Under the pieces are notes generated by a model, which did not search any database, was not told the DNA's origin, and was given only the letters and a program-made list of their open reading frames with translations. From positions 14,761-78,760 of the forward strand of contig JAJEFG010000023.1 in assembly GCA_022820545.1 (NCBI GenBank): a stretch of DNA of 64,000 nt. Direction: 5' to 3'. This document shows positions 1-64,000 of the stretch, one piece after another (position 1 is the stretch's first letter; every line of letters starts with the position of its first letter). This stretch comes from Acidobacteriota bacterium (lineage in GTDB: Bacteria > Acidobacteriota > Vicinamibacteria > Marinacidobacterales > Marinacidobacteraceae). Both the position numbers and the translations under genes were made by a program.

Positions 1-232
1 CCACCGGAAAGGCGCGGACCATGCGGCCGTAGCTCCGGGCGATCACGACCATCGCCAGCCCACCGAGCGCGATCCCCAGCGCCGCGCCGAGGGGGCCGGC
101 GGTCTCGAGGAAGTCGCCGGCGAGGATGAAACAGCCGAAGCCGATGACGCAGCCGAGCGCCAGCGACCCGACCTGCAGCGGCGCGAGGACCGGCCTGAGT
201 CGCGGGCGGTCGGTCAGGGGTGGGTCAGGCAA
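1..232 (-). CDS. amino acid permease (APC-type), N-terminal fragment running off the window edge
   Basis: Not in the ORF track because there is no stop inside the window. Reverse-strand translation reads ...LQVGSLALGCVIGFGCFILAGDFLETAGPLGAALGIALGGLAMVVIARSYGRMVRAFPV. This is a Gly-rich TM1/TM2 pattern typical of APC permeases, with G/C-rich third positions. The only in-frame start is TTG at 232, so the start is uncertain. Confidence 0.45.
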   Translation of the reverse strand, partial: MPDPPLTDRPRLRPVLAPLQVGSLALGCVIGFGCFILAGDFLETAGPLGAALGIALGGLAMVVIARSYGRMVRAFPV

Positions 233-325
233 GGGTCAGGTCCGGCAGGGTTCGGCCCGGTGGCGCGGATTATCCGGGTGCGGGGACATTGGTTGGTCGG
301 TTCGCGAATCCGTAGAGTTGCCATC

Positions 326-1528
326 ATGAGAGTTTCCCGACGCACCGTGTTGCAGTCGGCGCTGGCGCCCGCGGCGCTGGGTTGGGCCGGAAACGCCCGC
401 GCCGCGGCCCAGACCGCCGCCCGGCATTCCAGTTTCGACCCCTGGATCGAGATCCGGCCCGACCATGTCCGCCACAACGTCCGGGAGGTCAGCCGCCTCG
501 TGGAAGGCCGTCCCATCCTGGCGGTGATCAAGAACAACGCCTACGGGATGGGCCTACTCAACATGGCCCGGATCCTGGAATCCGAGACCGCCGTGATCGG
601 CATGGCGGTGGTGAAGCTGAGCGAGGCCCTCGAGCTCCGCGACGCCGGAATCGCCAAGCCGGTTCTCCTGATGGGCCCCTTCGACGACGCCGACCTCGAA
701 GCGGCGGTGATGCGCGACATCACCCCGATGGTCTATACGGAGGTGGGCGACGCGCTGGACCGGCTGGCGGCCCGGCGGCAGGCGGCGGTCCCGGTGCAGG
801 TCTGCGTGGACACCGGGATGGGCCGGGTCGGCATCTCGCACCGGCGCGCGGCCGGACTGATCGCCGATCTCGCCGGGCGCGGCGGGGTGGACCTCGCCGG
901 CACGATGACCACGCTGAACGAAGACCCCGAATTCGAGAAGCTGCAGCTCCAGCGGTTCCGGGAGGTCGAAGACACGCTCGCCGCCAGCGGGATCGCCATG
1001 GGCCGGCGGCACGCGGCGTCGAGCTACGGCCTGTTCGACAACCCGCCGGCCTACCTCGATGCGGTCCGGCCCGGCATGGCGCTCTTCGGTCAGTACTCCA
1101 CCCAGCGGTTCCGCGGGCTGGGTCTGCTCGACCTGCGGCCGTCCATGAGCCTCAAGGCGCGGGTGGCGCTGGTCAAGAAGCTGGAGCAGGGCGATACCGC
1201 CGGCTACGAGGCGGCCTACCGGGCGGACCGCGACGTCTGGATCGCGACGGTTCCCGCGGGTCACGTGGACGGGGTTCCCCGGGTGGCGGCCAACGGCGGG
1301 TGGGTGAGAATCCGCGATACGCGCTACCCGATCATCGCCAGCGTGTCGGCGAGCCACACGATCGTGGAGATCGGGCCGGAAAGGACCGTGGAGGCGGGTG
1401 ACGTCGCCGCCTACTTCGACTGGGAGGACGGTTCGCGGCCCGAGGACGCGAGCGCGGCCTCCGGCGCTTCCGTCTACGACCTCGTCATGCACCTCAACCC
1501 CACGCTCCCGAGGCGACTCGTCTCCTGA
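326..1528 (+). CDS. alr: alanine racemase with twin-arginine-type signal peptide
   Basis: PLP-lysine motif ILAVIKNNAYGMGL and overall Alr length. The ATG at 326 gives MRVSRRTVLQSALAPAALGWAGNARAAAQ, which looks like a Tat signal. The track ORF starts further upstream at GTG 260. Confidence 0.85.
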   Translation: MRVSRRTVLQSALAPAALGWAGNARAAAQTAARHSSFDPWIEIRPDHVRHNVREVSRLVEGRPILAVIKNNAYGMGLLNMARILESETAVIGMAVVKLSEALELRDAGIAKPVLLMGPFDDADLEAAVMRDITPMVYTEVGDALDRLAARRQAAVPVQVCVDTGMGRVGISHRRAAGLIADLAGRGGVDLAGTMTTLNEDPEFEKLQLQRFREVEDTLAASGIAMGRRHAASSYGLFDNPPAYLDAVRPGMALFGQYSTQRFRGLGLLDLRPSMSLKARVALVKKLEQGDTAGYEAAYRADRDVWIATVPAGHVDGVPRVAANGGWVRIRDTRYPIIASVSASHTIVEIGPERTVEAGDVAAYFDWEDGSRPEDASAASGASVYDLVMHLNPTLPRRLVS

Positions 1529-1683
1529 GGGGGTCTCCCGGCCGGACGGGGGGCGGCCTCGGCCCGGACGGAACAATCCCCGGCACAGCGACGTTCGATG
1601 TTCCATAACAAGCGCCGTTCCTTCAACATGAGAGTCCACTATCGGGCCCCCGGCGCTCCGGAAAAACCATCGAGGACGACTGA

Positions 1684-2418
1684 ATGGCGCGGCTGACCGA
1701 CTACCGGGTCCTGACTTTCGACTGCTACGGGACCCTGATCGACTGGGAGGCGGGGATCTGGGAGGCGCTCAAGCCGGTGATCCGGTCGAACGGCGCCGCG
1801 GGACTCACGCGCGACGAGGCGCTCCGCGCCTTCGCGCGCTTCGAGGGGCAGCACGAGCGCGCCACTCCGGACCTTGCCTATCCGGACCTCCTCGCCCGCG
1901 TGCACCGGGACCTGGCGGGGAGCTTCGGACTGCGGACGGACCGGGAACTCGACGCCGACTTCGGGCACTCCGTCCCCCGCTGGCCGGCGTTCCCCGACAG
2001 CGCGGCGGCCCTCGGGGTGCTGAAGCGCCACTTCCGCCTCGTCATCCTCTCGAACGTCCACCGCCGCGGCATCGCCGCCTCCGCCGGCAAGCTCGGCGTC
2101 GAGTTCGACGCCTTCTACACCGCCGAGGACATCGGCTCCTACAAGCCGGCGGACGCGAACTTCGAGTACCTGATCGACCACCTGAAGACCGACTTCGGGC
2201 TGGAGCGGGAGGAGGTCCTCCACACCGCGCAGAGCCTCCACCACGACCACGTCCCCGCGAACCGGTTCGGCCTCGCGAGCGCCTGGATCGACCGCCAGCG
2301 GCTCTCGGCGGGCGGCAGTTGGGGCGCGACCGCGAAGGTCGCCACCATGCCCCGGCTCGACTTCGTCTTCTTCACGCTCGGCGAGATGGCGGACGCGGTG
2401 ACGGCGGAAGTTGCCTAG
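1684..2418 (+). CDS. HAD-superfamily hydrolase (haloacid dehalogenase type II-like)
   Basis: N-terminal DxYGT motif (LTFDCYGTLIDWE), SNV motif II, and C-terminal YKPADANF lysine motif. Confidence 0.8.
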   Translation: MARLTDYRVLTFDCYGTLIDWEAGIWEALKPVIRSNGAAGLTRDEALRAFARFEGQHERATPDLAYPDLLARVHRDLAGSFGLRTDRELDADFGHSVPRWPAFPDSAAALGVLKRHFRLVILSNVHRRGIAASAGKLGVEFDAFYTAEDIGSYKPADANFEYLIDHLKTDFGLEREEVLHTAQSLHHDHVPANRFGLASAWIDRQRLSAGGSWGATAKVATMPRLDFVFFTLGEMADAVTAEVA

Positions 2419-2424
2419 CTGCGA

Positions 2425-3291
2425 TCAGCCCAGGATCGCCCGGTCCAGCACCAGGACCGCGATCAGGGCCGGCACGTAGGCGATGGACGCTTTCAGCACC
2501 CGCCGGGCGTCGGGCTTCCCCCGGCTCCAGCGGAACTCGGCGGCCGCGGTCATGAACCAGATGGCGAGCCCGGCGGCACCGACGAAGTAGATCCATCCCG
2601 CCAGCGACAGCGCGACGGGCCAGAGGCTCAGCGCGGCCAGCAGGACCGTGAAGAAGAGCGTCTGCCGGACCGTTGAACGACCCGAGGGATCCACCGCCGG
2701 GAGCATCACGAAGCCCCCCTGCCCGTAGTCCTCGCGGTACATCCAGGCGAGCGGCAGGAAGTGCGCCATCTGCCAGGCGACCAGGATCGAGAACATCGCG
2801 ACGCCGCCCCAGCCGACGGAACCGGTGGCCGCGGTCCAGCCACAGAGCGCCGGCAGGGCGCCCGGGACGGTCCCGACGAGGGTGTTCCAGTGCGTCCGGC
2901 GCTTCAGGGGTGTGTAGACGAAGACGTAGAGGAGGACGGTCAGGAGGGTCAGGCCTCCCGTCAGGGGGTTGACGGCCAGTCCGAGCACCGCGGTTCCCGC
3001 CGCCGCCAACCCGAGCCCGCTGCCGAGCGCTGCCGCCGGCGCGAGGCGGCCCGACGGCAGCGGGCGCCCCCGGGTGCGGCGCATGCCGGCGTCCTCCTCC
3101 CGCTCGATCCAGTGGTTGAGGGCGCCGGCGCCCCCGCTGGCGAGCGTGACGCCGAGGAGGAGCAACAGGAGCCGGCCCCAGTCGAAGTACTCCGCCGGCG
3201 CCAGCACGAAGCCTCCCGCCGACGACAGGGCGACGACGAGGGCGATCTCGGGTTTCGTGAGTTCGAGATACGGGGTGAGATTCGGTCGCAC
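2425..3291 (-). CDS. ctaB: protoheme IX farnesyltransferase (heme O synthase)
   Basis: N-terminus YLELTKPEIALVV and a multi-TM UbiA-type prenyltransferase pattern. GTG start lies 3 nt after the ctaA stop. Confidence 0.9.
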   Translation of the reverse strand: MRPNLTPYLELTKPEIALVVALSSAGGFVLAPAEYFDWGRLLLLLLGVTLASGGAGALNHWIEREEDAGMRRTRGRPLPSGRLAPAAALGSGLGLAAAGTAVLGLAVNPLTGGLTLLTVLLYVFVYTPLKRRTHWNTLVGTVPGALPALCGWTAATGSVGWGGVAMFSILVAWQMAHFLPLAWMYREDYGQGGFVMLPAVDPSGRSTVRQTLFFTVLLAALSLWPVALSLAGWIYFVGAAGLAIWFMTAAAEFRWSRGKPDARRVLKASIAYVPALIAVLVLDRAILG

Positions 3292-3294
3292 GGG

Positions 3295-4224
3295 TCAGCC
3301 GGCCGGGGCCGGTCTTCGGCCCCAGCGGTGCGCGGCGAGCACGGCGAGCACCGAACCGGCCATCACCAGGGCCCCGATCACCGCGTGGGCGGTGTTCACG
3401 ACCACCTGCAGGTTGCTCGGCTGCAGCATCCCGGCGTCATCGAGGGTGACGAAGTACGCAGTGAGCCCCAGGATCAGTTGCAGGTCCACGAGTCCGGCGA
3501 GGACCCAGGCCCCCCGGTAGAGCACGCGCGACTCCCGAAACCCGTCCCAGACCCGGAGCAGGAAGGCGGCCACCACCGCCGCGACCAGCACCGCCCCGCC
3601 GATGTGAAACCCAACGAGCCACGGGTGGATCCCGGTGCCGGGATGGCGGAGGAGCGCGCCGAGAATGATCTGGAGCCAGACGGCGGCGGGGGCGGCGAGT
3701 GCGAGCCGCCAGAGGCGGTGGTCGCGGGGACCGTCCCTCGCGGCATCGATGGTCAGCCACCACTTCGAGGTGAACGCCGCCAGCATCACGACCAGCCCGA
3801 GGAAGAGTTGCGCCGTCGCGGCGTGGACCACGGCCAGGTCGAGCGACAGCCATACCACCCGCAGCCCGCCCAGCAGGCCCTGGAACGACACGAGGGCGAG
3901 CGCGCCGACCGCGACCCAGCGGAGCCAGCGGCGGGACTCGGCGAACCAGGTCCAGACCGCGAGGACGGTGGTCAGGAGTCCGACCAGCATCCCGAGCAGC
4001 CGGTGGCCGTGCTCGGCCAGCAGCGGCGTGACCCGCCACCAGCCGGGCCAGGGATTGAAGGGGTCGTAGGAGTCGTAGGACGACGGCCAGTCGGGGACGG
4101 CGAGACCCGCCTCGATGCTGGTGACGAAGGCGCCCCATCCCATCAGCACGAGGGTGGAGAGCGCCGTCACGATGGTGAACCGGCGCCGCCACCGCATCCC
4201 TGCCGCGCTCGAATCGTTCGTCAT
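3295..4224 (-). CDS. ctaA: heme A synthase (COX15/CtaA family)
   Basis: GAFVTSIEAGLAVPDWPSSY motif, conserved His in the TM helices, and position immediately upstream of ctaB. Confidence 0.85.
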   Translation of the reverse strand: MTNDSSAAGMRWRRRFTIVTALSTLVLMGWGAFVTSIEAGLAVPDWPSSYDSYDPFNPWPGWWRVTPLLAEHGHRLLGMLVGLLTTVLAVWTWFAESRRWLRWVAVGALALVSFQGLLGGLRVVWLSLDLAVVHAATAQLFLGLVVMLAAFTSKWWLTIDAARDGPRDHRLWRLALAAPAAVWLQIILGALLRHPGTGIHPWLVGFHIGGAVLVAAVVAAFLLRVWDGFRESRVLYRGAWVLAGLVDLQLILGLTAYFVTLDDAGMLQPSNLQVVVNTAHAVIGALVMAGSVLAVLAAHRWGRRPAPAG

Positions 4225-4254
4225 CCCGAAGCGGCGAAACGATAGCCGTGCGAC

Positions 4255-4752
4255 TCAGCTCCGCGCCCGGTAGAACGTGATCAGGTCCTGACTCGGCGGC
4301 GGTTCCGCGCCGAGCTGGCGGAGCATGGTCGTCACCTGCCCGCGGTGGTAGCTGGCGTGGTTCACGACGTGCTGCAGCATTTCCCAGAAGACCGAGCGCA
4401 CCGGGCGGCCGCCGAGGGCGGCGTACTCGATCTCGCGGCCGATTCCGTCCGGCCCGAGACCGTGGACGAAGTCCCGCACCCGCTGCTCTTCCTCCTCCCA
4501 GCGGGTCCGGATGTCCTGCACCGTCCCGAAGTCCTCGGGCGCCAGGTGCGCGCTCGGGCCGTCACCCTCCCAGCGCGAGCACCAGATCCATTCGGCCGAG
4601 ACGAGGTGGACGAGCGTGCTGCGGATGGAACCGAAGCTGTTGCCGAGGTCGCGGTGGAAGTCGAGGGGCGGAATCCGCGCGACCGCGGCGAGCAACCGGT
4701 CCCGGGCCCAGTAGTGGTAGTCGAGGAGTGCGATCAGGGCTTCGTGGTTCAT
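4255..4752 (-). CDS. DinB-family metal-dependent protein
   Basis: DYHYWARDRLL ... STLVHLVSAEWIW ... HVVNHASYHRGQV, which is the His-triad four-helix DinB pattern. Confidence 0.8.
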   Translation of the reverse strand: MNHEALIALLDYHYWARDRLLAAVARIPPLDFHRDLGNSFGSIRSTLVHLVSAEWIWCSRWEGDGPSAHLAPEDFGTVQDIRTRWEEEEQRVRDFVHGLGPDGIGREIEYAALGGRPVRSVFWEMLQHVVNHASYHRGQVTTMLRQLGAEPPPSQDLITFYRARS

Positions 4753-4810
4753 GGCCGCAGCCTACCGCCGCAGTCCTGACTGCGAAGTCTCCGCGATACC
4801 TTAGGACGCC

Positions 4811-5413
4811 ATGACGCTGGCCCAGTTGCTCGCCTTCAACGTCACGCTGCTGGTGGCGATGTTCAGCCCCGGGCCGGCGCTGCTGGTCGCGGTCCAGACC
4901 AACCTGAGCTCGGGACGCCGGGCCGGGGTCGCCGTCGGGGGCGGCCTCGGCCTGATGGCGGCGACCTGGACGCTGATGGCGCTCGCCGGTTTCGCGGCGG
5001 TCTTCGAGGTGTTCCCGGCGGCGTACGCGGGCGCCCGGATCGCCGGGGCGCTCTATCTCCTCTACGTCGCCTTCCGGATGTGGCGGGGCGCCTCGGCGCC
5101 CCCGGGCGCGCTGCCGGAGCCCGCGCGCCGCGCCTTCCGTCAGGGCCTCTTCATCAACGTCTTCAATCCGAAGGCGGTCCTCTTCGCGGCGGCGGTCCTC
5201 ATCGCGATCTTCCCCGGCGGGCTGGGCGCCGTGAACAGTCTCCTGATCGCCGCCAACCACCTCCTGATCGAGCTCTCCTTCTACACGGCCCTCGCCCTCT
5301 GCCTGAGTACCGAGGCGGTCGCCGGACGCTACCTGCGGGCAAAGACCTGGATCGACCGCGGCGCGGCGGCGGTCCTCGCCGCGCTGGGCCTGCGGATCCT
5401 GCTCAGCCGCTGA
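4811..5413 (+). CDS. LysE/RhtB-family amino-acid exporter
   Basis: 200 aa with six hydrophobic segments, N-terminal SPGPA motif and FINVFNPKAVLF motif. Confidence 0.85.
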   Translation: MTLAQLLAFNVTLLVAMFSPGPALLVAVQTNLSSGRRAGVAVGGGLGLMAATWTLMALAGFAAVFEVFPAAYAGARIAGALYLLYVAFRMWRGASAPPGALPEPARRAFRQGLFINVFNPKAVLFAAAVLIAIFPGGLGAVNSLLIAANHLLIELSFYTALALCLSTEAVAGRYLRAKTWIDRGAAAVLAALGLRILLSR

Positions 5414-5426
5414 GGCCCGGATGGCT

Positions 5427-5480
5427 CGGAGCGCCGGCCTCCGGCCGGCATCGACGCCCGCAGGGCGGCGAAACCCGCAC
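5427..5480 (+). repeat. REP-like two-hairpin element, copy 1
   Basis: CGGAGCGCCGGCCTCCGGCCGGCATCG core (7-bp stem GCCGGCC/GGCCGGC), then a second hairpin CGCCC-GCA-GGGCG, then GAAACCCGCAC. It lies 14 nt after the LysE stop. Confidence 0.7.
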
Positions 5481-5502
5481 TCGGGGAAGAGTGTCCGACC
5501 GC

Positions 5503-6084
5503 CTACCGGTCGTGCATGCCCTTTCCCTCAAAGATACGCGCCGCGTGTTTCTCGATCCGCGCCGCACGCGTCTTCGATTGTTTCGCCGCGCCGAAGAAGA
5601 GGTTGTATCCCCGCTGCCGCCCCGGCGTCAGCGCCTCGAAGGCCGCCTTGAATTCAGGGTCCGCCTCCATCTTCGCGAGGAGTTCGGCCACCAGTTCCAG
5701 TTCGCGCTTCTCTTTGAAGTCCACCCGCAGGCCGGCCCGTTCCACCTCGATGGCGTTCAGAAGGGTGGCCCTGATGATCGGTTCCTTCTGCTCGATGTCC
5801 TCGACGCTCGTGAAACGCAGTTGACGGGACGCCTGTGAGTGCGGCCCCGGCGGAACGAGCAGGCCGTGCGGGTTGTCCAGCAGGGAGCCCTTGAAGAAAC
5901 CGAGGTCACAGGTGTTCTTGAACCCCGCGAGGATGACCACGTTCGCTCCCTGATACGTGTAGCAGGGCTCGCGCCACTTCAGCTCTTCCGCGAGGGGGAA
6001 ATCCAGGAGGATCGCCCGAAGCCGCTGCTTCTCCGCCCGCCAGGTCCTGGTGTGCTGGAAATACCGGTCGAGTCTGGAAGTCAT
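5503..6084 (-). CDS. DUF1801 / YdeI (OmpD-associated) family protein
   Basis: C-terminal ALTPGRQRGYNLFFGAAKQSKTRAARIEK, typical of the YdeI domain. The N-terminal half resembles DUF1801. Confidence 0.7.
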   Translation of the reverse strand: MTSRLDRYFQHTRTWRAEKQRLRAILLDFPLAEELKWREPCYTYQGANVVILAGFKNTCDLGFFKGSLLDNPHGLLVPPGPHSQASRQLRFTSVEDIEQKEPIIRATLLNAIEVERAGLRVDFKEKRELELVAELLAKMEADPEFKAAFEALTPGRQRGYNLFFGAAKQSKTRAARIEKHAARIFEGKGMHDR

Positions 6085-6090
6085 GGCGAA

Positions 6091-7266
6091 TCACCAGTCC
6101 CTTAGCAATGCCGCCATCTCGGGCAGGCTGATCGCTTCCACGCCGTCACCCGTCGGGTACCGGTGCCGGCCGCCATGTACAACGAGAGCTCGTTCCACCC
6201 CAAGGTCGGCGCAAGCGTTCGCGAATCCGCGGGAGACCTTTGGAGCCGAGCCGCGCCTGATCTCGATGGCCCACGGATCGCGGCGACCGGGAAGGTCGAG
6301 GACCAGATCCACTTCCGCGCCGTTGGAGGTCCGGTAGTAGGACGGCAACGTCATCCACGGCGCCGCGGCCAGCAGCGTCTCGATGGCGAATCCCTCCCAG
6401 CTCGCTCCGACGGCCGGGTGGGCCGCCAGGGAGTGAAAGTCGCTCAGCCCGAGCAGCGCATGCGTCAGGCCGCTGTCGCGGATGTACACCTTCGGCGCTC
6501 TCACCAGCCGCTTCTTCACGTTCGCGTGCCGCGGGCGAAGCCGCCGCACGAGCAGCATCCCCTCCAGGAGGTCGAGGTGGGCATTGACCGTTTTCGTGCT
6601 CAGCATCAGGCTGCCCGCCAGCCTCGCCAGATTCAGCGTTCCGCCCTGGCTGTGCGCGAGCATGGTCCACAGCCGCTCCAGCAGCAGCGCCGGCGCCCGC
6701 GGCCGGAACTGGAGGAAATCGCGCTCGAGATAGGCGCGGATCAGGTCCCGCCGAAACCGCAGGCTCTCCTCATCGCTTCCCGCGAGGAAGCTGGGTGGCA
6801 ACCCGCCCCGCACCCAAAGCCGCGTCACGGCTTCCGCATCGGAACCGACCTCGAGCACGTCGAGCGGGCCGAGATCGACGTACGCGATCCGACCGGCCAG
6901 GCTCTCCGACTGCCGGAGCAGCGAGGTGGAGGCCGAGCCCAGCACCAGGAACCGCCCGGTTCCCTTTCCTTTTCGCCGCCCCTCGTCAATGTGCCCGCGC
7001 AGCTCGGGAAACAGCTCGGGCGTCCGGTGAATCTCGTCGAGCACCACGAGCCGATCTTCGTGGGCGCGAACGAAACCGGCCACGTCTTCCAGGCGCCGGC
7101 GGTCCTCGGACAGCTCCAGATCCAGGTAAACGGCGTCGCGGCCCCCGGCGATTCGCCGCGCGAGGGTCGTCTTCCCGGACTGGCGCGGCCCGAGCAGTGC
7201 CACCGCCGCCTGTCGGCGAAGCTCCGCCTCGATCTCGCCGGTCAGGCGTCGCGGCACATAATCCAT
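6091..7266 (-). CDS. AAA ATPase with DUF4143-type PD-(D/E)xK-like C-terminal domain
   Basis: Walker A GPRQSGKTT, Walker B LVVLDEIH, and C-terminal EVDLVLD...WAIEIRRG nuclease-like motif. Confidence 0.85.
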   Translation of the reverse strand: MDYVPRRLTGEIEAELRRQAAVALLGPRQSGKTTLARRIAGGRDAVYLDLELSEDRRRLEDVAGFVRAHEDRLVVLDEIHRTPELFPELRGHIDEGRRKGKGTGRFLVLGSASTSLLRQSESLAGRIAYVDLGPLDVLEVGSDAEAVTRLWVRGGLPPSFLAGSDEESLRFRRDLIRAYLERDFLQFRPRAPALLLERLWTMLAHSQGGTLNLARLAGSLMLSTKTVNAHLDLLEGMLLVRRLRPRHANVKKRLVRAPKVYIRDSGLTHALLGLSDFHSLAAHPAVGASWEGFAIETLLAAAPWMTLPSYYRTSNGAEVDLVLDLPGRRDPWAIEIRRGSAPKVSRGFANACADLGVERALVVHGGRHRYPTGDGVEAISLPEMAALLRDW

Positions 7267-7293
7267 GCACTTAGTGTATCGAAAGTCTGTATT

Positions 7294-7315
7294 TGCATGG
7301 TTATGAACCCATGCA
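7294..7315. promoter_or_regulatory. palindrome TGCATGG-N8-CCATGCA upstream of the ATPase gene (possible operator)
   Basis: Perfect 7-bp inverted repeat in an AT-richer stretch. A third CCATGCA half-site overlaps the ATPase start codon (7263-7269). Function is purely inferred. Confidence 0.2.
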
Positions 7316-7471
7316 GCAGACGGGACAACCCGGTGGTATCCGGGTGGCGTTCAAGCGGAGAACCATCTCGGCTTGATCGGCCGTGGAAGGAAGAGCGGCA
7401 GCCACCCGCCGTTGGTGAAGTCCTGCTCGAAGTGCTGGACCTCCGGGTTCCCCACCAGCGATTCCGTGCGG

Positions 7472-7747
7472 TTACTTCATCTTCTGCCGTTCGGCCTCCC
7501 GCTGGGCCTGCACGTAGGTTTCGAGCACGCGGTTCATGCGGGTCTGGTAGCCCTTACCCGGTCGCTTGAACCACTGAAGCACCGAGTTGCGGACCCGGAG
7601 AGAGATCTGCTCGGTGCGGTCCGGTTCAACGAGTCTCGCCTCCCGCCAGAAGGTCTCGTCGAGCTCGGGAATCTCGCCGAAGTCGATGTCCTTGTCCCGG
7701 ACCGCTCGGATCTGATCGGGTTCAAGTGGTTTCTCGAAGGTACTCAT
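7472..7747 (-). CDS. brnA: BrnA-family antitoxin
   Basis: DIDFGEIPELDETFW ... ISLRVRNSVLQWFKRPGKGYQTRMNRVL is the BrnA signature. It lies downstream of brnT and overlaps it by 26 nt. Confidence 0.85.
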   Translation of the reverse strand: MSTFEKPLEPDQIRAVRDKDIDFGEIPELDETFWREARLVEPDRTEQISLRVRNSVLQWFKRPGKGYQTRMNRVLETYVQAQREAERQKMK

Positions 7748-8006
7748 GCCAAGCCTGCCTCTCGCTCCTGGACGCGGGACGGGCGGAGATCAGCCGAATG
7801 CGGCCTTCTCTCCTGGTATGGGCGACCACAACCACAGCCAAGCCGTCCACCTCTCCCACGCTCACGTAACGGTCCTCCCCGTAGTCTCGACGGAGGTCGA
7901 GTCGGGTCAGATGCGGCCTCTCGAAGACTCTGCGGGCGATCTCGAAGCTCACGCCGTGCTTGCGGATGTTGGCGCCATTCTTCCTGTCGTCCCATTCGAA
8001 CTCCAT
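7722..8006 (-). CDS. brnT: BrnT-family (DUF497) ribonuclease toxin
   Basis: MEFEWDDRKNGANIRKHGVSFE ... RIRLISARPASRSE is the canonical BrnT pattern. Toxin-first gene order. Confidence 0.9.
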   Translation of the reverse strand: MEFEWDDRKNGANIRKHGVSFEIARRVFERPHLTRLDLRRDYGEDRYVSVGEVDGLAVVVVAHTRREGRIRLISARPASRSERQAWHEYLRETT

Positions 8007-8012
8007 CGGGCC

Positions 8013-8022
8013 TGTATATACA
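8013..8022. promoter_or_regulatory. perfect palindrome TGTATATACA just upstream of brnT (candidate BrnTA operator)
   Basis: 10-bp self-complementary AT-rich sequence 7 nt from the brnT ATG, in an otherwise GC-rich genome. A TATAAC-like -10 element lies nearby on the minus strand. Confidence 0.25.
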
Positions 8023-8141
8023 AATGGTAGTTATAGCACGCGCCGCAGAGGCCTTCGGTGTACCACGCGGTCATGCACCTCAACCCCACGTGGCCACAGA
8101 GGGTTGCGACCTGACCCCCCGGTTTCTCGGCGGTCTCTTCC

Positions 8142-9578
8142 CTACCGCACCCGGCGCGAGTAGTTCACCCCGACGAAGATCCGGGTGACCTCGCCCGCGT
8201 CGTTCACCTCGAAGCGCACGAGTTCCCCGTGCGCACCGAAGCCGTCGCTCTCCAGCCGGAAGACGTGGGGGGTGTCGGTCGGCTTCAGGACGCCCTGCGA
8301 CCCGCGCGGATCCTCGGAGAGGGGCGACAGGACCACCAGCTCGTTCTCCTGGCGGAGCACGGCGGTCTCTCCGCTGCGCCTTCGGTAGGTCCCGAGGTAG
8401 ATGTCCCAGTCGGAGGACCAGATCGCCGGTTTCTCCTTTTCGCCGCGGGCGGCGGCAAGGGCGGGAGCGACCCATTCGAAAGCCTTGTCGAGGTAGCGGC
8501 CGGGATCGCCGTCAACGCCGTTCGTGAAGACGACGACGCCGATCTTCTCCTCCGGGCTGAGCTGCGTCTGGGTGCGGTAGCCGGGATACCCGCCGCCGTG
8601 GCCGATCAGGTCGCGGTCGTCGGTGTGCCGCACCGAGAAACCGAGGCCCCAGCCGCTGTCCCACGAGGTGTGGAGCCAGTGGACCCGCTGCATCTCCAGC
8701 AGGGTGTTGCTGGCGAGGATCTCCTCGCTGCGGCGGTCGCGGACCCGCATCTGCCAGGAGAGGAAACGGAGCATGTCGGGGACCGTCGAGGAAAGGCCGG
8801 TCGCGGGGTCGAACGACCGCGCGTCCACGAACGGGAAGACCTCGCGGGGGCCATCGGGAATCCGGCGGCCGTAGCCGGTCGCGAGCCGGTCCCGCTGGTC
8901 TGCCGGGACCTGGCCGACGCTGGTGGAGTCCATCCCCAGCGGTTTCAGAATCCCGTCGGTCACGAGGTCGGCGAAGGAGTCGCCGGTGGCGGCTTCGGCC
9001 ACCATGCCGGCGAGAGTGAACCCGAGGTTCGAGTACTTCCACTTGGTCTCGGTGGCGTAGGTGGTCTCCTGATCCGAGACCGTTTCCCGCAGGGCCTCGA
9101 CCTCCGGGAACTCGAAGTCGGTCCAGGCGGGGTGGATGGACTCGCGCGGCAGCCCCCCGGTGTGGGTCAGCAGGTGGCGGACGGTGACCGGCCGCGCCTC
9201 CGGATGCCGGTTCCGGATGTCGAACCAGGGCAGGTGCTCGGTGACCGGATCGTCGAGCCTGAGCTTTCCGGCGTCCCGTGCGCGCATCACCGTGATCGCG
9301 GTGAACAGCTTCGAGTGGGAGGCGATCCGGAAGATGGAGTCCTCGCTCATCGGGACCGGGGGATCCAGCGAGGCGTGGCCGTACGCCTTCACCCACACCG
9401 GTTCCTGATCGTGGACGATCCCGATCACGAGTCCGGGCAGGCCGCCGAATTCCATCTGGCTCTGGATCCAGGTGTCCAGCAGGGTGATGCCGGCCTGCAC
9501 CGGGGAGTCGGGGCTCTCCTGGGCGACCCCCGGGGCCGCCGCGAAGAGCAGGACGAAGAGCAGGGCTCGTACCCGCAT
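8142..9578 (-). CDS. secreted serine hydrolase (class C beta-lactamase / DD-peptidase family)
   Basis: SxxK motif FRIASHSKLF plus a signal peptide MRVRALLFVLLFAAAPGVAQ. Start is placed at the ATG that has a GGAGG 7 nt upstream. The track start is 9599. Confidence 0.85.
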   Translation of the reverse strand: MRVRALLFVLLFAAAPGVAQESPDSPVQAGITLLDTWIQSQMEFGGLPGLVIGIVHDQEPVWVKAYGHASLDPPVPMSEDSIFRIASHSKLFTAITVMRARDAGKLRLDDPVTEHLPWFDIRNRHPEARPVTVRHLLTHTGGLPRESIHPAWTDFEFPEVEALRETVSDQETTYATETKWKYSNLGFTLAGMVAEAATGDSFADLVTDGILKPLGMDSTSVGQVPADQRDRLATGYGRRIPDGPREVFPFVDARSFDPATGLSSTVPDMLRFLSWQMRVRDRRSEEILASNTLLEMQRVHWLHTSWDSGWGLGFSVRHTDDRDLIGHGGGYPGYRTQTQLSPEEKIGVVVFTNGVDGDPGRYLDKAFEWVAPALAAARGEKEKPAIWSSDWDIYLGTYRRRSGETAVLRQENELVVLSPLSEDPRGSQGVLKPTDTPHVFRLESDGFGAHGELVRFEVNDAGEVTRIFVGVNYSRRVR

Positions 9579-9711
9579 GGTCATTCCTCCCGTCGGCAAC
9601 GATCTCCGATTCTATGGAAGAGCCGGCGTAGCGCCTGGGCAAGGGACGCCAAGCGCCGTGATGGAGCACGAAGGATGGGATATTATGACTTGAGAAGTCT
9701 AAATTATCGGT

Positions 9712-10929
9712 ATGCGCTATCCACGCCACTGCACAGACCGGCTCCACAGCCTCGCCCGCCACTTCCCGGCGGTGGTCGTGACCGGTGCGCGGCAGGCGGG
9801 AAAAACGACCCTCCTGCGGGCTGCCTTTCCCGATCATCACTACGTCTCGCTCGACCTCCCCACCATCGCGGAGCAGGCCGAACGCAATCCGGATCTCTTC
9901 CTCAGGCAGCACCCCCCGCCGGTGCTCGTGGACGAAGTGCAGTACGCGCCCGGACTGTTCCGCCACCTCAAGGCGGCGATCGACGCGGACCGTCACGGGA
10001 TGGGCCGCTTCATCCTTACCGGCAGCCAGCACTTCACCCTGATGAAGGGAGTCTCCGACAGCCTGGCGGGACGCACGGGACTCCTGGAACTCGAGAATCT
10101 GGCGCTCGATGAGATCCGGGCGGTCACCGAGGTTCCGGGCGATGCGCGCGGCATGGGCGCCCTGATGGCCCGCGGCCAGTTCCCCGAACTCTGGCGGGTC
10201 CCGGCACTGCCGCCCCGGGACTTCTTCCAGAGCTACCTGGCGACCTATCTGGAACGCGACGTGCGCCAGATCCTCCGGGTCGGCAGCCTCCGTGACTTCG
10301 AGCGATTCATCCGCGTCCTGGCGGCGCGCCCGGCGGCGATGCTCAACCGCAGTGATGTCGCAAGGGATGTTGGAGTCGCCGTCAAGACCATCAGCGAGTG
10401 GTTGAGCGTCCTCGAAACCTCCGGCCAGGTCGCGCTGCTCGAGCCGTGGTACGCCAACTTCGGAAAGCGGCTGGTGAAGACGCCCAAGGCGTACTTCCGC
10501 GACACCGGACTGCTCTGCTTCCTCCTCAACCTGGACGAGACGACGCTGCTCAGCTCGCCGATGCTGGGGGCGATCTGGGAGACCTTCGTCTTCGCCGAAA
10601 TGCGCAAGCTGAACGAGATCGGCGGCCGGCCGTTCGGACTCTGGTACTACCGGGACCTCCGGGGCCGCGAGGTGGATTTCGTGATGGAGGCCGGGGGCAG
10701 GCTGAATCTCGTGGAGTGCAAGTGGGAAGAGCATCCCGGCCAGCGCGAAGCGCGGAACCTCCAGCGGGTGAACGCCGAGATGGAAGCCGCCAAGGGGCCC
10801 TGGCGGCCGGGCGAGCACCATGTGCTGGGCCGCCCGGCAGCCGTTTCCTCGCTGGCGCCCGGAGTCTCGGTCGTCGGGGTAAATGACCTCCCGACGATTC
10901 TCGCGGGACGCTCGCCGCTCGAGGGGTAA
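9712..10929 (+). CDS. AAA ATPase with DUF4143-type PD-(D/E)xK C-terminal domain (distant paralog of 6091..7266)
   Basis: Walker A GARQAGKTT, Walker B VLVDEVQ, and C-terminal REVDFVME...LNLVECKW, a classic D...ExK motif. Confidence 0.85.
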   Translation: MRYPRHCTDRLHSLARHFPAVVVTGARQAGKTTLLRAAFPDHHYVSLDLPTIAEQAERNPDLFLRQHPPPVLVDEVQYAPGLFRHLKAAIDADRHGMGRFILTGSQHFTLMKGVSDSLAGRTGLLELENLALDEIRAVTEVPGDARGMGALMARGQFPELWRVPALPPRDFFQSYLATYLERDVRQILRVGSLRDFERFIRVLAARPAAMLNRSDVARDVGVAVKTISEWLSVLETSGQVALLEPWYANFGKRLVKTPKAYFRDTGLLCFLLNLDETTLLSSPMLGAIWETFVFAEMRKLNEIGGRPFGLWYYRDLRGREVDFVMEAGGRLNLVECKWEEHPGQREARNLQRVNAEMEAAKGPWRPGEHHVLGRPAAVSSLAPGVSVVGVNDLPTILAGRSPLEG

Positions 10930-10968
10930 GTTCGGGCCCGTATACGCCGCGATGCCCCCGAGCCTGCG

Positions 10969-10994
10969 GAGCGGGAGCGCCGCGATTCCCGCTC
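10969..10994. terminator. hairpin between convergent genes
   Basis: GAGCGGGA-N10-TCCCGCTC, an 8-bp stem. It overlaps the stop codon of the 10993..14082 gene and lies 40 nt after the stop of 9712..10929. Confidence 0.35.
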
Positions 10995-13900
10995 AGTTCT
11001 CCATCGACTCCACAACCCGCCGGAGCTCCTCCAAGAGCCCCGCCAGCACCGGATCCAGATCGTCAAACCTCTCGAACGCGGAATCGGTCGGCTGCGAGTC
11101 GGCCCCCTCGACGTACCCGTACAGAAGGTCGAGTTGCTGGATGAGCTTCGGGGCGTAGTCCTGGTCCTCGCGGTCGAAGTCCTCGGGAAGCGGCACGAGT
11201 TCCCGTTCGATCCGGGTGAGCCGTTCCGCGACGGACGCCGACGCCCCCTCGCGCAGCTCCCGGATCTCGGCCACCGCCCGGTGGAGATCCGTGATCCGGT
11301 CCCGGATCCTGAGCAGCAGGTCGAACTGGCTCTGGAACTCCTCGGCCGTCGTCGTCACCCGCGGATCGGGCAGCACCTCGATCGGCTGCGTCCCGCTCCA
11401 ACCCTCGGTCGAGACCCGGACCTGGTACGTCCCCGGCACCACCAGCGGCCCGAGCGGCGCCCCGCCGAACGCCGAGGGATGCCTGAGATCCCATACGAAG
11501 CGATTCAGCCCCGCGTTGAAGAAGGTGCTCTCCTCCTTGAAGAAGGGCGCCTCCGGACGGGCGATCACGGAAGGATCCTTGGGGTCGTCCTCGCTGGAAA
11601 AGCGCCGGATGACCTCCCCCGCCCCGTCGAGGATCTCGAGGGTCACTTCGCCTTCTGGGGCTTCGGCGAACCAGGTATAGATCGTGGTGCCGTTCGGGGC
11701 GTCGGTGCCCTGCCGGTCCCGGGTGATGCGCGCGCCCCCGTAGAGGTCGCGGGGGTTCGCGACCGACCGCCAGCCGCCCACGTACTCGTCCACCGCTTCC
11801 TCCTCCGCGGTCCTGACCCGGTGGGCGTCCCGCGGCGCGAAGAGGTGCGCCGGCGACGCCGCCACCTCGTCCGTCAACTGGTGGAGCGGCGACAGGTCGT
11901 CGAGGATCCAGAAAGAGCGGCCCTTCGTGGAGAGCACGAGGTCCTTTTCGTGGACGACCAGGTCCGTGACGGGGGCCACCGGGAAGTTGAGCTGGAGCGA
12001 CTGCCAGTGCGCGCCGTCGTCGAAGGAAACGAACACCCCGTACTCGGTGCCGGCGTAGAGAAGCCCTTTGCGGTCGGGATCCTCCCGCACCACCCGCACC
12101 CACTGGTCGACGGGGATTCCGTTCGTCCCGTCGGTCAGGAGTTCCCAGCTCTGCCCGAAGTCGTCGGTGCGGAAGACGTAAGGCCGGAAGTCGTCGAGGC
12201 GGAAGCGCACGACGGAGATGAAGGCCCTCCCCGCCGTGTGCGGCGAGACCTCCAGGATGTTCACCGTCCCGGAGTCCGGCATGTCCGCCGGGGTGATGTT
12301 CGTCCAGTCCTCACCACCGTCCCGCGAGATGTGGACGAGGCCGTCGTCGGTGCCGGCCCAGAGCACCCCCGGAATGTGCTTCGATTCGGCGAGCGCGAAG
12401 ATGGTGCAGTAGACCTCCTCGCTCGTCACCTCGCGGGTGATGGGACCGCCCCAGGTGCCGATCCGCTCGGGATCGGCCGTGGTCAGGTCGGGGCTGATGA
12501 TCTCCCAGGTCTGTCCCTCGTTGGCGGAGCGGTGGACCACGTGCGACGCGTGGTAGAGCACGTTCGGGTCGTGCGGTGATAGCACGATGGGCGCCGTCCG
12601 CTGGAACCGGTAGCGAAGGTGTTTCGCCGGCATCCCGCCAACCTCGGGATAGGCCTTGATGGGGCGGATCTGACCGGTGGCGCGGTCGAAACGGGTGATC
12701 GCGCCGCTCGTGCTCCCGGCGAAGACGATGTTCGGGTTGTCGGGGCGGATCACCGCGACCCCGCCCTCCATGCCCCCGACCCCGTCCCAGTGCTGGAGCT
12801 GGAGCCGCATGCCGTAGTGGCCGGACCGGCTGGGCACCGAGAGCACCTCCCAGGTGTCCTGCGCCGAGCCGTACACCCGGTAGGGGAACTGGTTGTCCAC
12901 GCTGACCCGGTACATCTCCGAAGTCGGCTGGTTGAGCTGGCTCGACCAGGTGCGTCCCCCGTTCCAGGAGACGTTCGCGCCGCCGTCGTTTCCCTGGACC
13001 ATGATCTGGTTGTTGCCCGGATTGATCCAGAGGTCGTGGTTGTCGCCGTGCGGGGTGGCGATGAGGTCGAAGGTCTCGCCGGCGTCGTCCGAGCGGTGGA
13101 AGAAGCGGCTCACCACGTAGACCCGGTCCACATCGACGGGATCGGCGTAGATGTGCATGTAGTACCAGGGCCGGTTCTGGAGTTCGCGGTCGTCGTTGAT
13201 GAGCTGGAACGAGGCGCCGGCGTCGTCCGAGCGATAGACGCCGCCGTCCCGCGCCTCGACGAGCGCCCACACCCGGTTCGGATTCGCGCCGGAGACCGAG
13301 ATCCCGGTCCGCCCGATCATCCCCGCGGGCAGGCCGTTCGTCAGTTCCGTCCAGGTGTCGCCGCCGTCCGCGGTCTTGTAGATGCCGCCTTCCTCGCTGC
13401 CCGAGATCATGGTCCAGGGCTTTCGCTCCGCGGTCCACATGGTCGCGTAGAGCACGTCCGGGTTCGAGGGGTCCATGGAAATCTCGTTCGCGCCGGTCCG
13501 CTCGCTGACGTAGAGCACCTTCTCCCAGCTCGCGCCGCCGTCGGTGGTCCGGAAGACCCCCCGCATCTCGTTCGGCCCGAAGGCGTGGCCGAGCACCGCC
13601 GCATGGGCGATGTCCGGGTTCTGCGGGTGGATGATCACCCGGCCGATCTGCCCGGCGTCGCGGAGTCCGACGTGGGTCCAGCTCTCTCCGCCGTCCGTGG
13701 ACTTGTACATCCCGTCCCCCGGGGAGACGTTGCCCCGGATGGCGGTCGAACCACTTCCCACGTAGACGATGCGCGGGTCGGAGTCCGCCACGTCGATGGC
13801 GCCAATGGAACTCGAGGTGTAATAGCCGTCGGAGACGTTGACCCAACTCTCGCCCGCGTCGGTCGTCTTCCAGAGGCCGCCGCCGTTCGTGCCCATGAAA

Positions 13901-14082
13901 TAGGTCCAGGGCTGCTCGGCGATGCCGGCCACCGCGGTGACCCGGGAGCCCTTGTGGGGCCCGATCATGCGGTACTTGAGGGCCTGGTAGGTCGCGGGGT
14001 CGTGGACGTCGTTCTGCGCCCCGGCCGCGGCAAGCGACGCAGCCAGAAGGGTCAGCGGAAGCAGGCAGGCAGTGTGTCTCAT
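10993..14082 (-). CDS. BNR/sortilin (VPS10)-type repeat exoprotein, about 1,030 aa
   Basis: Signal peptide. Repeated S/T-x-D-x-G-x-x-W units (TTDAGESW, STDGGESW, TTDGGASW, TADGGDTW, SDDAGETF, NGGRTW, ANEGQTW, SRDGGEDW, TDDFGQSW, FDDGAHW). Start is set at the ATG following GGGAGGA. The track start is 14094. Confidence 0.85.
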   Translation of the reverse strand: MRHTACLLPLTLLAASLAAAGAQNDVHDPATYQALKYRMIGPHKGSRVTAVAGIAEQPWTYFMGTNGGGLWKTTDAGESWVNVSDGYYTSSSIGAIDVADSDPRIVYVGSGSTAIRGNVSPGDGMYKSTDGGESWTHVGLRDAGQIGRVIIHPQNPDIAHAAVLGHAFGPNEMRGVFRTTDGGASWEKVLYVSERTGANEISMDPSNPDVLYATMWTAERKPWTMISGSEEGGIYKTADGGDTWTELTNGLPAGMIGRTGISVSGANPNRVWALVEARDGGVYRSDDAGASFQLINDDRELQNRPWYYMHIYADPVDVDRVYVVSRFFHRSDDAGETFDLIATPHGDNHDLWINPGNNQIMVQGNDGGANVSWNGGRTWSSQLNQPTSEMYRVSVDNQFPYRVYGSAQDTWEVLSVPSRSGHYGMRLQLQHWDGVGGMEGGVAVIRPDNPNIVFAGSTSGAITRFDRATGQIRPIKAYPEVGGMPAKHLRYRFQRTAPIVLSPHDPNVLYHASHVVHRSANEGQTWEIISPDLTTADPERIGTWGGPITREVTSEEVYCTIFALAESKHIPGVLWAGTDDGLVHISRDGGEDWTNITPADMPDSGTVNILEVSPHTAGRAFISVVRFRLDDFRPYVFRTDDFGQSWELLTDGTNGIPVDQWVRVVREDPDRKGLLYAGTEYGVFVSFDDGAHWQSLQLNFPVAPVTDLVVHEKDLVLSTKGRSFWILDDLSPLHQLTDEVAASPAHLFAPRDAHRVRTAEEEAVDEYVGGWRSVANPRDLYGGARITRDRQGTDAPNGTTIYTWFAEAPEGEVTLEILDGAGEVIRRFSSEDDPKDPSVIARPEAPFFKEESTFFNAGLNRFVWDLRHPSAFGGAPLGPLVVPGTYQVRVSTEGWSGTQPIEVLPDPRVTTTAEEFQSQFDLLLRIRDRITDLHRAVAEIRELREGASASVAERLTRIERELVPLPEDFDREDQDYAPKLIQQLDLLYGYVEGADSQPTDSAFERFDDLDPVLAGLLEELRRVVESMEN

Positions 14083-14197
14083 CGTTCCTCCCATGTCTCG
14101 GCGGAGGAGCCGAGCCTGTCGCCAGCGGGACCGCGATGCGGCCAGGGAAAGCTGTGGTCTTTCTGTGTCTAGCTCTCGGCGTCCATCGCCAACAGTC

Positions 14198-14941
14198 TCA
14201 CGTTTTCTGCGTCGTCGGCCTGAGCACGACGGTGTTCACCGAAACGCGTGCCGGCAACCCGACCGTGGCGAGGGTCGCCTCGGCGACATCTTCCGCCGTG
14301 AGCATCTCCTCGAGGGGAATGGGTGGCTTCAGAGCGTCCGGATTGTCCGGATCGAAATATGTCGTCAACGTCATCCCGGGATAGACCGCCGTCACCTTGA
14401 TCCCGTACTCGAGCACCTCGGACCGAAGCGCTTCCGCGAGCGAGCGCATCGCGAATTTCGTGGCGGAGTAGATCGAACCGCCCGGGGAATAGCGATAGCC
14501 GGCCACCGAGTCCATCATCACGATGTGCCCTTGCTTCCGAGCGATCATGCCGGGCAGGGCAAATCGGGTGCAGTAGTACGCGCCGAGGAAATTCGTCCGC
14601 ACCATCAGGTCTACATCCCGCGGGTCGGTGTCCGCGATCTTTCCTCCTATCGCCAAACCCGCGTTGTTCATCAGAACGTCGATGTGGCCGAAGCGCCGCT
14701 CCGCCTCCTCGATCAGTCCCTGACAGGACGCGCAGTCGCCGACGTCTCCCGGCACCGCGATGACGTCCTGTCCCGTGGGATCCAGCTCTCGGGCCAGAGT
14801 TTCCAGCGCCCCGGCGTTTCGCGCAGACAAGGCCAGCTTCATCCCGTCCCGTCGCCCAACCTCCGCCAATGCCCTCCCGATGCCCCGGCTCGCCCCGGTG
14901 ATCACGGCTGTCATTCCCGACAGCCTGCCGTTCCGGGTCAT
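14198..14941 (-). CDS. short-chain dehydrogenase/reductase
   Basis: TGASRGIG cofactor motif, NNAG, and catalytic YSATK. The track ORF (594 aa) is an artefactual 5' extension. The ATG at 14941 overlaps the MFS stop (ATGA). Confidence 0.85.
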   Translation of the reverse strand: MTRNGRLSGMTAVITGASRGIGRALAEVGRRDGMKLALSARNAGALETLARELDPTGQDVIAVPGDVGDCASCQGLIEEAERRFGHIDVLMNNAGLAIGGKIADTDPRDVDLMVRTNFLGAYYCTRFALPGMIARKQGHIVMMDSVAGYRYSPGGSIYSATKFAMRSLAEALRSEVLEYGIKVTAVYPGMTLTTYFDPDNPDALKPPIPLEEMLTAEDVAEATLATVGLPARVSVNTVVLRPTTQKT

Positions 14942-16107
14942 GGGGTCGCGGATTGGGAGCGGCTGGCTGGGCCCGTCCGAGAGAGCAGGGGAATCGCCAC
15001 CAGCGCGAGGATGGCCGCCAGCGCGAAGTCCCCGGAGTACCCGATCAGGCCCGTCGTCATTCCCAACACGAACGTGCCGCTGGTGATCCCCAGATCGATG
15101 GCCGATCCGAAGAGCCCGTAAGTCAGGCCCCGGTCTTCGCGCTTGGTCATGTCGGCCAGCAGCGCCATGAGCACTGTGAAAATGGCCCCGTGGCCCACCC
15201 CATACATCACCCCGGCCGTAACCAGGAACGGGAAGGACGCGGAATAGGCGAGCAGGCCGAACGTGCTGGCGATGATCACGATCAACAGCCACGCCGTCCG
15301 AGCGCGTCCCCAGACGTCCGAGACGCGGCCCATCACCGGCCGGCTTCCGAAGCTCAGAATGGAAAAGACGGTGAAGAAGATGCCCGGATTCGTGACCTCC
15401 GAGGCCCGGGCGTAGAGCGGCAGGAACGTCTGGCACGCGCCGTAGCCGAAACAGATGAAGAGGGTCGCCGCCAGTGGCCGGGCCAGTGGACGGACGAACC
15501 GCACGGCATCCGCCCAGCGAATCGCAGCCGGTGCCCGCTGCGTTGGCGGGGACAACAGGAGGCTGCACACGACCACGCCACCGGCCAACGCCGCCGCCCC
15601 CAGCAGCAGTCCCTCGCCGCCAAAGGAGTTCAGCAGGTAAGACCCAAGCGCCGGACCGAAGGTGAAACCCAGGCTGTTCAGAACCCCGAAGATCCCGAGT
15701 CCCATCCCGACGCGATCCTGGGGAACCACTTCGGACGCAAGGGCGGCCGCAGCCGTCGTCGCCATTGCCCAACCAATCCCCTGCAGGACTCGCGCGAGCA
15801 GGATGATCGCCGAGCTGTCGGGAACGAGGTAGAGCGGGAGCGGAAGGAGCAGGAGGACTCCTCCCGCCAGCATGATGATCTTGCGCCCGCGACGGTCGGC
15901 TTCCCGGCCCACGAAGGGGCGGACGATCAGGCTCGTCAGGAAATAGGACCCCAGGATCGTCCCGATCGCCCTCGAGTCCCAACCTGCCTCCTCCAGATAG
16001 AGGGGCAGATTCGTCACCAGCATCAGGGACAACGCCAGCGCGAGCATCCCGTAGGCGCTCAGCAGAACGAAGTTCCGGTTGAAGATGCCGGTGATGGTGC
16101 GAATCAT
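14938..16107 (-). CDS. MFS transporter
   Basis: 12 hydrophobic segments and an MFS loop motif GREADRRGRK between TM2 and TM3. Confidence 0.85.
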   Translation of the reverse strand: MIRTITGIFNRNFVLLSAYGMLALALSLMLVTNLPLYLEEAGWDSRAIGTILGSYFLTSLIVRPFVGREADRRGRKIIMLAGGVLLLLPLPLYLVPDSSAIILLARVLQGIGWAMATTAAAALASEVVPQDRVGMGLGIFGVLNSLGFTFGPALGSYLLNSFGGEGLLLGAAALAGGVVVCSLLLSPPTQRAPAAIRWADAVRFVRPLARPLAATLFICFGYGACQTFLPLYARASEVTNPGIFFTVFSILSFGSRPVMGRVSDVWGRARTAWLLIVIIASTFGLLAYSASFPFLVTAGVMYGVGHGAIFTVLMALLADMTKREDRGLTYGLFGSAIDLGITSGTFVLGMTTGLIGYSGDFALAAILALVAIPLLSRTGPASRSQSATP

Positions 16108-16137
16108 CGCTTCGGTGCGAACCCGCGGGGAAGGGTC

Positions 16138-17394
16138 CTAGTCAAGCGAGAGTTGCGCGTGGGCCCTTCGGGTCAGCGCGCTGACCGGGACTCCTTCCGG
16201 ACACGCACTGAGACACGCCTGGCTCTCACAGGTCAGGCAGATGTTTGCCCGGCTCTCCACCGCGAGGCTCGCGTACTCCAGACGCGCCTGCTGATGCAGC
16301 CCGTGATGGTCGTAGTACATCCCGTAGCGCAACACGTCGGCGATCGCGACGTCGGCCGGGCAGGCGTCCCGGCAGGGCGCGGAACAGGGAACCGGACAGC
16401 CGATACCCGACGCGAACCGGTGGTATACCCGCGCCAGCTCCGCGTCGCCTTCGACGAAGGGAGTCGTACCCGACTCGACGGCGGCGGCGACCGTCCCCGG
16501 TCCCGTCATCGTGTACTGCACAACATCCACGTTCGGGTCGCTGAGGACCCAGCGGCTAGCCGCGACCCGGGCCCCCAGGTACTTCCCGCGGGCCACGATG
16601 TCGTTCGGGTCCACGGCGTCGGGCCCGAGACCGGAGACCGCGCCGGCGGCCACGGCGCCGATCATGATCTTCATCGTCGCTACGGCAATGCCCTTGGCCT
16701 TTGCCTCCTCGAGCAGTCTGGGAAGCCGCGGCCAGCCGGCGGACCCGTAGAGGTCCCCCTCGGTCGTCGGGTTGTAGGCCACGAGCAGGAGGTCGTAGAG
16801 GTTCGTTTCGATGGTCCGCGCGACGATCTCGTGCAGCTTGGGATCGTGGGTGGAGGCGCCGAGGAATCGGACCCGGCCCTGAGCCTTGAGCAGCCGGTAG
16901 GCATCCAGCCACGCGGGGTTCGTGAGCGCTTCGGGACGCTGCACGTTGTGGATCAGCATGCAGTCGATGTAGTCGGTGCCGAGCCAGTCGAGGAACACGT
17001 GGAAACGGCGGACGACGTCCTGCGTGGTTGCCGTCAACTCATTCTGGAGACCAGGCTGAAACTTGGCGGAAACGAAGATGTCCTTGCGCGGCCTCCCCTT
17101 GAGCGCCTGGCCCACCATCTTGGCGTGCTCGCCGTCCAGGTAGATCTCCGCCGTATCGAAGTAGTTGATTCCCGCATCCGCCGAAGCGATCAGGGCGTCG
17201 GCATCCAGACTCAGCCCTGCCGCAACCTTGGACACCCGGACACCGGTCCGCCCCAGGGTGATGTAGTCGGACGGCTCGATCCGGGCCGGGGCGGACGGCA
17301 GGACCTGCGCCCCGGACGGCGGCACCGATGCTCCGACCGCCGCACCGATGCTCGTTCCGATGAAGGAACGCCGGTTTATCGTGTTGGTTGGCAT
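16138..17394 (-). CDS. aldo/keto reductase with Tat signal and C-terminal Cys-rich (Fe-S-like) domain
   Basis: INRRSFIGTSIGAAVGASV resembles a Tat signal. GINYFDTAEIYLDGEHAKMVG is the AKR motif. The C-terminus has CPVPCSAPCRDACP and CLTCESQACLSACP clusters. Start is set at MPTNT; the track start is 17433. Confidence 0.8.
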   Translation of the reverse strand: MPTNTINRRSFIGTSIGAAVGASVPPSGAQVLPSAPARIEPSDYITLGRTGVRVSKVAAGLSLDADALIASADAGINYFDTAEIYLDGEHAKMVGQALKGRPRKDIFVSAKFQPGLQNELTATTQDVVRRFHVFLDWLGTDYIDCMLIHNVQRPEALTNPAWLDAYRLLKAQGRVRFLGASTHDPKLHEIVARTIETNLYDLLLVAYNPTTEGDLYGSAGWPRLPRLLEEAKAKGIAVATMKIMIGAVAAGAVSGLGPDAVDPNDIVARGKYLGARVAASRWVLSDPNVDVVQYTMTGPGTVAAAVESGTTPFVEGDAELARVYHRFASGIGCPVPCSAPCRDACPADVAIADVLRYGMYYDHHGLHQQARLEYASLAVESRANICLTCESQACLSACPEGVPVSALTRRAHAQLSLD

Positions 17395-18650
17395 GGAATG
17401 GACTCCTGCACCGGTGCGATGAAAGTCTCGCACAGACGGGTCTGATAGCTGCGCGGCTCGTAGTGGCGGCCCCTGACGTAGATGGACACGATCGGCGTGC
17501 GCACCTGCAGTGGATCGCCCCGACTGAGAAAGAAGGTGGCCTCCTTGCCGACCTCGAGACTTCCCAACATGTCGTCCGCCCCGAAGATCTGCGCGGGATA
17601 GAGCGTCAGCGCCTTCAGCGCCTCCTCGTACGCGAGGCCGTAGGCCACCGTCAGACCGATGTTCGGTACCAACTGGCGCGAGAGCGTCGTCTCGTTCGAC
17701 TGGAAGGCGAGCCGGACACCCGCGCGGGACAGGTGGGCGGCGTTGTCGTAGCGGACGCCAGCCGTTTCCATCGTGCTGGGTTGCAGGTCGGGCTGGACCA
17801 GGACCGGCACTTCCCTGGCGGCCAGCTCCTCCGCGACGAGCGGCGCGTCCGCTCCCCCGGCCAGGATCAGCCGGAAGCCGAACTCCTCGGACAGACGCAG
17901 GGCTATGAGGATGTCGTCGCGTCGATGGGCGCGAACCACCAGGGGAAGTTCTCCGCGCAACACGCGGACGACGGGATCGAGCCGGTGGTTTGGGGGCGCA
18001 TCCTCCCGGGCGGCGTGGCCCCGCGCCTGCTGGAGAATCTGCCGCAACGCCGCGGCGGCCCCCATGCGCGTGCGGAAGCCGCCCCCCTTGGAAGCCTCGC
18101 CGAGATTCGCGTGGAGGGCCGCTACCTCCTTCACTGCCGCCGCTTCAACCGTCGTCCCGGCGGTGCGCATCAAGGCGCTCTGGCCCGCTACCACGTTCCG
18201 GTCGCCCGGAACCGACAGGACGATCAGCGTCCCGGCATTGCGGACCAGCGGAATGAGTTCCGAATCGAGGAAATAGGCGTCCGCCGCGCGGAGCTGCGGC
18301 GTCACGCCCCCGGGTTCCTGGCTGTCGTTCGAAGCCGGGACTCCGGCAACCTCGATGAGGCCGATCCCAGTGTAGGTGTCGAAAAAACCGGGCGCGGCGG
18401 TGAGCCCGGCCCCGTCGATCACCTCAGCGTCCGGCGGGATCGTGACATCGGCGCCAACGCCCGCGATGCGGTCACCGCGGATCAGCAGGACGCCCCGCTC
18501 GATCGGGGGCGTTGCCACCGGGAGGATGCGGACGTCCCGAATGGCAACCACGCGTTCCGCTTCCGCCTGGGACTCGCCACCGGGAACCACCGGTCCTGCC
18601 ACCAGCACGGCCGAGGCGAGAAGGGCGATCACGGCGTCCGCTCCAGCCAC
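17376..18650 (-). CDS. amidohydrolase-fold protein, degenerate (HxH metal motif absent)
   Basis: Shares the N-terminal beta-sandwich and barrel layout with its neighbour. The position of the HxH motif reads PGFFDTYTGIGL. Signal peptide present. Confidence 0.75.
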   Translation of the reverse strand: MAGADAVIALLASAVLVAGPVVPGGESQAEAERVVAIRDVRILPVATPPIERGVLLIRGDRIAGVGADVTIPPDAEVIDGAGLTAAPGFFDTYTGIGLIEVAGVPASNDSQEPGGVTPQLRAADAYFLDSELIPLVRNAGTLIVLSVPGDRNVVAGQSALMRTAGTTVEAAAVKEVAALHANLGEASKGGGFRTRMGAAAALRQILQQARGHAAREDAPPNHRLDPVVRVLRGELPLVVRAHRRDDILIALRLSEEFGFRLILAGGADAPLVAEELAAREVPVLVQPDLQPSTMETAGVRYDNAAHLSRAGVRLAFQSNETTLSRQLVPNIGLTVAYGLAYEEALKALTLYPAQIFGADDMLGSLEVGKEATFFLSRGDPLQVRTPIVSIYVRGRHYEPRSYQTRLCETFIAPVQESIPCQPTR

Positions 18651-19948
18651 GCACGGTCCCGGTCGCGGTCGAAGACGAGTTCTCCGTCCACAAACGTCTT
18701 CTCGACGCGTGCAAAGGAATCAAACGGGTGTCTGTCGTACACCGCGATGTCCGCGTGCTTCCCTGCCTCGAGACTCCCGACCCAGCGGTCCACGCCAGCC
18801 AGCCGCGCCGCGCTCAGCGTGATCGTCTTCAGCGCATCGCCCTCCGAAATGCCGCCGTAACGGACCAGTTTTGCCGCCTCGGTGTGCAGCCGCTGGGCGA
18901 AGAACGGGAAGTCGGAGTGCAGGGTAACCAGCGCTCCCAGGGAGTTCAGGTACGCGGCCGTCTGCGGCACCTGCTCCCAGTGCTCGAGCTTCCTGCCGAA
19001 GGCATCCGCATAGACCGCGACACCCACGCCCCGGCGGGCGAGTTCCGGTCCGAGCCGGTAGGCGTCCATCGCGTGCTGGAACGAGCCAAGCTCGAACCCG
19101 AATTCGTCAGACAGTTCGAGCAGGGCAAGAAACTCGTCGCGACGGTAGGTGTGCGCGTGCACCCGGATCTCTCCGCGCAACACGTCCGCCAGCGCGTCCA
19201 GCTTCGGGTCGAAACCGGGTGCCGCCCCTCGCTCCGATTCGGGGGCCGCGTTCCAGGCGTCCCATCGAGCCCGATAGCCTTGCGCCTGACTCAGCGCATC
19301 CCGCAGGAGAGCCATGACGCCCATGCGCGTGCTCGGCATCCGCCCCCTGCCGCCGTACGTGGCCTTGGGGTTCTCGCCGAGGGCCATCTTCATGACCCCC
19401 GGAGCCCCCTCGAAGAGCATTTCATCCGCGGAACGGCCCAGCCGGAGCTTCATCACCGCGCCCTGACCGCCGACGACGTTCGCGCTGCCCGGCAACACCA
19501 TGATGGTGGTGACGCCCCCGGCGGCCACCCACCGCAGCGCCGGATCGCTCGAATCGAACGCGTCGATCGCCCGAAGCTGGGGTGTCAGCGGGTCGCCGCC
19601 ATCCTCGTTCACGTCGGAATTGCCCGGCACCCAGGGCCAGGGGCTCACCCCCAGGTGGGAATGGACGTCGACAGTGCCGGGAAGCACGTAGTGGTCCGTT
19701 CCGTCGACCACCAGGGCGTCGCTGTCGGCAGTGATGTTCGCGCCGACCGCGGTGATGATTCCGTCTCGAAACGAGACACTGCCCCGGGGAATCGGCGCCC
19801 CGGATACCGGCAGGATCGTCGCGTCCCGGATCACCACCTGCCGCTCCTGGCCCGCGTGGCCGAGGACGCCGATGCCGGTTGACGCCAACGCCACGGCCAC
19901 GCCGAGCGCCAGCGGCGCCCGTCCTCCACGTGATCGAAGCAGGACCAC
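18629..19948 (-). CDS. amidohydrolase (metal-dependent hydrolase superfamily)
   Basis: LPGTVDVHSHLG carries the HxH motif. Signal peptide present. It overlaps the downstream degenerate paralog by 22 nt. Confidence 0.85.
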   Translation of the reverse strand: MVLLRSRGGRAPLALGVAVALASTGIGVLGHAGQERQVVIRDATILPVSGAPIPRGSVSFRDGIITAVGANITADSDALVVDGTDHYVLPGTVDVHSHLGVSPWPWVPGNSDVNEDGGDPLTPQLRAIDAFDSSDPALRWVAAGGVTTIMVLPGSANVVGGQGAVMKLRLGRSADEMLFEGAPGVMKMALGENPKATYGGRGRMPSTRMGVMALLRDALSQAQGYRARWDAWNAAPESERGAAPGFDPKLDALADVLRGEIRVHAHTYRRDEFLALLELSDEFGFELGSFQHAMDAYRLGPELARRGVGVAVYADAFGRKLEHWEQVPQTAAYLNSLGALVTLHSDFPFFAQRLHTEAAKLVRYGGISEGDALKTITLSAARLAGVDRWVGSLEAGKHADIAVYDRHPFDSFARVEKTFVDGELVFDRDRDRAWLERTP

Positions 19949-19993
19949 CGTTCTGCCTGGTTGCCGGGTTCGCTTCTTTCTCAGCTCGGCTTC

Positions 19994-20872
19994 CTAGCGC
20001 TGATACGAGAAGTCCTCCGGGATCTCCGAGGTGTGGTCATGCCAGAGGAACCACTCCCCGTCCGGCTGTTTCAGGTAGACCCACGTAATCCGGCCGTGGT
20101 TGCGCTCGGTGAAGCTCCCCTCGGGGCGGCGGATCTCCCGGTCCACCGTCACGATCCGCATGTCGTCCCACTCGACTTCCGTCCTGTTGAACTGGTTCAG
20201 ATCCAGGAACTGCCGGATGTTCATCATCTGTTCCACCCGGGTGCGCCAGATGTCCTTCTCGTAGACCCAGGGGGACGCCGGGTCGTACACCGAGACATCG
20301 TCGACCATGGAGTCGAAGTAGGCATCGATATCGAAGGAACTGGTGCTGTCGGTGGCCGCCTCCCTGCCCTGTTTTTCGGCCGTCTGCTGGAACTTCAGCA
20401 TCGGCGGAAGGGCGGAAATGTGCTGCGCGACGACCAGCCAGGTCCCATCCATCTTGCGAAGGACGTAGGTGCCTCGTTCCTGCTTCTTGAAGACGGTGCT
20501 GCCGAACTGGACGTGCCGGGTCACATGGAACGTGGCGAACGCATTGTTGCCGGAAAGGTGCAGCTTGCGGTGCCGGGTGCGCCACAGCAGCGTCCGGCTG
20601 ACCGTACGCATGTCCTGGAGGTACTGCTGGTACTCCGCCCAACCGTGGATCTTGAAGCCGTCGTCCGGGTCGATCACGGTCAGTCCCGGGTCGTTCCAGT
20701 AGTGCTGCAGAACGCCGTCGATATCGTCAGCCGCGTTCGCCAGCCGCACCTCACGGAGCACCTGGGCCACCTGGCCTTCGTCGGTGCTGGTGTCGATCTG
20801 CGCTTCGAGGGCCGTGGGCGTGAGATACGCCAATGACAACCCCACGAGCGTCGTTTTGATGAGTGCCTTCAT
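19994..20872 (-). CDS. secreted protein with two tandem NTF2-like (SnoaL/DUF4440-type) domains
   Basis: Signal peptide MKALIKTTLVGLSLAYLTPTALEAQ. Each half ends with the cone-closing motif DG-x-W...H-x-S (DGTWLVVAQHIS and DGEWFLWHDHTS). Visibly more A/T-ending codons than neighbouring genes. Confidence 0.6.
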   Translation of the reverse strand: MKALIKTTLVGLSLAYLTPTALEAQIDTSTDEGQVAQVLREVRLANAADDIDGVLQHYWNDPGLTVIDPDDGFKIHGWAEYQQYLQDMRTVSRTLLWRTRHRKLHLSGNNAFATFHVTRHVQFGSTVFKKQERGTYVLRKMDGTWLVVAQHISALPPMLKFQQTAEKQGREAATDSTSSFDIDAYFDSMVDDVSVYDPASPWVYEKDIWRTRVEQMMNIRQFLDLNQFNRTEVEWDDMRIVTVDREIRRPEGSFTERNHGRITWVYLKQPDGEWFLWHDHTSEIPEDFSYQR

Positions 20873-20951
20873 TTGCTGCTTTCCTTTCTTGCGAAGAGAG
20901 CCGTCAGAGGACGACACGCTGATGTAGCGGTGGATCGGAGCGGACTCCCCA

Positions 20952-23759
20952 CTAGAAGTCGAGCCGAACGCCGAGCTGGGCCTGGAACGGATTCAGCGCC
21001 TGGGTCGCCTGCTTGAACAATGCGCTTTGCTCGTTCCCGTTGTAGCGGTTGAAGTTGACCGCATTGGTGATGTTGAACGCCTCGACGATCAGTTGCAGGC
21101 TCCGGTCACCCCCCAGCCCGAACGCCCGGGACAACCGCAGGTCCAAGGTGAAATAGCCGTCTCCCCGAAGAGAGTTGTAGGTGACCCCCGCTGACCGGTT
21201 GTTCGCCGTATTTCCATCGCCCGTGGTGTCGCTGCCGGCGACCTGGTTGTACGGATAGGCCGATCCGTAGTTGAGGACACCACCGAGTTCCACATCGGCG
21301 AAGAGCGTGGCGCTCCCGCTCACGACAACGTGGTGGCGCACATCGTTCGGCGTAGGGCCGAAATCCGCATCCCTGAGGTCGGGGGACGTCGATGGCCCGT
21401 CTCCCCGCGCGTCCAGCCAGGTGTACGACGCAAGGATGCGCCCACGCGAACCGAGACGTCCGCGCAACTGAGCCTGGAGGACATCGCTGTTCAGGCGGCC
21501 ATCGCTCAGATTGAGCACCAGGGGCGAGCAGTTCGCAATGAACGGGCAGTTTCCGCTCGCGTCAGGATGGTTCACGTTGACGTCCCGCGGGTTCTGCCGG
21601 CTTCGGAGTGCGGCATAGTCCAGCGACAGCGCCAGATCCGGCGAGAGTTCCCGGTCCAGTCCGACCGTGAATTGGTGGGCAAAGGCAGACTCGATGAACA
21701 CGCCCGGATCGGCGCTGACGAACGAACTCGGAAAGAACGTGTCCAACAGCGCGTCCGGCGGCTGATCCGGATAGAAGCTCAGCAGGTCGAACGCACCGCC
21801 GGGCGCCACGTAGAGCTGCGCGCGGTTGGGCCGCAGGACGCCGGCGACCGAGATCGGATCGTGTCCTCCCTCGTAGAAGATCCCGTAGCCACCCCTGAGC
21901 GACGTGCGGCCGTCTTCCGTCGCCGCCCAGTTGAACCCGAAGCGGGGCTGCCATTCGTTCGCGTCGTTCTCCCGCAGCTTGTACAGCGTCCCCGCGTTCT
22001 CGCCTCCCGGCCTGGCGCTGATGACGAAGTTCACCCGGTCCTCGTAGGTGGAGAGCGCCGGATAGTCCGCGCCTTCGTACGACCCGCGGTTGTAGTCCTC
22101 GTAGTCGTAGCGAAGCCCGAGGTTCAGAGTCAGGCGGTCGTTCACGCGCCAGTCGTCATGAATGAAGACTCCGTAGAAGTTGCTGAACAGATCGCCGGTG
22201 TCGAAGGCGTAGCGCGCTCCCAGCCAGAGAACCGGCGGGTTCATCGGTCCCGGCGGGGCGTCCTGGGTGAAGGTGAACCGTCCGAACTGGAAGAGGTTGA
22301 GCCCGGTCGGCACCCGCAGAACATTCACCTCGCCGCCGATCTTCAGGGAGTGCTCTCCCCCCGCGGTGAACCCGGTCGTAAACGTGTCCGACACGATCCA
22401 GTTCGTTTGGGTGCGCCCCTGCGGCATGTTGGTGGGCGTTCCGGTATAGATCCCCGGGAACTGCTGGCCCGCGGTCCCGAACTTGGATGGCCGATCCGTG
22501 AAACTGCGCGAATACGATGCCCGCAGCTCGTTGACGGTGCGCTGTCCCAGTGTGGACGTGAGCCGGGTGACGAGTACGTCGTCCTGCTGGTCCTCGTCGA
22601 AGCGCGCATCGGCCGCGGCATCGGCCGATGCCGCCTGTCCGGTCCTGGCCTGCTGGTCGTGGAGATAGCTGAGATTGAACAGATGACTGTCAGAGAGGCT
22701 GTGCGTGAGTTTCAGGAAGAAGTTGTTTCTCGCATCCGTGGCCGGAATCTCCGTACGCGGGTCAGGCAGGAAATCCGCCAACCCGGGAGGGATCGCGATC
22801 GTCGCGACCTGCTCGGCATCCCACCGCTCGAAGTTGACGAAAAAGTGCGTTTCGTTCCGGACGATCGGACCCCCGACATTGGCCCCGAACTGCAACTGAC
22901 GGAACGGGATCTCACCGGTGGCGAAGTGGTTCTTCGCGTCCAGGGAGTCGTCGCGCATGAACCCGAAAACCCGGGCCCGCAGCTCGTTGGTTCCACTGCG
23001 GGTGACGATGTTGATCACTCCCGCCTGTTGCCTTCCGACTTCCGCCGTGAACTGGTTCCGGAGGATGTTGATCTCCTAGATGGCTTCCATCGAGAACTGC
23101 GCTCTCGGAGCGTCGGTAATGCCGGTTCCTCCCCCCGTCAACTCGTCGTTCAGGTCCACGCCGTCCACGTAGATGGACTTGAAGCGCTCGTTGAAACCGA
23201 AGAACGAGATCGCATCCGTGCCTCCGGCCTGCGTGGAGCCCCAGTCGATATGGACACCGGGCGCCAGCGTCGAGAAGTCCTGGAAACGGCGTCCGCTGAT
23301 GGGGATCTCGTCCAGGACTTCCGAGTCGATCTGGGTGCGGAGCTGCGTCTGATTCAGGTCCACGAGCGGAGCTTCCGCGACCACCTCAACGGTCTCGGTC
23401 GCGCCGGCCACGCTGAGTTCGAAGGTCAGGGTGGCCACCCCGCCCTGTTCCACGCGAATCTCGGCAAATTCCTGAGGGTTGAATCCGGTGAGTTCCGCCC
23501 GCACGGCGTAAACGCCCGGTTCAATGAGTTCCATCCGAAAATCACCGACCGCGCTGGTGACGGTAGATCGCACGCGTCCGTTCGCGAGACTTGTTGCAGT
23601 CACGGTCGCACCCGGCACGACCGCTCCCGATTGGTCCAGCACCGTCCCGCGCAGCGCGCCGGTCGTCAACTGGGCGGCCGCGCTGACGGGCATCCCCAGG
23701 AGCAGCGCTGCGAACAGCACCGCCAGGGGCCTAACCCCGGTCCAGCTACTCAAATTCAT
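20952..23759 (-). pseudogene. TonB-dependent receptor with N-terminal carboxypeptidase-regulatory-like domain, interrupted by one in-frame TAG (23076..23078)
   Basis: The two track ORFs (23076..23900 and 20952..23018) are in the same frame. Reading through gives ...PRAQFSMEAI*EINILRNQFTAEVGRQQAGVINIVTRSGTNEL. The stop sits where the conserved plug motif has Gln (EAIQE). The terminal beta-barrel ends ...QLGVRLDF. A GGAGAGAGG SD precedes the ATG at 23759. Confidence 0.8.
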
Positions 23760-24116
23760 ACCTCTCTCCTCTTCGAGTGAACGCGCCTGTGGGGAGGCGC
23801 TACGGACAGATGAAGTCGCGCAACCGGTCGACCGGCGGGACGCGACCCGTCCAGAAACGCGATGGAGAGCCCGCCCCGAGGAGCGTCGCGGCAACCGCAC
23901 GAACCGACGCGCGCCGCCCAGCGGGCGGATCGCTTCGGGTCATGTCGCGGTAGCTCTCCTTGGTCGCGCCCTTACCGGGGGCGCAACGGAATTGGAACCC
24001 CCATTAACTCGGTTCTGGGCGCCCGCGTCAAATGCGACTCCCGTGGTCCGATTTTGTGCCTCCACCAGGTCCACAGGCGGCACGACCGGCGTCCCCCTGC
24101 TAATCTCCCCAGTCCC

Positions 24117-24569
24117 ATGCAAAGACGCGATGCGCTCAAGGCGACGCTCCTCCTGATCGCCGCCCCCGCCGTCACGAGAGCCGCCCGCGACGGCCGTGAG
24201 GTCATCATTTCGGGCCGCGCCGTCTGCCTCAAGGACGGGGAACCGGGACCGGTGACCAATTGCACCTTCGGCGAGGAGTTCGGGATCGAGTCTCCGGACG
24301 GCACGATCCACCGGCTGGATCCGACGGACCTGCGGGTCGAGATCCTCACCGACGAGCGGGTGAACCGCCATCCGCTGGAGGTTGCGGTCTGGCAGGAGGA
24401 TGGCCTCGGCAAGATCATCCGCCTCTACACGATCCAGGACGGCGAGACGATCGAGCCCTACTACTTCTGCTTCACCTGCAACATCACCTCGCATCTCCCA
24501 GGGCCGTGCTGGTGCTGCCACGAGGATTTCGAGTTCAAGGAGCGCCCCGCGCACCCGTCCACGGACTGA
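24117..24569 (+). CDS. hypothetical exported protein with C-terminal CxxC...CxCC cluster
   Basis: MQRRDALKATLLLIAAPAVTRAA is a signal with an RR pair. The C-terminus reads YYFCFTCNITSHLPGPCWCCHEDFEF. I recognise no family. Confidence 0.5.
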   Translation: MQRRDALKATLLLIAAPAVTRAARDGREVIISGRAVCLKDGEPGPVTNCTFGEEFGIESPDGTIHRLDPTDLRVEILTDERVNRHPLEVAVWQEDGLGKIIRLYTIQDGETIEPYYFCFTCNITSHLPGPCWCCHEDFEFKERPAHPSTD

Positions 24570-24623
24570 CCGCCCGTTCCCGTCCGGCGCGCCGGCGGTT
24601 GGTGGAGTGGCCTTCGCTGGCCG

Positions 24624-26366
24624 TCAGGCGGCCTCTCCGGCGGGCTTCGCGCTCAATGCGATACGCACCACGGCGTCCAGCTTGCGGCGAATCTCTTCGT
24701 CCAACTCCTCCGCCGGAACGTACTCGGCCAGTTCGTAGAAGTTCTTCTTCGCCATGAGGTTCGGGAGGCCGAGTGTGCCGAAGTACGCGCGGAAGACGGG
24801 ATCGAGGAAGTCATCGCTGACCTTCATGTCGGGCCCCCAGGGTGAGCCTCGACCCAGCTTCTGGAGCGCCGCGCTGATCTCACGGATCGCCTCCCGCATG
24901 ACGCCGACCCGCCGGCCCGCCTCGGCAGGCAGGAAAAGGGGGCCGAAAGCGTCGTCTCGCGCTGTCTGGACCGCATACGCCTCAAGGGTTGCCTGCGAAC
25001 AGAAGTAGTTCTCGACTTCGCGCCGCTCCCACATCAGGCACTCGACCGGGGCGGTCTCGGGCCGCATCTTTTCCAGTCGATCGAAGAGCGCAACGCCCTT
25101 GAGGCCGGGAAGGGCTTCCCGAATTCCCTGATAGTGCCGTCGAACGGCCGCCGGCTGATTTCCGACGTAGTGCACGAATGGCCGCTCCAGTACGGCCGAC
25201 GCTTCGCGGTGGCCCAGCCGGCGGGCAAACGCCCGCAGGATCGAGAGGTCGGTCGAACCCTCCAGGTACAAAACCCAACCGGTCTGCTCGGCCTGGTAGT
25301 ACTGCTCGAACCCGATTTCCCGCAGAGCCTTGGCCACCTGGCTTCCGCGATCGCCGATACGGTGCGGATCGCCCACGAAGGCCACCACGAGATCGCGGTC
25401 CGCCGCTTCGTTCAGGAGCACTTCGGAGTGGCTGGCGGCGATGACCTGACTTCCGCTGTCGCGACCTACGTCCGTCAGGATCTGATAGATCTGACGCTGG
25501 CGCAGGATTTCGAGATGAGCGTCGGGCTCATCGAGGAGCAGCACGGCGCCGGGGTTCGCGTACATGTATGCCAGGAGAAGGAGGGTCTGTTGCAGGCCCC
25601 TGCCCGTCGAAGAAAGATCCAGCCTGACGCCCCGTTCCCGGTACGTCATGACGATCTCCCCGCGTTCCGCCACGTAGCGGGGAGCGTCGAGTTCGCACCC
25701 GAACAGCTCCCTGATTTGCTCGCGCAGCTTCTTCCACTGTTCGGGCCAGTCTTCGTGAACCCGGTAGCACAGGTTGCGCAGCACGTCGGCGGTGCGGCCC
25801 TCGCCAATCCGAACACTGATGGCGCCCTGATCCAACCGCGTTTCCGTCGCCGCCAGGCCCGACATGGGCGGCAGGAAAGCAATCGAAACAGCTCCGGCCT
25901 CCTTGGGAATGGACATGCGGTCAGGGCCACCACCTTCGGAGGTGCGTAGCGGCCGACAGTAGAACGACTCCTCGTTGGCGTAGTCGAACTCGAGTCCACC
26001 CGTCCAGGGCCGACCTTTCGTCACCCCCTCGACCACGATGTCCATTCGAACGTTGCTGGTCCGTTGTCGACCATCCACCTTCCGCACGTTGCGGACGTGC
26101 AGTTCACGCCACAACAAGTTCGCGTACGGGACCGGAAGGGGTACCAGGTCGCGCCGGTTCACCGTGACACCGGGCCTCCGTTCGGGGGTCTTCCTGCCGG
26201 ACCGACGTCCAATCCAGCGCTTGAGCCCGATGTCCCACAGCGCGAGCGCTTGCAGCGCCGACGTCTTGCCAGAGTTGTTCGGCCCGATGAAGACCACCGG
26301 ATTCCCTAGCTCGATTTCGACCTCCCGGAAGCGCTTGAAGTTCCGAATCGTGATCCTCGTCAGCAT
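24624..26366 (-). CDS. ABC/SMC-type ATPase fused to a Toprim/DUF4435-like C-terminal domain (OLD-family / merged PARIS-like)
   Basis: Walker A GPNNSGKTS, signature-like LSSTGRGLQQ, Walker B VLLLDEPDAHLE, H-loop IAASHSE. The C-terminal roughly 230 aa has VLYLEGSTDLSIL, GVALFDRLE and WERREVENYF. Confidence 0.85.
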   Translation of the reverse strand: MLTRITIRNFKRFREVEIELGNPVVFIGPNNSGKTSALQALALWDIGLKRWIGRRSGRKTPERRPGVTVNRRDLVPLPVPYANLLWRELHVRNVRKVDGRQRTSNVRMDIVVEGVTKGRPWTGGLEFDYANEESFYCRPLRTSEGGGPDRMSIPKEAGAVSIAFLPPMSGLAATETRLDQGAISVRIGEGRTADVLRNLCYRVHEDWPEQWKKLREQIRELFGCELDAPRYVAERGEIVMTYRERGVRLDLSSTGRGLQQTLLLLAYMYANPGAVLLLDEPDAHLEILRQRQIYQILTDVGRDSGSQVIAASHSEVLLNEAADRDLVVAFVGDPHRIGDRGSQVAKALREIGFEQYYQAEQTGWVLYLEGSTDLSILRAFARRLGHREASAVLERPFVHYVGNQPAAVRRHYQGIREALPGLKGVALFDRLEKMRPETAPVECLMWERREVENYFCSQATLEAYAVQTARDDAFGPLFLPAEAGRRVGVMREAIREISAALQKLGRGSPWGPDMKVSDDFLDPVFRAYFGTLGLPNLMAKKNFYELAEYVPAEELDEEIRRKLDAVVRIALSAKPAGEAA

Positions 26367-26638
26367 TGCTCAGGCCTCCGAGCCGCTCTTCCCTCATAGG
26401 GGGCGACGTGCGCTCTTGCCAAGTGTCCCCACTCGCGACAGACCTGCCCCGCAAACGACCCGCCGGAACGGGTCCCTGGCTGGCGGCTTAGGAGGTCATC
26501 ATCAATCCGTTCACTCATCGTCGCGGGCGTGCCATCCTCCCGATAGTCCCACCACCCGAAGGAACATTCCATCGTCGCATGCAAGACGGCGCAGGCCGAG
26601 GCGCGGGCCACGGCGAGATCAAGACCAACAAAAAACAT
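26360..26638 (-). CDS. small hypothetical ORF (92 aa), translationally coupled to the ATPase
   Basis: GGAGGG SD 8 nt upstream of the ATG at 26638. Its stop overlaps the ATPase start (ATGCTGA). N-terminus is MFFVGLDLAVARASACAVL. Many A/T-ending codons. No recognised family. Confidence 0.35.
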   Translation of the reverse strand: MFFVGLDLAVARASACAVLHATMECSFGWWDYREDGTPATMSERIDDDLLSRQPGTRSGGSFAGQVCREWGHLARAHVAPYEGRAARRPEQC

Positions 26639-26790
26639 CAACGATTCCCTCCCCGCGCCGGCAACACCCGGATCGGTTGCCCGCTACCTGCAAGCGGAGA
26701 CCGACCTGCGATTCCGACACTCCATCACCGGTCGCACGAAGCCGGAAAGAGTAACCGGAAGAAGGTCCCCTCCCGCGCTAGGTTTCCGTC

Positions 26791-28212
26791 GTGCCGATTG
26801 TCCTGCTTGCCGCCCTGCTGTTGATGGTCCCGGCGGCTGTTCTCGCCCAGGGAGGCGACCGGCCCACGGACACCGAACTGGGCTGGCTCGAGTCCTTTCT
26901 GATGACCGAGGAAGAGCGCCGTTCCTCGATCGAGGCGATCACCCACGGCGACCGGGAGGCCTTCCGGCGGCTGTTCTGGCTGCGCCGGGACCCGGACCCG
27001 TCCACTCCCCAGAACGAGACCCTCGACCTCTATCTGGCGCGGGTGCGGCTCGCCGATTCGACCTTTTCCGAGGACGGCGGTTACGGCGGGGATGACCGGT
27101 CGCGCGTGTTCGTGCTGCTCGGCATGCCGGTGCAGGTCCTGCCCCAGCCCGCTACCGAAGCGACTCCGGAAGGACTCCTCTGGGCCTTTCCACCCGATCC
27201 GGAGAACGGCCTCGCGGACACGCTGGAGGCCCTCTACTACCGGGACGAGGAGAGCCAACTCTTCCTCGAAAACCGTACCGCCGTTGACGAGAGCCTCGAA
27301 GAGATGAGGCGGCGTCTCATCACCCGGCCGGAGATCGGCTTCGAACGCGACGACGAGGGGAGGCTCGTGATCCCGAACCTCCCGGCGGGAGGATCGGCAC
27401 GAGCCCGGCGCGTGCTCGCCGGCCTGAGCGGGGACGGTCCGCCCGACAACGGGTTTTCCTTCCGCGTCACGCCGGCCTACTTCCGGGTGGACGACCGCGC
27501 GACCTACGTGGCGCTGCTCTTCGAGACTGCCGCCGAGGCGCTCGCCCCCGGGACGGACGGCCAGTTGGCGGCTTCGCTGTTCGCCAAGACCGCGTCGGCC
27601 GAGGCGGAAGGCCCGGGAGCCGCGACCTACCGGCTCGAGACGGCGCACACCGAGATCCGGTCCGCAGAAGGCCCCGTCCGTTTCGAGACCTCGCTGGTGC
27701 TCCCGCCGGGCCGGCACCGACTGCTGCTCGGCGTCGTGGACGAGCAGTCGGACGCCTTCGGGACCGCCCGGCTGGACATCGAGACGCCGGCGTTTCCCGA
27801 GGCCGAGCCCGGGTTCTCCTCGGTGGTCCTCTACGGCGACACCACGATGCAGGAATACAGCGGCCGCGTTCCCGGACGAGCCTTCCAATTCGGGCGCACC
27901 CACTTCGAACCCCGCTCGACGGCGGTGTTCCGGCAGGACGAGACGCTCGGCGCCTTCTATTTCTTCTACCCGGGGGAACGCGTGGACGACGGGGAGCTAC
28001 CGGAGATCGTGGCCGAGTACACCCTGAGCCGGGAGGGACGGGACACCGGTTTCGTCCGTCCGGAGGCGCTTCCCACGAGTACCCGCCAGGCCGCTGCCAA
28101 TGCGGAGATCGAATTGAGCGACTTCGCGCCGGGGCGCTACGAACTCGGAATCCGGGTCCTCTACGGCGAACAGGTCTACGAGACGCGGAAGGCGTTCACG
28201 CTGGTCCGCTGA
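26791..28212 (+). CDS. GWxTD-domain protein (secreted)
   Basis: Signal peptide. FRRLFWLRRDPDPSTPQNETLDLYLARVRLADSTF followed by GYGGDDRSRVFVLLGMP matches the GWxTD-domain layout, with a degenerate GWxTD. GTG start. Confidence 0.65.
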   Translation: MPIVLLAALLLMVPAAVLAQGGDRPTDTELGWLESFLMTEEERRSSIEAITHGDREAFRRLFWLRRDPDPSTPQNETLDLYLARVRLADSTFSEDGGYGGDDRSRVFVLLGMPVQVLPQPATEATPEGLLWAFPPDPENGLADTLEALYYRDEESQLFLENRTAVDESLEEMRRRLITRPEIGFERDDEGRLVIPNLPAGGSARARRVLAGLSGDGPPDNGFSFRVTPAYFRVDDRATYVALLFETAAEALAPGTDGQLAASLFAKTASAEAEGPGAATYRLETAHTEIRSAEGPVRFETSLVLPPGRHRLLLGVVDEQSDAFGTARLDIETPAFPEAEPGFSSVVLYGDTTMQEYSGRVPGRAFQFGRTHFEPRSTAVFRQDETLGAFYFFYPGERVDDGELPEIVAEYTLSREGRDTGFVRPEALPTSTRQAAANAEIELSDFAPGRYELGIRVLYGEQVYETRKAFTLVR

Positions 28213-28240
28213 ACTCGTAGGCGCCGCCTCCGGCGGTCGG

Positions 28241-28266
28241 CGATGCCGGCCGGAGGCCGGCGCTCC
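28241..28266 (-). repeat. REP-like element core, copy 2 (reverse orientation)
   Basis: CGATGCCGGCCGGAGGCCGGCGCTCC is the reverse complement of the copy-1 core. An adjacent second hairpin CCGCC-TCC-GGCGG lies at 28224..28236. It sits between convergent stops. Confidence 0.65.
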
Positions 28267-28271
28267 AGCGT

Positions 28272-28763
28272 TCAGGGCCGGCACTGCCCCGTGACGACCG
28301 TGTCGTTGTCCTCCATGTAGTGGACTTCGTACGGGCATTCGATCCCGGTGATTCCGGCGAACTTCCCGGTGCCGCCGGTGAACACGAAGGCGCCCTGGCC
28401 GCCGCCCCCGGCCTCGACGTCGCCCGAGTCCCGATGGGCCTCCAGAAACACCTCGTCCTCGTCGGGATCGTGGAGCGTGCAGTGGGAGTCGATGGCGATC
28501 GCGGAACCCTCGACCTTGATGGCGGTGGCGCAGGTCCCGTGGAGCCGGGTGTCCTCGGTGAACGGGCTCTCCGGACCCGCGTAGGGAATGGTCAGCACGC
28601 CATGCAGCGAGCCGGCCGTAAGCGAGTGATCCCCGTGCCCGATGGTGGTGTAGTCCCGCTGTCCGACGAAGACGAAGCGGAAAACGTCGTCGGCCTGCGC
28701 GAAGGCGGGCGCGGAGGCACCCGCGAGCATGGCGGCGAGCAACGACAGACGCGTCAGGAACAT
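28272..28763 (-). CDS. hypothetical secreted protein
   Basis: Signal peptide MFLTRLSLLAAMLAGASAPAFAQ. Beta-rich sequence with 4 Cys. No recognised family. Confidence 0.55.
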   Translation of the reverse strand: MFLTRLSLLAAMLAGASAPAFAQADDVFRFVFVGQRDYTTIGHGDHSLTAGSLHGVLTIPYAGPESPFTEDTRLHGTCATAIKVEGSAIAIDSHCTLHDPDEDEVFLEAHRDSGDVEAGGGGQGAFVFTGGTGKFAGITGIECPYEVHYMEDNDTVVTGQCRP

Positions 28764-28798
28764 GAGTACCTCCTTTGACGTCCCCGGGAATTCCGGGT

Positions 28799-29638
28799 TC
28801 AGGAACCGAGATGTTCCCGGAAGAAGCGGACGGTCATCGGCCAGGCCTGCGAGGACGCCGTCAGATTCCGTCCCTCGCGGCCGTCCTGGGCGCGCAGGAA
28901 CCCGTGCCCCGCGCCGTCGAAGATCTCGACCTGGAAGTACTTCCCCAGTTCCTCCATCCGCTCCTGCGCCGGCGGAATCGTCTCGTTCACTCGCGCGTCG
29001 TCGCCCGCGTAGAGGCCGAGCACCGGCGCCGCGATGGCGGCGAGTGTCTCGTTCTCGGCTGAGGTCCCGTAGTAGACGACCGCGGCGCCGAGCTCCGGAT
29101 CGTGGGTGGCGAACGTGAAGCTCGTGCGTCCCCCCCAGCAGAAGCCGACCACCCCGTAGGAGTCGCGGGCGGCAGGCAGCGCAGTGGCCCAGTCCGCCAC
29201 CGCCTTCAGCCGGGTGTGCACCTCATCGCGGTCGAGTTCCCGGATCAGCGCCCGCGCCCCGTCGTTGTCCACCGAATCGGTCCGCCCCCCGTCCGGCCCC
29301 TTGCCGGTCAACAGGTCGGGAGCGATCGCGATGAAACCCTGGGAAGCCATTTCGTCCGCCACCGCGCGAATCCAGTCGGTGAGCCCGAAGATCTCGTGGA
29401 TGACGACCACCACCGGCGCCGTATCCGACCGTTCCGGATAGACGATCCACGACTCGACCGCGTCACCGCCTGGCGCCGGCACGGAGACCCACTCGCCGTG
29501 GCGCGGGGAGGTGTTCAGCCGGTCGCGGGCGGTGTCGGCGGAGCCGGGGAGCTCCTGCGTGTAAGCCGACCCGGCGGCCACGAAAGCGACGGCCAAGAGC
29601 AGTAGAGCAGAGCGCGGAATGGAGGGAATCGAACGCAT
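28799..29638 (-). CDS. dienelactone hydrolase family protein (secreted)
   Basis: VVVVIHEIFGL, nucleophile elbow GVVGFCWGG, and C-terminal GAGHGF. Start is set at MRSIPS before the signal peptide. The track start is 29731. Confidence 0.85.
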   Translation of the reverse strand: MRSIPSIPRSALLLLAVAFVAAGSAYTQELPGSADTARDRLNTSPRHGEWVSVPAPGGDAVESWIVYPERSDTAPVVVVIHEIFGLTDWIRAVADEMASQGFIAIAPDLLTGKGPDGGRTDSVDNDGARALIRELDRDEVHTRLKAVADWATALPAARDSYGVVGFCWGGRTSFTFATHDPELGAAVVYYGTSAENETLAAIAAPVLGLYAGDDARVNETIPPAQERMEELGKYFQVEIFDGAGHGFLRAQDGREGRNLTASSQAWPMTVRFFREHLGS

Positions 29639-29684
29639 TCGCCGAGTATAGTCCTGCCCGATCGAGCCAATTCCGACCGAGAGA

Positions 29685-30419
29685 ATGAGCAGCGAAGTAC
29701 CCGGCAACCGCCCGGGAGTCAGGAGCGCCAACGCGCCGCGGCGCGGCGGCAGATGGGCGATCGCCGCCGCCCTGGGACTCGTGGTGTCCCTCTGGGCGGT
29801 CTTCTTCTACGCACCCACCGAACTCACGATGGGCGACCTCCAGCGGCTCTTCTACTTCCATATTGCTTCCTGGTGGCTCGCCTTCGCCGCCTTTCTGCTG
29901 GTTGCGGGGGCGAGCATCGCCTGGCTCCGCACCCGGAACCCGCGTTACGACATGGCGGCGCTCGCGGCTGCCGAGATCGGCACGCTCTTCGCCACCACCG
30001 GACTCGCGATGGGGATCATCTGGGCCAAGCCGGCGTGGGGGATCTGGTGGACCTGGGACGCCCGGCTGACGACGGCCTTCGTCCTCTGGCTGATCTACGT
30101 CGGCTATCTCCTGCTGCGGGGCTACGTGGACGACCCCACCCGGCGGGCCAACCTGGCGGCGGTGCTCGGCATCCTGGGGGGCGCCGATGTCCCGATCGTG
30201 TACTTCTCGATCCGCTGGTGGCGCACCCAGCATCCGGCGCCGGTGATCATGGGCGGGCCGGACTCGGGGCTCCACCCCGACATGTGGGTCGCGCTGGTCA
30301 TCTGCCTCGCCGCCTTCACGTTCCTCTTCATCTGGCTCTTCCGGTGGCGGATGGAACTGGAGCGGGAAACGCGTTCGGTCGAAGCGCTTCGCCACCGGCG
30401 GCTCGCGGAGGCGCCATGA
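29685..30419 (+). CDS. ccmC: heme exporter protein C (cytochrome c maturation)
   Basis: WWD motif WAKPAWGIWWTWDARLTT and six TM segments. Confidence 0.9.
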   Translation: MSSEVPGNRPGVRSANAPRRGGRWAIAAALGLVVSLWAVFFYAPTELTMGDLQRLFYFHIASWWLAFAAFLLVAGASIAWLRTRNPRYDMAALAAAEIGTLFATTGLAMGIIWAKPAWGIWWTWDARLTTAFVLWLIYVGYLLLRGYVDDPTRRANLAAVLGILGGADVPIVYFSIRWWRTQHPAPVIMGGPDSGLHPDMWVALVICLAAFTFLFIWLFRWRMELERETRSVEALRHRRLAEAP

Positions 30420-30559
30420 ACGACTGGCTCTCCGCCGGTTACACCGCCTTCTTCGTGCTGCTCGGGGCGTACGTGGTCCGGTTGGGACTCCTCGAACGCA
30501 GTCTCCGCCGCGAACGTACGCGCCTCGGGGCCGACGAAGCTCCAACCGGCGACCCATGA
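30416..30559 (+). CDS. ccmD: heme exporter protein D
   Basis: 47-aa single-TM peptide MNDWLSAGYTAFFVLLGAYVV. Its ATG overlaps the ccmC stop (ATGA). It appears only as the tail of a longer ORF in the track. Confidence 0.6.
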   Translation: MNDWLSAGYTAFFVLLGAYVVRLGLLERSLRRERTRLGADEAPTGDP

Positions 30560-31299
30560 GAAGGCTCGACGGCGTCGCGGCGCTCATCACCGGCGCCTCT
30601 TCGGGCATCGGGCGCGGCCTCGCCCGGGTCTTCCTCCAGGAGGGAGCGCAGGTGTTCCTCACCGCCCGCGGCGAGGACCGCCTCCAGGAGACTGCCGGCG
30701 AACTCGAAGCGGCGCACCCGGGGCGGATCGGCCACGCCGCCTCGGACGTGGGGGACCCGGACTCCGCGGGGGCCATGGCGCGCGCCGCGCTCGCGCGTTT
30801 CCCCGACCTCTCGGTGCTGGTGAACAACGCCTCCGTCCTGGGGGTGCGGGCGCCCATCATCGAGCAGGACCCGGAGGTCTGGGCGGAGACGCTGCGGATC
30901 AACACCGCGAGCCTCCTCTACGTCACGAAGCCGCTCCTCCCGGCCTTCCTCGAGCGGGAAACCGCCTCCATCATCAACGTCAGCTCGACCGTGGGCCGCA
31001 TCGGCAAGCCCAACTGGGGCCCCTACGCGGTGTCCAAGTTCGGCCTCGAGGGGTTCACCCAGACGCTCGCCGCGGAGCTTGCGGACACCGGGGTCCGGGT
31101 GAACAGCGTCAACCCGGGAGCGACCCGCACCCCGATGCGCGCCGCCGCCTACCCGGCGGAAGACCCGCTGACGCTGCCGACTCCAGAGGAGATCGCCGAG
31201 GTCTTCGTGGTGCTCGCCTCCCGGGAATCGGCGGGCGTCACCGGCCAGGCGCTGAACGCCCGTGACTACCTCGAGAAGGAGGGATCCCCATGGGCGTAA
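30556..31299 (+). CDS. short-chain dehydrogenase/reductase
   Basis: TGASSGIG, NNAS and YAVSK motifs. The start overlaps the ccmD stop. Confidence 0.85.
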   Translation: MRRLDGVAALITGASSGIGRGLARVFLQEGAQVFLTARGEDRLQETAGELEAAHPGRIGHAASDVGDPDSAGAMARAALARFPDLSVLVNNASVLGVRAPIIEQDPEVWAETLRINTASLLYVTKPLLPAFLERETASIINVSSTVGRIGKPNWGPYAVSKFGLEGFTQTLAAELADTGVRVNSVNPGATRTPMRAAAYPAEDPLTLPTPEEIAEVFVVLASRESAGVTGQALNARDYLEKEGSPWA

Positions 31300-32591
31300 C
31301 CGACCGCTTTGGGACCCGCTTCGGAAGCGCGATGGCCCTGATCGGCGTTGCCGTAGGCCTCGCCAATGTCTGGCGGTTCCCCTACATGGCGGGGCAATAC
31401 GGCGGTGGGGCCTTCGTCGCCGTCTACCTCCTCTTCGTCCTCGTGCTCGGTGCTCCGGCCGTGATCGCCGAGTGGAGCCTGGGCCGGCTGACCCGCGCCG
31501 GTCCAGGCGGCGCCTTCACCAAGATCGGGATGCCGGGCGGTCGGTTTGTTGGCGGCCTGCTCTTCCTGACCGTCTTCATGGCCACCTCGTACTACACGGT
31601 GGTGGTGGCCCAGGTCCTCTTCTACGCCGCGCTCGGCGGGGTGGTCGCCGAGCCCGAGGCCTTCTACGCCCGGAACTTCGGCGGAATGACGCTGCTCAAC
31701 GTCAGCCTTACGGTGCTCGTCTTCGGGGCGATGGGCCTGGTGGCCGCCTTCGGGGTGCGGCGCGGCATCGAGCGCCTGTCCCGGATCGCGATGCCGCTCG
31801 TCGCGATCGGCCTGGTGGTGGTCGCCATCCGCTCGGTCACTCTCCCCGGCGCTGCCGAAGGGATCCGCTATCTGCTCTGGCCCGACCTCGACCGGGTGAC
31901 CGCGCAGACGTTCCTCGCCGCGCTGGGCCAAGCGTTCTTCAGCATCTCGCTCGGCGGCACCTTCTTCCTCGCCTACGGCAGCTACCTGCCGTCTACCGCC
32001 AACCTGCGCCAGCTCGCGGGCTCGACGATCTTCGGCGATTCGGGCGCCGCCATCCTGGGCGGGCTTGCGGTCCTGCCGGCCGCTTTTGCCCTCGGGGTGG
32101 AACCTGCCTCGGGACCACCGCTGCTGTTCTTCACGTTGCCGCGCGCGTTCGCGTCCATGCCCGGGGGCGAGTTCTTCGGCCCGGTGTTCTTCATCACCCT
32201 TTTCCTCGCTGCCTTCCTGTCGGCGCTTGCGGGGCTCGAGGTAGTGGTGAACTCCGCGATCCCCTGGACCGGCTGGAGCCGCCAACGGGTGGTCGCCGCC
32301 GCAATCGCGGTTCAGATCCCGCTGGCGCTGCCGTCGATGGTCAGTTCCGACTACCTGGCGTGGAGCGACCTGATCTGGGGCTCGACCCTCCAACCACTCG
32401 GCTCGGCGCTCGCCCTGATCGGTCTCGGGTTCTTCGTGTCGCGGGGCCGGACGCTCGCCGAGGCGAGCCGGGGCTCCACGAAGCCCGTCGGAGGTCTGTG
32501 GCTCTTCTGGATCCGCTGGGTCATCCCCGCGGCCATCGTGGTCATTCTGCTCTGGGGCTGGAGCGGCACGCTGCGGGAACTCTTCGCGTGA
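31290..32591 (+). CDS. sodium-dependent transporter (NSS/SNF family)
   Basis: GLANVWRFPYMAGQYGGGAF is the NSS TM1 signature, and the protein has multiple TM segments. Confidence 0.9.
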   Translation: MGVTDRFGTRFGSAMALIGVAVGLANVWRFPYMAGQYGGGAFVAVYLLFVLVLGAPAVIAEWSLGRLTRAGPGGAFTKIGMPGGRFVGGLLFLTVFMATSYYTVVVAQVLFYAALGGVVAEPEAFYARNFGGMTLLNVSLTVLVFGAMGLVAAFGVRRGIERLSRIAMPLVAIGLVVVAIRSVTLPGAAEGIRYLLWPDLDRVTAQTFLAALGQAFFSISLGGTFFLAYGSYLPSTANLRQLAGSTIFGDSGAAILGGLAVLPAAFALGVEPASGPPLLFFTLPRAFASMPGGEFFGPVFFITLFLAAFLSALAGLEVVVNSAIPWTGWSRQRVVAAAIAVQIPLALPSMVSSDYLAWSDLIWGSTLQPLGSALALIGLGFFVSRGRTLAEASRGSTKPVGGLWLFWIRWVIPAAIVVILLWGWSGTLRELFA

Positions 32592-33514
32592 GCGGGGAAG
32601 GAGCGCCGCTCCTGGTCCGGCACGGGCAACTCCACTTTTTCGTCCGGGAAGCGCTGAAGCGGGTGCGGTTGGCGCCGGAACTGGCGTCGCAGACGGCGGA
32701 CGCGATGGTGGCGGCCAACCTCGCCGGCGACGACGCCGACGGCGTGGCCTGGTTGCCCGAGCTGGCCCGGAAGCTCTCCACCCGGCACGTGAACACCGCT
32801 CCGGAGATGAAGCTGGTGGCGTCGTCGGGCGGCACCGCGGTGCTCGACGGCGACAACGGGCCGGGCCCCGCGGTCGCCCACCGGGCGATGACCGAAGCCA
32901 TCGGCGGAGCCAACCGCCACGGCGTGGGGAGCACGGCGGTACGCCGCGGCAACCGCCTCGGCTCGGCGGGGCACTTCGCGTCGCTGGCGCTTCCCCACCA
33001 GATGTCGGGCATTGCGATCTCCGGCGATCCGGGAAGTCCGGAACCGGGCGCCTCTCCTGCCGCCACCCACCCGGTCGCGCTCGGAATTGCGGTGCCGACC
33101 GCGGAAACGGCGGCGCCGCTCGTCCTGAACCTGCATCTTGAGGAGGGCGGAGCCGAGCGGGAACTCGCCCTGGCGCTGGCGCTCGAATTCCTCGTGAGCC
33201 TCGGAGGCGCCGCGCTTCCGGCGGAATTCACGGCTGAGCCCCGCCCCGAACCGGTCCACGGCGGAACCGGGCAGTTGTTCCTCGCCTTCCGGGTTCGCGC
33301 CTTTGCCCCCTGGGCCGGCTTCCGCAACCGGATGGTGGAGCGGCTCTCCCAGTTGCGGCGGGCCAGGATCGACTATCCGGGGCAGGAAGCCGCCGCCGTC
33401 GAGGAGCAGCGCCGCACCCGCGGAATCCTCCTCGACCTGAAGACAACGGACTCCCTGCGCCAGCTCGCCTACCAGCTCGGCATGAATGAGATCTGGGACG
33501 GACTGGGGAAGTAG
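32588..33514 (+). CDS. Ldh2-family (malate/L-lactate dehydrogenase type 2)-like protein, possibly non-canonical
   Basis: This is the 3' third of track ORF 31262..33514. The GTG start overlaps the NSS stop (GTGA). The layout matches the Ldh_2 family, but the expected SHG and N-x-H motifs read ADG (GDDADGVAWLP) and NRL (RRGNRLGSAGHF). Confidence 0.6.
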   Translation: MSGEGAPLLVRHGQLHFFVREALKRVRLAPELASQTADAMVAANLAGDDADGVAWLPELARKLSTRHVNTAPEMKLVASSGGTAVLDGDNGPGPAVAHRAMTEAIGGANRHGVGSTAVRRGNRLGSAGHFASLALPHQMSGIAISGDPGSPEPGASPAATHPVALGIAVPTAETAAPLVLNLHLEEGGAERELALALALEFLVSLGGAALPAEFTAEPRPEPVHGGTGQLFLAFRVRAFAPWAGFRNRMVERLSQLRRARIDYPGQEAAAVEEQRRTRGILLDLKTTDSLRQLAYQLGMNEIWDGLGK

Positions 33515-33547
33515 GGGAGATCCCGGGAGCGTTTCGCTGGCCGAAAG

Positions 33548-33602
33548 GATCGGAGCGCCGGCCTCCGGCCGGCATCGCCGCGCGGAGCGAGGCGAAACGC
33601 AC
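33548..33602 (+). repeat. REP-like two-hairpin element, copy 3
   Basis: GATCGGAGCGCCGGCCTCCGGCCGGCATCG, then a variable segment, then GAAACGCAC. The first 30 nt and last 9 nt are the exact inverted complement of copy 4. Confidence 0.75.
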
Positions 33603-33663
33603 CAGGGAATCATCCTCATCGCCAACACCCGGCCGGGCTCATCCCAGGTGGCCTGGCGACGGC

Positions 33664-33716
33664 GTGCGTTTCGCGGCCTTTGGCCGCGATGCCGGCCGGA
33701 GGCCGGCGCTCCGATC
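33664..33716 (-). repeat. REP-like two-hairpin element, copy 4 (reverse orientation)
   Basis: GTGCGTTTC, then GCGGCC-TTT-GGCCGC, then CGATGCCGGCCGGAGGCCGGCGCTCCGATC. It abuts the stop codon of the 33715..35775 gene. Confidence 0.75.
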
Positions 33717-35775
33717 AGCGGTGGACGAAAGTTGCTTTCGTCCGGGGGCCGTTCTCGATGAAGTTCCGGACCCCGATCCGCCTGTCCTCGAGCGCGCAGC
33801 CCTCGCCGAAGAGTCGTATCTCGTGCTCCAGTCCGTCAGCCAGATTCATCGCGGCGCCCTCGCGGACCGCCCGCTGGATGAACCCGTCCACGGCGCGGGA
33901 GAGATGGCCGAGGTCCACGTCCGGACACGTCTCCGGGGTGGGGATCGGCCCCGCAGGCATCTCCGGCAGCGCGCGTTCACCCCGCGCGGCTTCGGCGACG
34001 AGCTGAACCGCCCGCTCCCGGAGCCGCTCGCCCGGGACCAGCTCGCTGACCAGCCCGAGTTCGAGCGCCTCCGCCGCCGAGACCGGCCGTCCGGTCCGGA
34101 GGATCTCCCAGGCGGTTTCCACGCCGATCAGGCGGGGCAGCCGCTGGGTGTCGCCGGCGCCCGGGATGATGCCCAGGTTCGGCTCCGGCTGCATCGCGAG
34201 CACGCGGAGTCCCTCCCGGGCGATCCGGGCGTGGCAGGCCATGGCCAACTCGTTGCCGCCGCCGACCGCCATCCCGTTGAGGGCGCAGACCACCGGCTTC
34301 CCGAGACCCGCGATGCGGTTCAGGACCTCGTGCGAGGCGCGGGAGAGCCGCTCCCCGTCCTCCGGCCCCCCGATCCGGGCCAGCGTCCGCACGTCGGCGC
34401 CGGAGACGAACGCCTTCACCCCGAAGCCGGTGATCACCATCCCGAGGACCCGGTCGTCCGCCGCGACGTCGGCACGGTGGGCGTCCAGTTCCCGGAAGAC
34501 GTCTTCGTCGAGCGCGCCGAGCACCTCCGGCCGGCGGATGGTCAGCACCGCCACCGCGGCCGGCCCCGCCGGAACGTCGCGGCGGCCCACCCGGGAGACC
34601 GGCCGGGACGTCCATTCCGGAAGCCGGCCGGCGAACCCGGCGGCGTCGAAGAAGTCCGGTTCCCGCTCCCGGTACGAGTCGAGGAGTGCCGAAACGCGGG
34701 CGGACCCGAGTTTCCGCATCAGCCCGAAGGGATGCACCACCGCCAGGGCGAGGTGGCACGCCATGTCCAGGTCCGGGACCGAGATCGCTCCGTCCGCGGC
34801 GGTCCAGACGGCGAGTCCCAGGTACGCGGCGGTGATCCGCTCCTCGATGCGTCTCGCGCGCTCCTCGGGAACCGCCACCTCTTCGCCGCGGGCGGGCACG
34901 TCCCACACCCGGCCGGTGGGCCCCTCCTCCGCCACCGCCTCCTCGAGGAGCCGCGGGACCCGGAACCAGGGGTGGAGCCGCTCGTGCATCTCCGAGAACC
35001 CCTCGTAGGTGATCGGGTTGCCGCCGGTCAGGTTCATGGCGGTGAACGGCCCGATCCCGAGGCGGAGCGTCCGGCGGGCGACGTCGTCCACCTCCTTCGA
35101 CGTGCCGAGTCCCTCCTCGACCGCGAGCGCCGCCGCGAGGAACATTCCCTCGAAGATGGGGTTCAGGGCGTGGCCGAACCGGCTCTCGACGGCCACCGGC
35201 ACCTTGCCGATCTCCTCGTAGAAGCCGAGCAGCCACGGCACGAGTCCGCGGGCGGGTTCGGCGGCGACGATCTCCACGACCGGGTTGCGCTCCGCCGGGA
35301 AGAAGTAGTGCGCCACCGCCGCGCGGCCCGGTTCGGCGAGCTCGGAGAAGATGCGGGACGGCTCGATGTGGGAGGAGTTCGAGAGCAGCACCGCTTCGGG
35401 GCCGGCAAGTTCCTCCACCGATGCGAAGATGCGCCGCTTGATGGCCAGGTCTTCGGACGCCGCCTCGATGACCAGGTCCACCTCCGCGAGCCGGCCGTAG
35501 TCGCTCGTGAACTCGACGGAGCCGCGCATCCGCTCGGCCTGGGAATCACGGAACGCGCCGGAGCGGACCCCCTTGTCGATCTTGCCGAACATCTTCTCGC
35601 GGCCGGCTTCGAGGGCCGCGTCCGCGATGTCCAGCACCACCGTCTCCACCCCGTGGGGGGAGAGGGTCTTGACCAGGTGAAGGGCGATGTCGGGCCCGAT
35701 CTGACCCGAGCCGATGACGGCGGCGCGGCGGATGTCCCGGCCGCGCCAGGAAAAGCTCCCCGGCTGACTGCCCAC
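33715..35775 (-). CDS. bifunctional 3-hydroxyacyl-CoA dehydrogenase / enoyl-CoA hydratase family protein
   Basis: N-terminal Rossmann motif AAVIGSGQIGPDIA. The C-terminal crotonase fold has VVCALNGMAVGGGNELAMAC. Confidence 0.9.
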   Translation of the reverse strand: MGSQPGSFSWRGRDIRRAAVIGSGQIGPDIALHLVKTLSPHGVETVVLDIADAALEAGREKMFGKIDKGVRSGAFRDSQAERMRGSVEFTSDYGRLAEVDLVIEAASEDLAIKRRIFASVEELAGPEAVLLSNSSHIEPSRIFSELAEPGRAAVAHYFFPAERNPVVEIVAAEPARGLVPWLLGFYEEIGKVPVAVESRFGHALNPIFEGMFLAAALAVEEGLGTSKEVDDVARRTLRLGIGPFTAMNLTGGNPITYEGFSEMHERLHPWFRVPRLLEEAVAEEGPTGRVWDVPARGEEVAVPEERARRIEERITAAYLGLAVWTAADGAISVPDLDMACHLALAVVHPFGLMRKLGSARVSALLDSYREREPDFFDAAGFAGRLPEWTSRPVSRVGRRDVPAGPAAVAVLTIRRPEVLGALDEDVFRELDAHRADVAADDRVLGMVITGFGVKAFVSGADVRTLARIGGPEDGERLSRASHEVLNRIAGLGKPVVCALNGMAVGGGNELAMACHARIAREGLRVLAMQPEPNLGIIPGAGDTQRLPRLIGVETAWEILRTGRPVSAAEALELGLVSELVPGERLRERAVQLVAEAARGERALPEMPAGPIPTPETCPDVDLGHLSRAVDGFIQRAVREGAAMNLADGLEHEIRLFGEGCALEDRRIGVRNFIENGPRTKATFVHR

Positions 35776-35781
35776 CGGCCC

Positions 35782-37308
35782 CTACCGATCCTCGTCCGAG
35801 ATCCGCGATTGCCAGCGCTCGATCTGCCGGGCCGCGGCGTCCCGGCCGCCGAGGCCGAAGGCCACCGCAAACGCCACCGCCACCGCCCCCAGCACGATGC
35901 CGAAGGCAAGCTCGATGATCTCGTTGGCGATGCCCATCTGGCGGAGGCCCACCGCGGTCGTGAAGAGCAGGATGCCCACCCGCGCCGCCAGCGCGAGGAG
36001 CCGTGCCTGCGGGACCCGGCTGGCGCTGATGGCGCGCGCCGAGAGGTTGGCGAGAAAGACCCCGAAGCCCAGGAACACGACTCCCAGCAGGAAATGGCCC
36101 GTGAACTGGAGCAGCCGGCTGAGGAGGTCCGCCACGTTGTCGAAGCCCACCAGGCTGGCCGCCTCGATGCTCGCGAACAGCATGATCAGCGCGAGCACCA
36201 CCACCCGCACGACGTTCGAGGCCGTGTGGTCGTCCGCCGTCGCGGTGCTGGTCAGCCCGATCCGGGTCAGCACGTGGTCGAAGCCGGCCTGCCGGAGGAG
36301 GTCCCGGGTCAGGTTCGCGATGACGCGGCCCACCACGTAGGCGGTGAGCAGCAGCGCCACCGCCACCAGCAGGAGCGGCAGCGCGCTGAAGACCCGCCCG
36401 AGCATGTCGCTCGCCGGCCCCGTGATCACGTCGAGGCTCAAACGGTCGAGCCCCGTCAGGATCACCGGGAAGAGCACCAGCAGGTAGGTGATCCCGCCGA
36501 GCAGCGCCGATGGGGTCCGCGAACCCAGGATCCGCCGGAGCCCGAGCCGCTCCGTCGCCCGGTCGAGCCCCACTGCGGCGAGCAGGTTCGTGACGACCGC
36601 CTTCGCGATCCGGGCAATGAACCACCCGACCAGGAAGATGATGATGGCGCCGAGCACGTTCGGCAGGAAAGTGATGACCTGATTCACGACCGTCTCGATC
36701 GGAAGCAGCACCCCCTCGAGGTCGAGCGCCGCCAGGATCGGCGGCAGAAACAGAAGGAGGACGACCCAGTAGACGATCTCGGGGACCGCGTGCGAGATCC
36801 GGCCCGGCGGCCGATCGGTCCCGCGGTCGAGCCGCTCGTCCACGCCGGCCGCCTCGAGGGCCACCCGCACCGCGCGGCGGAGCACCGCGGCCAGGAACCA
36901 GGCCGCGAGCAGCAGCACGAGCGCCCGCCCCAACTGGGCGACCATCCCCATGATCCGGCCCAGCAGCGTCCCGCCGATGCCTCCGATCGCGGAGAGGTCC
37001 ACGACCGACGCGACCGCGGCCACGACCAGGATCAGGAGCCCCCAGAAGACGATCCGGCCGGCGATCGCCTCGACGTCCTGCTGGGAGGCCCGTTCGGGCC
37101 CGAGCGCCAGCCGGACGCCGCCGGCGACCCGGGACGCGATCCGCTCGCGAAGACCCAACCGGAAAAGGGCCCGGCGGAGCAGGATGACCACCACCAGCGC
37201 GAAACCGAAAGCGGCCACCAGAACGCCCAGCGCGATCACCAGGTGACCGACGGTCGTATCGAAGATCGGGGGCATCCGGCGCAGCAGGTCGGAGAGTGCG
37301 TCGAGCAT
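35782..37308 (-). CDS. TM-helix-repeat membrane protein (MscS-associated conserved TM helix family)
   Basis: Repeated units of hydrophobic helix followed by a short loop. It ends FGLGGRDAAARQIERWQSRI. Paralog of 46510..48093. Confidence 0.75.
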   Translation of the reverse strand: MLDALSDLLRRMPPIFDTTVGHLVIALGVLVAAFGFALVVVILLRRALFRLGLRERIASRVAGGVRLALGPERASQQDVEAIAGRIVFWGLLILVVAAVASVVDLSAIGGIGGTLLGRIMGMVAQLGRALVLLLAAWFLAAVLRRAVRVALEAAGVDERLDRGTDRPPGRISHAVPEIVYWVVLLLFLPPILAALDLEGVLLPIETVVNQVITFLPNVLGAIIIFLVGWFIARIAKAVVTNLLAAVGLDRATERLGLRRILGSRTPSALLGGITYLLVLFPVILTGLDRLSLDVITGPASDMLGRVFSALPLLLVAVALLLTAYVVGRVIANLTRDLLRQAGFDHVLTRIGLTSTATADDHTASNVVRVVVLALIMLFASIEAASLVGFDNVADLLSRLLQFTGHFLLGVVFLGFGVFLANLSARAISASRVPQARLLALAARVGILLFTTAVGLRQMGIANEIIELAFGIVLGAVAVAFAVAFGLGGRDAAARQIERWQSRISDEDR

Positions 37309-37470
37309 TCCGGGATGGTAGTGAATCCGGCGTCCACCATCCGGCGGCGGGCCGCCCCGACACGCCGGTGGAGCGGCGCCCGCAGCCGATCCCGGTGGTA
37401 AATTTCGCCGAATTCGGGGCCCCCATCCGCCGATTCCGGTCCGGATCCCGGGTTCCTCAAGGAGTAGGCG

Positions 37471-38775
37471 ATGCGGCGCAGGCGATTTCTCAGTTCGGTA
37501 GGCGAAGCGGGCGGCGCCGCGCTCGTCACCACCCTGTTCGGCCCCGAAACGATCCGGACCGTCGAGGCCGCGGCGCAGCGGACCGTGGGGACGAGCCCGG
37601 AAGACCTCGCCCGTGACGAGAACTACTGGAGCGAGATCCAGCAGGCGTTCAGCGTCACCCGCTCGATCATCAACCTGAACAACGGCGGGGTCTGCCCCTC
37701 ACCCCGGATGGTCACCGAGGCGTTCGTCCGTTACATCTGGGAATCCGAAGAAGCTCCCGTCTACACGATGTGGCAGATCCTCCAGCCGCGGAAGGAGAAC
37801 GTCCGGCAGCGGCTGGCAGTGCTGTTCGGGTGCGACCCCGAGGAGGTCGCGCTGGTCCGGAACACCTCCGAAGCCATGGAAATCCTGCTGCTGGGCATGG
37901 ATCTCCAGTCGGGCGACGAGATCCTCACCACCACCCAGGACTACGGGCGGATGCTCACCACGATCCGCCAGCGGATGCGCCGCGAGGGCATCGATCTCAA
38001 GTTCATCCAGATCCCGACCCCGGCGGAGACCGACGAAGAGGTCGTGGAGGGATTCCGGGGGGCCATCACCGACAAGACCCGGATCATCCTGATGTCCCAC
38101 CAGATCAACCTCACCGGGCAGATCCTGCCGGTGAAGGCGGTCTGCGACCTGGCCCGCGAACGCGGCATCGAGGTCATGGTGGACGGGGCGCACTCGTTCG
38201 CCCAGTTCGACTTCAAGCTCGAAGACATCGGCTGCGACTACTTCGGCACCAGCCTTCACAAGTGGCTGCTCGCCCCCAAGGGCACCGGGATGCTCTACGT
38301 GAAGAAGGACAAGATCCCGAAGATCTGGCCCATGATGCCGGCCCCCGAGCGCATGGACGCGGACATCCGCAAGTACGAGGAGATCGGCACCCATCCCGCC
38401 GCCAACTTCGTGGCCATCGGAGAAGCGATCACCTTCCACAACACGGTGGGCGCGAAGAACAAGGAAGCCCGGCTCCGCTATCTGAAGGACACCTGGGCCG
38501 ATCGCCTGTCAGCGCTCCCCAATACCGAACTCCATACCTCGCGCAACCCCAGGTTGAGCTGCGCCATCGGCAACATCAACCTGACGACGGTCGAACCGCC
38601 CCGGCTCCGCGACTACTTCTGGGAGAAGCACCACATCATCGTCACTCCCATCATGCACGAGGAGTTCCAGGGACTCCGGATCACGCCGAACCTCTACACG
38701 ACCATGGCCGAGCTCGACTACTTCTGCAACGTGTACGAGGACGTGGCGCGGAACGGCCTCCCGAAGTCGGCCTGA
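37471..38775 (+). CDS. class V aminotransferase-fold PLP enzyme with Tat-type signal
   Basis: MRRRRFLSSVGEAGGAALVTTL resembles a Tat signal. PLP-lysine context is SLHKWLLAPKGTGML. Confidence 0.85.
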   Translation: MRRRRFLSSVGEAGGAALVTTLFGPETIRTVEAAAQRTVGTSPEDLARDENYWSEIQQAFSVTRSIINLNNGGVCPSPRMVTEAFVRYIWESEEAPVYTMWQILQPRKENVRQRLAVLFGCDPEEVALVRNTSEAMEILLLGMDLQSGDEILTTTQDYGRMLTTIRQRMRREGIDLKFIQIPTPAETDEEVVEGFRGAITDKTRIILMSHQINLTGQILPVKAVCDLARERGIEVMVDGAHSFAQFDFKLEDIGCDYFGTSLHKWLLAPKGTGMLYVKKDKIPKIWPMMPAPERMDADIRKYEEIGTHPAANFVAIGEAITFHNTVGAKNKEARLRYLKDTWADRLSALPNTELHTSRNPRLSCAIGNINLTTVEPPRLRDYFWEKHHIIVTPIMHEEFQGLRITPNLYTTMAELDYFCNVYEDVARNGLPKSA

Positions 38776-38826
38776 CGCCTCCATGAACGTCGGATACCGT
38801 CCGGCGCCCGATGGGTTGACCCTCCG

Positions 38827-40323
38827 ATGATTCCAGTCGCGGCGACCGCCGCTCCCGCGTTCCGCCAGTACGACCACGACCCGTCGTTCTACGACGAGAT
38901 GTTCGACCGGGACGGGTCCGCACGGCGGCACTGCGCCGATTTCTTCGAGACCATCCGCGAGACGCCGCCCGACGACCTGAGGCAGATCCAGGAGCGGGTC
39001 ACGCGCTCGTTCCTTCACGAGGGAATCACCTTCACCGTCTACGGCGACGAACAGACGATCGAGCGCGTCTTCCCGATCGACTGCCTCCCCCGGATCGTCC
39101 GCGGCGACGAGTGGGACGACGTGGCCCGCGGGCTGGAACAGCGGCTCCGGGCGCTCAACCTGTTCCTCCACGACATCTACCACCAGGGCCACATCATCCG
39201 CGACGGGGTGATCCCCGCCGAACTGGTCTACGGCAACAAGCACTACCGGATCGAGATGCGGGGCGTCGAAGTCCCCCACGGCGCCTACGTCTCGGTGTGC
39301 GGCACCGACCTGGTGCGCACCCACGACGGGTTCGCGGTGCTCGAGGACAACCTGCGCGTCCCGTCCGGCGTCAGCTACATGCTCGCCTGCCGGGACGCGA
39401 TCAAGCGCAGCATGCCGCGGCTCTTCCGGCGTTCCCGGGTCCGGGACGTGGAGCACTACAGCCGGCGGCTGCTGGAGACGCTCCGGTCGCTCGCGCCACC
39501 GCAGGTGAGCGATCCGAGCATCGTCCTGCTCACCCCCGGCGTCTACAACTCGGCCTACTACGAGCACGCCTTCCTGGCCCGCCAGATGGGCATCGAACTC
39601 GTCGAGGGACGGGACCTGCTCGTCCACAACCGGCGGGTGTACATGCGCACGACCGCCGGGCTCCGGCAGGTGGACGTGATCTACCGGCGCATCGACGACG
39701 ACTTCATCGACCCGGTCACCTTCCGCGAGGACTCGGTGCTCGGGGTGCCCGGGCTCTTCCACGCCTACCGGGCGGGCCGGGTGGTGATCGCGAACGCCCC
39801 CGGGACCGGCGTGGCCGACGACAAGGCCGTCTACGCCTACGTGCCGCGCATCATCAAGTACTACCTGGGCGAGGAATCGATCATCAAGCCCATCCCGACC
39901 ACCCTCTGCCGGGAGCGGGAAGGGCTCGCCTACACCCTCGCCAACCTCGACAAGCTGGTTGTGAAGATGGTGGGGGAGTCCGGCGGCTACGGGATGCTGG
40001 TCGGTCCCCACGCCTCGGGCGCCGAGCGGAAGGAATTCGCGGCGGCGCTCCGGGCGAACCCGGACAACTACATCTCCCAGCCGACGCTCGCCCTGTCCCG
40101 CGCCCCCTGTCTGGTCGGGGCCCACATCGAGCCGCGGCACGTGGACCTCCGGCCGTTCATCCTGCAGGCGGAACGGACCGAGATCGTCCCCGGCGGCCTC
40201 TGCCGGGTCGCGCTCAAGAAGGGCAGCCTGGTGGTGAATTCCAGCCAGGGCGGCGGCTCCAAGGACGCCTGGATCGTGGACGTCCCGGAAGCGGACGGGA
40301 CCCCGGCGGAAACGGCCGCCTGA
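38827..40323 (+). CDS. circularly permuted type-2 ATP-grasp protein
   Basis: FYDEMFD...GITFTVYGDEQTIERVFPIDCLPRIV...EWDDVARGLEQRLRALNLFLHDIY, the characteristic N-terminus of this family. About 500 aa. Confidence 0.9.
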   Translation: MIPVAATAAPAFRQYDHDPSFYDEMFDRDGSARRHCADFFETIRETPPDDLRQIQERVTRSFLHEGITFTVYGDEQTIERVFPIDCLPRIVRGDEWDDVARGLEQRLRALNLFLHDIYHQGHIIRDGVIPAELVYGNKHYRIEMRGVEVPHGAYVSVCGTDLVRTHDGFAVLEDNLRVPSGVSYMLACRDAIKRSMPRLFRRSRVRDVEHYSRRLLETLRSLAPPQVSDPSIVLLTPGVYNSAYYEHAFLARQMGIELVEGRDLLVHNRRVYMRTTAGLRQVDVIYRRIDDDFIDPVTFREDSVLGVPGLFHAYRAGRVVIANAPGTGVADDKAVYAYVPRIIKYYLGEESIIKPIPTTLCREREGLAYTLANLDKLVVKMVGESGGYGMLVGPHASGAERKEFAAALRANPDNYISQPTLALSRAPCLVGAHIEPRHVDLRPFILQAERTEIVPGGLCRVALKKGSLVVNSSQGGGSKDAWIVDVPEADGTPAETAA

Positions 40324-40325
40324 CC

Positions 40326-41300
40326 ATGCTCGCCCGCGTCGCCGACAACCTCTACTGGATGAGCCGCTACCTGGAGCGGTCGGACCAGACCATCCGGCTC
40401 CTCGGAGTCCAGGTGCGCTCTGTGACCGACAACACCTCCGCCCAGGTGGCTGCCGGCTGGACCCGCCTCTTCCGCAGCCTGAAGGTCGCGCCGCCGGGCG
40501 GCGACCCGCTCTACAGCGAGCAGCTCGAGGACTCGTTCCTGCTCGCCGACGCCTACACGCTCGCGGACTTCATGAGTTTCGAGCGCGACAATCCCGGCTC
40601 GATGGTGTCCCTGTGGGGCATGTCGCGGGAGAACGCCCGGCAGGCGCGGCAGGAAATCACCCAGGAGATGTGGGGTCAGCTCAACCGGACCTACCTCTCG
40701 CTCCGCGACACGCGCCTTCACTTCTTCTGGAACAAGGAACCCGAGAACTTCTACAAGGAGACTTCCGCGCAGATCTACCTCTTCCGGGGCGTGACCGACA
40801 ACGGCCTCCGGCACGGCCTCGCCTGGGACTTCATCCGGCTCGGGCGGTTCATGGAGCGCATCCAGGTCACCACCGAAATCCTCGACAACTACCGCCCGGC
40901 CCTGGACGACGAGGACACCGACCTCGACTGGTCGCTCCTCCTCCGCAGCTGCGCCAGTTTCGAGCCGTACTGCCGGCACTACACGCCCGAAATCGATCCC
41001 TGGAAGGTGATGACCTTCCTGATCCACGAACCGGAGTCACCCCACACCCTCCGCTTCGCGGCCGAGGAGATCCGGAACGGACTGGGCCGCATCGATCCGG
41101 CCGGCGGCGCCCGCCACCCCCTGCAGGCCGCGCACCGGATCGCCGGTCAGCTTCGGGCGCTGCTCGTCTACGGATCCCAGGACCGCGAGGACCTCGCGGG
41201 CACGCTCGCCGAGGTGCGCCGGCTCGCCCGCGGGCTCCACGACGAGATCTACCGCCGCTACATCTTCTATCCCGCGGACCAGGCGCTCCCGGGCCGATAG
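40326..41300 (+). CDS. alpha-E domain protein (DUF403)
   Basis: The N-terminal signature MLARVADNLYWMSRYLERSDQTIRLL. Begins 3 nt after the ATP-grasp stop. Confidence 0.9.
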   Translation: MLARVADNLYWMSRYLERSDQTIRLLGVQVRSVTDNTSAQVAAGWTRLFRSLKVAPPGGDPLYSEQLEDSFLLADAYTLADFMSFERDNPGSMVSLWGMSRENARQARQEITQEMWGQLNRTYLSLRDTRLHFFWNKEPENFYKETSAQIYLFRGVTDNGLRHGLAWDFIRLGRFMERIQVTTEILDNYRPALDDEDTDLDWSLLLRSCASFEPYCRHYTPEIDPWKVMTFLIHEPESPHTLRFAAEEIRNGLGRIDPAGGARHPLQAAHRIAGQLRALLVYGSQDREDLAGTLAEVRRLARGLHDEIYRRYIFYPADQALPGR

Positions 41301-41321
41301 GAACCCGCGCCAACCAGCCAC

Positions 41322-42242
41322 GTGACCCCCGAAGACAACGTTTACCGCATCGAACACGTGACCCGTTTCCGGTACTCGGAACCGGTGCGCGAATCCGTCG
41401 TCACGCTCTATCTCGAACCCCGCAGCGACGCGTCCCAGCATCTCAGGTCCTTCCAGATCCACACCGATCCCGGCGCCGAACTCGGCAGCTACGAGGACTG
41501 CTTCGGAAACGCGGTGCACTTCTTCGACGTGCCCGGCGAACACGAACAACTGACGGTCACCTCCCGGTCCCTCGTGGCCCTGCACGCCAGCGACCCCGAT
41601 GAAACCAGGGGGACGGCGTGGGACGACCTGGAGGAGCTGCACACGCCTTCGACCTGGCATCTGCTCCACCCCACCCCGCTGACCCGGCCGACGGCTGCGC
41701 TCGATGCCTTCGTCGCCCGGCACGGGATCGAGCGCGGCGAAACGCCCCTGTCGTCCGTCCGCGAACTCACTTCCCGCATTCACGAAGCACTCGGGTTCGA
41801 GCGGGGACGAACGCGGGTGGACTCCCCGATCGACGATGCCCTGGCGGCGGAAAGCGGTGTCTGCCAGGACTTCTCCCACATCATGCTCGCCATCGTGCGG
41901 GGCTGGGGGATCCCGGCCCAGTACGTCTCCGGATACCTGTTCCCGGTGCACAAGGGGAGGGAGCAGGCCATGGCGCAGGCCAGCCATGCCTGGATCGAGT
42001 GCCTCCTCCCGGGCCTCGGCTGGGTGGGCGCCGACCCCACGAACAACACGGTTTCTCCGGGACATCACGTCCGGGTCGCGAGCGGGCGGGACTATCGCGA
42101 CGTTCCCCCCACCCGCGGCACCTTCCGGGGAGCGGCCCATCAGGAGCTGGAGGTCGTCGTCAAGATCTCGATGCTGGATCTGGAACCCTCCGGCGGTCCC
42201 GCACCCCTCGGACACGTGCAATCCTCGACACACGGCCGGTGA
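41322..42242 (+). CDS. transglutaminase-like cysteine peptidase family protein
   Basis: YRIEHVTRFRYSEPV N-terminal domain. Catalytic Cys context GVCQDFSHIMLAIVRGWGIPAQYVSGYL, then HAWIE ... DPTN. GTG start. Confidence 0.9.
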   Translation: MTPEDNVYRIEHVTRFRYSEPVRESVVTLYLEPRSDASQHLRSFQIHTDPGAELGSYEDCFGNAVHFFDVPGEHEQLTVTSRSLVALHASDPDETRGTAWDDLEELHTPSTWHLLHPTPLTRPTAALDAFVARHGIERGETPLSSVRELTSRIHEALGFERGRTRVDSPIDDALAAESGVCQDFSHIMLAIVRGWGIPAQYVSGYLFPVHKGREQAMAQASHAWIECLLPGLGWVGADPTNNTVSPGHHVRVASGRDYRDVPPTRGTFRGAAHQELEVVVKISMLDLEPSGGPAPLGHVQSSTHGR

Positions 42243-42400
42243 CGGCACGGCGCAACACCCGCCGCCTCGCCTGTTTACGTGTTGCGTTTCGACCGGAAAA
42301 CGCCGAGTATTCCTCGGTCGCGCGCCGCGTTCACCGGGCTTCTCGCCGGTTCCCCGACTGACGTGGGTTCCGTCTCAGGGCTGCTAAAGTTGACGCCCCG

Positions 42401-42877
42401 ATGGCACCGAGGCGCGGCCCTGCCGGTAAGTCGAAGGCTCCCGCCTTCTCCTGCAAGCTGGACAAGGACCTGGGCGAACTCAGCGAAATGCTCGTGGCGC
42501 TTGAGGAGTTCGCCGAAGAACACGGCGTCTCCCCGCTCCAGACCCAACGCATCACGCTCTCGGTGGACGAACTGGTCACCAACATCATCAAGTATGGAAC
42601 CCGGGCACTCGAACACACCCACATCCACTTGTGGGCCACGATCGTGGACGGGACCTTCCACATCGAAATCGAGGATCACGGGATACCATTCGACCCGTTT
42701 CACGAGGCGCCGGTCCCCGACACGACTCTTCCCCTCGAGGAGAGGCCGATCGGAGGGCTTGGTGTTTTTCTCGTTCAGTCCCTCATGACCACGACCAATT
42801 ACGAACGGATCAAGGATCGAAACCGGATCACCCTGACCCGGTCGCTTTCAGCCGGCGACCAGGAGGAAGCCCAATGA
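42401..42877 (+). CDS. anti-sigma regulatory factor-type serine kinase (RsbW/SpoIIAB-like HATPase)
   Basis: N-box LSVDELVTNIIKYG and G-box GGLGVFLVQSL. About 150 aa. Confidence 0.75.
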   Translation: MAPRRGPAGKSKAPAFSCKLDKDLGELSEMLVALEEFAEEHGVSPLQTQRITLSVDELVTNIIKYGTRALEHTHIHLWATIVDGTFHIEIEDHGIPFDPFHEAPVPDTTLPLEERPIGGLGVFLVQSLMTTTNYERIKDRNRITLTRSLSAGDQEEAQ

Positions 42878-43212
42878 ACCTGACGGATGAAACGAAGAAC
42901 GGAGTTCTCGTGCTCTCGCCCCAGGGGCGCATCGACACCCGCACGAGCAGCGAGTTCGAGCAGGCCATGATGGCGCACGCCATCGGGCCGGAGGGCGCCA
43001 CCCAGGTGGTCATGAATTTCGGCGGCTTGGATTACATCAATTCCACGGGGATGCGTGTCCTCTTGATCCTCGCCAAGCGGCTGGCCGGTGTGAAGGGCAA
43101 GCTGGTGCTCTGCGAAATGAAGGAGCACATTCTCGAAGTCTTCAAGATCAGCGGTTTCAATCAGATCCTGACGATCACCGACACCGAAGCCGACGCCCTC
43201 CAGCGGTTCTAG
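42874..43212 (+). CDS. STAS-domain anti-sigma-factor antagonist
   Basis: LDYINSTGMRVLL carries the phospho-Ser context. 112 aa. Its ATG overlaps the kinase stop (ATGA). Confidence 0.85.
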   Translation: MNLTDETKNGVLVLSPQGRIDTRTSSEFEQAMMAHAIGPEGATQVVMNFGGLDYINSTGMRVLLILAKRLAGVKGKLVLCEMKEHILEVFKISGFNQILTITDTEADALQRF

Positions 43213-43435
43213 CACCGCGAGTCAGTCCCGGGCGGGCTGACCGGCGGGGTCGCAAAACGGCGCCTCGCCGGATCCCGGGACCGACCTGACACCGTAACGT
43301 GACGCGGATCGCACCGCGTCGAGAACGGCTCGGAACGCCGGCATCAGCCGGCACAGCGGCCCGCAGGGCCGCGGGCGGACATCGCTACCCCCGCCGGAAG
43401 CGCTCGCGGCCGACGGAACCGGACCGGCAGCACGA

Positions 43436-44299
43436 CTACGTAGCGGCGCTATCCGCAACCGAAGTCGTCGAGACCCGATCCTTCCTCCACGGCTGGCCCT
43501 CCAGGTAGCGGCGCAGGATGGCCTGTTCGACGGCTCCCTGGCGCCCCACGGGGGCCGGAACGCGGACGAGCAGGTTGACGCGGTCGGGTTGATCGAATTC
43601 CAGCAGGACCCGCGGTTTCAGCGGAAGCCGGCTCAGACCGTGCTCGCGCTCGAGCGTCGCCATGTGCCGGCGCGCTTCCTCCAGAAACGGAGTGCACTCG
43701 ATCTCGGCAGCCTCCAGGAGAGCCGCCTCCGCCTTCTTCCAGTCGTCGTCGAGCGAAACGGGGACCGAAAGCGTGTGCACGACGAACCGGTTCATGCTGG
43801 ACTCGTTCGTGACCGTCGCGGTCAGCAGCATGCCGTTGGGAATGCTGATCGTGCGTCCGGTCCGCAGGTGACTTGGGGCCCTGGGGCCGACCTCCAGAAT
43901 CGTCGTCGAGAAGAGGTTGAGGTCGACAACGTCGCCGCGATGAGAACCCACCTCGATCCGATCGCCAATGGAGTACATGTCCGTCGCGGTGCGGACGAAG
44001 CTGCCGAGCACGCCCTGAATCAACTCCTTGGTCGCGATCACCACGGCGACGGCGACGGCCAGGATGGCGGTGCCGAAGTTCCCGATCGTCTCCAACCAGA
44101 TCGGCACGAGGCCCAGGGCGATCACCACCCACGCCACGTTGCGGATCGTGACCAGCCAGCGGCGGCGGATCTCGGACTTTGGCGCCGCCCGGCGAAGCGT
44201 CCGCGAAAGCGCCGCCCGGAGCGTCAGGACGAGCGCAACCAGGAGGACCGAGGCGGCGATCTTGAACAGAAGCGGACCGTCGAGAAACTGCCAGTTCAT
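43436..44299 (-). CDS. MscS-family mechanosensitive channel
   Basis: Three N-terminal TM helices, then YSIGDRIEVGSHRGDVVDLNLFSTTILEV...ISIPNGMLL (beta domain), then a C-terminal alpha/beta domain. Confidence 0.85.
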   Translation of the reverse strand: MNWQFLDGPLLFKIAASVLLVALVLTLRAALSRTLRRAAPKSEIRRRWLVTIRNVAWVVIALGLVPIWLETIGNFGTAILAVAVAVVIATKELIQGVLGSFVRTATDMYSIGDRIEVGSHRGDVVDLNLFSTTILEVGPRAPSHLRTGRTISIPNGMLLTATVTNESSMNRFVVHTLSVPVSLDDDWKKAEAALLEAAEIECTPFLEEARRHMATLEREHGLSRLPLKPRVLLEFDQPDRVNLLVRVPAPVGRQGAVEQAILRRYLEGQPWRKDRVSTTSVADSAAT

Positions 44300-44404
44300 C
44301 GGGCGTACTCAGTCCCCTCCAGCGTCTGGAAGGGTGCTCCTCTTCGGCCCTGAACCCATCCCCCAAGGCCCGGTCCGACGCGCCCGATTCTACAGCGGCA
44401 GTCC

Positions 44405-44436
44405 CCGGCGGGACGGATGAGTTGTCGTCCCGCCGG
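44405..44436 (-). terminator. hairpin downstream of the transporter gene
   Basis: CCGGCGGGACG-N10-CGTCCCGCCGG, an 11-bp perfect stem, located 3' of the 44475..45806 stop on the minus strand. Confidence 0.4.
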
Positions 44437-44446
44437 AGCGTTGGCG

Positions 44447-44470
44447 CGATGCCGGCCGGAAGCCGGGCGG
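44447..44470 (-). repeat. REP-like element core, copy 5 (diverged, reverse orientation)
   Basis: CGATGCCGGCCGGAAGCCGGGCGG matches the core with 2-3 substitutions. It lies 5 nt from the stop of 44475..45806. Confidence 0.45.
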
Positions 44471-44474
44471 ATCG

Positions 44475-45806
44475 TCACGCGCTTCGCATGGCGCCCCCCA
44501 GCGAACGGTCGAGCACCACGCACGCCACCATGTCTCCGGTCACGTTGACCGCGGTCCGGCCCATGTCGAGCAACCGGTCCACCCCCAGGATGAGCGCGAT
44601 CCCGTCCGGCGGAATCCCGACGCTGCCCAGGATCGTCGCGAGGATGACGATGCCCACCCCCGGGGTCCCGGGGGTGCCGATCGCCGCGCCGGTCGCCATC
44701 ACCACCACGAGCAGCAGACCGGTAAGGCCGATGTCCACGTCGAACACCTGGGCGAGGAAGAGCGTCGCGACGCCCTGGTAGACCGCCGTCCCGCCCATGT
44801 TGATGGTGGTCCCCAGCGGGACCACGAACCGCGCGATCCGCGGATGCACCTTGAGCGTGTCCTCGGTCCGGGCGAGCGTGAGCGGCATCACCGCCGCGGA
44901 ACTCGAGGTGGAGAACGCCAACAGGATCACTTCGCGGCTCGCGGCGAGGAAACCGAGCGCCGGCCGCCCCGCCAGGATCCGCACGAGGACCAGATACAGC
45001 AGGAACAGCGCGGCGAGCCCTGCCACCACCGCGACCATGTACATCCCCGCGCCCAACAGGACGGAGAGGCCGAGCCGGCTCGCGATGTTGGCCAGCAGCG
45101 CGAACACCGCGATCGGGGTGAAGCGGAGCGCCCAGCCGACAATGACCATGCACGCCGCCTGGACCGACGCGAGCAGGTCCAGGAGCGGCCTTCGCTGGTC
45201 TCCGGGGGTGAGAACCAGCGCGATGCCCAGGACGATCGCCGCGACCACGATCTGCAGCATGTCGTCGCCCACGAAGGTGGCCAGCGGATCGCGCGGGAAG
45301 AGATTGACGATCAGGTCCGGGACCTCGCCAGGGCCGGGCGCGTTGACCGGCGCGGCGTCCGCGGGCACGGCGCCGCCGCTCGCGGGCCCGCGCACCGCGG
45401 AACGGTCCATGTACTGCCCGGGCTGGATGGCGGCCGCCACCCCGAGACCGATCCCGACCGCCAGCACGGTGGTGACGAGGAAAAAGCCCACCGTGCGAAG
45501 GCCGAGGGCCCCGAGTTCGCCGAGGCCACCGCTCGTGTCCTGGGCGGCGATGCCCCCGATCACCGATGCCACCACCAGGGGTACGACCACGAACTGGATC
45601 GCGAGCAGGAAGAGTTTGCCCGGCAGGGACACCCAGTTGGCGATGAGGGCCGAGGTTTCCGGCGAGAGCAGTCCCGCGGTCGGCCCGACGAGGGCGCCGA
45701 AACCGACGCCGAGGATCGTGGCGACGATCACCCGCAGCCACAGGCGCTGCTCCCGGAGACCCTTGAGGTGCCGCCGTTGCTGCGGAAGGGACGCCGGTCG
45801 GGTCAT
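44475..45806 (-). CDS. dicarboxylate/amino acid:cation symporter (DAACS family)
   Basis: About 440 aa. Family motifs SSSAAVMPL and GTAVYQG, and a C-terminal DMGRTAVNVTGD. Confidence 0.9.
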   Translation of the reverse strand: MTRPASLPQQRRHLKGLREQRLWLRVIVATILGVGFGALVGPTAGLLSPETSALIANWVSLPGKLFLLAIQFVVVPLVVASVIGGIAAQDTSGGLGELGALGLRTVGFFLVTTVLAVGIGLGVAAAIQPGQYMDRSAVRGPASGGAVPADAAPVNAPGPGEVPDLIVNLFPRDPLATFVGDDMLQIVVAAIVLGIALVLTPGDQRRPLLDLLASVQAACMVIVGWALRFTPIAVFALLANIASRLGLSVLLGAGMYMVAVVAGLAALFLLYLVLVRILAGRPALGFLAASREVILLAFSTSSSAAVMPLTLARTEDTLKVHPRIARFVVPLGTTINMGGTAVYQGVATLFLAQVFDVDIGLTGLLLVVVMATGAAIGTPGTPGVGIVILATILGSVGIPPDGIALILGVDRLLDMGRTAVNVTGDMVACVVLDRSLGGAMRSA

Positions 45807-45901
45807 GACCCCGGAATGGTGAGCGCTCGACCGGTGAAGGTTCCGTACGCGCGGTGGACGGAATCTGGGAGGACTGCGTTCATCTCAACGTGAAAAGCCA
45901 A

Positions 45902-46409
45902 TTATCCCGGCCCCGCCTGTCCGGCCGGTCCGCTGACCTCGACGCCGGTCCGCAGATACAGGTTCCGGATCGGGTACGGGATCTCGATGCCTTCCTCGCC
46001 AAACCGGCGGTGCAGGAGCTTGATGAAAGCGTTCGCGAGGTCGAAGCGGAACTCGGGCGCCGTGGCCTGGAGCACCGCGTTGAAGGTCACCGCCGAATCC
46101 CCGAAGCCGGTCCAGCGGATATCGCCGCCGAATCCGCCAACCCCGGCATCGCTCTCGTCCTGAACCCGCCGGATGACCTCGCGGGCGGTCTGCTCGGCGT
46201 GTTCCATATCCGTGTCGTAGTGGACACCGACCGGAACCCGGAGACGCACCTTCGGGTCCGGGGTGTCCAGGTTCGTGAGTACCGAATCCGCGAGCTGGGA
46301 GTTCGGGATGATCACGTGGTTGTCGAGCAGCGTCCTGAGCGTCGTCGTGCGCCACCCGATGTCGGTGACGTAACCCTCGACGTCGGCGCCGTGAGTCGTG
46401 CGCCAGGCT
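45902..46409 (-). pseudogene. MscS-family channel remnant (beta and C-terminal domains only, no TM region)
   Basis: The open frame begins right after a TGA with AWRTTHGADVEGYVTDIGWRTTTLRTLLDNHVIIPNSQL, the MscS beta-domain motif. No TM helices are encoded. There is no ATG, and the only in-frame start (GTG 46315) would remove half of the motif. Confidence 0.6.
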
Positions 46410-46509
46410 CAGGATCCTCGCTCCCGACCGCGCGGTGCGGGCTCAGGCAGGCGCTCGCCGCCGCCGCCCGCGTTCAGCGAATCGTCCCGATATCCGCAGC
46501 ACCCCGTCC

Positions 46510-48093
46510 TCAAGACTCGTCCGACGACTCCTGGAGGCGGCTCCCCCACCGCTCGACCCATCGTCCGGCGATGTCCCGGGCGCCGAATCCGAATGCGATC
46601 GCCGCGCCCACGCCGATGCTGCCCGCAAAGATCGCGAAGGCGATGACCAGAATCTCGGTGCCGACCCGCATCTGCTGGAGCGCCATTGCCGCGGACAGCA
46701 CCAGAACGGCAACCCGCGCGGTGACGGCGAGCAGATGCGCCTGGGGGGTGCCGCTGGAACGCACCGCGTCCGCCACCGCTCGGGACACATAGAGGCCCAG
46801 CGCGAGGATGGCAAGACCGACCAGCACGTTGGCGGCGAAGACCATGAATTCCGTGAGGAGTCCGGCCAAACTGGCGAATCCGACCAGACCCAGGGCCTCG
46901 ATGCTGGCCAGAAGAACGATCGTCGGCACCGAGAGCGCCCCAACCACTGCGGAAGGCGGGCGCGACCCCTCGCCCGCACTGGCGAACCCGAGGCGGGCGA
47001 CGAGATCGTCGAATCCCGCAGCGGCCAGGCCCCGCACCAGCAAGCCGGAGACCACCCGGGCGCCGAGGTAGCTCACGGCCAACAGCAGGGCCGCGCCGAG
47101 AAGCGACGGGATGGCGGCGAGCCCCCTCCCGAGCATGGCGACCGCCGGCTCGGTGACGCTGCGCATGGACAGGGCGTCAAGCGCGGCGATGGCGGTGGGG
47201 ACCAGCACGAGGACCTGCACGACGCGGCCCGCCAGTTCCGAAAGCCGGGACGATCCCGACCAGGCGCCGAGTCCCGACGAGTCGCCCACGCGGTCGAAGC
47301 CGACCTCCGCCAGCAGAGCCGACGAGGCGCGCCGGGCGAACTTCGCGGCGAACCAGCCGGCTGCCAGGATGACGGCCGCGGCAAGGACGTTGGGTACGAA
47401 AGCCAGGATCCTCTCCAGGAACGTACGGACGGGGGCCAGGAGACCCTCGATCGCGAGCACGTCGAGCACCGCCGGCAGGAAGAGCAGGAGAATGAACCAG
47501 TACGAGCCCTCGGCCAGCGCCCGGGCCCCTCCCTGCTCGCTGGGAGGTTTGTCGCTGGAAACCTGGCCGATGCGAACTCGGCTTGCAGCCAGCGAAACCG
47601 CGTGTCGAACCCCGGACGCGACGGCAACCGCCACCAGCACCAGTACTCCGGCGGCCAGGAGTTGGGGAACGAACCCGACGATCGCGCTGAGCAGCGTGCT
47701 CAAGGGTTCGGACACGGAGGGCAGGAGGAGGGCCTCGAAGAACGCGGCCAATACGAAGAGCATCACCAGGTAGAAGGCCGCTTTCCCCGCGTAGTGGGCG
47801 ACCGGGGCGGCGTTGCCGGGCGCGCCGCCAGCCAGCCACCTCCCGATCCGGGTGCGGCCGAGCGCGCGCCGCGTGATGGCCCGGACGCTCATGCCCGCGA
47901 GCCACGCGAGCAACCAGCCGAGCACCAGGATGACGCCGGCGCCGAGGATGTTGCTCAGGTAACCGCTGGCTACCGACGTCAACTGAGCTACGGTCTCTTG
48001 GAACAGGTCTGCCAGGGACTGCATCGTTCGCGTCTCTCCTTCGGGTTCCGGGAAACCCTGCCGTTTCTTCCGGCTGTGCCGGACGGCCTCCAA
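46510..48093 (-). CDS. TM-helix-repeat membrane protein (paralog of 35782..37308)
   Basis: Same repeated-helix architecture. It ends FGFGARDIAGRWVERWGSRL. Confidence 0.75.
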   Translation of the reverse strand: MEAVRHSRKKRQGFPEPEGETRTMQSLADLFQETVAQLTSVASGYLSNILGAGVILVLGWLLAWLAGMSVRAITRRALGRTRIGRWLAGGAPGNAAPVAHYAGKAAFYLVMLFVLAAFFEALLLPSVSEPLSTLLSAIVGFVPQLLAAGVLVLVAVAVASGVRHAVSLAASRVRIGQVSSDKPPSEQGGARALAEGSYWFILLLFLPAVLDVLAIEGLLAPVRTFLERILAFVPNVLAAAVILAAGWFAAKFARRASSALLAEVGFDRVGDSSGLGAWSGSSRLSELAGRVVQVLVLVPTAIAALDALSMRSVTEPAVAMLGRGLAAIPSLLGAALLLAVSYLGARVVSGLLVRGLAAAGFDDLVARLGFASAGEGSRPPSAVVGALSVPTIVLLASIEALGLVGFASLAGLLTEFMVFAANVLVGLAILALGLYVSRAVADAVRSSGTPQAHLLAVTARVAVLVLSAAMALQQMRVGTEILVIAFAIFAGSIGVGAAIAFGFGARDIAGRWVERWGSRLQESSDES

Positions 48094-48148
48094 CCGCTAT
48101 GGACGACGCCGGGCCGGCAAAGTCACATCGCGGCGTCTCGTGGCCGGA

Positions 48149-48967
48149 TTACTTGGACTGGCGGACGATCTCCCGGAGCAGACGGCTGTTGGACACGGAC
48201 ACGATCGCGTCTTCCTGCTCGATCAGCGCGTTCGTCGGGGTGATCGAGATGAGGACGCCCCGGTGCCCCCCGATCTCGACCTCCTGCCCGATCCGGAAGA
48301 TCCGGCGAGCGTAGAGCCCCGCAAGGATGTCGCGGGCCGAGTCCCTGGCCCCCAGCCCGAACGAGAGCCCGAGCGCCAGGGCGAGGCCGGCCAGGATCCA
48401 GCCGAGCAGCAGCCAGACGGCGTCCGTGGTGATCCGCAACTGGTTGACCGCGAAGAGCGCGGCCGCAAACACGATGGCGGCGAACGCCAGTGTTCCGAGC
48501 GTTTGCGCATACTCGATCCCGGCGTCCAGCGCTGCCTGTCTGGCGCCGCGCCGAATGTGCCCTGCGACCGTCACCCCGCCTAGCAGGATCGCGCTCGCCA
48601 GGAGCACTCGGGGCGCGTACGCCAGCACCCCGCCCAGACCCGCGGCGAGCGCCGGCAGCCCGAGGGCATCGGCCACGAGCTGACCGGTCAGCAGGCCCGC
48701 CAGCACGAAGGCGCCGCGTCCCAGCACCTGACTCAGCGGCCGGCTGATGCCGAAGCGGCCGAGCGCACCCTGCACCCCGACCTGGTCCGCCCACGCGTCG
48801 AACCGGCGGAGGAGGAATCGGGTGATCCGGCCAGCGGCCCAGCCTGCCGCGAAGGCTACCGCCAGCAACACCAGGCCGCGAACGAGAAGCTCGCCCGACA
48901 CGTAGAGCCAACTCAGAAGGGAACGCAGGGTTTCCGACAGGTCGCCGCTGAGATCGAGATCCGTCAT
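48149..48967 (-). CDS. small MscS-like / TM-helix protein (272 aa)
   Basis: TM-helix repeats, then LSFGLGARDSARDILAGLYARRIFRIGQEVEIGGHRGVLISI...VSVSNSRL. This is a truncated MscS beta domain with no C-terminal alpha/beta domain. Confidence 0.7.
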   Translation of the reverse strand: MTDLDLSGDLSETLRSLLSWLYVSGELLVRGLVLLAVAFAAGWAAGRITRFLLRRFDAWADQVGVQGALGRFGISRPLSQVLGRGAFVLAGLLTGQLVADALGLPALAAGLGGVLAYAPRVLLASAILLGGVTVAGHIRRGARQAALDAGIEYAQTLGTLAFAAIVFAAALFAVNQLRITTDAVWLLLGWILAGLALALGLSFGLGARDSARDILAGLYARRIFRIGQEVEIGGHRGVLISITPTNALIEQEDAIVSVSNSRLLREIVRQSK

Positions 48968-49251
48968 TCGGTGACTTCCTTTCTCCGCGGAGCCGTGGGA
49001 CCGTCGCCCCGCCAGAACGCGATGACCGCAACCACGAGTTCCAGGACGGCGAGGGCCGGGCCGAGGACGCAGAACTCCACCACGCTCGCGGCGAACAGCC
49101 GCCGCTGAATGGAGCGCCGCACCCGGCCGACGAACGACTCATCCGCAGCGTCCGTGGCGCCTGCCGGCGGCAGCATGGGCACCCGCGCTTCCGCATCCGC
49201 GTTCGTCGTCCGCGGGGTTCGCGCGCCCCCTTTCCCGTCGCGCCGTTTCAT
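48964..49251 (-). CDS. putative membrane anti-sigma factor (95 aa, single TM)
   Basis: ATGA overlaps with the ECF sigma upstream and the MscS-like gene downstream. One TM segment, FAASVVEFCVLGPALAVLELVVAVIAFW. The call rests on position only. Confidence 0.5.
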   Translation of the reverse strand: MKRRDGKGGARTPRTTNADAEARVPMLPPAGATDAADESFVGRVRRSIQRRLFAASVVEFCVLGPALAVLELVVAVIAFWRGDGPTAPRRKEVTE

Positions 49252-49877
49252 GGCCGAACAGGCGCCGCCGGATGCGGCGGCGTGGGGTCGTTGGGTTCGA
49301 CCGGCGCGCCGAGGCGCGCTCGCAGAGTCCGGCGAGCCCGCAGGACGCGCATCTTCGCCGCCGACAGCCCGAGACCAAGCGTCCGGGCAATCTCCTCGTA
49401 GGCGAGTCCGTCCAGATCCCGGAGCGTCAGCGGGACCCGCAAGGTGTCGGGCAACGCTTCAATTGCGGAGGCCAGGCGCTCGTAGGCCTCCGCATCGATC
49501 AGGTCCTGTTCCGCGGAAGCGGGGACCGACAGTTCCGGCGCTCCCGCCAGTTCGGGTGCGCCGACATCCACGAAGGTTCGTCCTCGACCCACCTTGAGGT
49601 GGTCCAGGCAGTGATTGACCTTGATTCGCTGCACCCATGTCCGGAACGAGGAACCGCCCCGGAACCGGCGCAGGCCGAAGTAGGCCTTGATGAACACCTC
49701 CTGGGCCAGGTCCTCGGCGTGCTCCGGCTGGCTCGTCAGAAAACGACAGTTGGCGACCACCCGGGCCCGATGGCGCCGAACCAGCGTGTCGAAGGCGCGA
49801 ACGTCGTCCCGGGGCGAGTCCTTCAGTTGGTTGACGAGCATCTCGTCCGACACCTCTTCGGGAGCCGGACTCGTCAT
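49248..49877 (-). CDS. ECF-type RNA polymerase sigma-70 factor
   Basis: Region 2 DLAQEVFIKAYFGLRRFRGGSSFRTWVQRIKVNHCLD. Region 4 LRDLDGLAYEEIARTLGLGLSAAKMRVLRARRTL. Confidence 0.9.
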   Translation of the reverse strand: MTSPAPEEVSDEMLVNQLKDSPRDDVRAFDTLVRRHRARVVANCRFLTSQPEHAEDLAQEVFIKAYFGLRRFRGGSSFRTWVQRIKVNHCLDHLKVGRGRTFVDVGAPELAGAPELSVPASAEQDLIDAEAYERLASAIEALPDTLRVPLTLRDLDGLAYEEIARTLGLGLSAAKMRVLRARRTLRARLGAPVEPNDPTPPHPAAPVRP

Positions 49878-50128
49878 GCGGCCGCTCCGGTCATCGTTGA
49901 AGCGATCGCGCCGCGCAGCCCGGCACTGTCGCCATAGACCGCCTGACGGGCCCAGTGGTCACAACCGGTGGCGCGGGTGTTCCCCACCGGCCGCCGGCAC
50001 TGGCCGTCCGATGTGACGGATCCGGGGTTGGACTCGTCATTGGAAGGTGGCGCGAATGCTGTCAAGTCCATGGAGCCGGGAGCGAGCGAACATATCCCAT
50101 GCCCCCGGAACTTCCGGAGCGCGTTCGC

Positions 50129-51853
50129 ATGCAACCAGCACCTCGGACGGATCCCCCCTGGTCGCGTTCTCCGTCCCTCCTGTTGCGCTGCGGCGATCAT
50201 CGGTCGCTGCCGCCCAGGTCGCCGAATGTGCCGTCAGGTTGCCCGCGCGCGTTGAACCCGTGCGGCCAACCCCTCGGAATCCGGGCTCGGGCGGCCTTCG
50301 CCAGCAGGTGTCTGCTCGCGATCCTGGCCGCCGTTCCGACCGCTGCACAACCCGAGGGGCACCCCCCCTACCACCGCTGGCTGGCGCCTCCCGTCGAAGC
50401 GCAGCTCGCCGCCGATTCGACCGAAGTCCCCGAGGGTATGGGAGCGATCTTCGTTCCTGCGTTGTCCGACGGCGAATCGGAGCCGCAGTCGGTCGTCGTG
50501 CGGGGATCCCGGCAGGTTGCCTCCGGCCCGAACGGAAGCCGGATTCCGGTCCCGCCGGGCGACTACGCGGTCGTGGTCGGAAGCGGACCGATTGCGGGAC
50601 GGGTCCGCATCCCGGTGGAGGTAGCGGCGGGACAAACGACCGTGGCGCCCGTTCGGTGGGGTGGACTCCGCGTCGAGGTGGTGGACGAGCGGAACATCCC
50701 GCACGGGGCCTCCTTCGAACTGATCCGCGTCGTGGATCGTCAGGTTCACCTGACCGGGTCCGGGGCGGACACGCTCGAGGGGGAACGCCTCGGCACCCTG
50801 CTCCTGCCGGAGGACCTCTACCGCATCGTCCGGCGCCGGTCGGCATACCGGACCCGGACCGACTTCGCGGGCGTCTTCGTGCCGGCCGGGGCGCTGGTGC
50901 ACTACCGGCTCGTCATCAGCCGGACGACCGGGGAAATGCGGGGCGGAGCGGCGGTGACCGCAGAGGAAACCGGCCAGGCCGGCGCCCGTTCTCCCTGGAC
51001 CCGCAGAATCTCGGCCGGCCTCTCGATGCCGTTCGCCTCGACGGTGAATGTCGTGGGGAAGCCGAACCAGACATCCGTGGCGGCCGATGTCTTTGTGGAC
51101 GCCTACCTGACCTACCAGCGCGGCCGAGACTCCCTGGGAGGCATCCTCGAAGTCGAACAGGGAGTGCTCATGGTGGACCCGGAGGGCACGCAGGCGCTTC
51201 CGGTCCAGAAGACGAGCGACCGGATCCGCGCCGATGTTCTCTACAGCCGCTTCCTGGGACCCCATCTGGGCCCCTACGTCCGGATCGGACTGCTCACCAG
51301 CGCCAGGGTCTCGGAGACCCTCTTCACGGAGGCGACCGGCGTCACGCTCGAGCGTCTCGACGGGACGTTCGACAGTCGGCGGGTCGGTGCGAACGACACC
51401 CTGCGCACCGCCGGCGCCTTCTCGCCGGTGCTCCTGCGCGAAGGTCTCGGCCTCAACGCGCGCCTGGTCCGGCTGCCGACGCTCACGCTCGACTGGCGCG
51501 GCGGTTTCGGATTGCGCCAGAACTGGTTTCGACGGGCGCTCTATCTGGACGACGACCCGCGGACGGCGGCCCTCGACTACCGGGAGGCGGCGAGCTTCCA
51601 CGAAGCGGGCGCCGAAATGACCTTCCTGGTTTCGGGCCGCTACCGCTTCCTGACGCTCAACGCCAGCCTCGACCTGTTCGGCAACGCCGGAGAGGAGCGG
51701 CATCTCACGGTCGATTGGCGCAGCACCGTCACCTGGCAACTGACGAGCGGGCTGTCGCTCAACTACAACCTCGATCTCGCCCGGATGCCGCAGGTCCGCT
51801 CGGAGAATCAGGTCACCCAGGCGCTGTTGCTGGGCGTCACCTTCGGGTCCTGA
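50129..51853 (+). CDS. uncharacterised outer-membrane-like protein, paralog A
   Basis: Signal-like FASRCLLAILAAVPTAAQ. N-terminal beta-sandwich-like region (VRWGGLRVEVVDERNIPHG). The C-terminal half has alternating beta-strand-like patterning. Clear paralog of 60105..61802. Start is uncertain: ATG 50129 or TTG 50252 (track 49955). Confidence 0.65.
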   Translation: MQPAPRTDPPWSRSPSLLLRCGDHRSLPPRSPNVPSGCPRALNPCGQPLGIRARAAFASRCLLAILAAVPTAAQPEGHPPYHRWLAPPVEAQLAADSTEVPEGMGAIFVPALSDGESEPQSVVVRGSRQVASGPNGSRIPVPPGDYAVVVGSGPIAGRVRIPVEVAAGQTTVAPVRWGGLRVEVVDERNIPHGASFELIRVVDRQVHLTGSGADTLEGERLGTLLLPEDLYRIVRRRSAYRTRTDFAGVFVPAGALVHYRLVISRTTGEMRGGAAVTAEETGQAGARSPWTRRISAGLSMPFASTVNVVGKPNQTSVAADVFVDAYLTYQRGRDSLGGILEVEQGVLMVDPEGTQALPVQKTSDRIRADVLYSRFLGPHLGPYVRIGLLTSARVSETLFTEATGVTLERLDGTFDSRRVGANDTLRTAGAFSPVLLREGLGLNARLVRLPTLTLDWRGGFGLRQNWFRRALYLDDDPRTAALDYREAASFHEAGAEMTFLVSGRYRFLTLNASLDLFGNAGEERHLTVDWRSTVTWQLTSGLSLNYNLDLARMPQVRSENQVTQALLLGVTFGS

Positions 51854-52007
51854 ACGGTGCTTCGGGTGGAGTGCCTTCGGCGGCAAGGCGCCGGCCTGGC
51901 GTTTCGCTCAGCCTGGAACGCGGCGCTCCGGAGTCCCCCGCCCCGGCGCCGAGAGACCTATACTCCGGCGGCCCGTCCCGCCGCACAGCACAGGACGCCT
52001 GATACCC

Positions 52008-52802
52008 ATGCCTGATGTCCCATGGCGCATATTCAGCGGCGACGGCCCGCTGGTAGCCACCGCGATCCACCACGGACACGATGTCCGTCCGGAAGTCCGG
52101 GAGCGGATGGCGCTCCCCGAGGACCGGCGCCTGAACGAGGAAGATCCCTTCACCGGCCCGTTCACGGCCGTGGCGCCTACCCGGATCATCGTCGAACGGT
52201 CGCGTTTCGAGGTGGACCTGAACCGGCCGCGGGAGAACGCCGTCTATCGCCGTCCCGAGGACGCCTGGGGAATCCGGGTGTGGCGCGGCGAGCTCCCGGA
52301 CGATGTCTGCGACCGGTCACTGGCGATCCATGACGCGTTCTACAGCACCCTCGGCGCAATCCTCTGGGAGAAGGAGCGGCGATACGGCGCCTTTGTGGTG
52401 TTCGACCTGCACAGCTACAACCACCGCCGTGACGGACCGGACGCTCCGCCACAGGATCCCGCGGCGAACCCGGAGGTCAATCTGGGGACCGGATCCATGG
52501 ACCGGCAGCGCTGGGGGGCCCTCGCCGACCGGTTCATGGAGGACCTGCGGTCCTTCGACTTCGGCGGCCGTCATCTCGACGTGCGCGAGAACGTCCGGTT
52601 CCGCGGCGCCGAGCTCTGCCGCTTCGTTCACGCCAGGTTCCCGAAGACCGGCTGCGGCCTCGCGATCGAGTTCAAGAAGTTCTTCATGGACGAGTGGACC
52701 GGGGAGACCTATCCGGAAATCCACGGGCGGATTCCGGAGGCGCTGCGCGCCACCGTCCCGGGGATTCTCGAAGAACTGGAGAAGGTGCGCTCAGCGCGCT
52801 GA
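52008..52802 (+). CDS. N-formylglutamate amidohydrolase (FGase)-family protein
   Basis: VATAIHHGHDVRPE ... RLNEEDPFTG ... FDLHSYNHRR, consistent with the metal-dependent FGase fold. Confidence 0.65.
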   Translation: MPDVPWRIFSGDGPLVATAIHHGHDVRPEVRERMALPEDRRLNEEDPFTGPFTAVAPTRIIVERSRFEVDLNRPRENAVYRRPEDAWGIRVWRGELPDDVCDRSLAIHDAFYSTLGAILWEKERRYGAFVVFDLHSYNHRRDGPDAPPQDPAANPEVNLGTGSMDRQRWGALADRFMEDLRSFDFGGRHLDVRENVRFRGAELCRFVHARFPKTGCGLAIEFKKFFMDEWTGETYPEIHGRIPEALRATVPGILEELEKVRSAR

Positions 52803-52826
52803 CGTGGCAACCCGACATCGCGGCCG

Positions 52827-54710
52827 GTGATACCCGCCCGCTTCCTGCGCTCGGCCGCCGCGCGGCTCGCCGCCGACCAGCCCCTCCGGCGCCAGCTTCC
52901 GGACTGGGGCCAGGTCCACATTGACCGGCAGCTTCCCTTCGTCTGCGTGTACCGGCGCCCCCGAAGGTCGCGGGACGGTCTCACCGCCCGGCTGATCACC
53001 ACCCAGGCGTCGTACGTTGCCGGCATCGAGGACGAGATCGCCCCCCTGGTGCGGACCATCGCCGCCACCCTTTCTCCGGTCTTCGGCGGCTTCCTGGTCT
53101 TCGAGCTGTGGGAGACGCCATCCCGGGAACTGCCGGGAGAGCCCGGCGCCGTCGCCCCGGGTTTCCGGATCCTCGCCCCCCGCGGGGAGGGGCTGACCTC
53201 AACCGTTCAGGCGCTGGCCGCGGAACTGACGGGAGTCCGCATCTACAAGCATCCAGCCGAGGTGGAGGCGCGGTTCCGGGAGCGCATCGCGCCGCCGCGG
53301 CTCGCCCCGCTGCTTTCCGCCGCGGAACTCGGCGAAACCGGGGCGCACCTGATCGGACTCGGCATCCGGCCGGTGCATCGCGACCCGCGTACCCGCGACG
53401 TGTATCCCCTGGTGCTCCGGGCGCTCCGGCGTCAGCTCTATCGCCCGTTCGCCAAGACCGTCTTCGAGTACTCCCGCGTCCACACCACCCAGACCGTGCG
53501 CCACTACCACTCGCTGGGCCGGCGCGCGCTGGTGAAGGCGGCCTGGGAGGTGGACCGGGGCCTCGCCGAGGTGGGCAGCGGGTTCGATTTCCTGCTCCAG
53601 GTCACCCCGATCAACCTGGAAGCCGCCTGGATCGCGTTCCGCCGCTCCCGCTTCGAGCGGGCTCCCCGGTTCCTGTACCGGCCGCTGCCGGTCCTCCCGG
53701 GCATGTTGAAACGGAAGCTCTACCAACTGCCGCTCACCCGGATCGAGGATCCCGTGATCGCGGTCCTCTTCTTCGAGAAGCAACGGGAGCTGGACCGGCA
53801 GTTGTCCATGCTCCTCGATCTGGAGACGAGGAACTTCCTCTACGGGAGCCTCCAGGTCTTCGGGCGTCCGGACGAAACGACGTTGCGGTTCGCCCGGCAA
53901 CTTCTGGACCGGATCCCCGCGCGGACCCGGGAATCGTCCGCTGGCCGGTTCCTGAAGGCGCCGGTGGTCGCCGAACGGGCGAGAGCCGAGATTGCCCGCC
54001 TCCGCGAGTCCATGCCCGAACTGGAAGCGCAGGTCGAAATCCGCGACGACGTGCAAGGCCTGATGGTTTCGCGCGGCAACGTCCTTGTCGGGAGCGGGGT
54101 GACCGTCCCTCCGTCTCGCGCGTATGCGCTCCTCCAACACGAGGTGGGCACCCACGTGCTGACCTACTACAACGGGCGGGCCCAGCGGTTCGCCCAGCTC
54201 CGCGCCGGGCTCGCCGGGTACGACGAGACGCAGGAGGGCTTCGCGGTCGTCGCCGAGTACCTCACCGGGGGCCTGACCCGGAAGCGGCTCCGGCTGCTGG
54301 CGGCCCGGGTCGTCGCGGCGGACACGCTGGTCGCGGGGGCCTCGTTCGTCGAGACGTACCGTAAACTCACTTCAGATTTGGGTTTCGGCGGCAAGGCGGC
54401 GTTCGGCATCGCCGCCCGGGTGCATCGCGGCGGGGGACTGACGAAGGACGCCCTGTATCTGCGCGGATTGCTGGGCGTGCTCGACTACCTGGCCGGGGGT
54501 GGGGATTTCGAACCATTGCTGGTCGGGAAGATCAGCGCCCGCCACATTCCCCTGATGCGGGAACTCCTGATGCGCAAGGTGCTCCGGCCTCCTCCGCTGC
54601 GCCCCCGCTACCTGGAGGATCCGCTCGCCCAGGCACGGCTGGAACGCGTCCGCGCGGCGCGGTCTCCCTCACAACTGTTGCTCGAATCGCTCAAGGAGAG
54701 AACCGGATGA
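52827..54710 (+). CDS. QEGLA-motif protein (DUF1704; tyrosine/phenylalanine carboxypeptidase-like)
   Basis: HEVGTHVLTYYNG (HExxH) followed by YDETQEGFAVVAEYLTG (QEGLA motif). GTG start. Confidence 0.85.
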   Translation: MIPARFLRSAAARLAADQPLRRQLPDWGQVHIDRQLPFVCVYRRPRRSRDGLTARLITTQASYVAGIEDEIAPLVRTIAATLSPVFGGFLVFELWETPSRELPGEPGAVAPGFRILAPRGEGLTSTVQALAAELTGVRIYKHPAEVEARFRERIAPPRLAPLLSAAELGETGAHLIGLGIRPVHRDPRTRDVYPLVLRALRRQLYRPFAKTVFEYSRVHTTQTVRHYHSLGRRALVKAAWEVDRGLAEVGSGFDFLLQVTPINLEAAWIAFRRSRFERAPRFLYRPLPVLPGMLKRKLYQLPLTRIEDPVIAVLFFEKQRELDRQLSMLLDLETRNFLYGSLQVFGRPDETTLRFARQLLDRIPARTRESSAGRFLKAPVVAERARAEIARLRESMPELEAQVEIRDDVQGLMVSRGNVLVGSGVTVPPSRAYALLQHEVGTHVLTYYNGRAQRFAQLRAGLAGYDETQEGFAVVAEYLTGGLTRKRLRLLAARVVAADTLVAGASFVETYRKLTSDLGFGGKAAFGIAARVHRGGGLTKDALYLRGLLGVLDYLAGGGDFEPLLVGKISARHIPLMRELLMRKVLRPPPLRPRYLEDPLAQARLERVRAARSPSQLLLESLKERTG

Positions 54711-55753
54711 AGATCGGTTTCATGATCAACGACGTCAACACCGAGGAGGCGGGCTACACCACCACCCGGCTCGCGATGTACGCCACGAACCGGGGACACG
54801 AGACCTGGCACATCGGGGCTGGTGACTTCGCGTACGGCGTGGACGAAAAAACCCACGCGTACGCCCGCGGGGTGAGCCGACGGCAGTACAAGAGTCTTGA
54901 GGGGTTCCTGGCGGAACTCCAGGGCAAGAAGGCGCGCCGCGAACACATCTCGGTAGACGATCTCGACGTCCTGCTGCTGCGCAGCGATCCGTCCACGGAA
55001 ACGGGCACCCGGTCCTGGGCGGCCACCGCGGGCATCAATTTCGGCCGGATCGCCATGCGGCGCGGAGTGATCGTCCTGAATGATCCGAACGGGCTCGCCA
55101 AGGCCACCGACAAGATGTACTTCCAGCTCTTCCCCGAAGAGGTGCGGCCCCGCACGGTCATCTCCCGCGACCGTGACGACATCAAGCACTTCGTCAAGGA
55201 GGAAGGAGGGACCGCGGTCCTCAAGCCGCTCCAGGGATCGGGCGGCCGCGGCGTCTTCCTGGTGCGCCCCGGCGATCAGTCCAACCTGAACCAGATGATC
55301 GAGTCCATCGTCCGGGACGGCTACGTCATTGCGCAGGAGTACCTGGCGGCGGCGTCCGAAGGGGACACCCGGCTCTTCCTGGTGAACGCCCTGCCCTATC
55401 GCTACAAGGGCAGATACTGCGCGTTCCGCCGGGTCCGGACCGGTGACGACATACGCAGCAACATCCACGCCGGCGGCCGCAAGCGGGGGGCTGAGATTGG
55501 CGCGGAGGCGCTCCGTCTCGCCGAAATCGTCCGCCCCCGGCTGGTCCAGGACGGGATGTTCATGGTCGGGCTGGACATCGTCGGGGACAAGCTGATGGAG
55601 ATCAATGTGTTCAGTCCTGGCGGACTCGGCAGCGCCCAGTCCTTCGAGAAGGTCAACTTCAGCGTGGGCGTCATCGAGGCCCTCGAGCGCAAGGTCGAGT
55701 ACATGAAGTACTACCGCCGCAACTTCGACAACGTGGACATGGCCACGCTGTAG
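54707..55753 (+). CDS. glutathione-synthetase-like ATP-grasp ligase
   Basis: MKIGFMINDVNTEEAGYTTTRLAMYATNRGHE resembles a GshB N-domain. ATP-grasp core is VLKPLQGSGGRGVFLV. Its ATG overlaps the upstream stop (ATGA). Confidence 0.8.
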   Translation: MKIGFMINDVNTEEAGYTTTRLAMYATNRGHETWHIGAGDFAYGVDEKTHAYARGVSRRQYKSLEGFLAELQGKKARREHISVDDLDVLLLRSDPSTETGTRSWAATAGINFGRIAMRRGVIVLNDPNGLAKATDKMYFQLFPEEVRPRTVISRDRDDIKHFVKEEGGTAVLKPLQGSGGRGVFLVRPGDQSNLNQMIESIVRDGYVIAQEYLAAASEGDTRLFLVNALPYRYKGRYCAFRRVRTGDDIRSNIHAGGRKRGAEIGAEALRLAEIVRPRLVQDGMFMVGLDIVGDKLMEINVFSPGGLGSAQSFEKVNFSVGVIEALERKVEYMKYYRRNFDNVDMATL

Positions 55754-55770
55754 CGGCGCCGGCGCGGCGC

Positions 55771-57012
55771 TCAGTCGTCGTCGTGTCCGGAACGCTCCAG
55801 GCGGACGCGCACGACGCGGGCGGTCCCCCGTTCCGCTTCGAGCACCTCGATCCGCGCACCCTCGAACCGGACCTGGTCTCCCACTTTCAAGAGCCGCCCG
55901 AGGCGCGCCGCCAGCAGTCCGGAGATCGTCTCCACGTCGGCGCTGTAGAGCTCGAGGCCCAGTTCCCGGTTGACCCGCTCGATGAGGCAACCGCCCCGGA
56001 TCCGGTAGGCGCCGGAGCCCTCGGAGACGATCTCGGGCGCCTCCGAATCGAACTCGTCCTGGACGTCGCCCACGATCTGCTCGACCACGTTCTCGAGCGT
56101 CACCACCCCGACCACCGAACCGTACTCGTCGTCCACGAGCGCCATGTGCTGGTGGGTCCGCTGCATCTCGCGCATCAGCCGGCTGATGGGGAGGGTCTCG
56201 GGCACGTGCCGGAGCGGCCTGGCGATGGACTTGACCTCGAAGTCGTCGGATGGCGCCACGCCCAGCAGGTCCTTGATGTGCACGAGGCTCACCGCATCGT
56301 CGAGCGAACCCGTCGAGAGCGGAAGGCGGGTGTGCCCCGTTTCCTTCGCCATGGCAAGGCACTTCGCGAGATCCCACGAGGCGTCCAGGAACGCCACTTC
56401 CCGGCGGGGCACCATCACCTGGCGCACCGACATGTCGTCGAAGTGGAACGCCGCGTTCAGGAGCTGCTGCTCGGTGGCCGACAGCTCGCCCGCCTTCCGG
56501 CCGAGCCGGATGTTGGCCTGGATCTCGTCCTCGGTGATCACCGGAGTACCGTGGCTCCCGGTGAAGAAGTTGGCGAAAGCCTGGGTCACCTTGATGACGG
56601 GCTTGAAGGCGCGCTGCATTCCAGCCAGCGGCCAGACAATGAAGCGCCACAGGCTTCCCCAGTGCGTCGCCCCGAAGGTCTTGGGCAGGATCTCACCCAC
56701 GAACAGGATGGCCACGGTGAGCACCACGGACACGGCCGGCACCCGGCTGGCCCCCAGAACGCTCGTGGCGTACATCCCGCAGACCGTGGCCCCCGCGGTG
56801 TTGGCGACGGTGTTGAGCACCAGGATCGCCGAGGTCGGCTGAGCGATGTTCGTCTTCATCGCGATGAAGCGCTCGGCGAGCCGGGCGTGCCGGCCCTCGG
56901 ACTTGGCGGCTTCCAGGGTGCTCAGCCGGGTCGAATAGAGCGTCGCCTCGAAGAGCGAGCAGATGCTCGATATGAACACGGTGAGCACCGCCACCAGAAT
57001 CAGCCCCAACAT
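55771..57012 (-). CDS. CNNM/HlyC/CorC-family transporter (DUF21-CBS-CorC_HlyC)
   Basis: N-terminal DUF21 TM region, a CBS pair, and a C-terminal transporter-associated domain (YRIRGGCLIERVNRELGL). Confidence 0.9.
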   Translation of the reverse strand: MLGLILVAVLTVFISSICSLFEATLYSTRLSTLEAAKSEGRHARLAERFIAMKTNIAQPTSAILVLNTVANTAGATVCGMYATSVLGASRVPAVSVVLTVAILFVGEILPKTFGATHWGSLWRFIVWPLAGMQRAFKPVIKVTQAFANFFTGSHGTPVITEDEIQANIRLGRKAGELSATEQQLLNAAFHFDDMSVRQVMVPRREVAFLDASWDLAKCLAMAKETGHTRLPLSTGSLDDAVSLVHIKDLLGVAPSDDFEVKSIARPLRHVPETLPISRLMREMQRTHQHMALVDDEYGSVVGVVTLENVVEQIVGDVQDEFDSEAPEIVSEGSGAYRIRGGCLIERVNRELGLELYSADVETISGLLAARLGRLLKVGDQVRFEGARIEVLEAERGTARVVRVRLERSGHDDD

Positions 57013-57045
57013 GAGTGAACTCCCCGGATCTCCGGCGAGCCGCGC

Positions 57046-58350
57046 TCAGAGGAGATCCGCAAAGATGGTCGCCAGCCCGAGAAAACTCAGGAATCCGACG
57101 ACGTCCGTAACGGTGGTCAGGAGGATGGAGGACGCCTGCGCCGGGTCCTTCCCCACGACGGTCAGGAACACCGGGATCACGGCGCCCGCGACGCCCGCGA
57201 TCGCCATGGCGGCGACCATGGCCACCCCGATGACCAGCGCCAGACCGAAGGACCGGCTCCAGGCGTAGACGCTGACACTGCAAACCGCGCCCACCCCGAA
57301 GCCGTTGATCGCTCCGGCGAAGAGCTCCTTGACCGCCACCTTGAACACCGACCGCGAAGTGATCTCCTGCACGGCCAGCCCTCGCAGCACGACGGCGAGC
57401 GCCTGGCTTCCGGTGTTGCCCGACTGGCCGGCCACCACGGGCAGCAGGACCGCCAGCGCGGTGAACTTCGAGATCGTCTCCTCGAAGATCCCGACCACGG
57501 CGGCGGCCACGAAGGCGGTGACGAGGTTGATCTGAAGCCAGGGGAGCCGCTTCTTCACCGCGAACCCGACGCTCGACAGCGCGCGCTCCTCCGCGCTGGC
57601 CCCGGTCATGCTGACCAGATCGGAACTGAGTTCCTGGCTGACCTCCTGCATGAGCTCGTTCAGCCGCAACACCCCGATCGGAGCGCCGTCCACGCTCACC
57701 ACCGGGACGCTCGTCACCCGCCCGCTCTGCATGATCTCGACCACCTGGGAGCGGGGAGCGAATGGCGAAACGGTGATCGGGGCGGACGTGATCACCGAAT
57801 CAAGAGTCGCTTCCGGGTCCGCGAGCGCAGCCCGATGGAGCGAAACCACCCCGGACAACCGACCCTCGTCATCCACGGCAAAGACGTTGAAGACGGTCCG
57901 ATCGGAGTCGTCGGTCCGCAACCGCGCGAGCACCGCGCCGACCTTGGCGCTGTGACGGAATGCGGCGATTCTGGGATCCATGAGGCTGCCGGCGGTGGCC
58001 TCCGGGAACGCCAGGAGCTTCGACAGTTCCGCGGCGTCCCTGGCCGGCAGGCAAGCCAACAGCTCCTGCCGGGCCGCCGGTTCGAATCCCCGGAGGAGTA
58101 CGCCGGCAAGGGACGGGGGCAGGCGCACGACCAGGTTGGCGGCCGCAGCGAGGTCCGACGACTTCAGAATCCCCAACGCCCTTGCGGTGCTGAGCGCCCG
58201 GAACGCCTTGAGAAACGTCTCGGGCTTCATCGCCGCCAGCAGTTCGGCGGCCTCGCCGTCGGAAACCGATTCCAGGTGGTCCGAGCTCTCGCTGGGATGC
58301 CTCTCGACGAAGTCGTGAGCCAGCCGGCTCGCGGCGGCAAGATCAGCCAA
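57046..58350 (-). CDS. mgtE: magnesium transporter MgtE
   Basis: MgtE N-domain, CBS pair and a five-TM C-terminal domain with PVVAGQSGNTGSQAL and DPAQASSILLTTVTDVVGF. Trimmed from the 666-aa track ORF to TTG 58350, which overlaps the upstream stop (TTGGCTGA). Confidence 0.85.
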   Translation of the reverse strand: MADLAAASRLAHDFVERHPSESSDHLESVSDGEAAELLAAMKPETFLKAFRALSTARALGILKSSDLAAAANLVVRLPPSLAGVLLRGFEPAARQELLACLPARDAAELSKLLAFPEATAGSLMDPRIAAFRHSAKVGAVLARLRTDDSDRTVFNVFAVDDEGRLSGVVSLHRAALADPEATLDSVITSAPITVSPFAPRSQVVEIMQSGRVTSVPVVSVDGAPIGVLRLNELMQEVSQELSSDLVSMTGASAEERALSSVGFAVKKRLPWLQINLVTAFVAAAVVGIFEETISKFTALAVLLPVVAGQSGNTGSQALAVVLRGLAVQEITSRSVFKVAVKELFAGAINGFGVGAVCSVSVYAWSRSFGLALVIGVAMVAAMAIAGVAGAVIPVFLTVVGKDPAQASSILLTTVTDVVGFLSFLGLATIFADLL

Positions 58351-59176
58351 GACGACGCTCGGTGTCCGCTGGCCGCGCGCCCACCGCCATTCCGGACACC
58401 ACCCCGGCGAGGCCGAGCCAGCAGAGCTCGGAGAAGGCAGCCACCAACTCGGTGACCGGACGTGCGCGATCGTGCCCGGCAACCCGGCGAAGCGTCTCCG
58501 GGTCGAGGACTCCCACCAGGGCTCCCGTGCGATCCACGACCGGCGTGGGCGTTCCGTCCAACCGCCGGTCGTCGGCCAGGGTCGCGAGCGGTGTTCTTGC
58601 CGCAATGGTCGGAACCGCTCGCAGCTCGAGCGAGCCAACCGCCGTGCCTCGCGGCGCCCAGCAAAGCGACACCGTTCTGAGGGCCCCCCGCACCCGCCGG
58701 GAACGGTCAAGCACCAGCACCCGTTCGGGGACGATCTGTTCGTGGGCGCCAAGGAAATCGATGGCGCGTTCCACTGTTTGATCCTCGAACAGGGTGAGAA
58801 CGTCCGACGACGCCGAGGCGCCGGCGGAGTTCTGCGGGTACCCGAGCGCGTCACGGATCGGTGTCGCGACGGCCGGACCCAGGGTGTCGAGGCACTCCTC
58901 CCGGATGGCGCCCGGGCAGTGGCGGAGGAGAGCAGCCGCGGTGGGCGGGGAGAGCTCCCCAACCACGGCGGGCCACGTCTCGGGGGACAACTGGACGAGA
59001 CAGTCGGCGGCGAAGCGCGAGGTGAACAGCGAGAGCACCCGTGCAACGACTTCGGGCGGGGCGTGCCGAAGCAGGGCCGCGGCCTCTCCGCGGGAGCAGT
59101 GCTCGAGGACCCGCGCCGCCTCCTCGGGCCGCCGCTCCAGGTGAACGAGGGCCAGGTTCCGAATCGCCGTCGCCAT
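58343..59176 (-). CDS. stand-alone MgtE-N plus CBS-pair cytosolic domain protein (no TM domain)
   Basis: LERRPEEAARVLEHCSRGEAAALLRHAPPEVVARVL is an MgtE N-domain repeat. It is followed by a CBS-like pair, and the protein ends without membrane helices. Confidence 0.7.
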   Translation of the reverse strand: MATAIRNLALVHLERRPEEAARVLEHCSRGEAAALLRHAPPEVVARVLSLFTSRFAADCLVQLSPETWPAVVGELSPPTAAALLRHCPGAIREECLDTLGPAVATPIRDALGYPQNSAGASASSDVLTLFEDQTVERAIDFLGAHEQIVPERVLVLDRSRRVRGALRTVSLCWAPRGTAVGSLELRAVPTIAARTPLATLADDRRLDGTPTPVVDRTGALVGVLDPETLRRVAGHDRARPVTELVAAFSELCWLGLAGVVSGMAVGARPADTERRLG

Positions 59177-60001
59177 TCAGTCCCTGCGTCCGATCACCAC
59201 GCACCCTTCGTCGCAGAAGACGCGAGCCGGTATGTGGACGGCGTTCCCGTCGGATTCGATCACGACCGACGTCGCGTTCATGCGCGACACCGTGCCCTCG
59301 ATCTCGCCGATGCGGACGACATCGCCGACCTGGAAGGCGCGGGAGGCGTAGTGGGACGCCAGGATGTTGGTCACGATGGGACCGGCGCCCACACCGAACG
59401 ACAGCGCGACCGCGCCGAGCGCCGCGCCGAGAACGACGAGCGCCAGCGAGGAAACGAACCCGGCGCCCTGGAGACCCACCTGCTGCGCGCTGACGATCAG
59501 GGTGACGGCCAGGATGCCGCCCCAGGCGAGCCGCGCCAGCGCCTGCGCCCGTTCGCCGCCGGCATCTGCGGATGCGGCCAGAATCCAGTTCTGGGCGAGC
59601 CGCGCGGCCACGATTCCAGTGAGGAGCACGGCGAGCGCCAGCACGAAGCTGGGCAGGAAGTGGGCGACCGGCGCCAGCAGGCCGTCGGTGACCGCGAAGG
59701 GGAGCGCCTCGACCGCCGCCGCCAGGAACAGCAGGAGAACCACCCAGTACAGGACCCGCCCGACGATGCCCGGCGCTGAGGCCAGGAGGCCGCCGAGTCG
59801 CGCGGACTCCATCGATCCCACCCGCGATTCCAGGCCCTTGAGAGGCCCGCGGAGGAGGCGCACCGCCACCAGCCGGCAGAGGCTGGCCAAGCCCCATCCC
59901 GCCAGCAGCAGGGCCGCCGGATAGACGAACGCCCACCAGCCTTCCGCGGCTCCCCCGGTGACCGCCTGCCAGAGCCGCGACAAAACGGGAGTCTCCATCA
60001 T
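59177..60001 (-). CDS. small MscS-like / TM-helix protein (274 aa)
   Basis: Same architecture as 48149..48967: LSFGVGAGPIVTNILASHYASRAFQVGDVVRIGEIEGTVSRMNATSVVIES...VHIPARVF. Its stop abuts the next ATG (TGAATG). Confidence 0.7.
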   Translation of the reverse strand: MMETPVLSRLWQAVTGGAAEGWWAFVYPAALLLAGWGLASLCRLVAVRLLRGPLKGLESRVGSMESARLGGLLASAPGIVGRVLYWVVLLLFLAAAVEALPFAVTDGLLAPVAHFLPSFVLALAVLLTGIVAARLAQNWILAASADAGGERAQALARLAWGGILAVTLIVSAQQVGLQGAGFVSSLALVVLGAALGAVALSFGVGAGPIVTNILASHYASRAFQVGDVVRIGEIEGTVSRMNATSVVIESDGNAVHIPARVFCDEGCVVIGRRD

Positions 60002-60104
60002 CGCCCGATGGGCCCGCGGTACGCGCCCGACAACATGAGCCGCATCAGAATAGCACCCGTCCCGCGACGGACGGGCGCTGGCCGAACGTCAATCTGGCTC
60101 ACCA

Positions 60105-61802
60105 TTACCCTCCCAGGGAGTATCGGAACAGCACGCTCTGGCTGAGTTGCGTCTGATCGCTCACCTGGGGCAGCCACAGGAGGTCCACCCGGTAGTCGAG
60201 CGACAGGTCCCCGGTCAGTCGCCAACTGAGCGTGCTGCGCCAATCGATCGTGGGTTCGAATCCCGCGCCGAGGTCGCTGAACAGGTCCAGGGTGGTGGTG
60301 TAGAGGAACACCCGAAAGCGGAATGCTCCGACCAGGGTGGTCTCGACGCCCTCCGAATTGAAGTCCAGCGCCTGGACGTATTCCACTTCCGGGGTCTCCG
60401 GATCGTCATCCAGGAAGAACGCGCCGCCGAAGCGGTTCTGCCGCAGTCCGATTCCCACACGCCAGTCGAGCCGCGCCGCTCGTCCGCGAAGCAGCCGCGC
60501 GTTGACGCCCACCCCCTCGCGAATGACCGGTGGGCTGAACGGATCGCCCGTCCTGAAGGTGGTGTTGGCCGGTACGAACTCGAGCTCCCGCCGTCCGTCC
60601 GCGTACTCGCGCGCCACGGTCAGGGCTTCGGTCGCGAGAGCGTTCGAATCAAACAGACTGGTCCGGAGACTCAGCCGCACGTACGGCCCGAAACGGGGAT
60701 TCAACAACCGCGAATACAGAAGGTCAATCCGCAGCCGGTCGCGGGTCTTGCGCCATGGAATCGCCGGCGATGCCTCCGGCTTGATCCGCTCGAATCCCGC
60801 TTCCAGCTCCAGGACGCTGCTGAAGACGTTGCCCTCCCGCTCGTAGTTGAGGTACGAATCGAAGGCTCCCTCCGCACCGACGGTTGTCTCGTTCTTCTCG
60901 CCCACCACGTTTCGATGCAGGGTGAACGGCGCCGCAAGCCCGATGGCGTACCGGTGAATCCACGCGGATTCGTCGACCGTCTCCCCAAGATCCTCCGCGG
61001 TTACGACTCCGGCGCCTCGAAACTGACCCGTCTCGGGGTTCATGACGAGCCTGAAGTGGACGAGGCCGCCTTCGGGAACAACCACCGTGGCGAAGTCGGT
61101 CCGTACTCGATAGCTCGAGCCCGGCTTCACGATGCGATAGAGACCCGGAGGCATGAGGGTGGTGAGCAGCGGCTCGCCCTGGAGCCGATCCGCGCCAAAA
61201 CCGACCACGTAGGGCTGGAGATCGGAGACCCGGATCAGTTCATAAGCGCCGCGATGCGGGAGGTTGCTCTCGTCCACGACCTCGATGCGAAGTCCCCCCC
61301 ACCGGACCGGGACCAGCGTCGTCGCTCCGGCCGCGACCTGAACGGACAGGGCGGTCATCTGCGGCGTCGGACCGCTGCCGACCAGTACGGTGTAGGCGCC
61401 GGGGTGGAGCACGATCCGTCTTCCGTTCCGCCCGATCGCCACCGGTTCGTCGGCGCGCAGGACGAGGGCCTGTGGCTCGCTGTTCCCGTCCGTCATGGCG
61501 GGAACGAAGATCGCGCCGAAACCCGGTGGCATCGCAGTCTCGTCTTCGGCGAGTTGCGCCGCCGGCTCCGCGGCCAGCCAGTGGAAGAGGGCCTCCGACG
61601 GGGATGGTTGCGCGGCAACGGCGAAGCGCCCCAGGGTCAGCGTCACGACGGCCACGAGCAGGAGGCGCGAGCCATCCCGGCTCACCACCACTGGCCCCGG
61701 CGGGGGGTCGGGCGGATCCATCGAAGCGGGCCGCGCGGACGACCGCTCGCCGGAACCTCGCGGACGGGATTCGGCGGTCGCGGCATCAGCGGTTTCCGCC
61801 AT
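60105..61802 (-). CDS. uncharacterised outer-membrane-like protein, paralog B
   Basis: Aligns by eye along its whole length with 50129..51853, for example FGAIFVPAMTDGNSEPQ, VRWGGLRIEVVDESNLPH, LYRIVKPGSSYRVRTDFA. The N-terminal start is uncertain. Confidence 0.65.
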   Translation of the reverse strand: MAETADAATAESRPRGSGERSSARPASMDPPDPPPGPVVVSRDGSRLLLVAVVTLTLGRFAVAAQPSPSEALFHWLAAEPAAQLAEDETAMPPGFGAIFVPAMTDGNSEPQALVLRADEPVAIGRNGRRIVLHPGAYTVLVGSGPTPQMTALSVQVAAGATTLVPVRWGGLRIEVVDESNLPHRGAYELIRVSDLQPYVVGFGADRLQGEPLLTTLMPPGLYRIVKPGSSYRVRTDFATVVVPEGGLVHFRLVMNPETGQFRGAGVVTAEDLGETVDESAWIHRYAIGLAAPFTLHRNVVGEKNETTVGAEGAFDSYLNYEREGNVFSSVLELEAGFERIKPEASPAIPWRKTRDRLRIDLLYSRLLNPRFGPYVRLSLRTSLFDSNALATEALTVAREYADGRRELEFVPANTTFRTGDPFSPPVIREGVGVNARLLRGRAARLDWRVGIGLRQNRFGGAFFLDDDPETPEVEYVQALDFNSEGVETTLVGAFRFRVFLYTTTLDLFSDLGAGFEPTIDWRSTLSWRLTGDLSLDYRVDLLWLPQVSDQTQLSQSVLFRYSLGG

Positions 61803-61863
61803 CTTGAGACGGTTCGGTCCGGGCTCGGGTCACATCCGGCAGCGGCGCCGGGCCCGGCCGGCC

Positions 61864-62106
61864 CTATGGGATCGCTTTTGCGCCGCGACCGGGCGACGGC
61901 TCCGGATCCACCACCCGGACGCTGCGCGCCCGAAACCCGCCCGCAATCTTGAGCAGCTCGAACTCCACCGCCTGACCCTCGATCAGGAATCCCGGCTCCC
62001 GGTCAGCGAGCGCGCTGCTCGGTACGTGGACATCCGGTCCCTCGAAGCGCTGGATGAACCCCTCCCCGCGCTGGCGGTCGTACCACTTGACGGTTCCTTC
62101 GGCCAT
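61864..62106 (-). CDS. cold-shock domain protein
   Basis: GTVKWYDRQRGEGFIQ (RNP1-like) and DVHVPSS (RNP2-like). Start is set at the second Met; the track start is 62124. Confidence 0.85.
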   Translation of the reverse strand: MAEGTVKWYDRQRGEGFIQRFEGPDVHVPSSALADREPGFLIEGQAVEFELLKIAGGFRARSVRVVDPEPSPGRGAKAIP

Positions 62107-62134
62107 GGTCCCGGATTCTGCCACGGCAGTGGCC

Positions 62135-63136
62135 TCAGACCGCCGATTCGGCCGGCTTCCGCCAATCGGTATGGGGCGCGCGGTTGTGGGCGAACCACTG
62201 CCAGAGGAGCCGTCCGTAGGTGGTGGGACGCGCCCCGATCTCCTCGAAGAAGGGCCGGAGCAGGAAGTGGAGCGCCCGCAGGTTGTAGAACGGCACGCGG
62301 GGAAAGTAGTGGTGCTCGAGGTGATACGCCGACCAGAGGAACGCGACGTCCCAGAACCGCGAGGGCCGGAGCACGCTGCCCCAGAGCGCGGGGTTGCCGG
62401 GTTCGATGTCGTAGTGCTGGCCCAGCCGGTTCACCGTGAACGCCACCGGAAACACCAGGAACACCGGGACGAGGTAGGCCTTGAAGGCCGCGAAGAACCC
62501 GCCGGCGGCGATGAGGACGGCGAGGATGGCCAGGTGGCCGGCCACGGTCAGCCTCCGCTCCCGGGCGATCGCGCGCCGTACTTCGTCCGGATAGCCGGCT
62601 GTCTCGTTCCGCGCCGCCCGGAAGTAGATGGGGATGAGGGCCGGGGTCAGGTAGAGCGCCTTGAACCAGCGCGCGTTGCGTTTCGGCGACAGCCAGTGCC
62701 GCTTCGGATCCGCCTCGGCGTCGCCGAGCTGGGCGTGGTGGTCGAGGTGCCAGCGGGTGAACTGGGTCGCCGAGATTCCGCTCGGGAACGCGTACAGGTG
62801 ACGGAGCACCCGGTAGCCGGGATGTCCGCCGGCTCCGAAGACCAGCTCGTGCACCACCTCGTGCAACATCACGGTGAAGTTGAAGACCGTGAACCCGACG
62901 ACCAGGGAAGCCGGCAGCCAGATCCACCACTCGGAAGCACTCCACGCGATGGCGCCGCCGCCGAAGAGCAGGAGGAATTGCCAGCCCAGCACCAGGAAGT
63001 GCAGCAGGGGGCGCCGCTGATGGAGCCGTCTCAATTCCTCGGCCGGCACCGCGGCGGCCAGCCGGGCGCGCAGGTCACCGGTCTGGTCCGCCCAGTAGGA
63101 GCGTCGCTTGGACTCGGATGACACGGTTTGCCGCAT
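62135..63136 (-). CDS. membrane fatty-acid desaturase
   Basis: Three histidine boxes: HEVVHE, HLDHH and HLEHHYFPRVPFYNL. Confidence 0.9.
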   Translation of the reverse strand: MRQTVSSESKRRSYWADQTGDLRARLAAAVPAEELRRLHQRRPLLHFLVLGWQFLLLFGGGAIAWSASEWWIWLPASLVVGFTVFNFTVMLHEVVHELVFGAGGHPGYRVLRHLYAFPSGISATQFTRWHLDHHAQLGDAEADPKRHWLSPKRNARWFKALYLTPALIPIYFRAARNETAGYPDEVRRAIARERRLTVAGHLAILAVLIAAGGFFAAFKAYLVPVFLVFPVAFTVNRLGQHYDIEPGNPALWGSVLRPSRFWDVAFLWSAYHLEHHYFPRVPFYNLRALHFLLRPFFEEIGARPTTYGRLLWQWFAHNRAPHTDWRKPAESAV

Positions 63137-64000
63137 GGTACTTCCGGGGGGGCGGTCACGGGCGCCTGCCGGCCGTCACACTATGATCGGTTCCCGCCAT
63201 CGGCAGCCTGGAGAAACCCCATCACCGCGTACCGCGCCCGCCCCTTCTCGCGTAGCGGCGAGCAGCGGGAAGTCCCGCGCGGCGGCTCCGGCCTGGCCGG
63301 CGCCTGCCGCCGGCTGGACGGACGCGGCTACCCGGCCTACCGCGATCTCGAGGGGGAGTGGCCCGTCGGCGACGGGGTCACCGTATTCGTGGACCGGGTG
63401 GCCCGCGATCCCTTCGCCCCTCCCTCCCGCATCCGGGTCCGGATGGAAGGAGAGACCGCCGGCGTTCCCGCCGCGCTCGTTTCCAACCGGGCGCGCCAGA
63501 CCGCCCTCGCCGACTTCCTGGCTCGGGAGTTCCGCCGGGCGATTCCCCGTGCGGGAAGTTCGGCGGGCTCCGGCCACAGCGGCCAGATCCGGATCGACGC
63601 GGGCGGCCAGGAGGTCCTCGAACGCACCGCCATCCGCATCTCCGGCGATCCTTCCGGCCCGGGCTTCGTCGAAGCCCGCGTGGAAGTGGGTCTGCCGGCG
63701 GCCGGGCGCCGGATCCTGGGCCACCGGGCCGCCGACCTGCTGACCCGTGAGCTTCCTGAAGTCGCGGGGCGGGCACTCGTGCTCCGGAGCCTTCCCGAGG
63801 GGGCGGCGGAGTCGTTCGTGAACGCGGTCGAGAACCAGCACCATCTTCAATCCCAACTCGAATCCCGCAACCTCGCCGCCTTCGTGCCCGACGGGGCGAT
63901 CCTCCCGCGCACCCACGGCGCGAGCGAACGCCCTCTCGTTGGCGGGGCTGTTCCCTTCGAGAGCCCGGCATCGCTCCGGGTGACCCTGTCCCTGCTCCAC
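63128..64000 (+). CDS. ABC_ATPase-family protein (predicted ATPase of the ABC class), 5' part; continues past the window
   Basis: Absent from the ORF track because the frame has no stop before the window end. My translation reads LDGRGYPAYRDLEGEWPVGDGVTVFVDRVARDPFAPPSRIRVRM...IRIDAGGQEVLERTA...VEARVEVGLPAAGRRILG. This matches the N-terminal region of that family as I remember it. The only in-frame ATG/GTG/TTG start upstream of the conserved part is TTG 63128, so the start is uncertain. Confidence 0.6.
   Translation, partial: MPHGTSGGAVTGACRPSHYDRFPPSAAWRNPITAYRARPFSRSGEQREVPRGGSGLAGACRRLDGRGYPAYRDLEGEWPVGDGVTVFVDRVARDPFAPPSRIRVRMEGETAGVPAALVSNRARQTALADFLAREFRRAIPRAGSSAGSGHSGQIRIDAGGQEVLERTAIRISGDPSGPGFVEARVEVGLPAAGRRILGHRAADLLTRELPEVAGRALVLRSLPEGAAESFVNAVENQHHLQSQLESRNLAAFVPDGAILPRTHGASERPLVGGAVPFESPASLRVTLSLLH

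Follow-up and report, generated by a model that had tools for sequence, protein, structure and literature searches.

Two outer-membrane barrel paralogs beside small MscS-like channels and an ECF sigma factor in an Acidobacteriota genome: a putative SigX-type module

Gene content of the locus

The window, meaning the whole stretch of 64,000 nucleotides that was analysed, belongs to an Acidobacteriota genome of 91.8% completeness and carries two genes for paralogous outer-membrane proteins (OMPs), an ECF sigma factor and several channel and Mg2+ transport genes. The genes are as follows, with the domains of OMP paralog A given separately.

45905..46396, minus strand, C-terminal remnant (residues 191-354) of a canonical MscS, 97.6% identical to the gene that is intact in close relative L003
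46510..48093, minus strand, 527-aa membrane protein with five PF05552 repeats (NCBIfam NF033912 'mechanosensitive ion channel', 285 bits)
48149..48967, minus strand, small MscS-like channel A, 272 aa, with PF05552-type TM helices and an MscS beta-domain, lacking the C-terminal vestibule domain
48964..49251, minus strand, 95-aa ORF with one hydrophobic stretch, between sigma and channel A
49248..49877, minus strand, ECF sigma factor, one of seven ECF genes in the genome
50129..51853, plus strand, ORF of OMP paralog A
about 50282-50347, plus strand, predicted signal peptide of A, cleaved after ..TAA and before QP
about 50441-50644, plus strand, beta-sandwich 1 of A
about 50657-50956, plus strand, beta-sandwich 2 of A
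about 50990-51850, plus strand, barrel of A
55771..57012, minus strand, CNNM/CorC-type transporter with CBS domains
57046..58350, minus strand, MgtE Mg2+ channel, 434 aa as in relative L017
58343..59176, minus strand, MgtE_N-domain-only protein, 277 aa
59177..60001, minus strand, small MscS-like channel B, 274 aa
60105..61802, minus strand, ORF of OMP paralog B

When the two OMP sequences were compared by BLASTP, they aligned from the signal peptide through to the C-terminus with 252 identities in 520 positions (48%, E 3e-163), bearing out the full-length paralogy that the initial annotation had proposed for these two ORFs by eye, and the motifs quoted at that time (GAIFVPA.., VRWGGLR.EVVDE, LYRIV, DWR..G.GLRQN and DWRST) were all found in the alignment. 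A whole-genome search revealed A and B as the sole copies of the family in their own genome; the records containing the paralog region are DNA contigs of sponge metagenomes. The translated proteins are probably shorter than the ORFs. Judging from the reading frames, the real start of A is probably the in-frame GTG at 50228 or the TTG at 50252, downstream of 50129, and that of B probably the ATG at 61721, because a 96%-identical database homologue begins there; the long N-terminal extensions of both ORFs are thus probably untranslated.

Each OMP gene adjoins a small MscS-like gene, as had been claimed: channel B shares the strand of paralog B and begins 104 nt beyond it, whereas channel A belongs to an operon divergent from paralog A. 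The two channels are homologous to each other (E 1e-9, 30% identical) and are the only genes of this small type in the genome. Channel B scored 31.8 bits against PF00924 and channel A 15.5 bits (cut-off 20.2), and both stop just behind the beta-domain, without the alpha/beta domain PF21082 at the C-terminus. As read from the sequence, their predicted periplasmic loops are only a few residues long, leaving almost no periplasmic mass. A profile built from the small-channel alignment retrieved 62 proteins, among which none bears the name CmpX, a protein that we take to be about 274 aa long and to carry PF05552; no paper was found for the latter family in the literature.

The remaining neighbours form two same-strand strings. 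Sigma factor, 95-aa ORF, channel A and the PF05552-repeat protein make up one of them, in which the 95-aa ORF is a candidate anti-sigma or CfrX-like membrane protein, while paralog B heads the other, followed by channel B, the MgtE_N protein, MgtE and CorC. The other two PF05552-repeat genes of the genome (35782..37308 in the window and one in contig C67) have neither an OMP nor a sigma neighbour. Close upstream of paralog B there are a cold-shock gene and one for a fatty-acid desaturase.

Fold and family of the outer-membrane proteins

The AlphaFold (AF2) model of the OMP reached a pLDDT of 88.7 and a pTM of 0.80, and the N-terminal part modelled by itself a pLDDT of 93.5. The architecture in the model is a signal peptide, then a pair of periplasmic beta-sandwiches of the transthyretin/CarboxypepD_reg kind, and an outer-membrane barrel at the C-terminus, so the earlier guess of an N-terminal beta-sandwich and a C-terminal barrel proved right. 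The predicted barrel covers residues 237-523, only about 285 residues, with 15-19 strand segments as read from the DSSP string alone, and its structural matches include TamA, PelB, NanC, Omp33 and OmpG at Z 11.7-13.6. TamA barrels were the best of them (4n74, Z 13.6, rmsd 5.2, 197 aligned), but this likeness is generic, and the OMP differs from TamA in having no POTRA domains and a barrel that appears smaller. The porins NanC, OmpG and OprB and the copper channel PcoB were matched at Z 10-12. Sandwich 2 resembles CnaB/transthyretin-like domains (best Z 7.2, rmsd 2.3, 80 aligned), and the best hit of the sandwich profile among PDB chain sequences had an E-value of only 0.23.

The export signal to be expected of such a protein was also recognised. 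Both N-termini display the features of a Sec signal peptide, with an Arg-rich n-region, a hydrophobic core and an A-x-A site followed by Q, and a signal-peptide heuristic was satisfied in 94 of 120 homologues, a lipobox being present in one of the 120. When the C-termini were inspected for the aromatic end of a beta-signal, A was found to end in ..VTFGS and B in ..YSLGG, and the consensus of the long forms of the family in ..LF.

No Pfam or NCBIfam family was matched at cut-off by either paralog. Against DUF3078 (PF11276), B scored 21.0 bits with a gathering cut-off of 25 and A gave no match, whereas 13 of 40 relatives matched weakly and some long forms passed the cut-off (for example 36.6 bits). 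DUF481 (PF04338, YdiY-like, gathering cut-off 21.1 bits) was matched by neither A nor B, but by five of the 40 relatives at E 0.01 or better (best E 1.3e-7). These weak matches sit in the barrel region, and among the ESM Atlas neighbours these families are carried by 11-14% of members; the barrel is distantly related to DUF3078/DUF481, with the window proteins staying below both cut-offs. We know of no tandem sandwich domains in either family, and no functional study was noticed among the titles and abstracts listed for them.

Other assignments were discarded. The SusC/TonB-dependent receptor reading was dropped because the plug domain is absent: there was no plug or TonB_dep_Rec match and only a trace of CarboxypepD_reg (E 0.3), and those receptors have a 22-strand barrel after CarboxypepD_reg, compared with the roughly 285 residues available here. 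Secretion barrels of the FapF or autotransporter kind occupied the top Foldseek rows (FapF at E 5.7e-6), yet their TM values were 0.2-0.4 and no row stood out in the list. A and B are members of a widespread, unnamed outer-membrane protein family, for which 1098 representative clusters were counted at E 0.001 or better.

Recurrence of the pairing and a promoter-like motif

The pairing was followed through 301 acidobacterial genomes and 160 loci. Of 80 family loci, 14 have an MscS-type gene adjoining the OMP, every one of them from the acidobacterial part of the tree, and 66 loci have no such neighbour. The linkage to the MscS superfamily occurs in at least six gene orders, among members only 40-55% identical; for instance, an MscK-like channel lies 10 nt upstream of the OMP in L054, and L005 carries MgtE_N, MgtE, sigma, small ORF, MscS-like protein, PF05552 protein and OMP on one strand. 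In the opposite direction, six OMP genomes without an adjacent channel had no small MscS-like gene anywhere and a seventh had a weak match only, and among 45 sampled acidobacterial genomes that carry the channel family just three have the OMP as well. Pairing is therefore facultative in both directions. The recurring trans-envelope pair put forward in the initial annotation stands as far as adjacency beyond this genome is concerned, in several gene orders, but is not supported as an obligate partnership. The 28 Myxococcota rows of the OMP tree have neither channels nor Mla genes nearby, and in 17 Myxococcota loci an OmpA-family lipoprotein gene directly follows the OMP.

The arrangement of the sigma gene beside the small channel gene is kept in 17 of the 18 top channel loci from other genomes. 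The gap from sigma to channel measures 231-398 nt in 24 of 26 loci, and a hydrophobic ORF was seen there in 11 of the 24 by a crude frame pick. Against the SigX model NF007222, the window sigma factor scored 75.4 bits, the best of the genome's seven ECFs, although well below the cut-off of 194, and it scored higher against RpoE-type models.

A promoter-like motif, TGTGAC-N17/18-GTC, was first noticed in the two OMP upstream regions. In its exact form, GATGTGAC-N17-CGTC, it has two occurrences in the window, one ahead of each OMP paralog and both correctly oriented. As the motif was found first at the OMP genes, an independent test is provided solely by the sites recovered afterwards at sigma genes and in other genomes: of 25 loci with a sigma orthologue elsewhere, 19 had GTGAC-N17-19-GTC ahead of the sigma gene. 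A scoring matrix made from those 19 sites (training range 17.9-28.6 bits) was run over the 6.9 million positions of the own genome, with these sites at the window genes.

48098..48130, minus strand, promoter-like site before the PF05552-repeat gene, 28.9 bits, rank 1 in the genome
49933..49966, minus strand, promoter-like site 56 nt upstream of the ECF sigma gene, 16.8 bits, rank 11
50009..50042, plus strand, promoter-like site upstream of OMP paralog A, TGTGAC-N18-GTC, 14.9 bits, rank 28 of 6.9 million
61804..61837, minus strand, promoter-like site upstream of OMP paralog B, 15.8 bits, rank 17

The two OMP sites score under the training range, and about 30 genome sites, mostly inside genes, score as high. 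Across the family, the strict motif with CGTC lies upstream of only 3-5 of 80 OMP genes, and the looser sigma-derived matrix was used instead. With it, 10 of 79 loci showed sense-strand sites of at least 14 bits before the OMP gene; they comprise 10 of the 13 loci with a nearby small MscS-like or PF05552-repeat gene and none of the 66 others. Where a genome has the sigma gene without the OMP, the gene divergent from sigma is MscL (L114, L118) or belongs to the PilZ, DUF4332 or PF05552-repeat types (L115, L120, L121). The sigma orthologue of L116 is immediately preceded, on its own strand, by an OprF/OmpA-like gene with the motif at its start. Shared regulation thus appears to be the best-supported link between the OMPs and the channels, and the motif suggests that the OMP genes may depend on the window sigma factor.

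Interpretation of the module

That a small channel and an OMP pair had not been described, as first claimed, did not survive comparison with the literature, in which a similar cluster, cmaX-cfrX-cmpX-sigX-oprF (ECF102), is known from Pseudomonas aeruginosa (PMC7826278, PMC7641640), and it is in the OMP that the window differs. That cluster is reported to join an ECF sigma factor, a small membrane protein, a small MscS homologue, an OMP and an Mg2+ channel, the sigma factor controlling both channel and OMP gene and responding to membrane alteration and cold shock (PMC7826278, PMC7641640, PMC10965496). The window likewise flanks its ECF sigma gene with small MscS-homologue, OMP and Mg2+ channel genes and with a candidate gene for a small membrane protein, and the desaturase and cold-shock genes before paralog B add to the likeness. 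However, its OMP is not OprF/OmpA-like (no match to PF00691 or PF05736 in A or B), its Mg2+ genes are MgtE_N, MgtE and CorC in place of a CorA-like one (analogous but of a different family), its gene order is different, and additional channels appear, namely the PF05552-repeat protein in the window and MscL in relatives. The sigma factors also differ, not only in the score against the SigX model: ECF102 is described as lacking an auto-promoter, and therefore the window group, with its conserved putative auto-promoter, is distinct. By analogy in gene content, the window module is a variant of the known cluster type with a different OMP.

Clues to what the barrel may do come from other branches of the family. 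Its long members start with a lipobox followed by a PqiC-like domain, PF03886, which was detected in all 14 tested, and carry names such as 'PqiC' or 'YmbA'. In metagenome loci of this fused form, an MlaD/MCE gene lies immediately upstream in 23 of 27 and MlaE is nearby in three more; Bradymonadales loci show MlaE-ABC-MlaD-PqiC beside the OMP; and in L030 and L025 a 1988-aa TamB/AsmA protein with POTRA comes right after it. The long members thus share lipobox, PF03886 and a place directly after MlaD/MCE genes in MlaE-MlaF-MlaD operons with the PqiC lipoproteins of MCE systems (E. coli PqiABC, Brucella Mpc, P. aeruginosa PA3211-3214). In contrast, PqiC proteins are described, in the accessible parts of that literature, as stand-alone lipoproteins without a barrel, the same parts mention no PqiC-barrel fusion, and the window copies have no PqiC domain. 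A barrel-terminated MCE system (MlaD-barrel) is reported from Veillonella (PMC12436622). No MCE (PF02470) or PqiC (PF03886) domain was found in the own genome at its 91.8% completeness, and therefore the lipid-transport context is borrowed from relatives. Because the same barrel family is in other phyla fused to PqiC-like lipoproteins in MlaFED/MCE operons or placed beside TamB-like genes, its role is, by this analogy, most likely in outer-membrane lipid or envelope homeostasis.

Our preferred reading, for and against which the balance is about even, is a SigX-type membrane-tension and envelope stress module in which the barrel takes OprF's place and the OMPs are tied to the channels by shared regulation. 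The ECF sigma factor would act from TGTGAC-N17/18-GTC promoters on its own operon (sigma, the putative 95-aa membrane protein, the CmpX-like small MscS and the PF05552-repeat channel) and on each OMP gene, in the case of paralog B together with the string of MscS-like, MgtE_N, MgtE and CorC genes. OMP and small channel would be linked by regulation and not as a fixed two-protein machine, presumably with no direct contact between them, and the job of the barrel itself would be in outer-membrane lipid or envelope homeostasis, a lipid-related function being suggested by the contexts in relatives.

The evidence from co-regulation and gene order would equally fit a porin-like vent or cation channel, co-regulated as an exit for the solutes released by mechanosensitive channels or as an entry for Mg2+ toward MgtE in the case of paralog B. 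Paralog B does head the Mg2+ string, L005 joins MgtE to the module, NanC, OmpG, OprB and PcoB are among the barrel matches, and the counterpart in Pseudomonas, OprF, has been called a porin. Nevertheless, we regard this function as unlikely: the structural matches are a flat list of all barrel kinds and therefore do not single out porins, the strongest outside contexts (PqiC fusion, MlaFED, TamB-like) are of lipid and not ion transport, and conservation peaks in the periplasmic sandwich pair and not in the barrel. The position of the OMP in OprF's genomic place, the OmpA-family lipoprotein genes of the 17 Myxococcota loci and the OprF/OmpA-like gene of L116 would suit a stress-induced envelope anchor in the manner of OprF/OmpA, steadying the outer membrane against the wall directly or through an OmpA-domain partner. 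This appears clearly improbable, since no OmpA or peptidoglycan-binding domain was detected in the OMP, the sandwiches match generic transthyretin/CnaB folds only (Z 7), and the PqiC/MCE and TamB contexts would be left unexplained.

A physical trans-envelope complex of OMP and small MscS-like protein, the model of the initial annotation, would account for their being neighbours in the five examined genomes with readable contigs (G000 twice, G006, G007, G008 and G052), and the strong conservation of the sandwiches is what a docking surface would show. But each family mostly occurs without the other, the short channel loops offer little on the periplasmic side, and the OMP is found beside lipid transporters and unrelated kinds of channel (MscK-like, PF05552-repeat) as well, making such a complex highly improbable. 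We give equally little credence to the absence of any functional link, with adjacency as inherited synteny plus one segmental duplication. The association is indeed confined to part of the Acidobacteriota, with most family loci free of MscS-type neighbours; however, the linkage outlasts the rearranged gene orders and the sequence divergence noted above, the occurrence of the promoter motif follows the association (10/13 versus 0/66), and the two window pairs have channels only 30% identical in different gene orders.

Returning to the tension-responsive module, a tentative and rather doubtful extension of it would make the OMP family the missing outer-membrane port for phospholipid insertion or removal by MCE/PqiC-type, perhaps TamB-type, systems, with a stand-alone version in Acidobacteriota under a tension-sensing ECF sigma factor together with MscL/MscS-type valves. 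A recent account (PMC13631591) calls obscure the step by which lipids enter or exit the outer membrane where MCE/Pqi bridges end, and a barrel family fused to PqiC inside Mla-type operons is therefore a concrete candidate for this step. If the port reading is true, one regulon would, on a change in turgor or membrane fluidity, both dump solutes and adjust the supply of lipid to the outer membrane. The gain from a new OMP-channel pair as first claimed is smaller, since the known cluster type has it as a variant. The consensus of Pseudomonas SigX is said to be undefined, and with its clear conserved motif the acidobacterial sigma/channel regulon could therefore be the cleaner system, one that could serve as a model for the coupling of membrane-tension sensing to envelope remodelling.

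The OMP family and its two copies in the window

The genes considered in the window are the following:
46510..48093 (-), PF05552-repeat gene, 527 aa
48149..48967 (-), small MscS-like channel gene A, 272 aa
48964..49251 (-), 95-aa ORF
49248..49877 (-), ECF sigma factor gene
50129..51853 (+), outer-membrane protein (OMP) paralog A
59177..60001 (-), small MscS-like channel gene B, 274 aa
60105..61802 (-), OMP paralog B

The two OMP genes, initially annotated as full-length paralogs, indeed aligned by BLASTP from the signal peptide through the last strand (252/520 identities, 48%; E 3e-163), and only these two copies turned up when the 3.46-Mb assembly (108 contigs) was searched in six frames. The small channel type was likewise represented by exactly two full-length genes in this genome (HMM search; 48149..48967 and 59177..60001), with merely 30% identity over 161 aa between them. 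Paralog B is followed after 104 nt by channel B on the same strand, and paralog A is divergent from the string sigma (49248..49877)-95-aa ORF-channel A-527-aa PF05552-repeat protein. Both OMP/channel pairs were also found in one close-relative MAG, the source of loci L003 and L017. Four of the six PF00924 matches of the genome and two of its three PF05552-repeat proteins fall within the window.

Neither OMP had a Pfam or NCBIfam match above cut-off, sub-threshold traces being DUF3078 in B (21 bits) and CarboxypepD_reg in A (E 0.3). The fold expected from the sequence, a beta-sandwich part plus a C-terminal barrel, was recovered by AlphaFold with a 40-sequence alignment (pLDDT 88.7, pTM 0.80), in which two sandwiches precede the barrel:
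N-terminal helix, signal peptide
about residues 54-121 and 126-225 of the modelled part, beta-sandwiches 1 and 2
residues 237-523, barrel

When the barrel was compared with 48,161 chains by VIA-align, a flat list of outer-membrane barrels was obtained: the TamA barrel 4n74 (Z 13.6, rmsd 5.2, 197 aligned), PelB (Z 12.8), NanC (12.4), Omp33 (12.0) and OmpG (11.7). FapF was the top Foldseek match (E 5.7e-6), with TM values of 0.2-0.35. Thus, the outer-membrane barrel class is clear and no specific family is indicated by the flat list and low-TM matches. In the N-terminal part, modelled separately with pLDDT 93.5, sandwich 2 was akin to CnaB, transthyretin and carboxypeptidase-regulatory domains (best Z 7.2, rmsd 2.3, 80 aligned), with no structural match at Z 8 or more. 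Conservation is highest in the sandwich pair (mean column identity 61% vs. 41% for the whole protein), which, because the barrel follows it in the chain, should face the periplasm by general barrel topology.

By a simple heuristic, a signal peptide ending in A-x-A before Q was detected in 94/120 homologues; most of those inspected among the 26/120 that failed start past the signal region, and a lipobox was present in only 1/120. At E thresholds of 0.001, 1e-10 and 1e-30, the family numbers 1098, 791 and 310 representative clusters, respectively, and every named protein among the first 120 homologues is labelled 'hypothetical'.

Several further features of the window were recorded. A canonical MscS gene is reduced to its C-terminal half at 45905-46396 (-) (residues 191-354, 97.6% identical to the copy that L003, a close relative, has intact); the interval from the SDF symporter gene to the PF05552-repeat gene appears to have lost about 0.8 kb. 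The window further encodes a third PF05552-repeat protein (35782-37308 (-)) and another canonical MscS (43436-44299 (-)), and an RsbW-like HATPase_c_2 gene overlapping a STAS-domain gene call forms a partner-switching pair at 42401-43212 (+); in genome G052 a receiver-HATPase_c_2 protein comes after the channel gene (L125 5155-6264). Paralog B is immediately preceded, on its own strand, by a cold-shock-domain gene (61864-62124 (-)) and a fatty-acid desaturase gene (62135-63136 (-)), a setting of cold and membrane fluidity that recalls the SigX literature. Downstream of paralog A is an FGase/MATCAP(DUF1704)/glutathione-synthetase-like ATP-grasp trio (52008-55753 (+)), and a GshB-like gene also occurs within the OMP-channel strings of G052 (L125 11430-12497) and L052. 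DNA near-identical to 47900-52000 was found only in sponge-metagenome DNA contigs (three runs of one study, 0.84-1.00 of sampled words), and the sequence may derive from one of these runs.

Recurrence of the OMP-channel pairing

Among 80 OMP-family loci from species-representative genomes, with flanks up to 6 kb, the small channel type was detected in 10 (tblastn plus HMM) and any MscS-superfamily gene (small type, PF05552-repeat, canonical MscS or MscK-like) in 14 (L003, L005, L017, L019, L024, L026, L028, L029, L030, L052, L054, L055, L059, L062), in several arrangements.

Gene orders at OMP loci
Window A, L003, L030: sigma string divergent from OMP
L005: MgtE_N-MgtE-sigma-small ORF-channel-PF05552 protein-OMP, one strand
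Window B, L017, L019: OMP-channel-MgtE_N-MgtE-CorC
L026, L028, L059, L062: PF05552 gene divergent; channel and sigma converge on the OMP end
L029: channel, sigma and PF05552 gene together, divergent from OMP
L054: MscK-like 1166-aa channel 10 nt upstream of OMP
G052: sigma and one channel divergent; OMP heads OMP-PF05552 protein-GshB-small channel

In L054, two more barrel genes (7571-10046 (+)), Alginate_exp-like and DUF481 (90.8 bits), follow the OMP.

The OMP tree, of 75 rows (L027, L035, L051, L061, L065, L071 and L079 omitted for a short match or stop), consisted of a Myxococcota clade (28 rows), Bradymonadales (6) and an acidobacterial part (41), in which all 14 channel-linked loci lie. 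A PF05552-repeat gene was present in 8/10 rows of the basal clade of the latter, and paralogs A and B belong to separate well-supported clades.

The adjacency noted in the initial annotation thus recurs outside this genome, but the pairing is not obligate. At E 1e-5, six OMP genomes without an adjacent channel (G001-G005, G009) lacked the small channel gene altogether, and a seventh (G010) gave a weak match only, while three positive controls matched at 1e-103 to 1e-112. Of 301 evenly sampled acidobacterial genomes, 45 matched the channel profile at E 1e-30 and only 5 the OMP profile. Both occurred together in three: the window's own genome and G052, where they adjoin, and G036, where they are on separate short contigs.

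The sigma factor, a promoter-like motif and the sigX cluster

The pattern GATGTGAC-N17-CGTC was found upstream of both OMP genes in the correct orientation, as its sole two matches in the window, which is weak evidence by itself because the pattern was derived from those two regions. A related pattern, GTGAC-N17-19-GTC, was present upstream of orthologous sigma genes in 19/25 loci, the own genome and L003 being excluded. When a two-block matrix built from these 19 sites was run over the own genome on both strands (6.9 million positions), 155 sites exceeded 11 bits, four of them as follows; the remaining top sites were mostly intragenic.

Matrix sites in the window (rank, score, position, next gene downstream)
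1, 28.9 bits, 48098-48130 (-), PF05552-repeat gene
11, 16.8 bits, 49933-49966 (-), ECF sigma gene
17, 15.8 bits, 61804-61837 (-), OMP B
28, 14.9 bits, 50009-50042 (+), OMP A

The OMP A and B scores (14.9 and 15.8 bits) fall under the training range of 17.9-28.6. When 350 nt around the OMP start were scanned in 79 loci, sense sites of at least 14 bits appeared in ten (L003, L017, L019, L024, L026, L028, L029, L030, L059, L062), that is, in 10/13 module loci, defined by a small MscS-like or PF05552-repeat gene (L054, whose sole MscS-superfamily neighbour is MscK-like, being excluded), vs. 0/66 others (median score -0.3). The module loci without a site were L005, with the OMP inside an operon, L052 and L055. 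This distribution suggests a putative sigma dependence of the OMP genes.

In OMP-less genomes, a sigma gene lay within 1.5 kb in 17/18 top channel loci. Its divergent neighbour, often accompanied by the motif on the opposite strand, was MscL in L114 and L118, and PilZ, DUF4332 and PF05552-repeat protein in L115, L120 and L121; in L116, the gene directly upstream of sigma on the same strand encodes an OprF/OmpA-type outer-membrane protein and has the motif at its start. Relatives of channel B were followed by MgtE_N genes in L104, L105 and L110. Common to these neighbourhoods is a sigma factor accompanied by channels, both mechanosensitive and for Mg2+, and by an outer-membrane protein.

This grouping follows the same logic as the Pseudomonas aeruginosa cluster cmaX (CorA-like)-cfrX-cmpX (MscS homologue)-sigX-oprF, in which, according to the sections consulted of PMC7826278, PMC7641640 and PMC10965496, cfrX-cmpX and oprF are transcribed by SigX, a factor responsive to cold shock and membrane alteration. 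In contrast, the window OMP is not OprF-like, and the window sigma reached 75 bits with the SigX model, short of its cut-off of 194, though none of the genome's seven ECFs matched better. ECF102, described in the part of PMC7826278 consulted as a group of Bacteroidetes and Gammaproteobacteria without a conserved promoter motif, also differs from the acidobacterial, motif-bearing group; another ECF group with such a context may be described elsewhere in that literature. An undescribed, obligate outer/inner-membrane pair was thus not borne out, the pairing being facultative and the cluster logic that of sigX. By this comparison, the window module would be an acidobacterial variant of a SigX-type envelope-stress cluster with a different, uncharacterised outer-membrane family, recruited most likely via a shared ECF promoter.

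PqiC/MCE fusions of the barrel

Among the best 150 OMP-family representatives, 23 were long forms of about 690-810 aa with an N-terminal extension of 220-300 aa. PF03886, the PqiC/YmbA-type lipoprotein domain, was detected in 14/14 long forms tested and in 0/3 mid-length forms; source names of the long forms include 'PqiC' and 'YmbA', and their alignment shows an invariant Cys in an LxGC lipobox. In 32 loci with long flanks chosen from 80 metagenome loci (100/152 listed neighbouring ORFs classified), an MlaD/MCE gene was immediately upstream in 23/27 PqiC-fused loci, usually as MlaE(STAS)-ABC ATPase-MlaD-fusion or MlaD-fusion-MlaE; MlaE was nearby in 3/27 and nothing in 1/27. MlaE was directly downstream in 3/5 short-form loci. 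A single protein of ~700-800 aa (L126-L205, P0201-P0303), encoded inside MlaE-MlaF-MlaD operons, joins a PqiC-like lipoprotein domain to a proline-rich linker, the two beta-sandwiches and the barrel. The parts consulted of the literature on PqiC systems hold no mention of such a fusion, which may still be published.

In Bradymonadales loci, MlaE-ABC-MlaD-PqiC ends beside the OMP; in L030, a paralog A relative, the sigma string runs on as channel-BON protein-MlaE-...-MlaD; and in 17 Myxococcota loci an OmpA-family lipoprotein follows the OMP. A 1988-aa DUF748/AsmA/TamB+POTRA protein comes after the OMP in L030 and L025; these ~1990-aa DUF748/AsmA/YhdP/TamB plus POTRA-repeat proteins (L030 7550-13513 (+), L025 7612-13578 (+)) resemble a TamB-TamA fusion.

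No MCE or PqiC domain was found in the own genome (91.8% complete), so that the window's OMP copies must act without that partner and a lipid role for them is an extrapolation. For the family, the genomic surroundings favour a role in outer-membrane lipid or envelope homeostasis over ion conduction, and the PqiC-barrel fusion is a candidate for the outer-membrane terminus of an MCE system. The OMP family itself, which might form the end of MCE/PqiC lipid transporters at the outer membrane, is the lead of greater interest.
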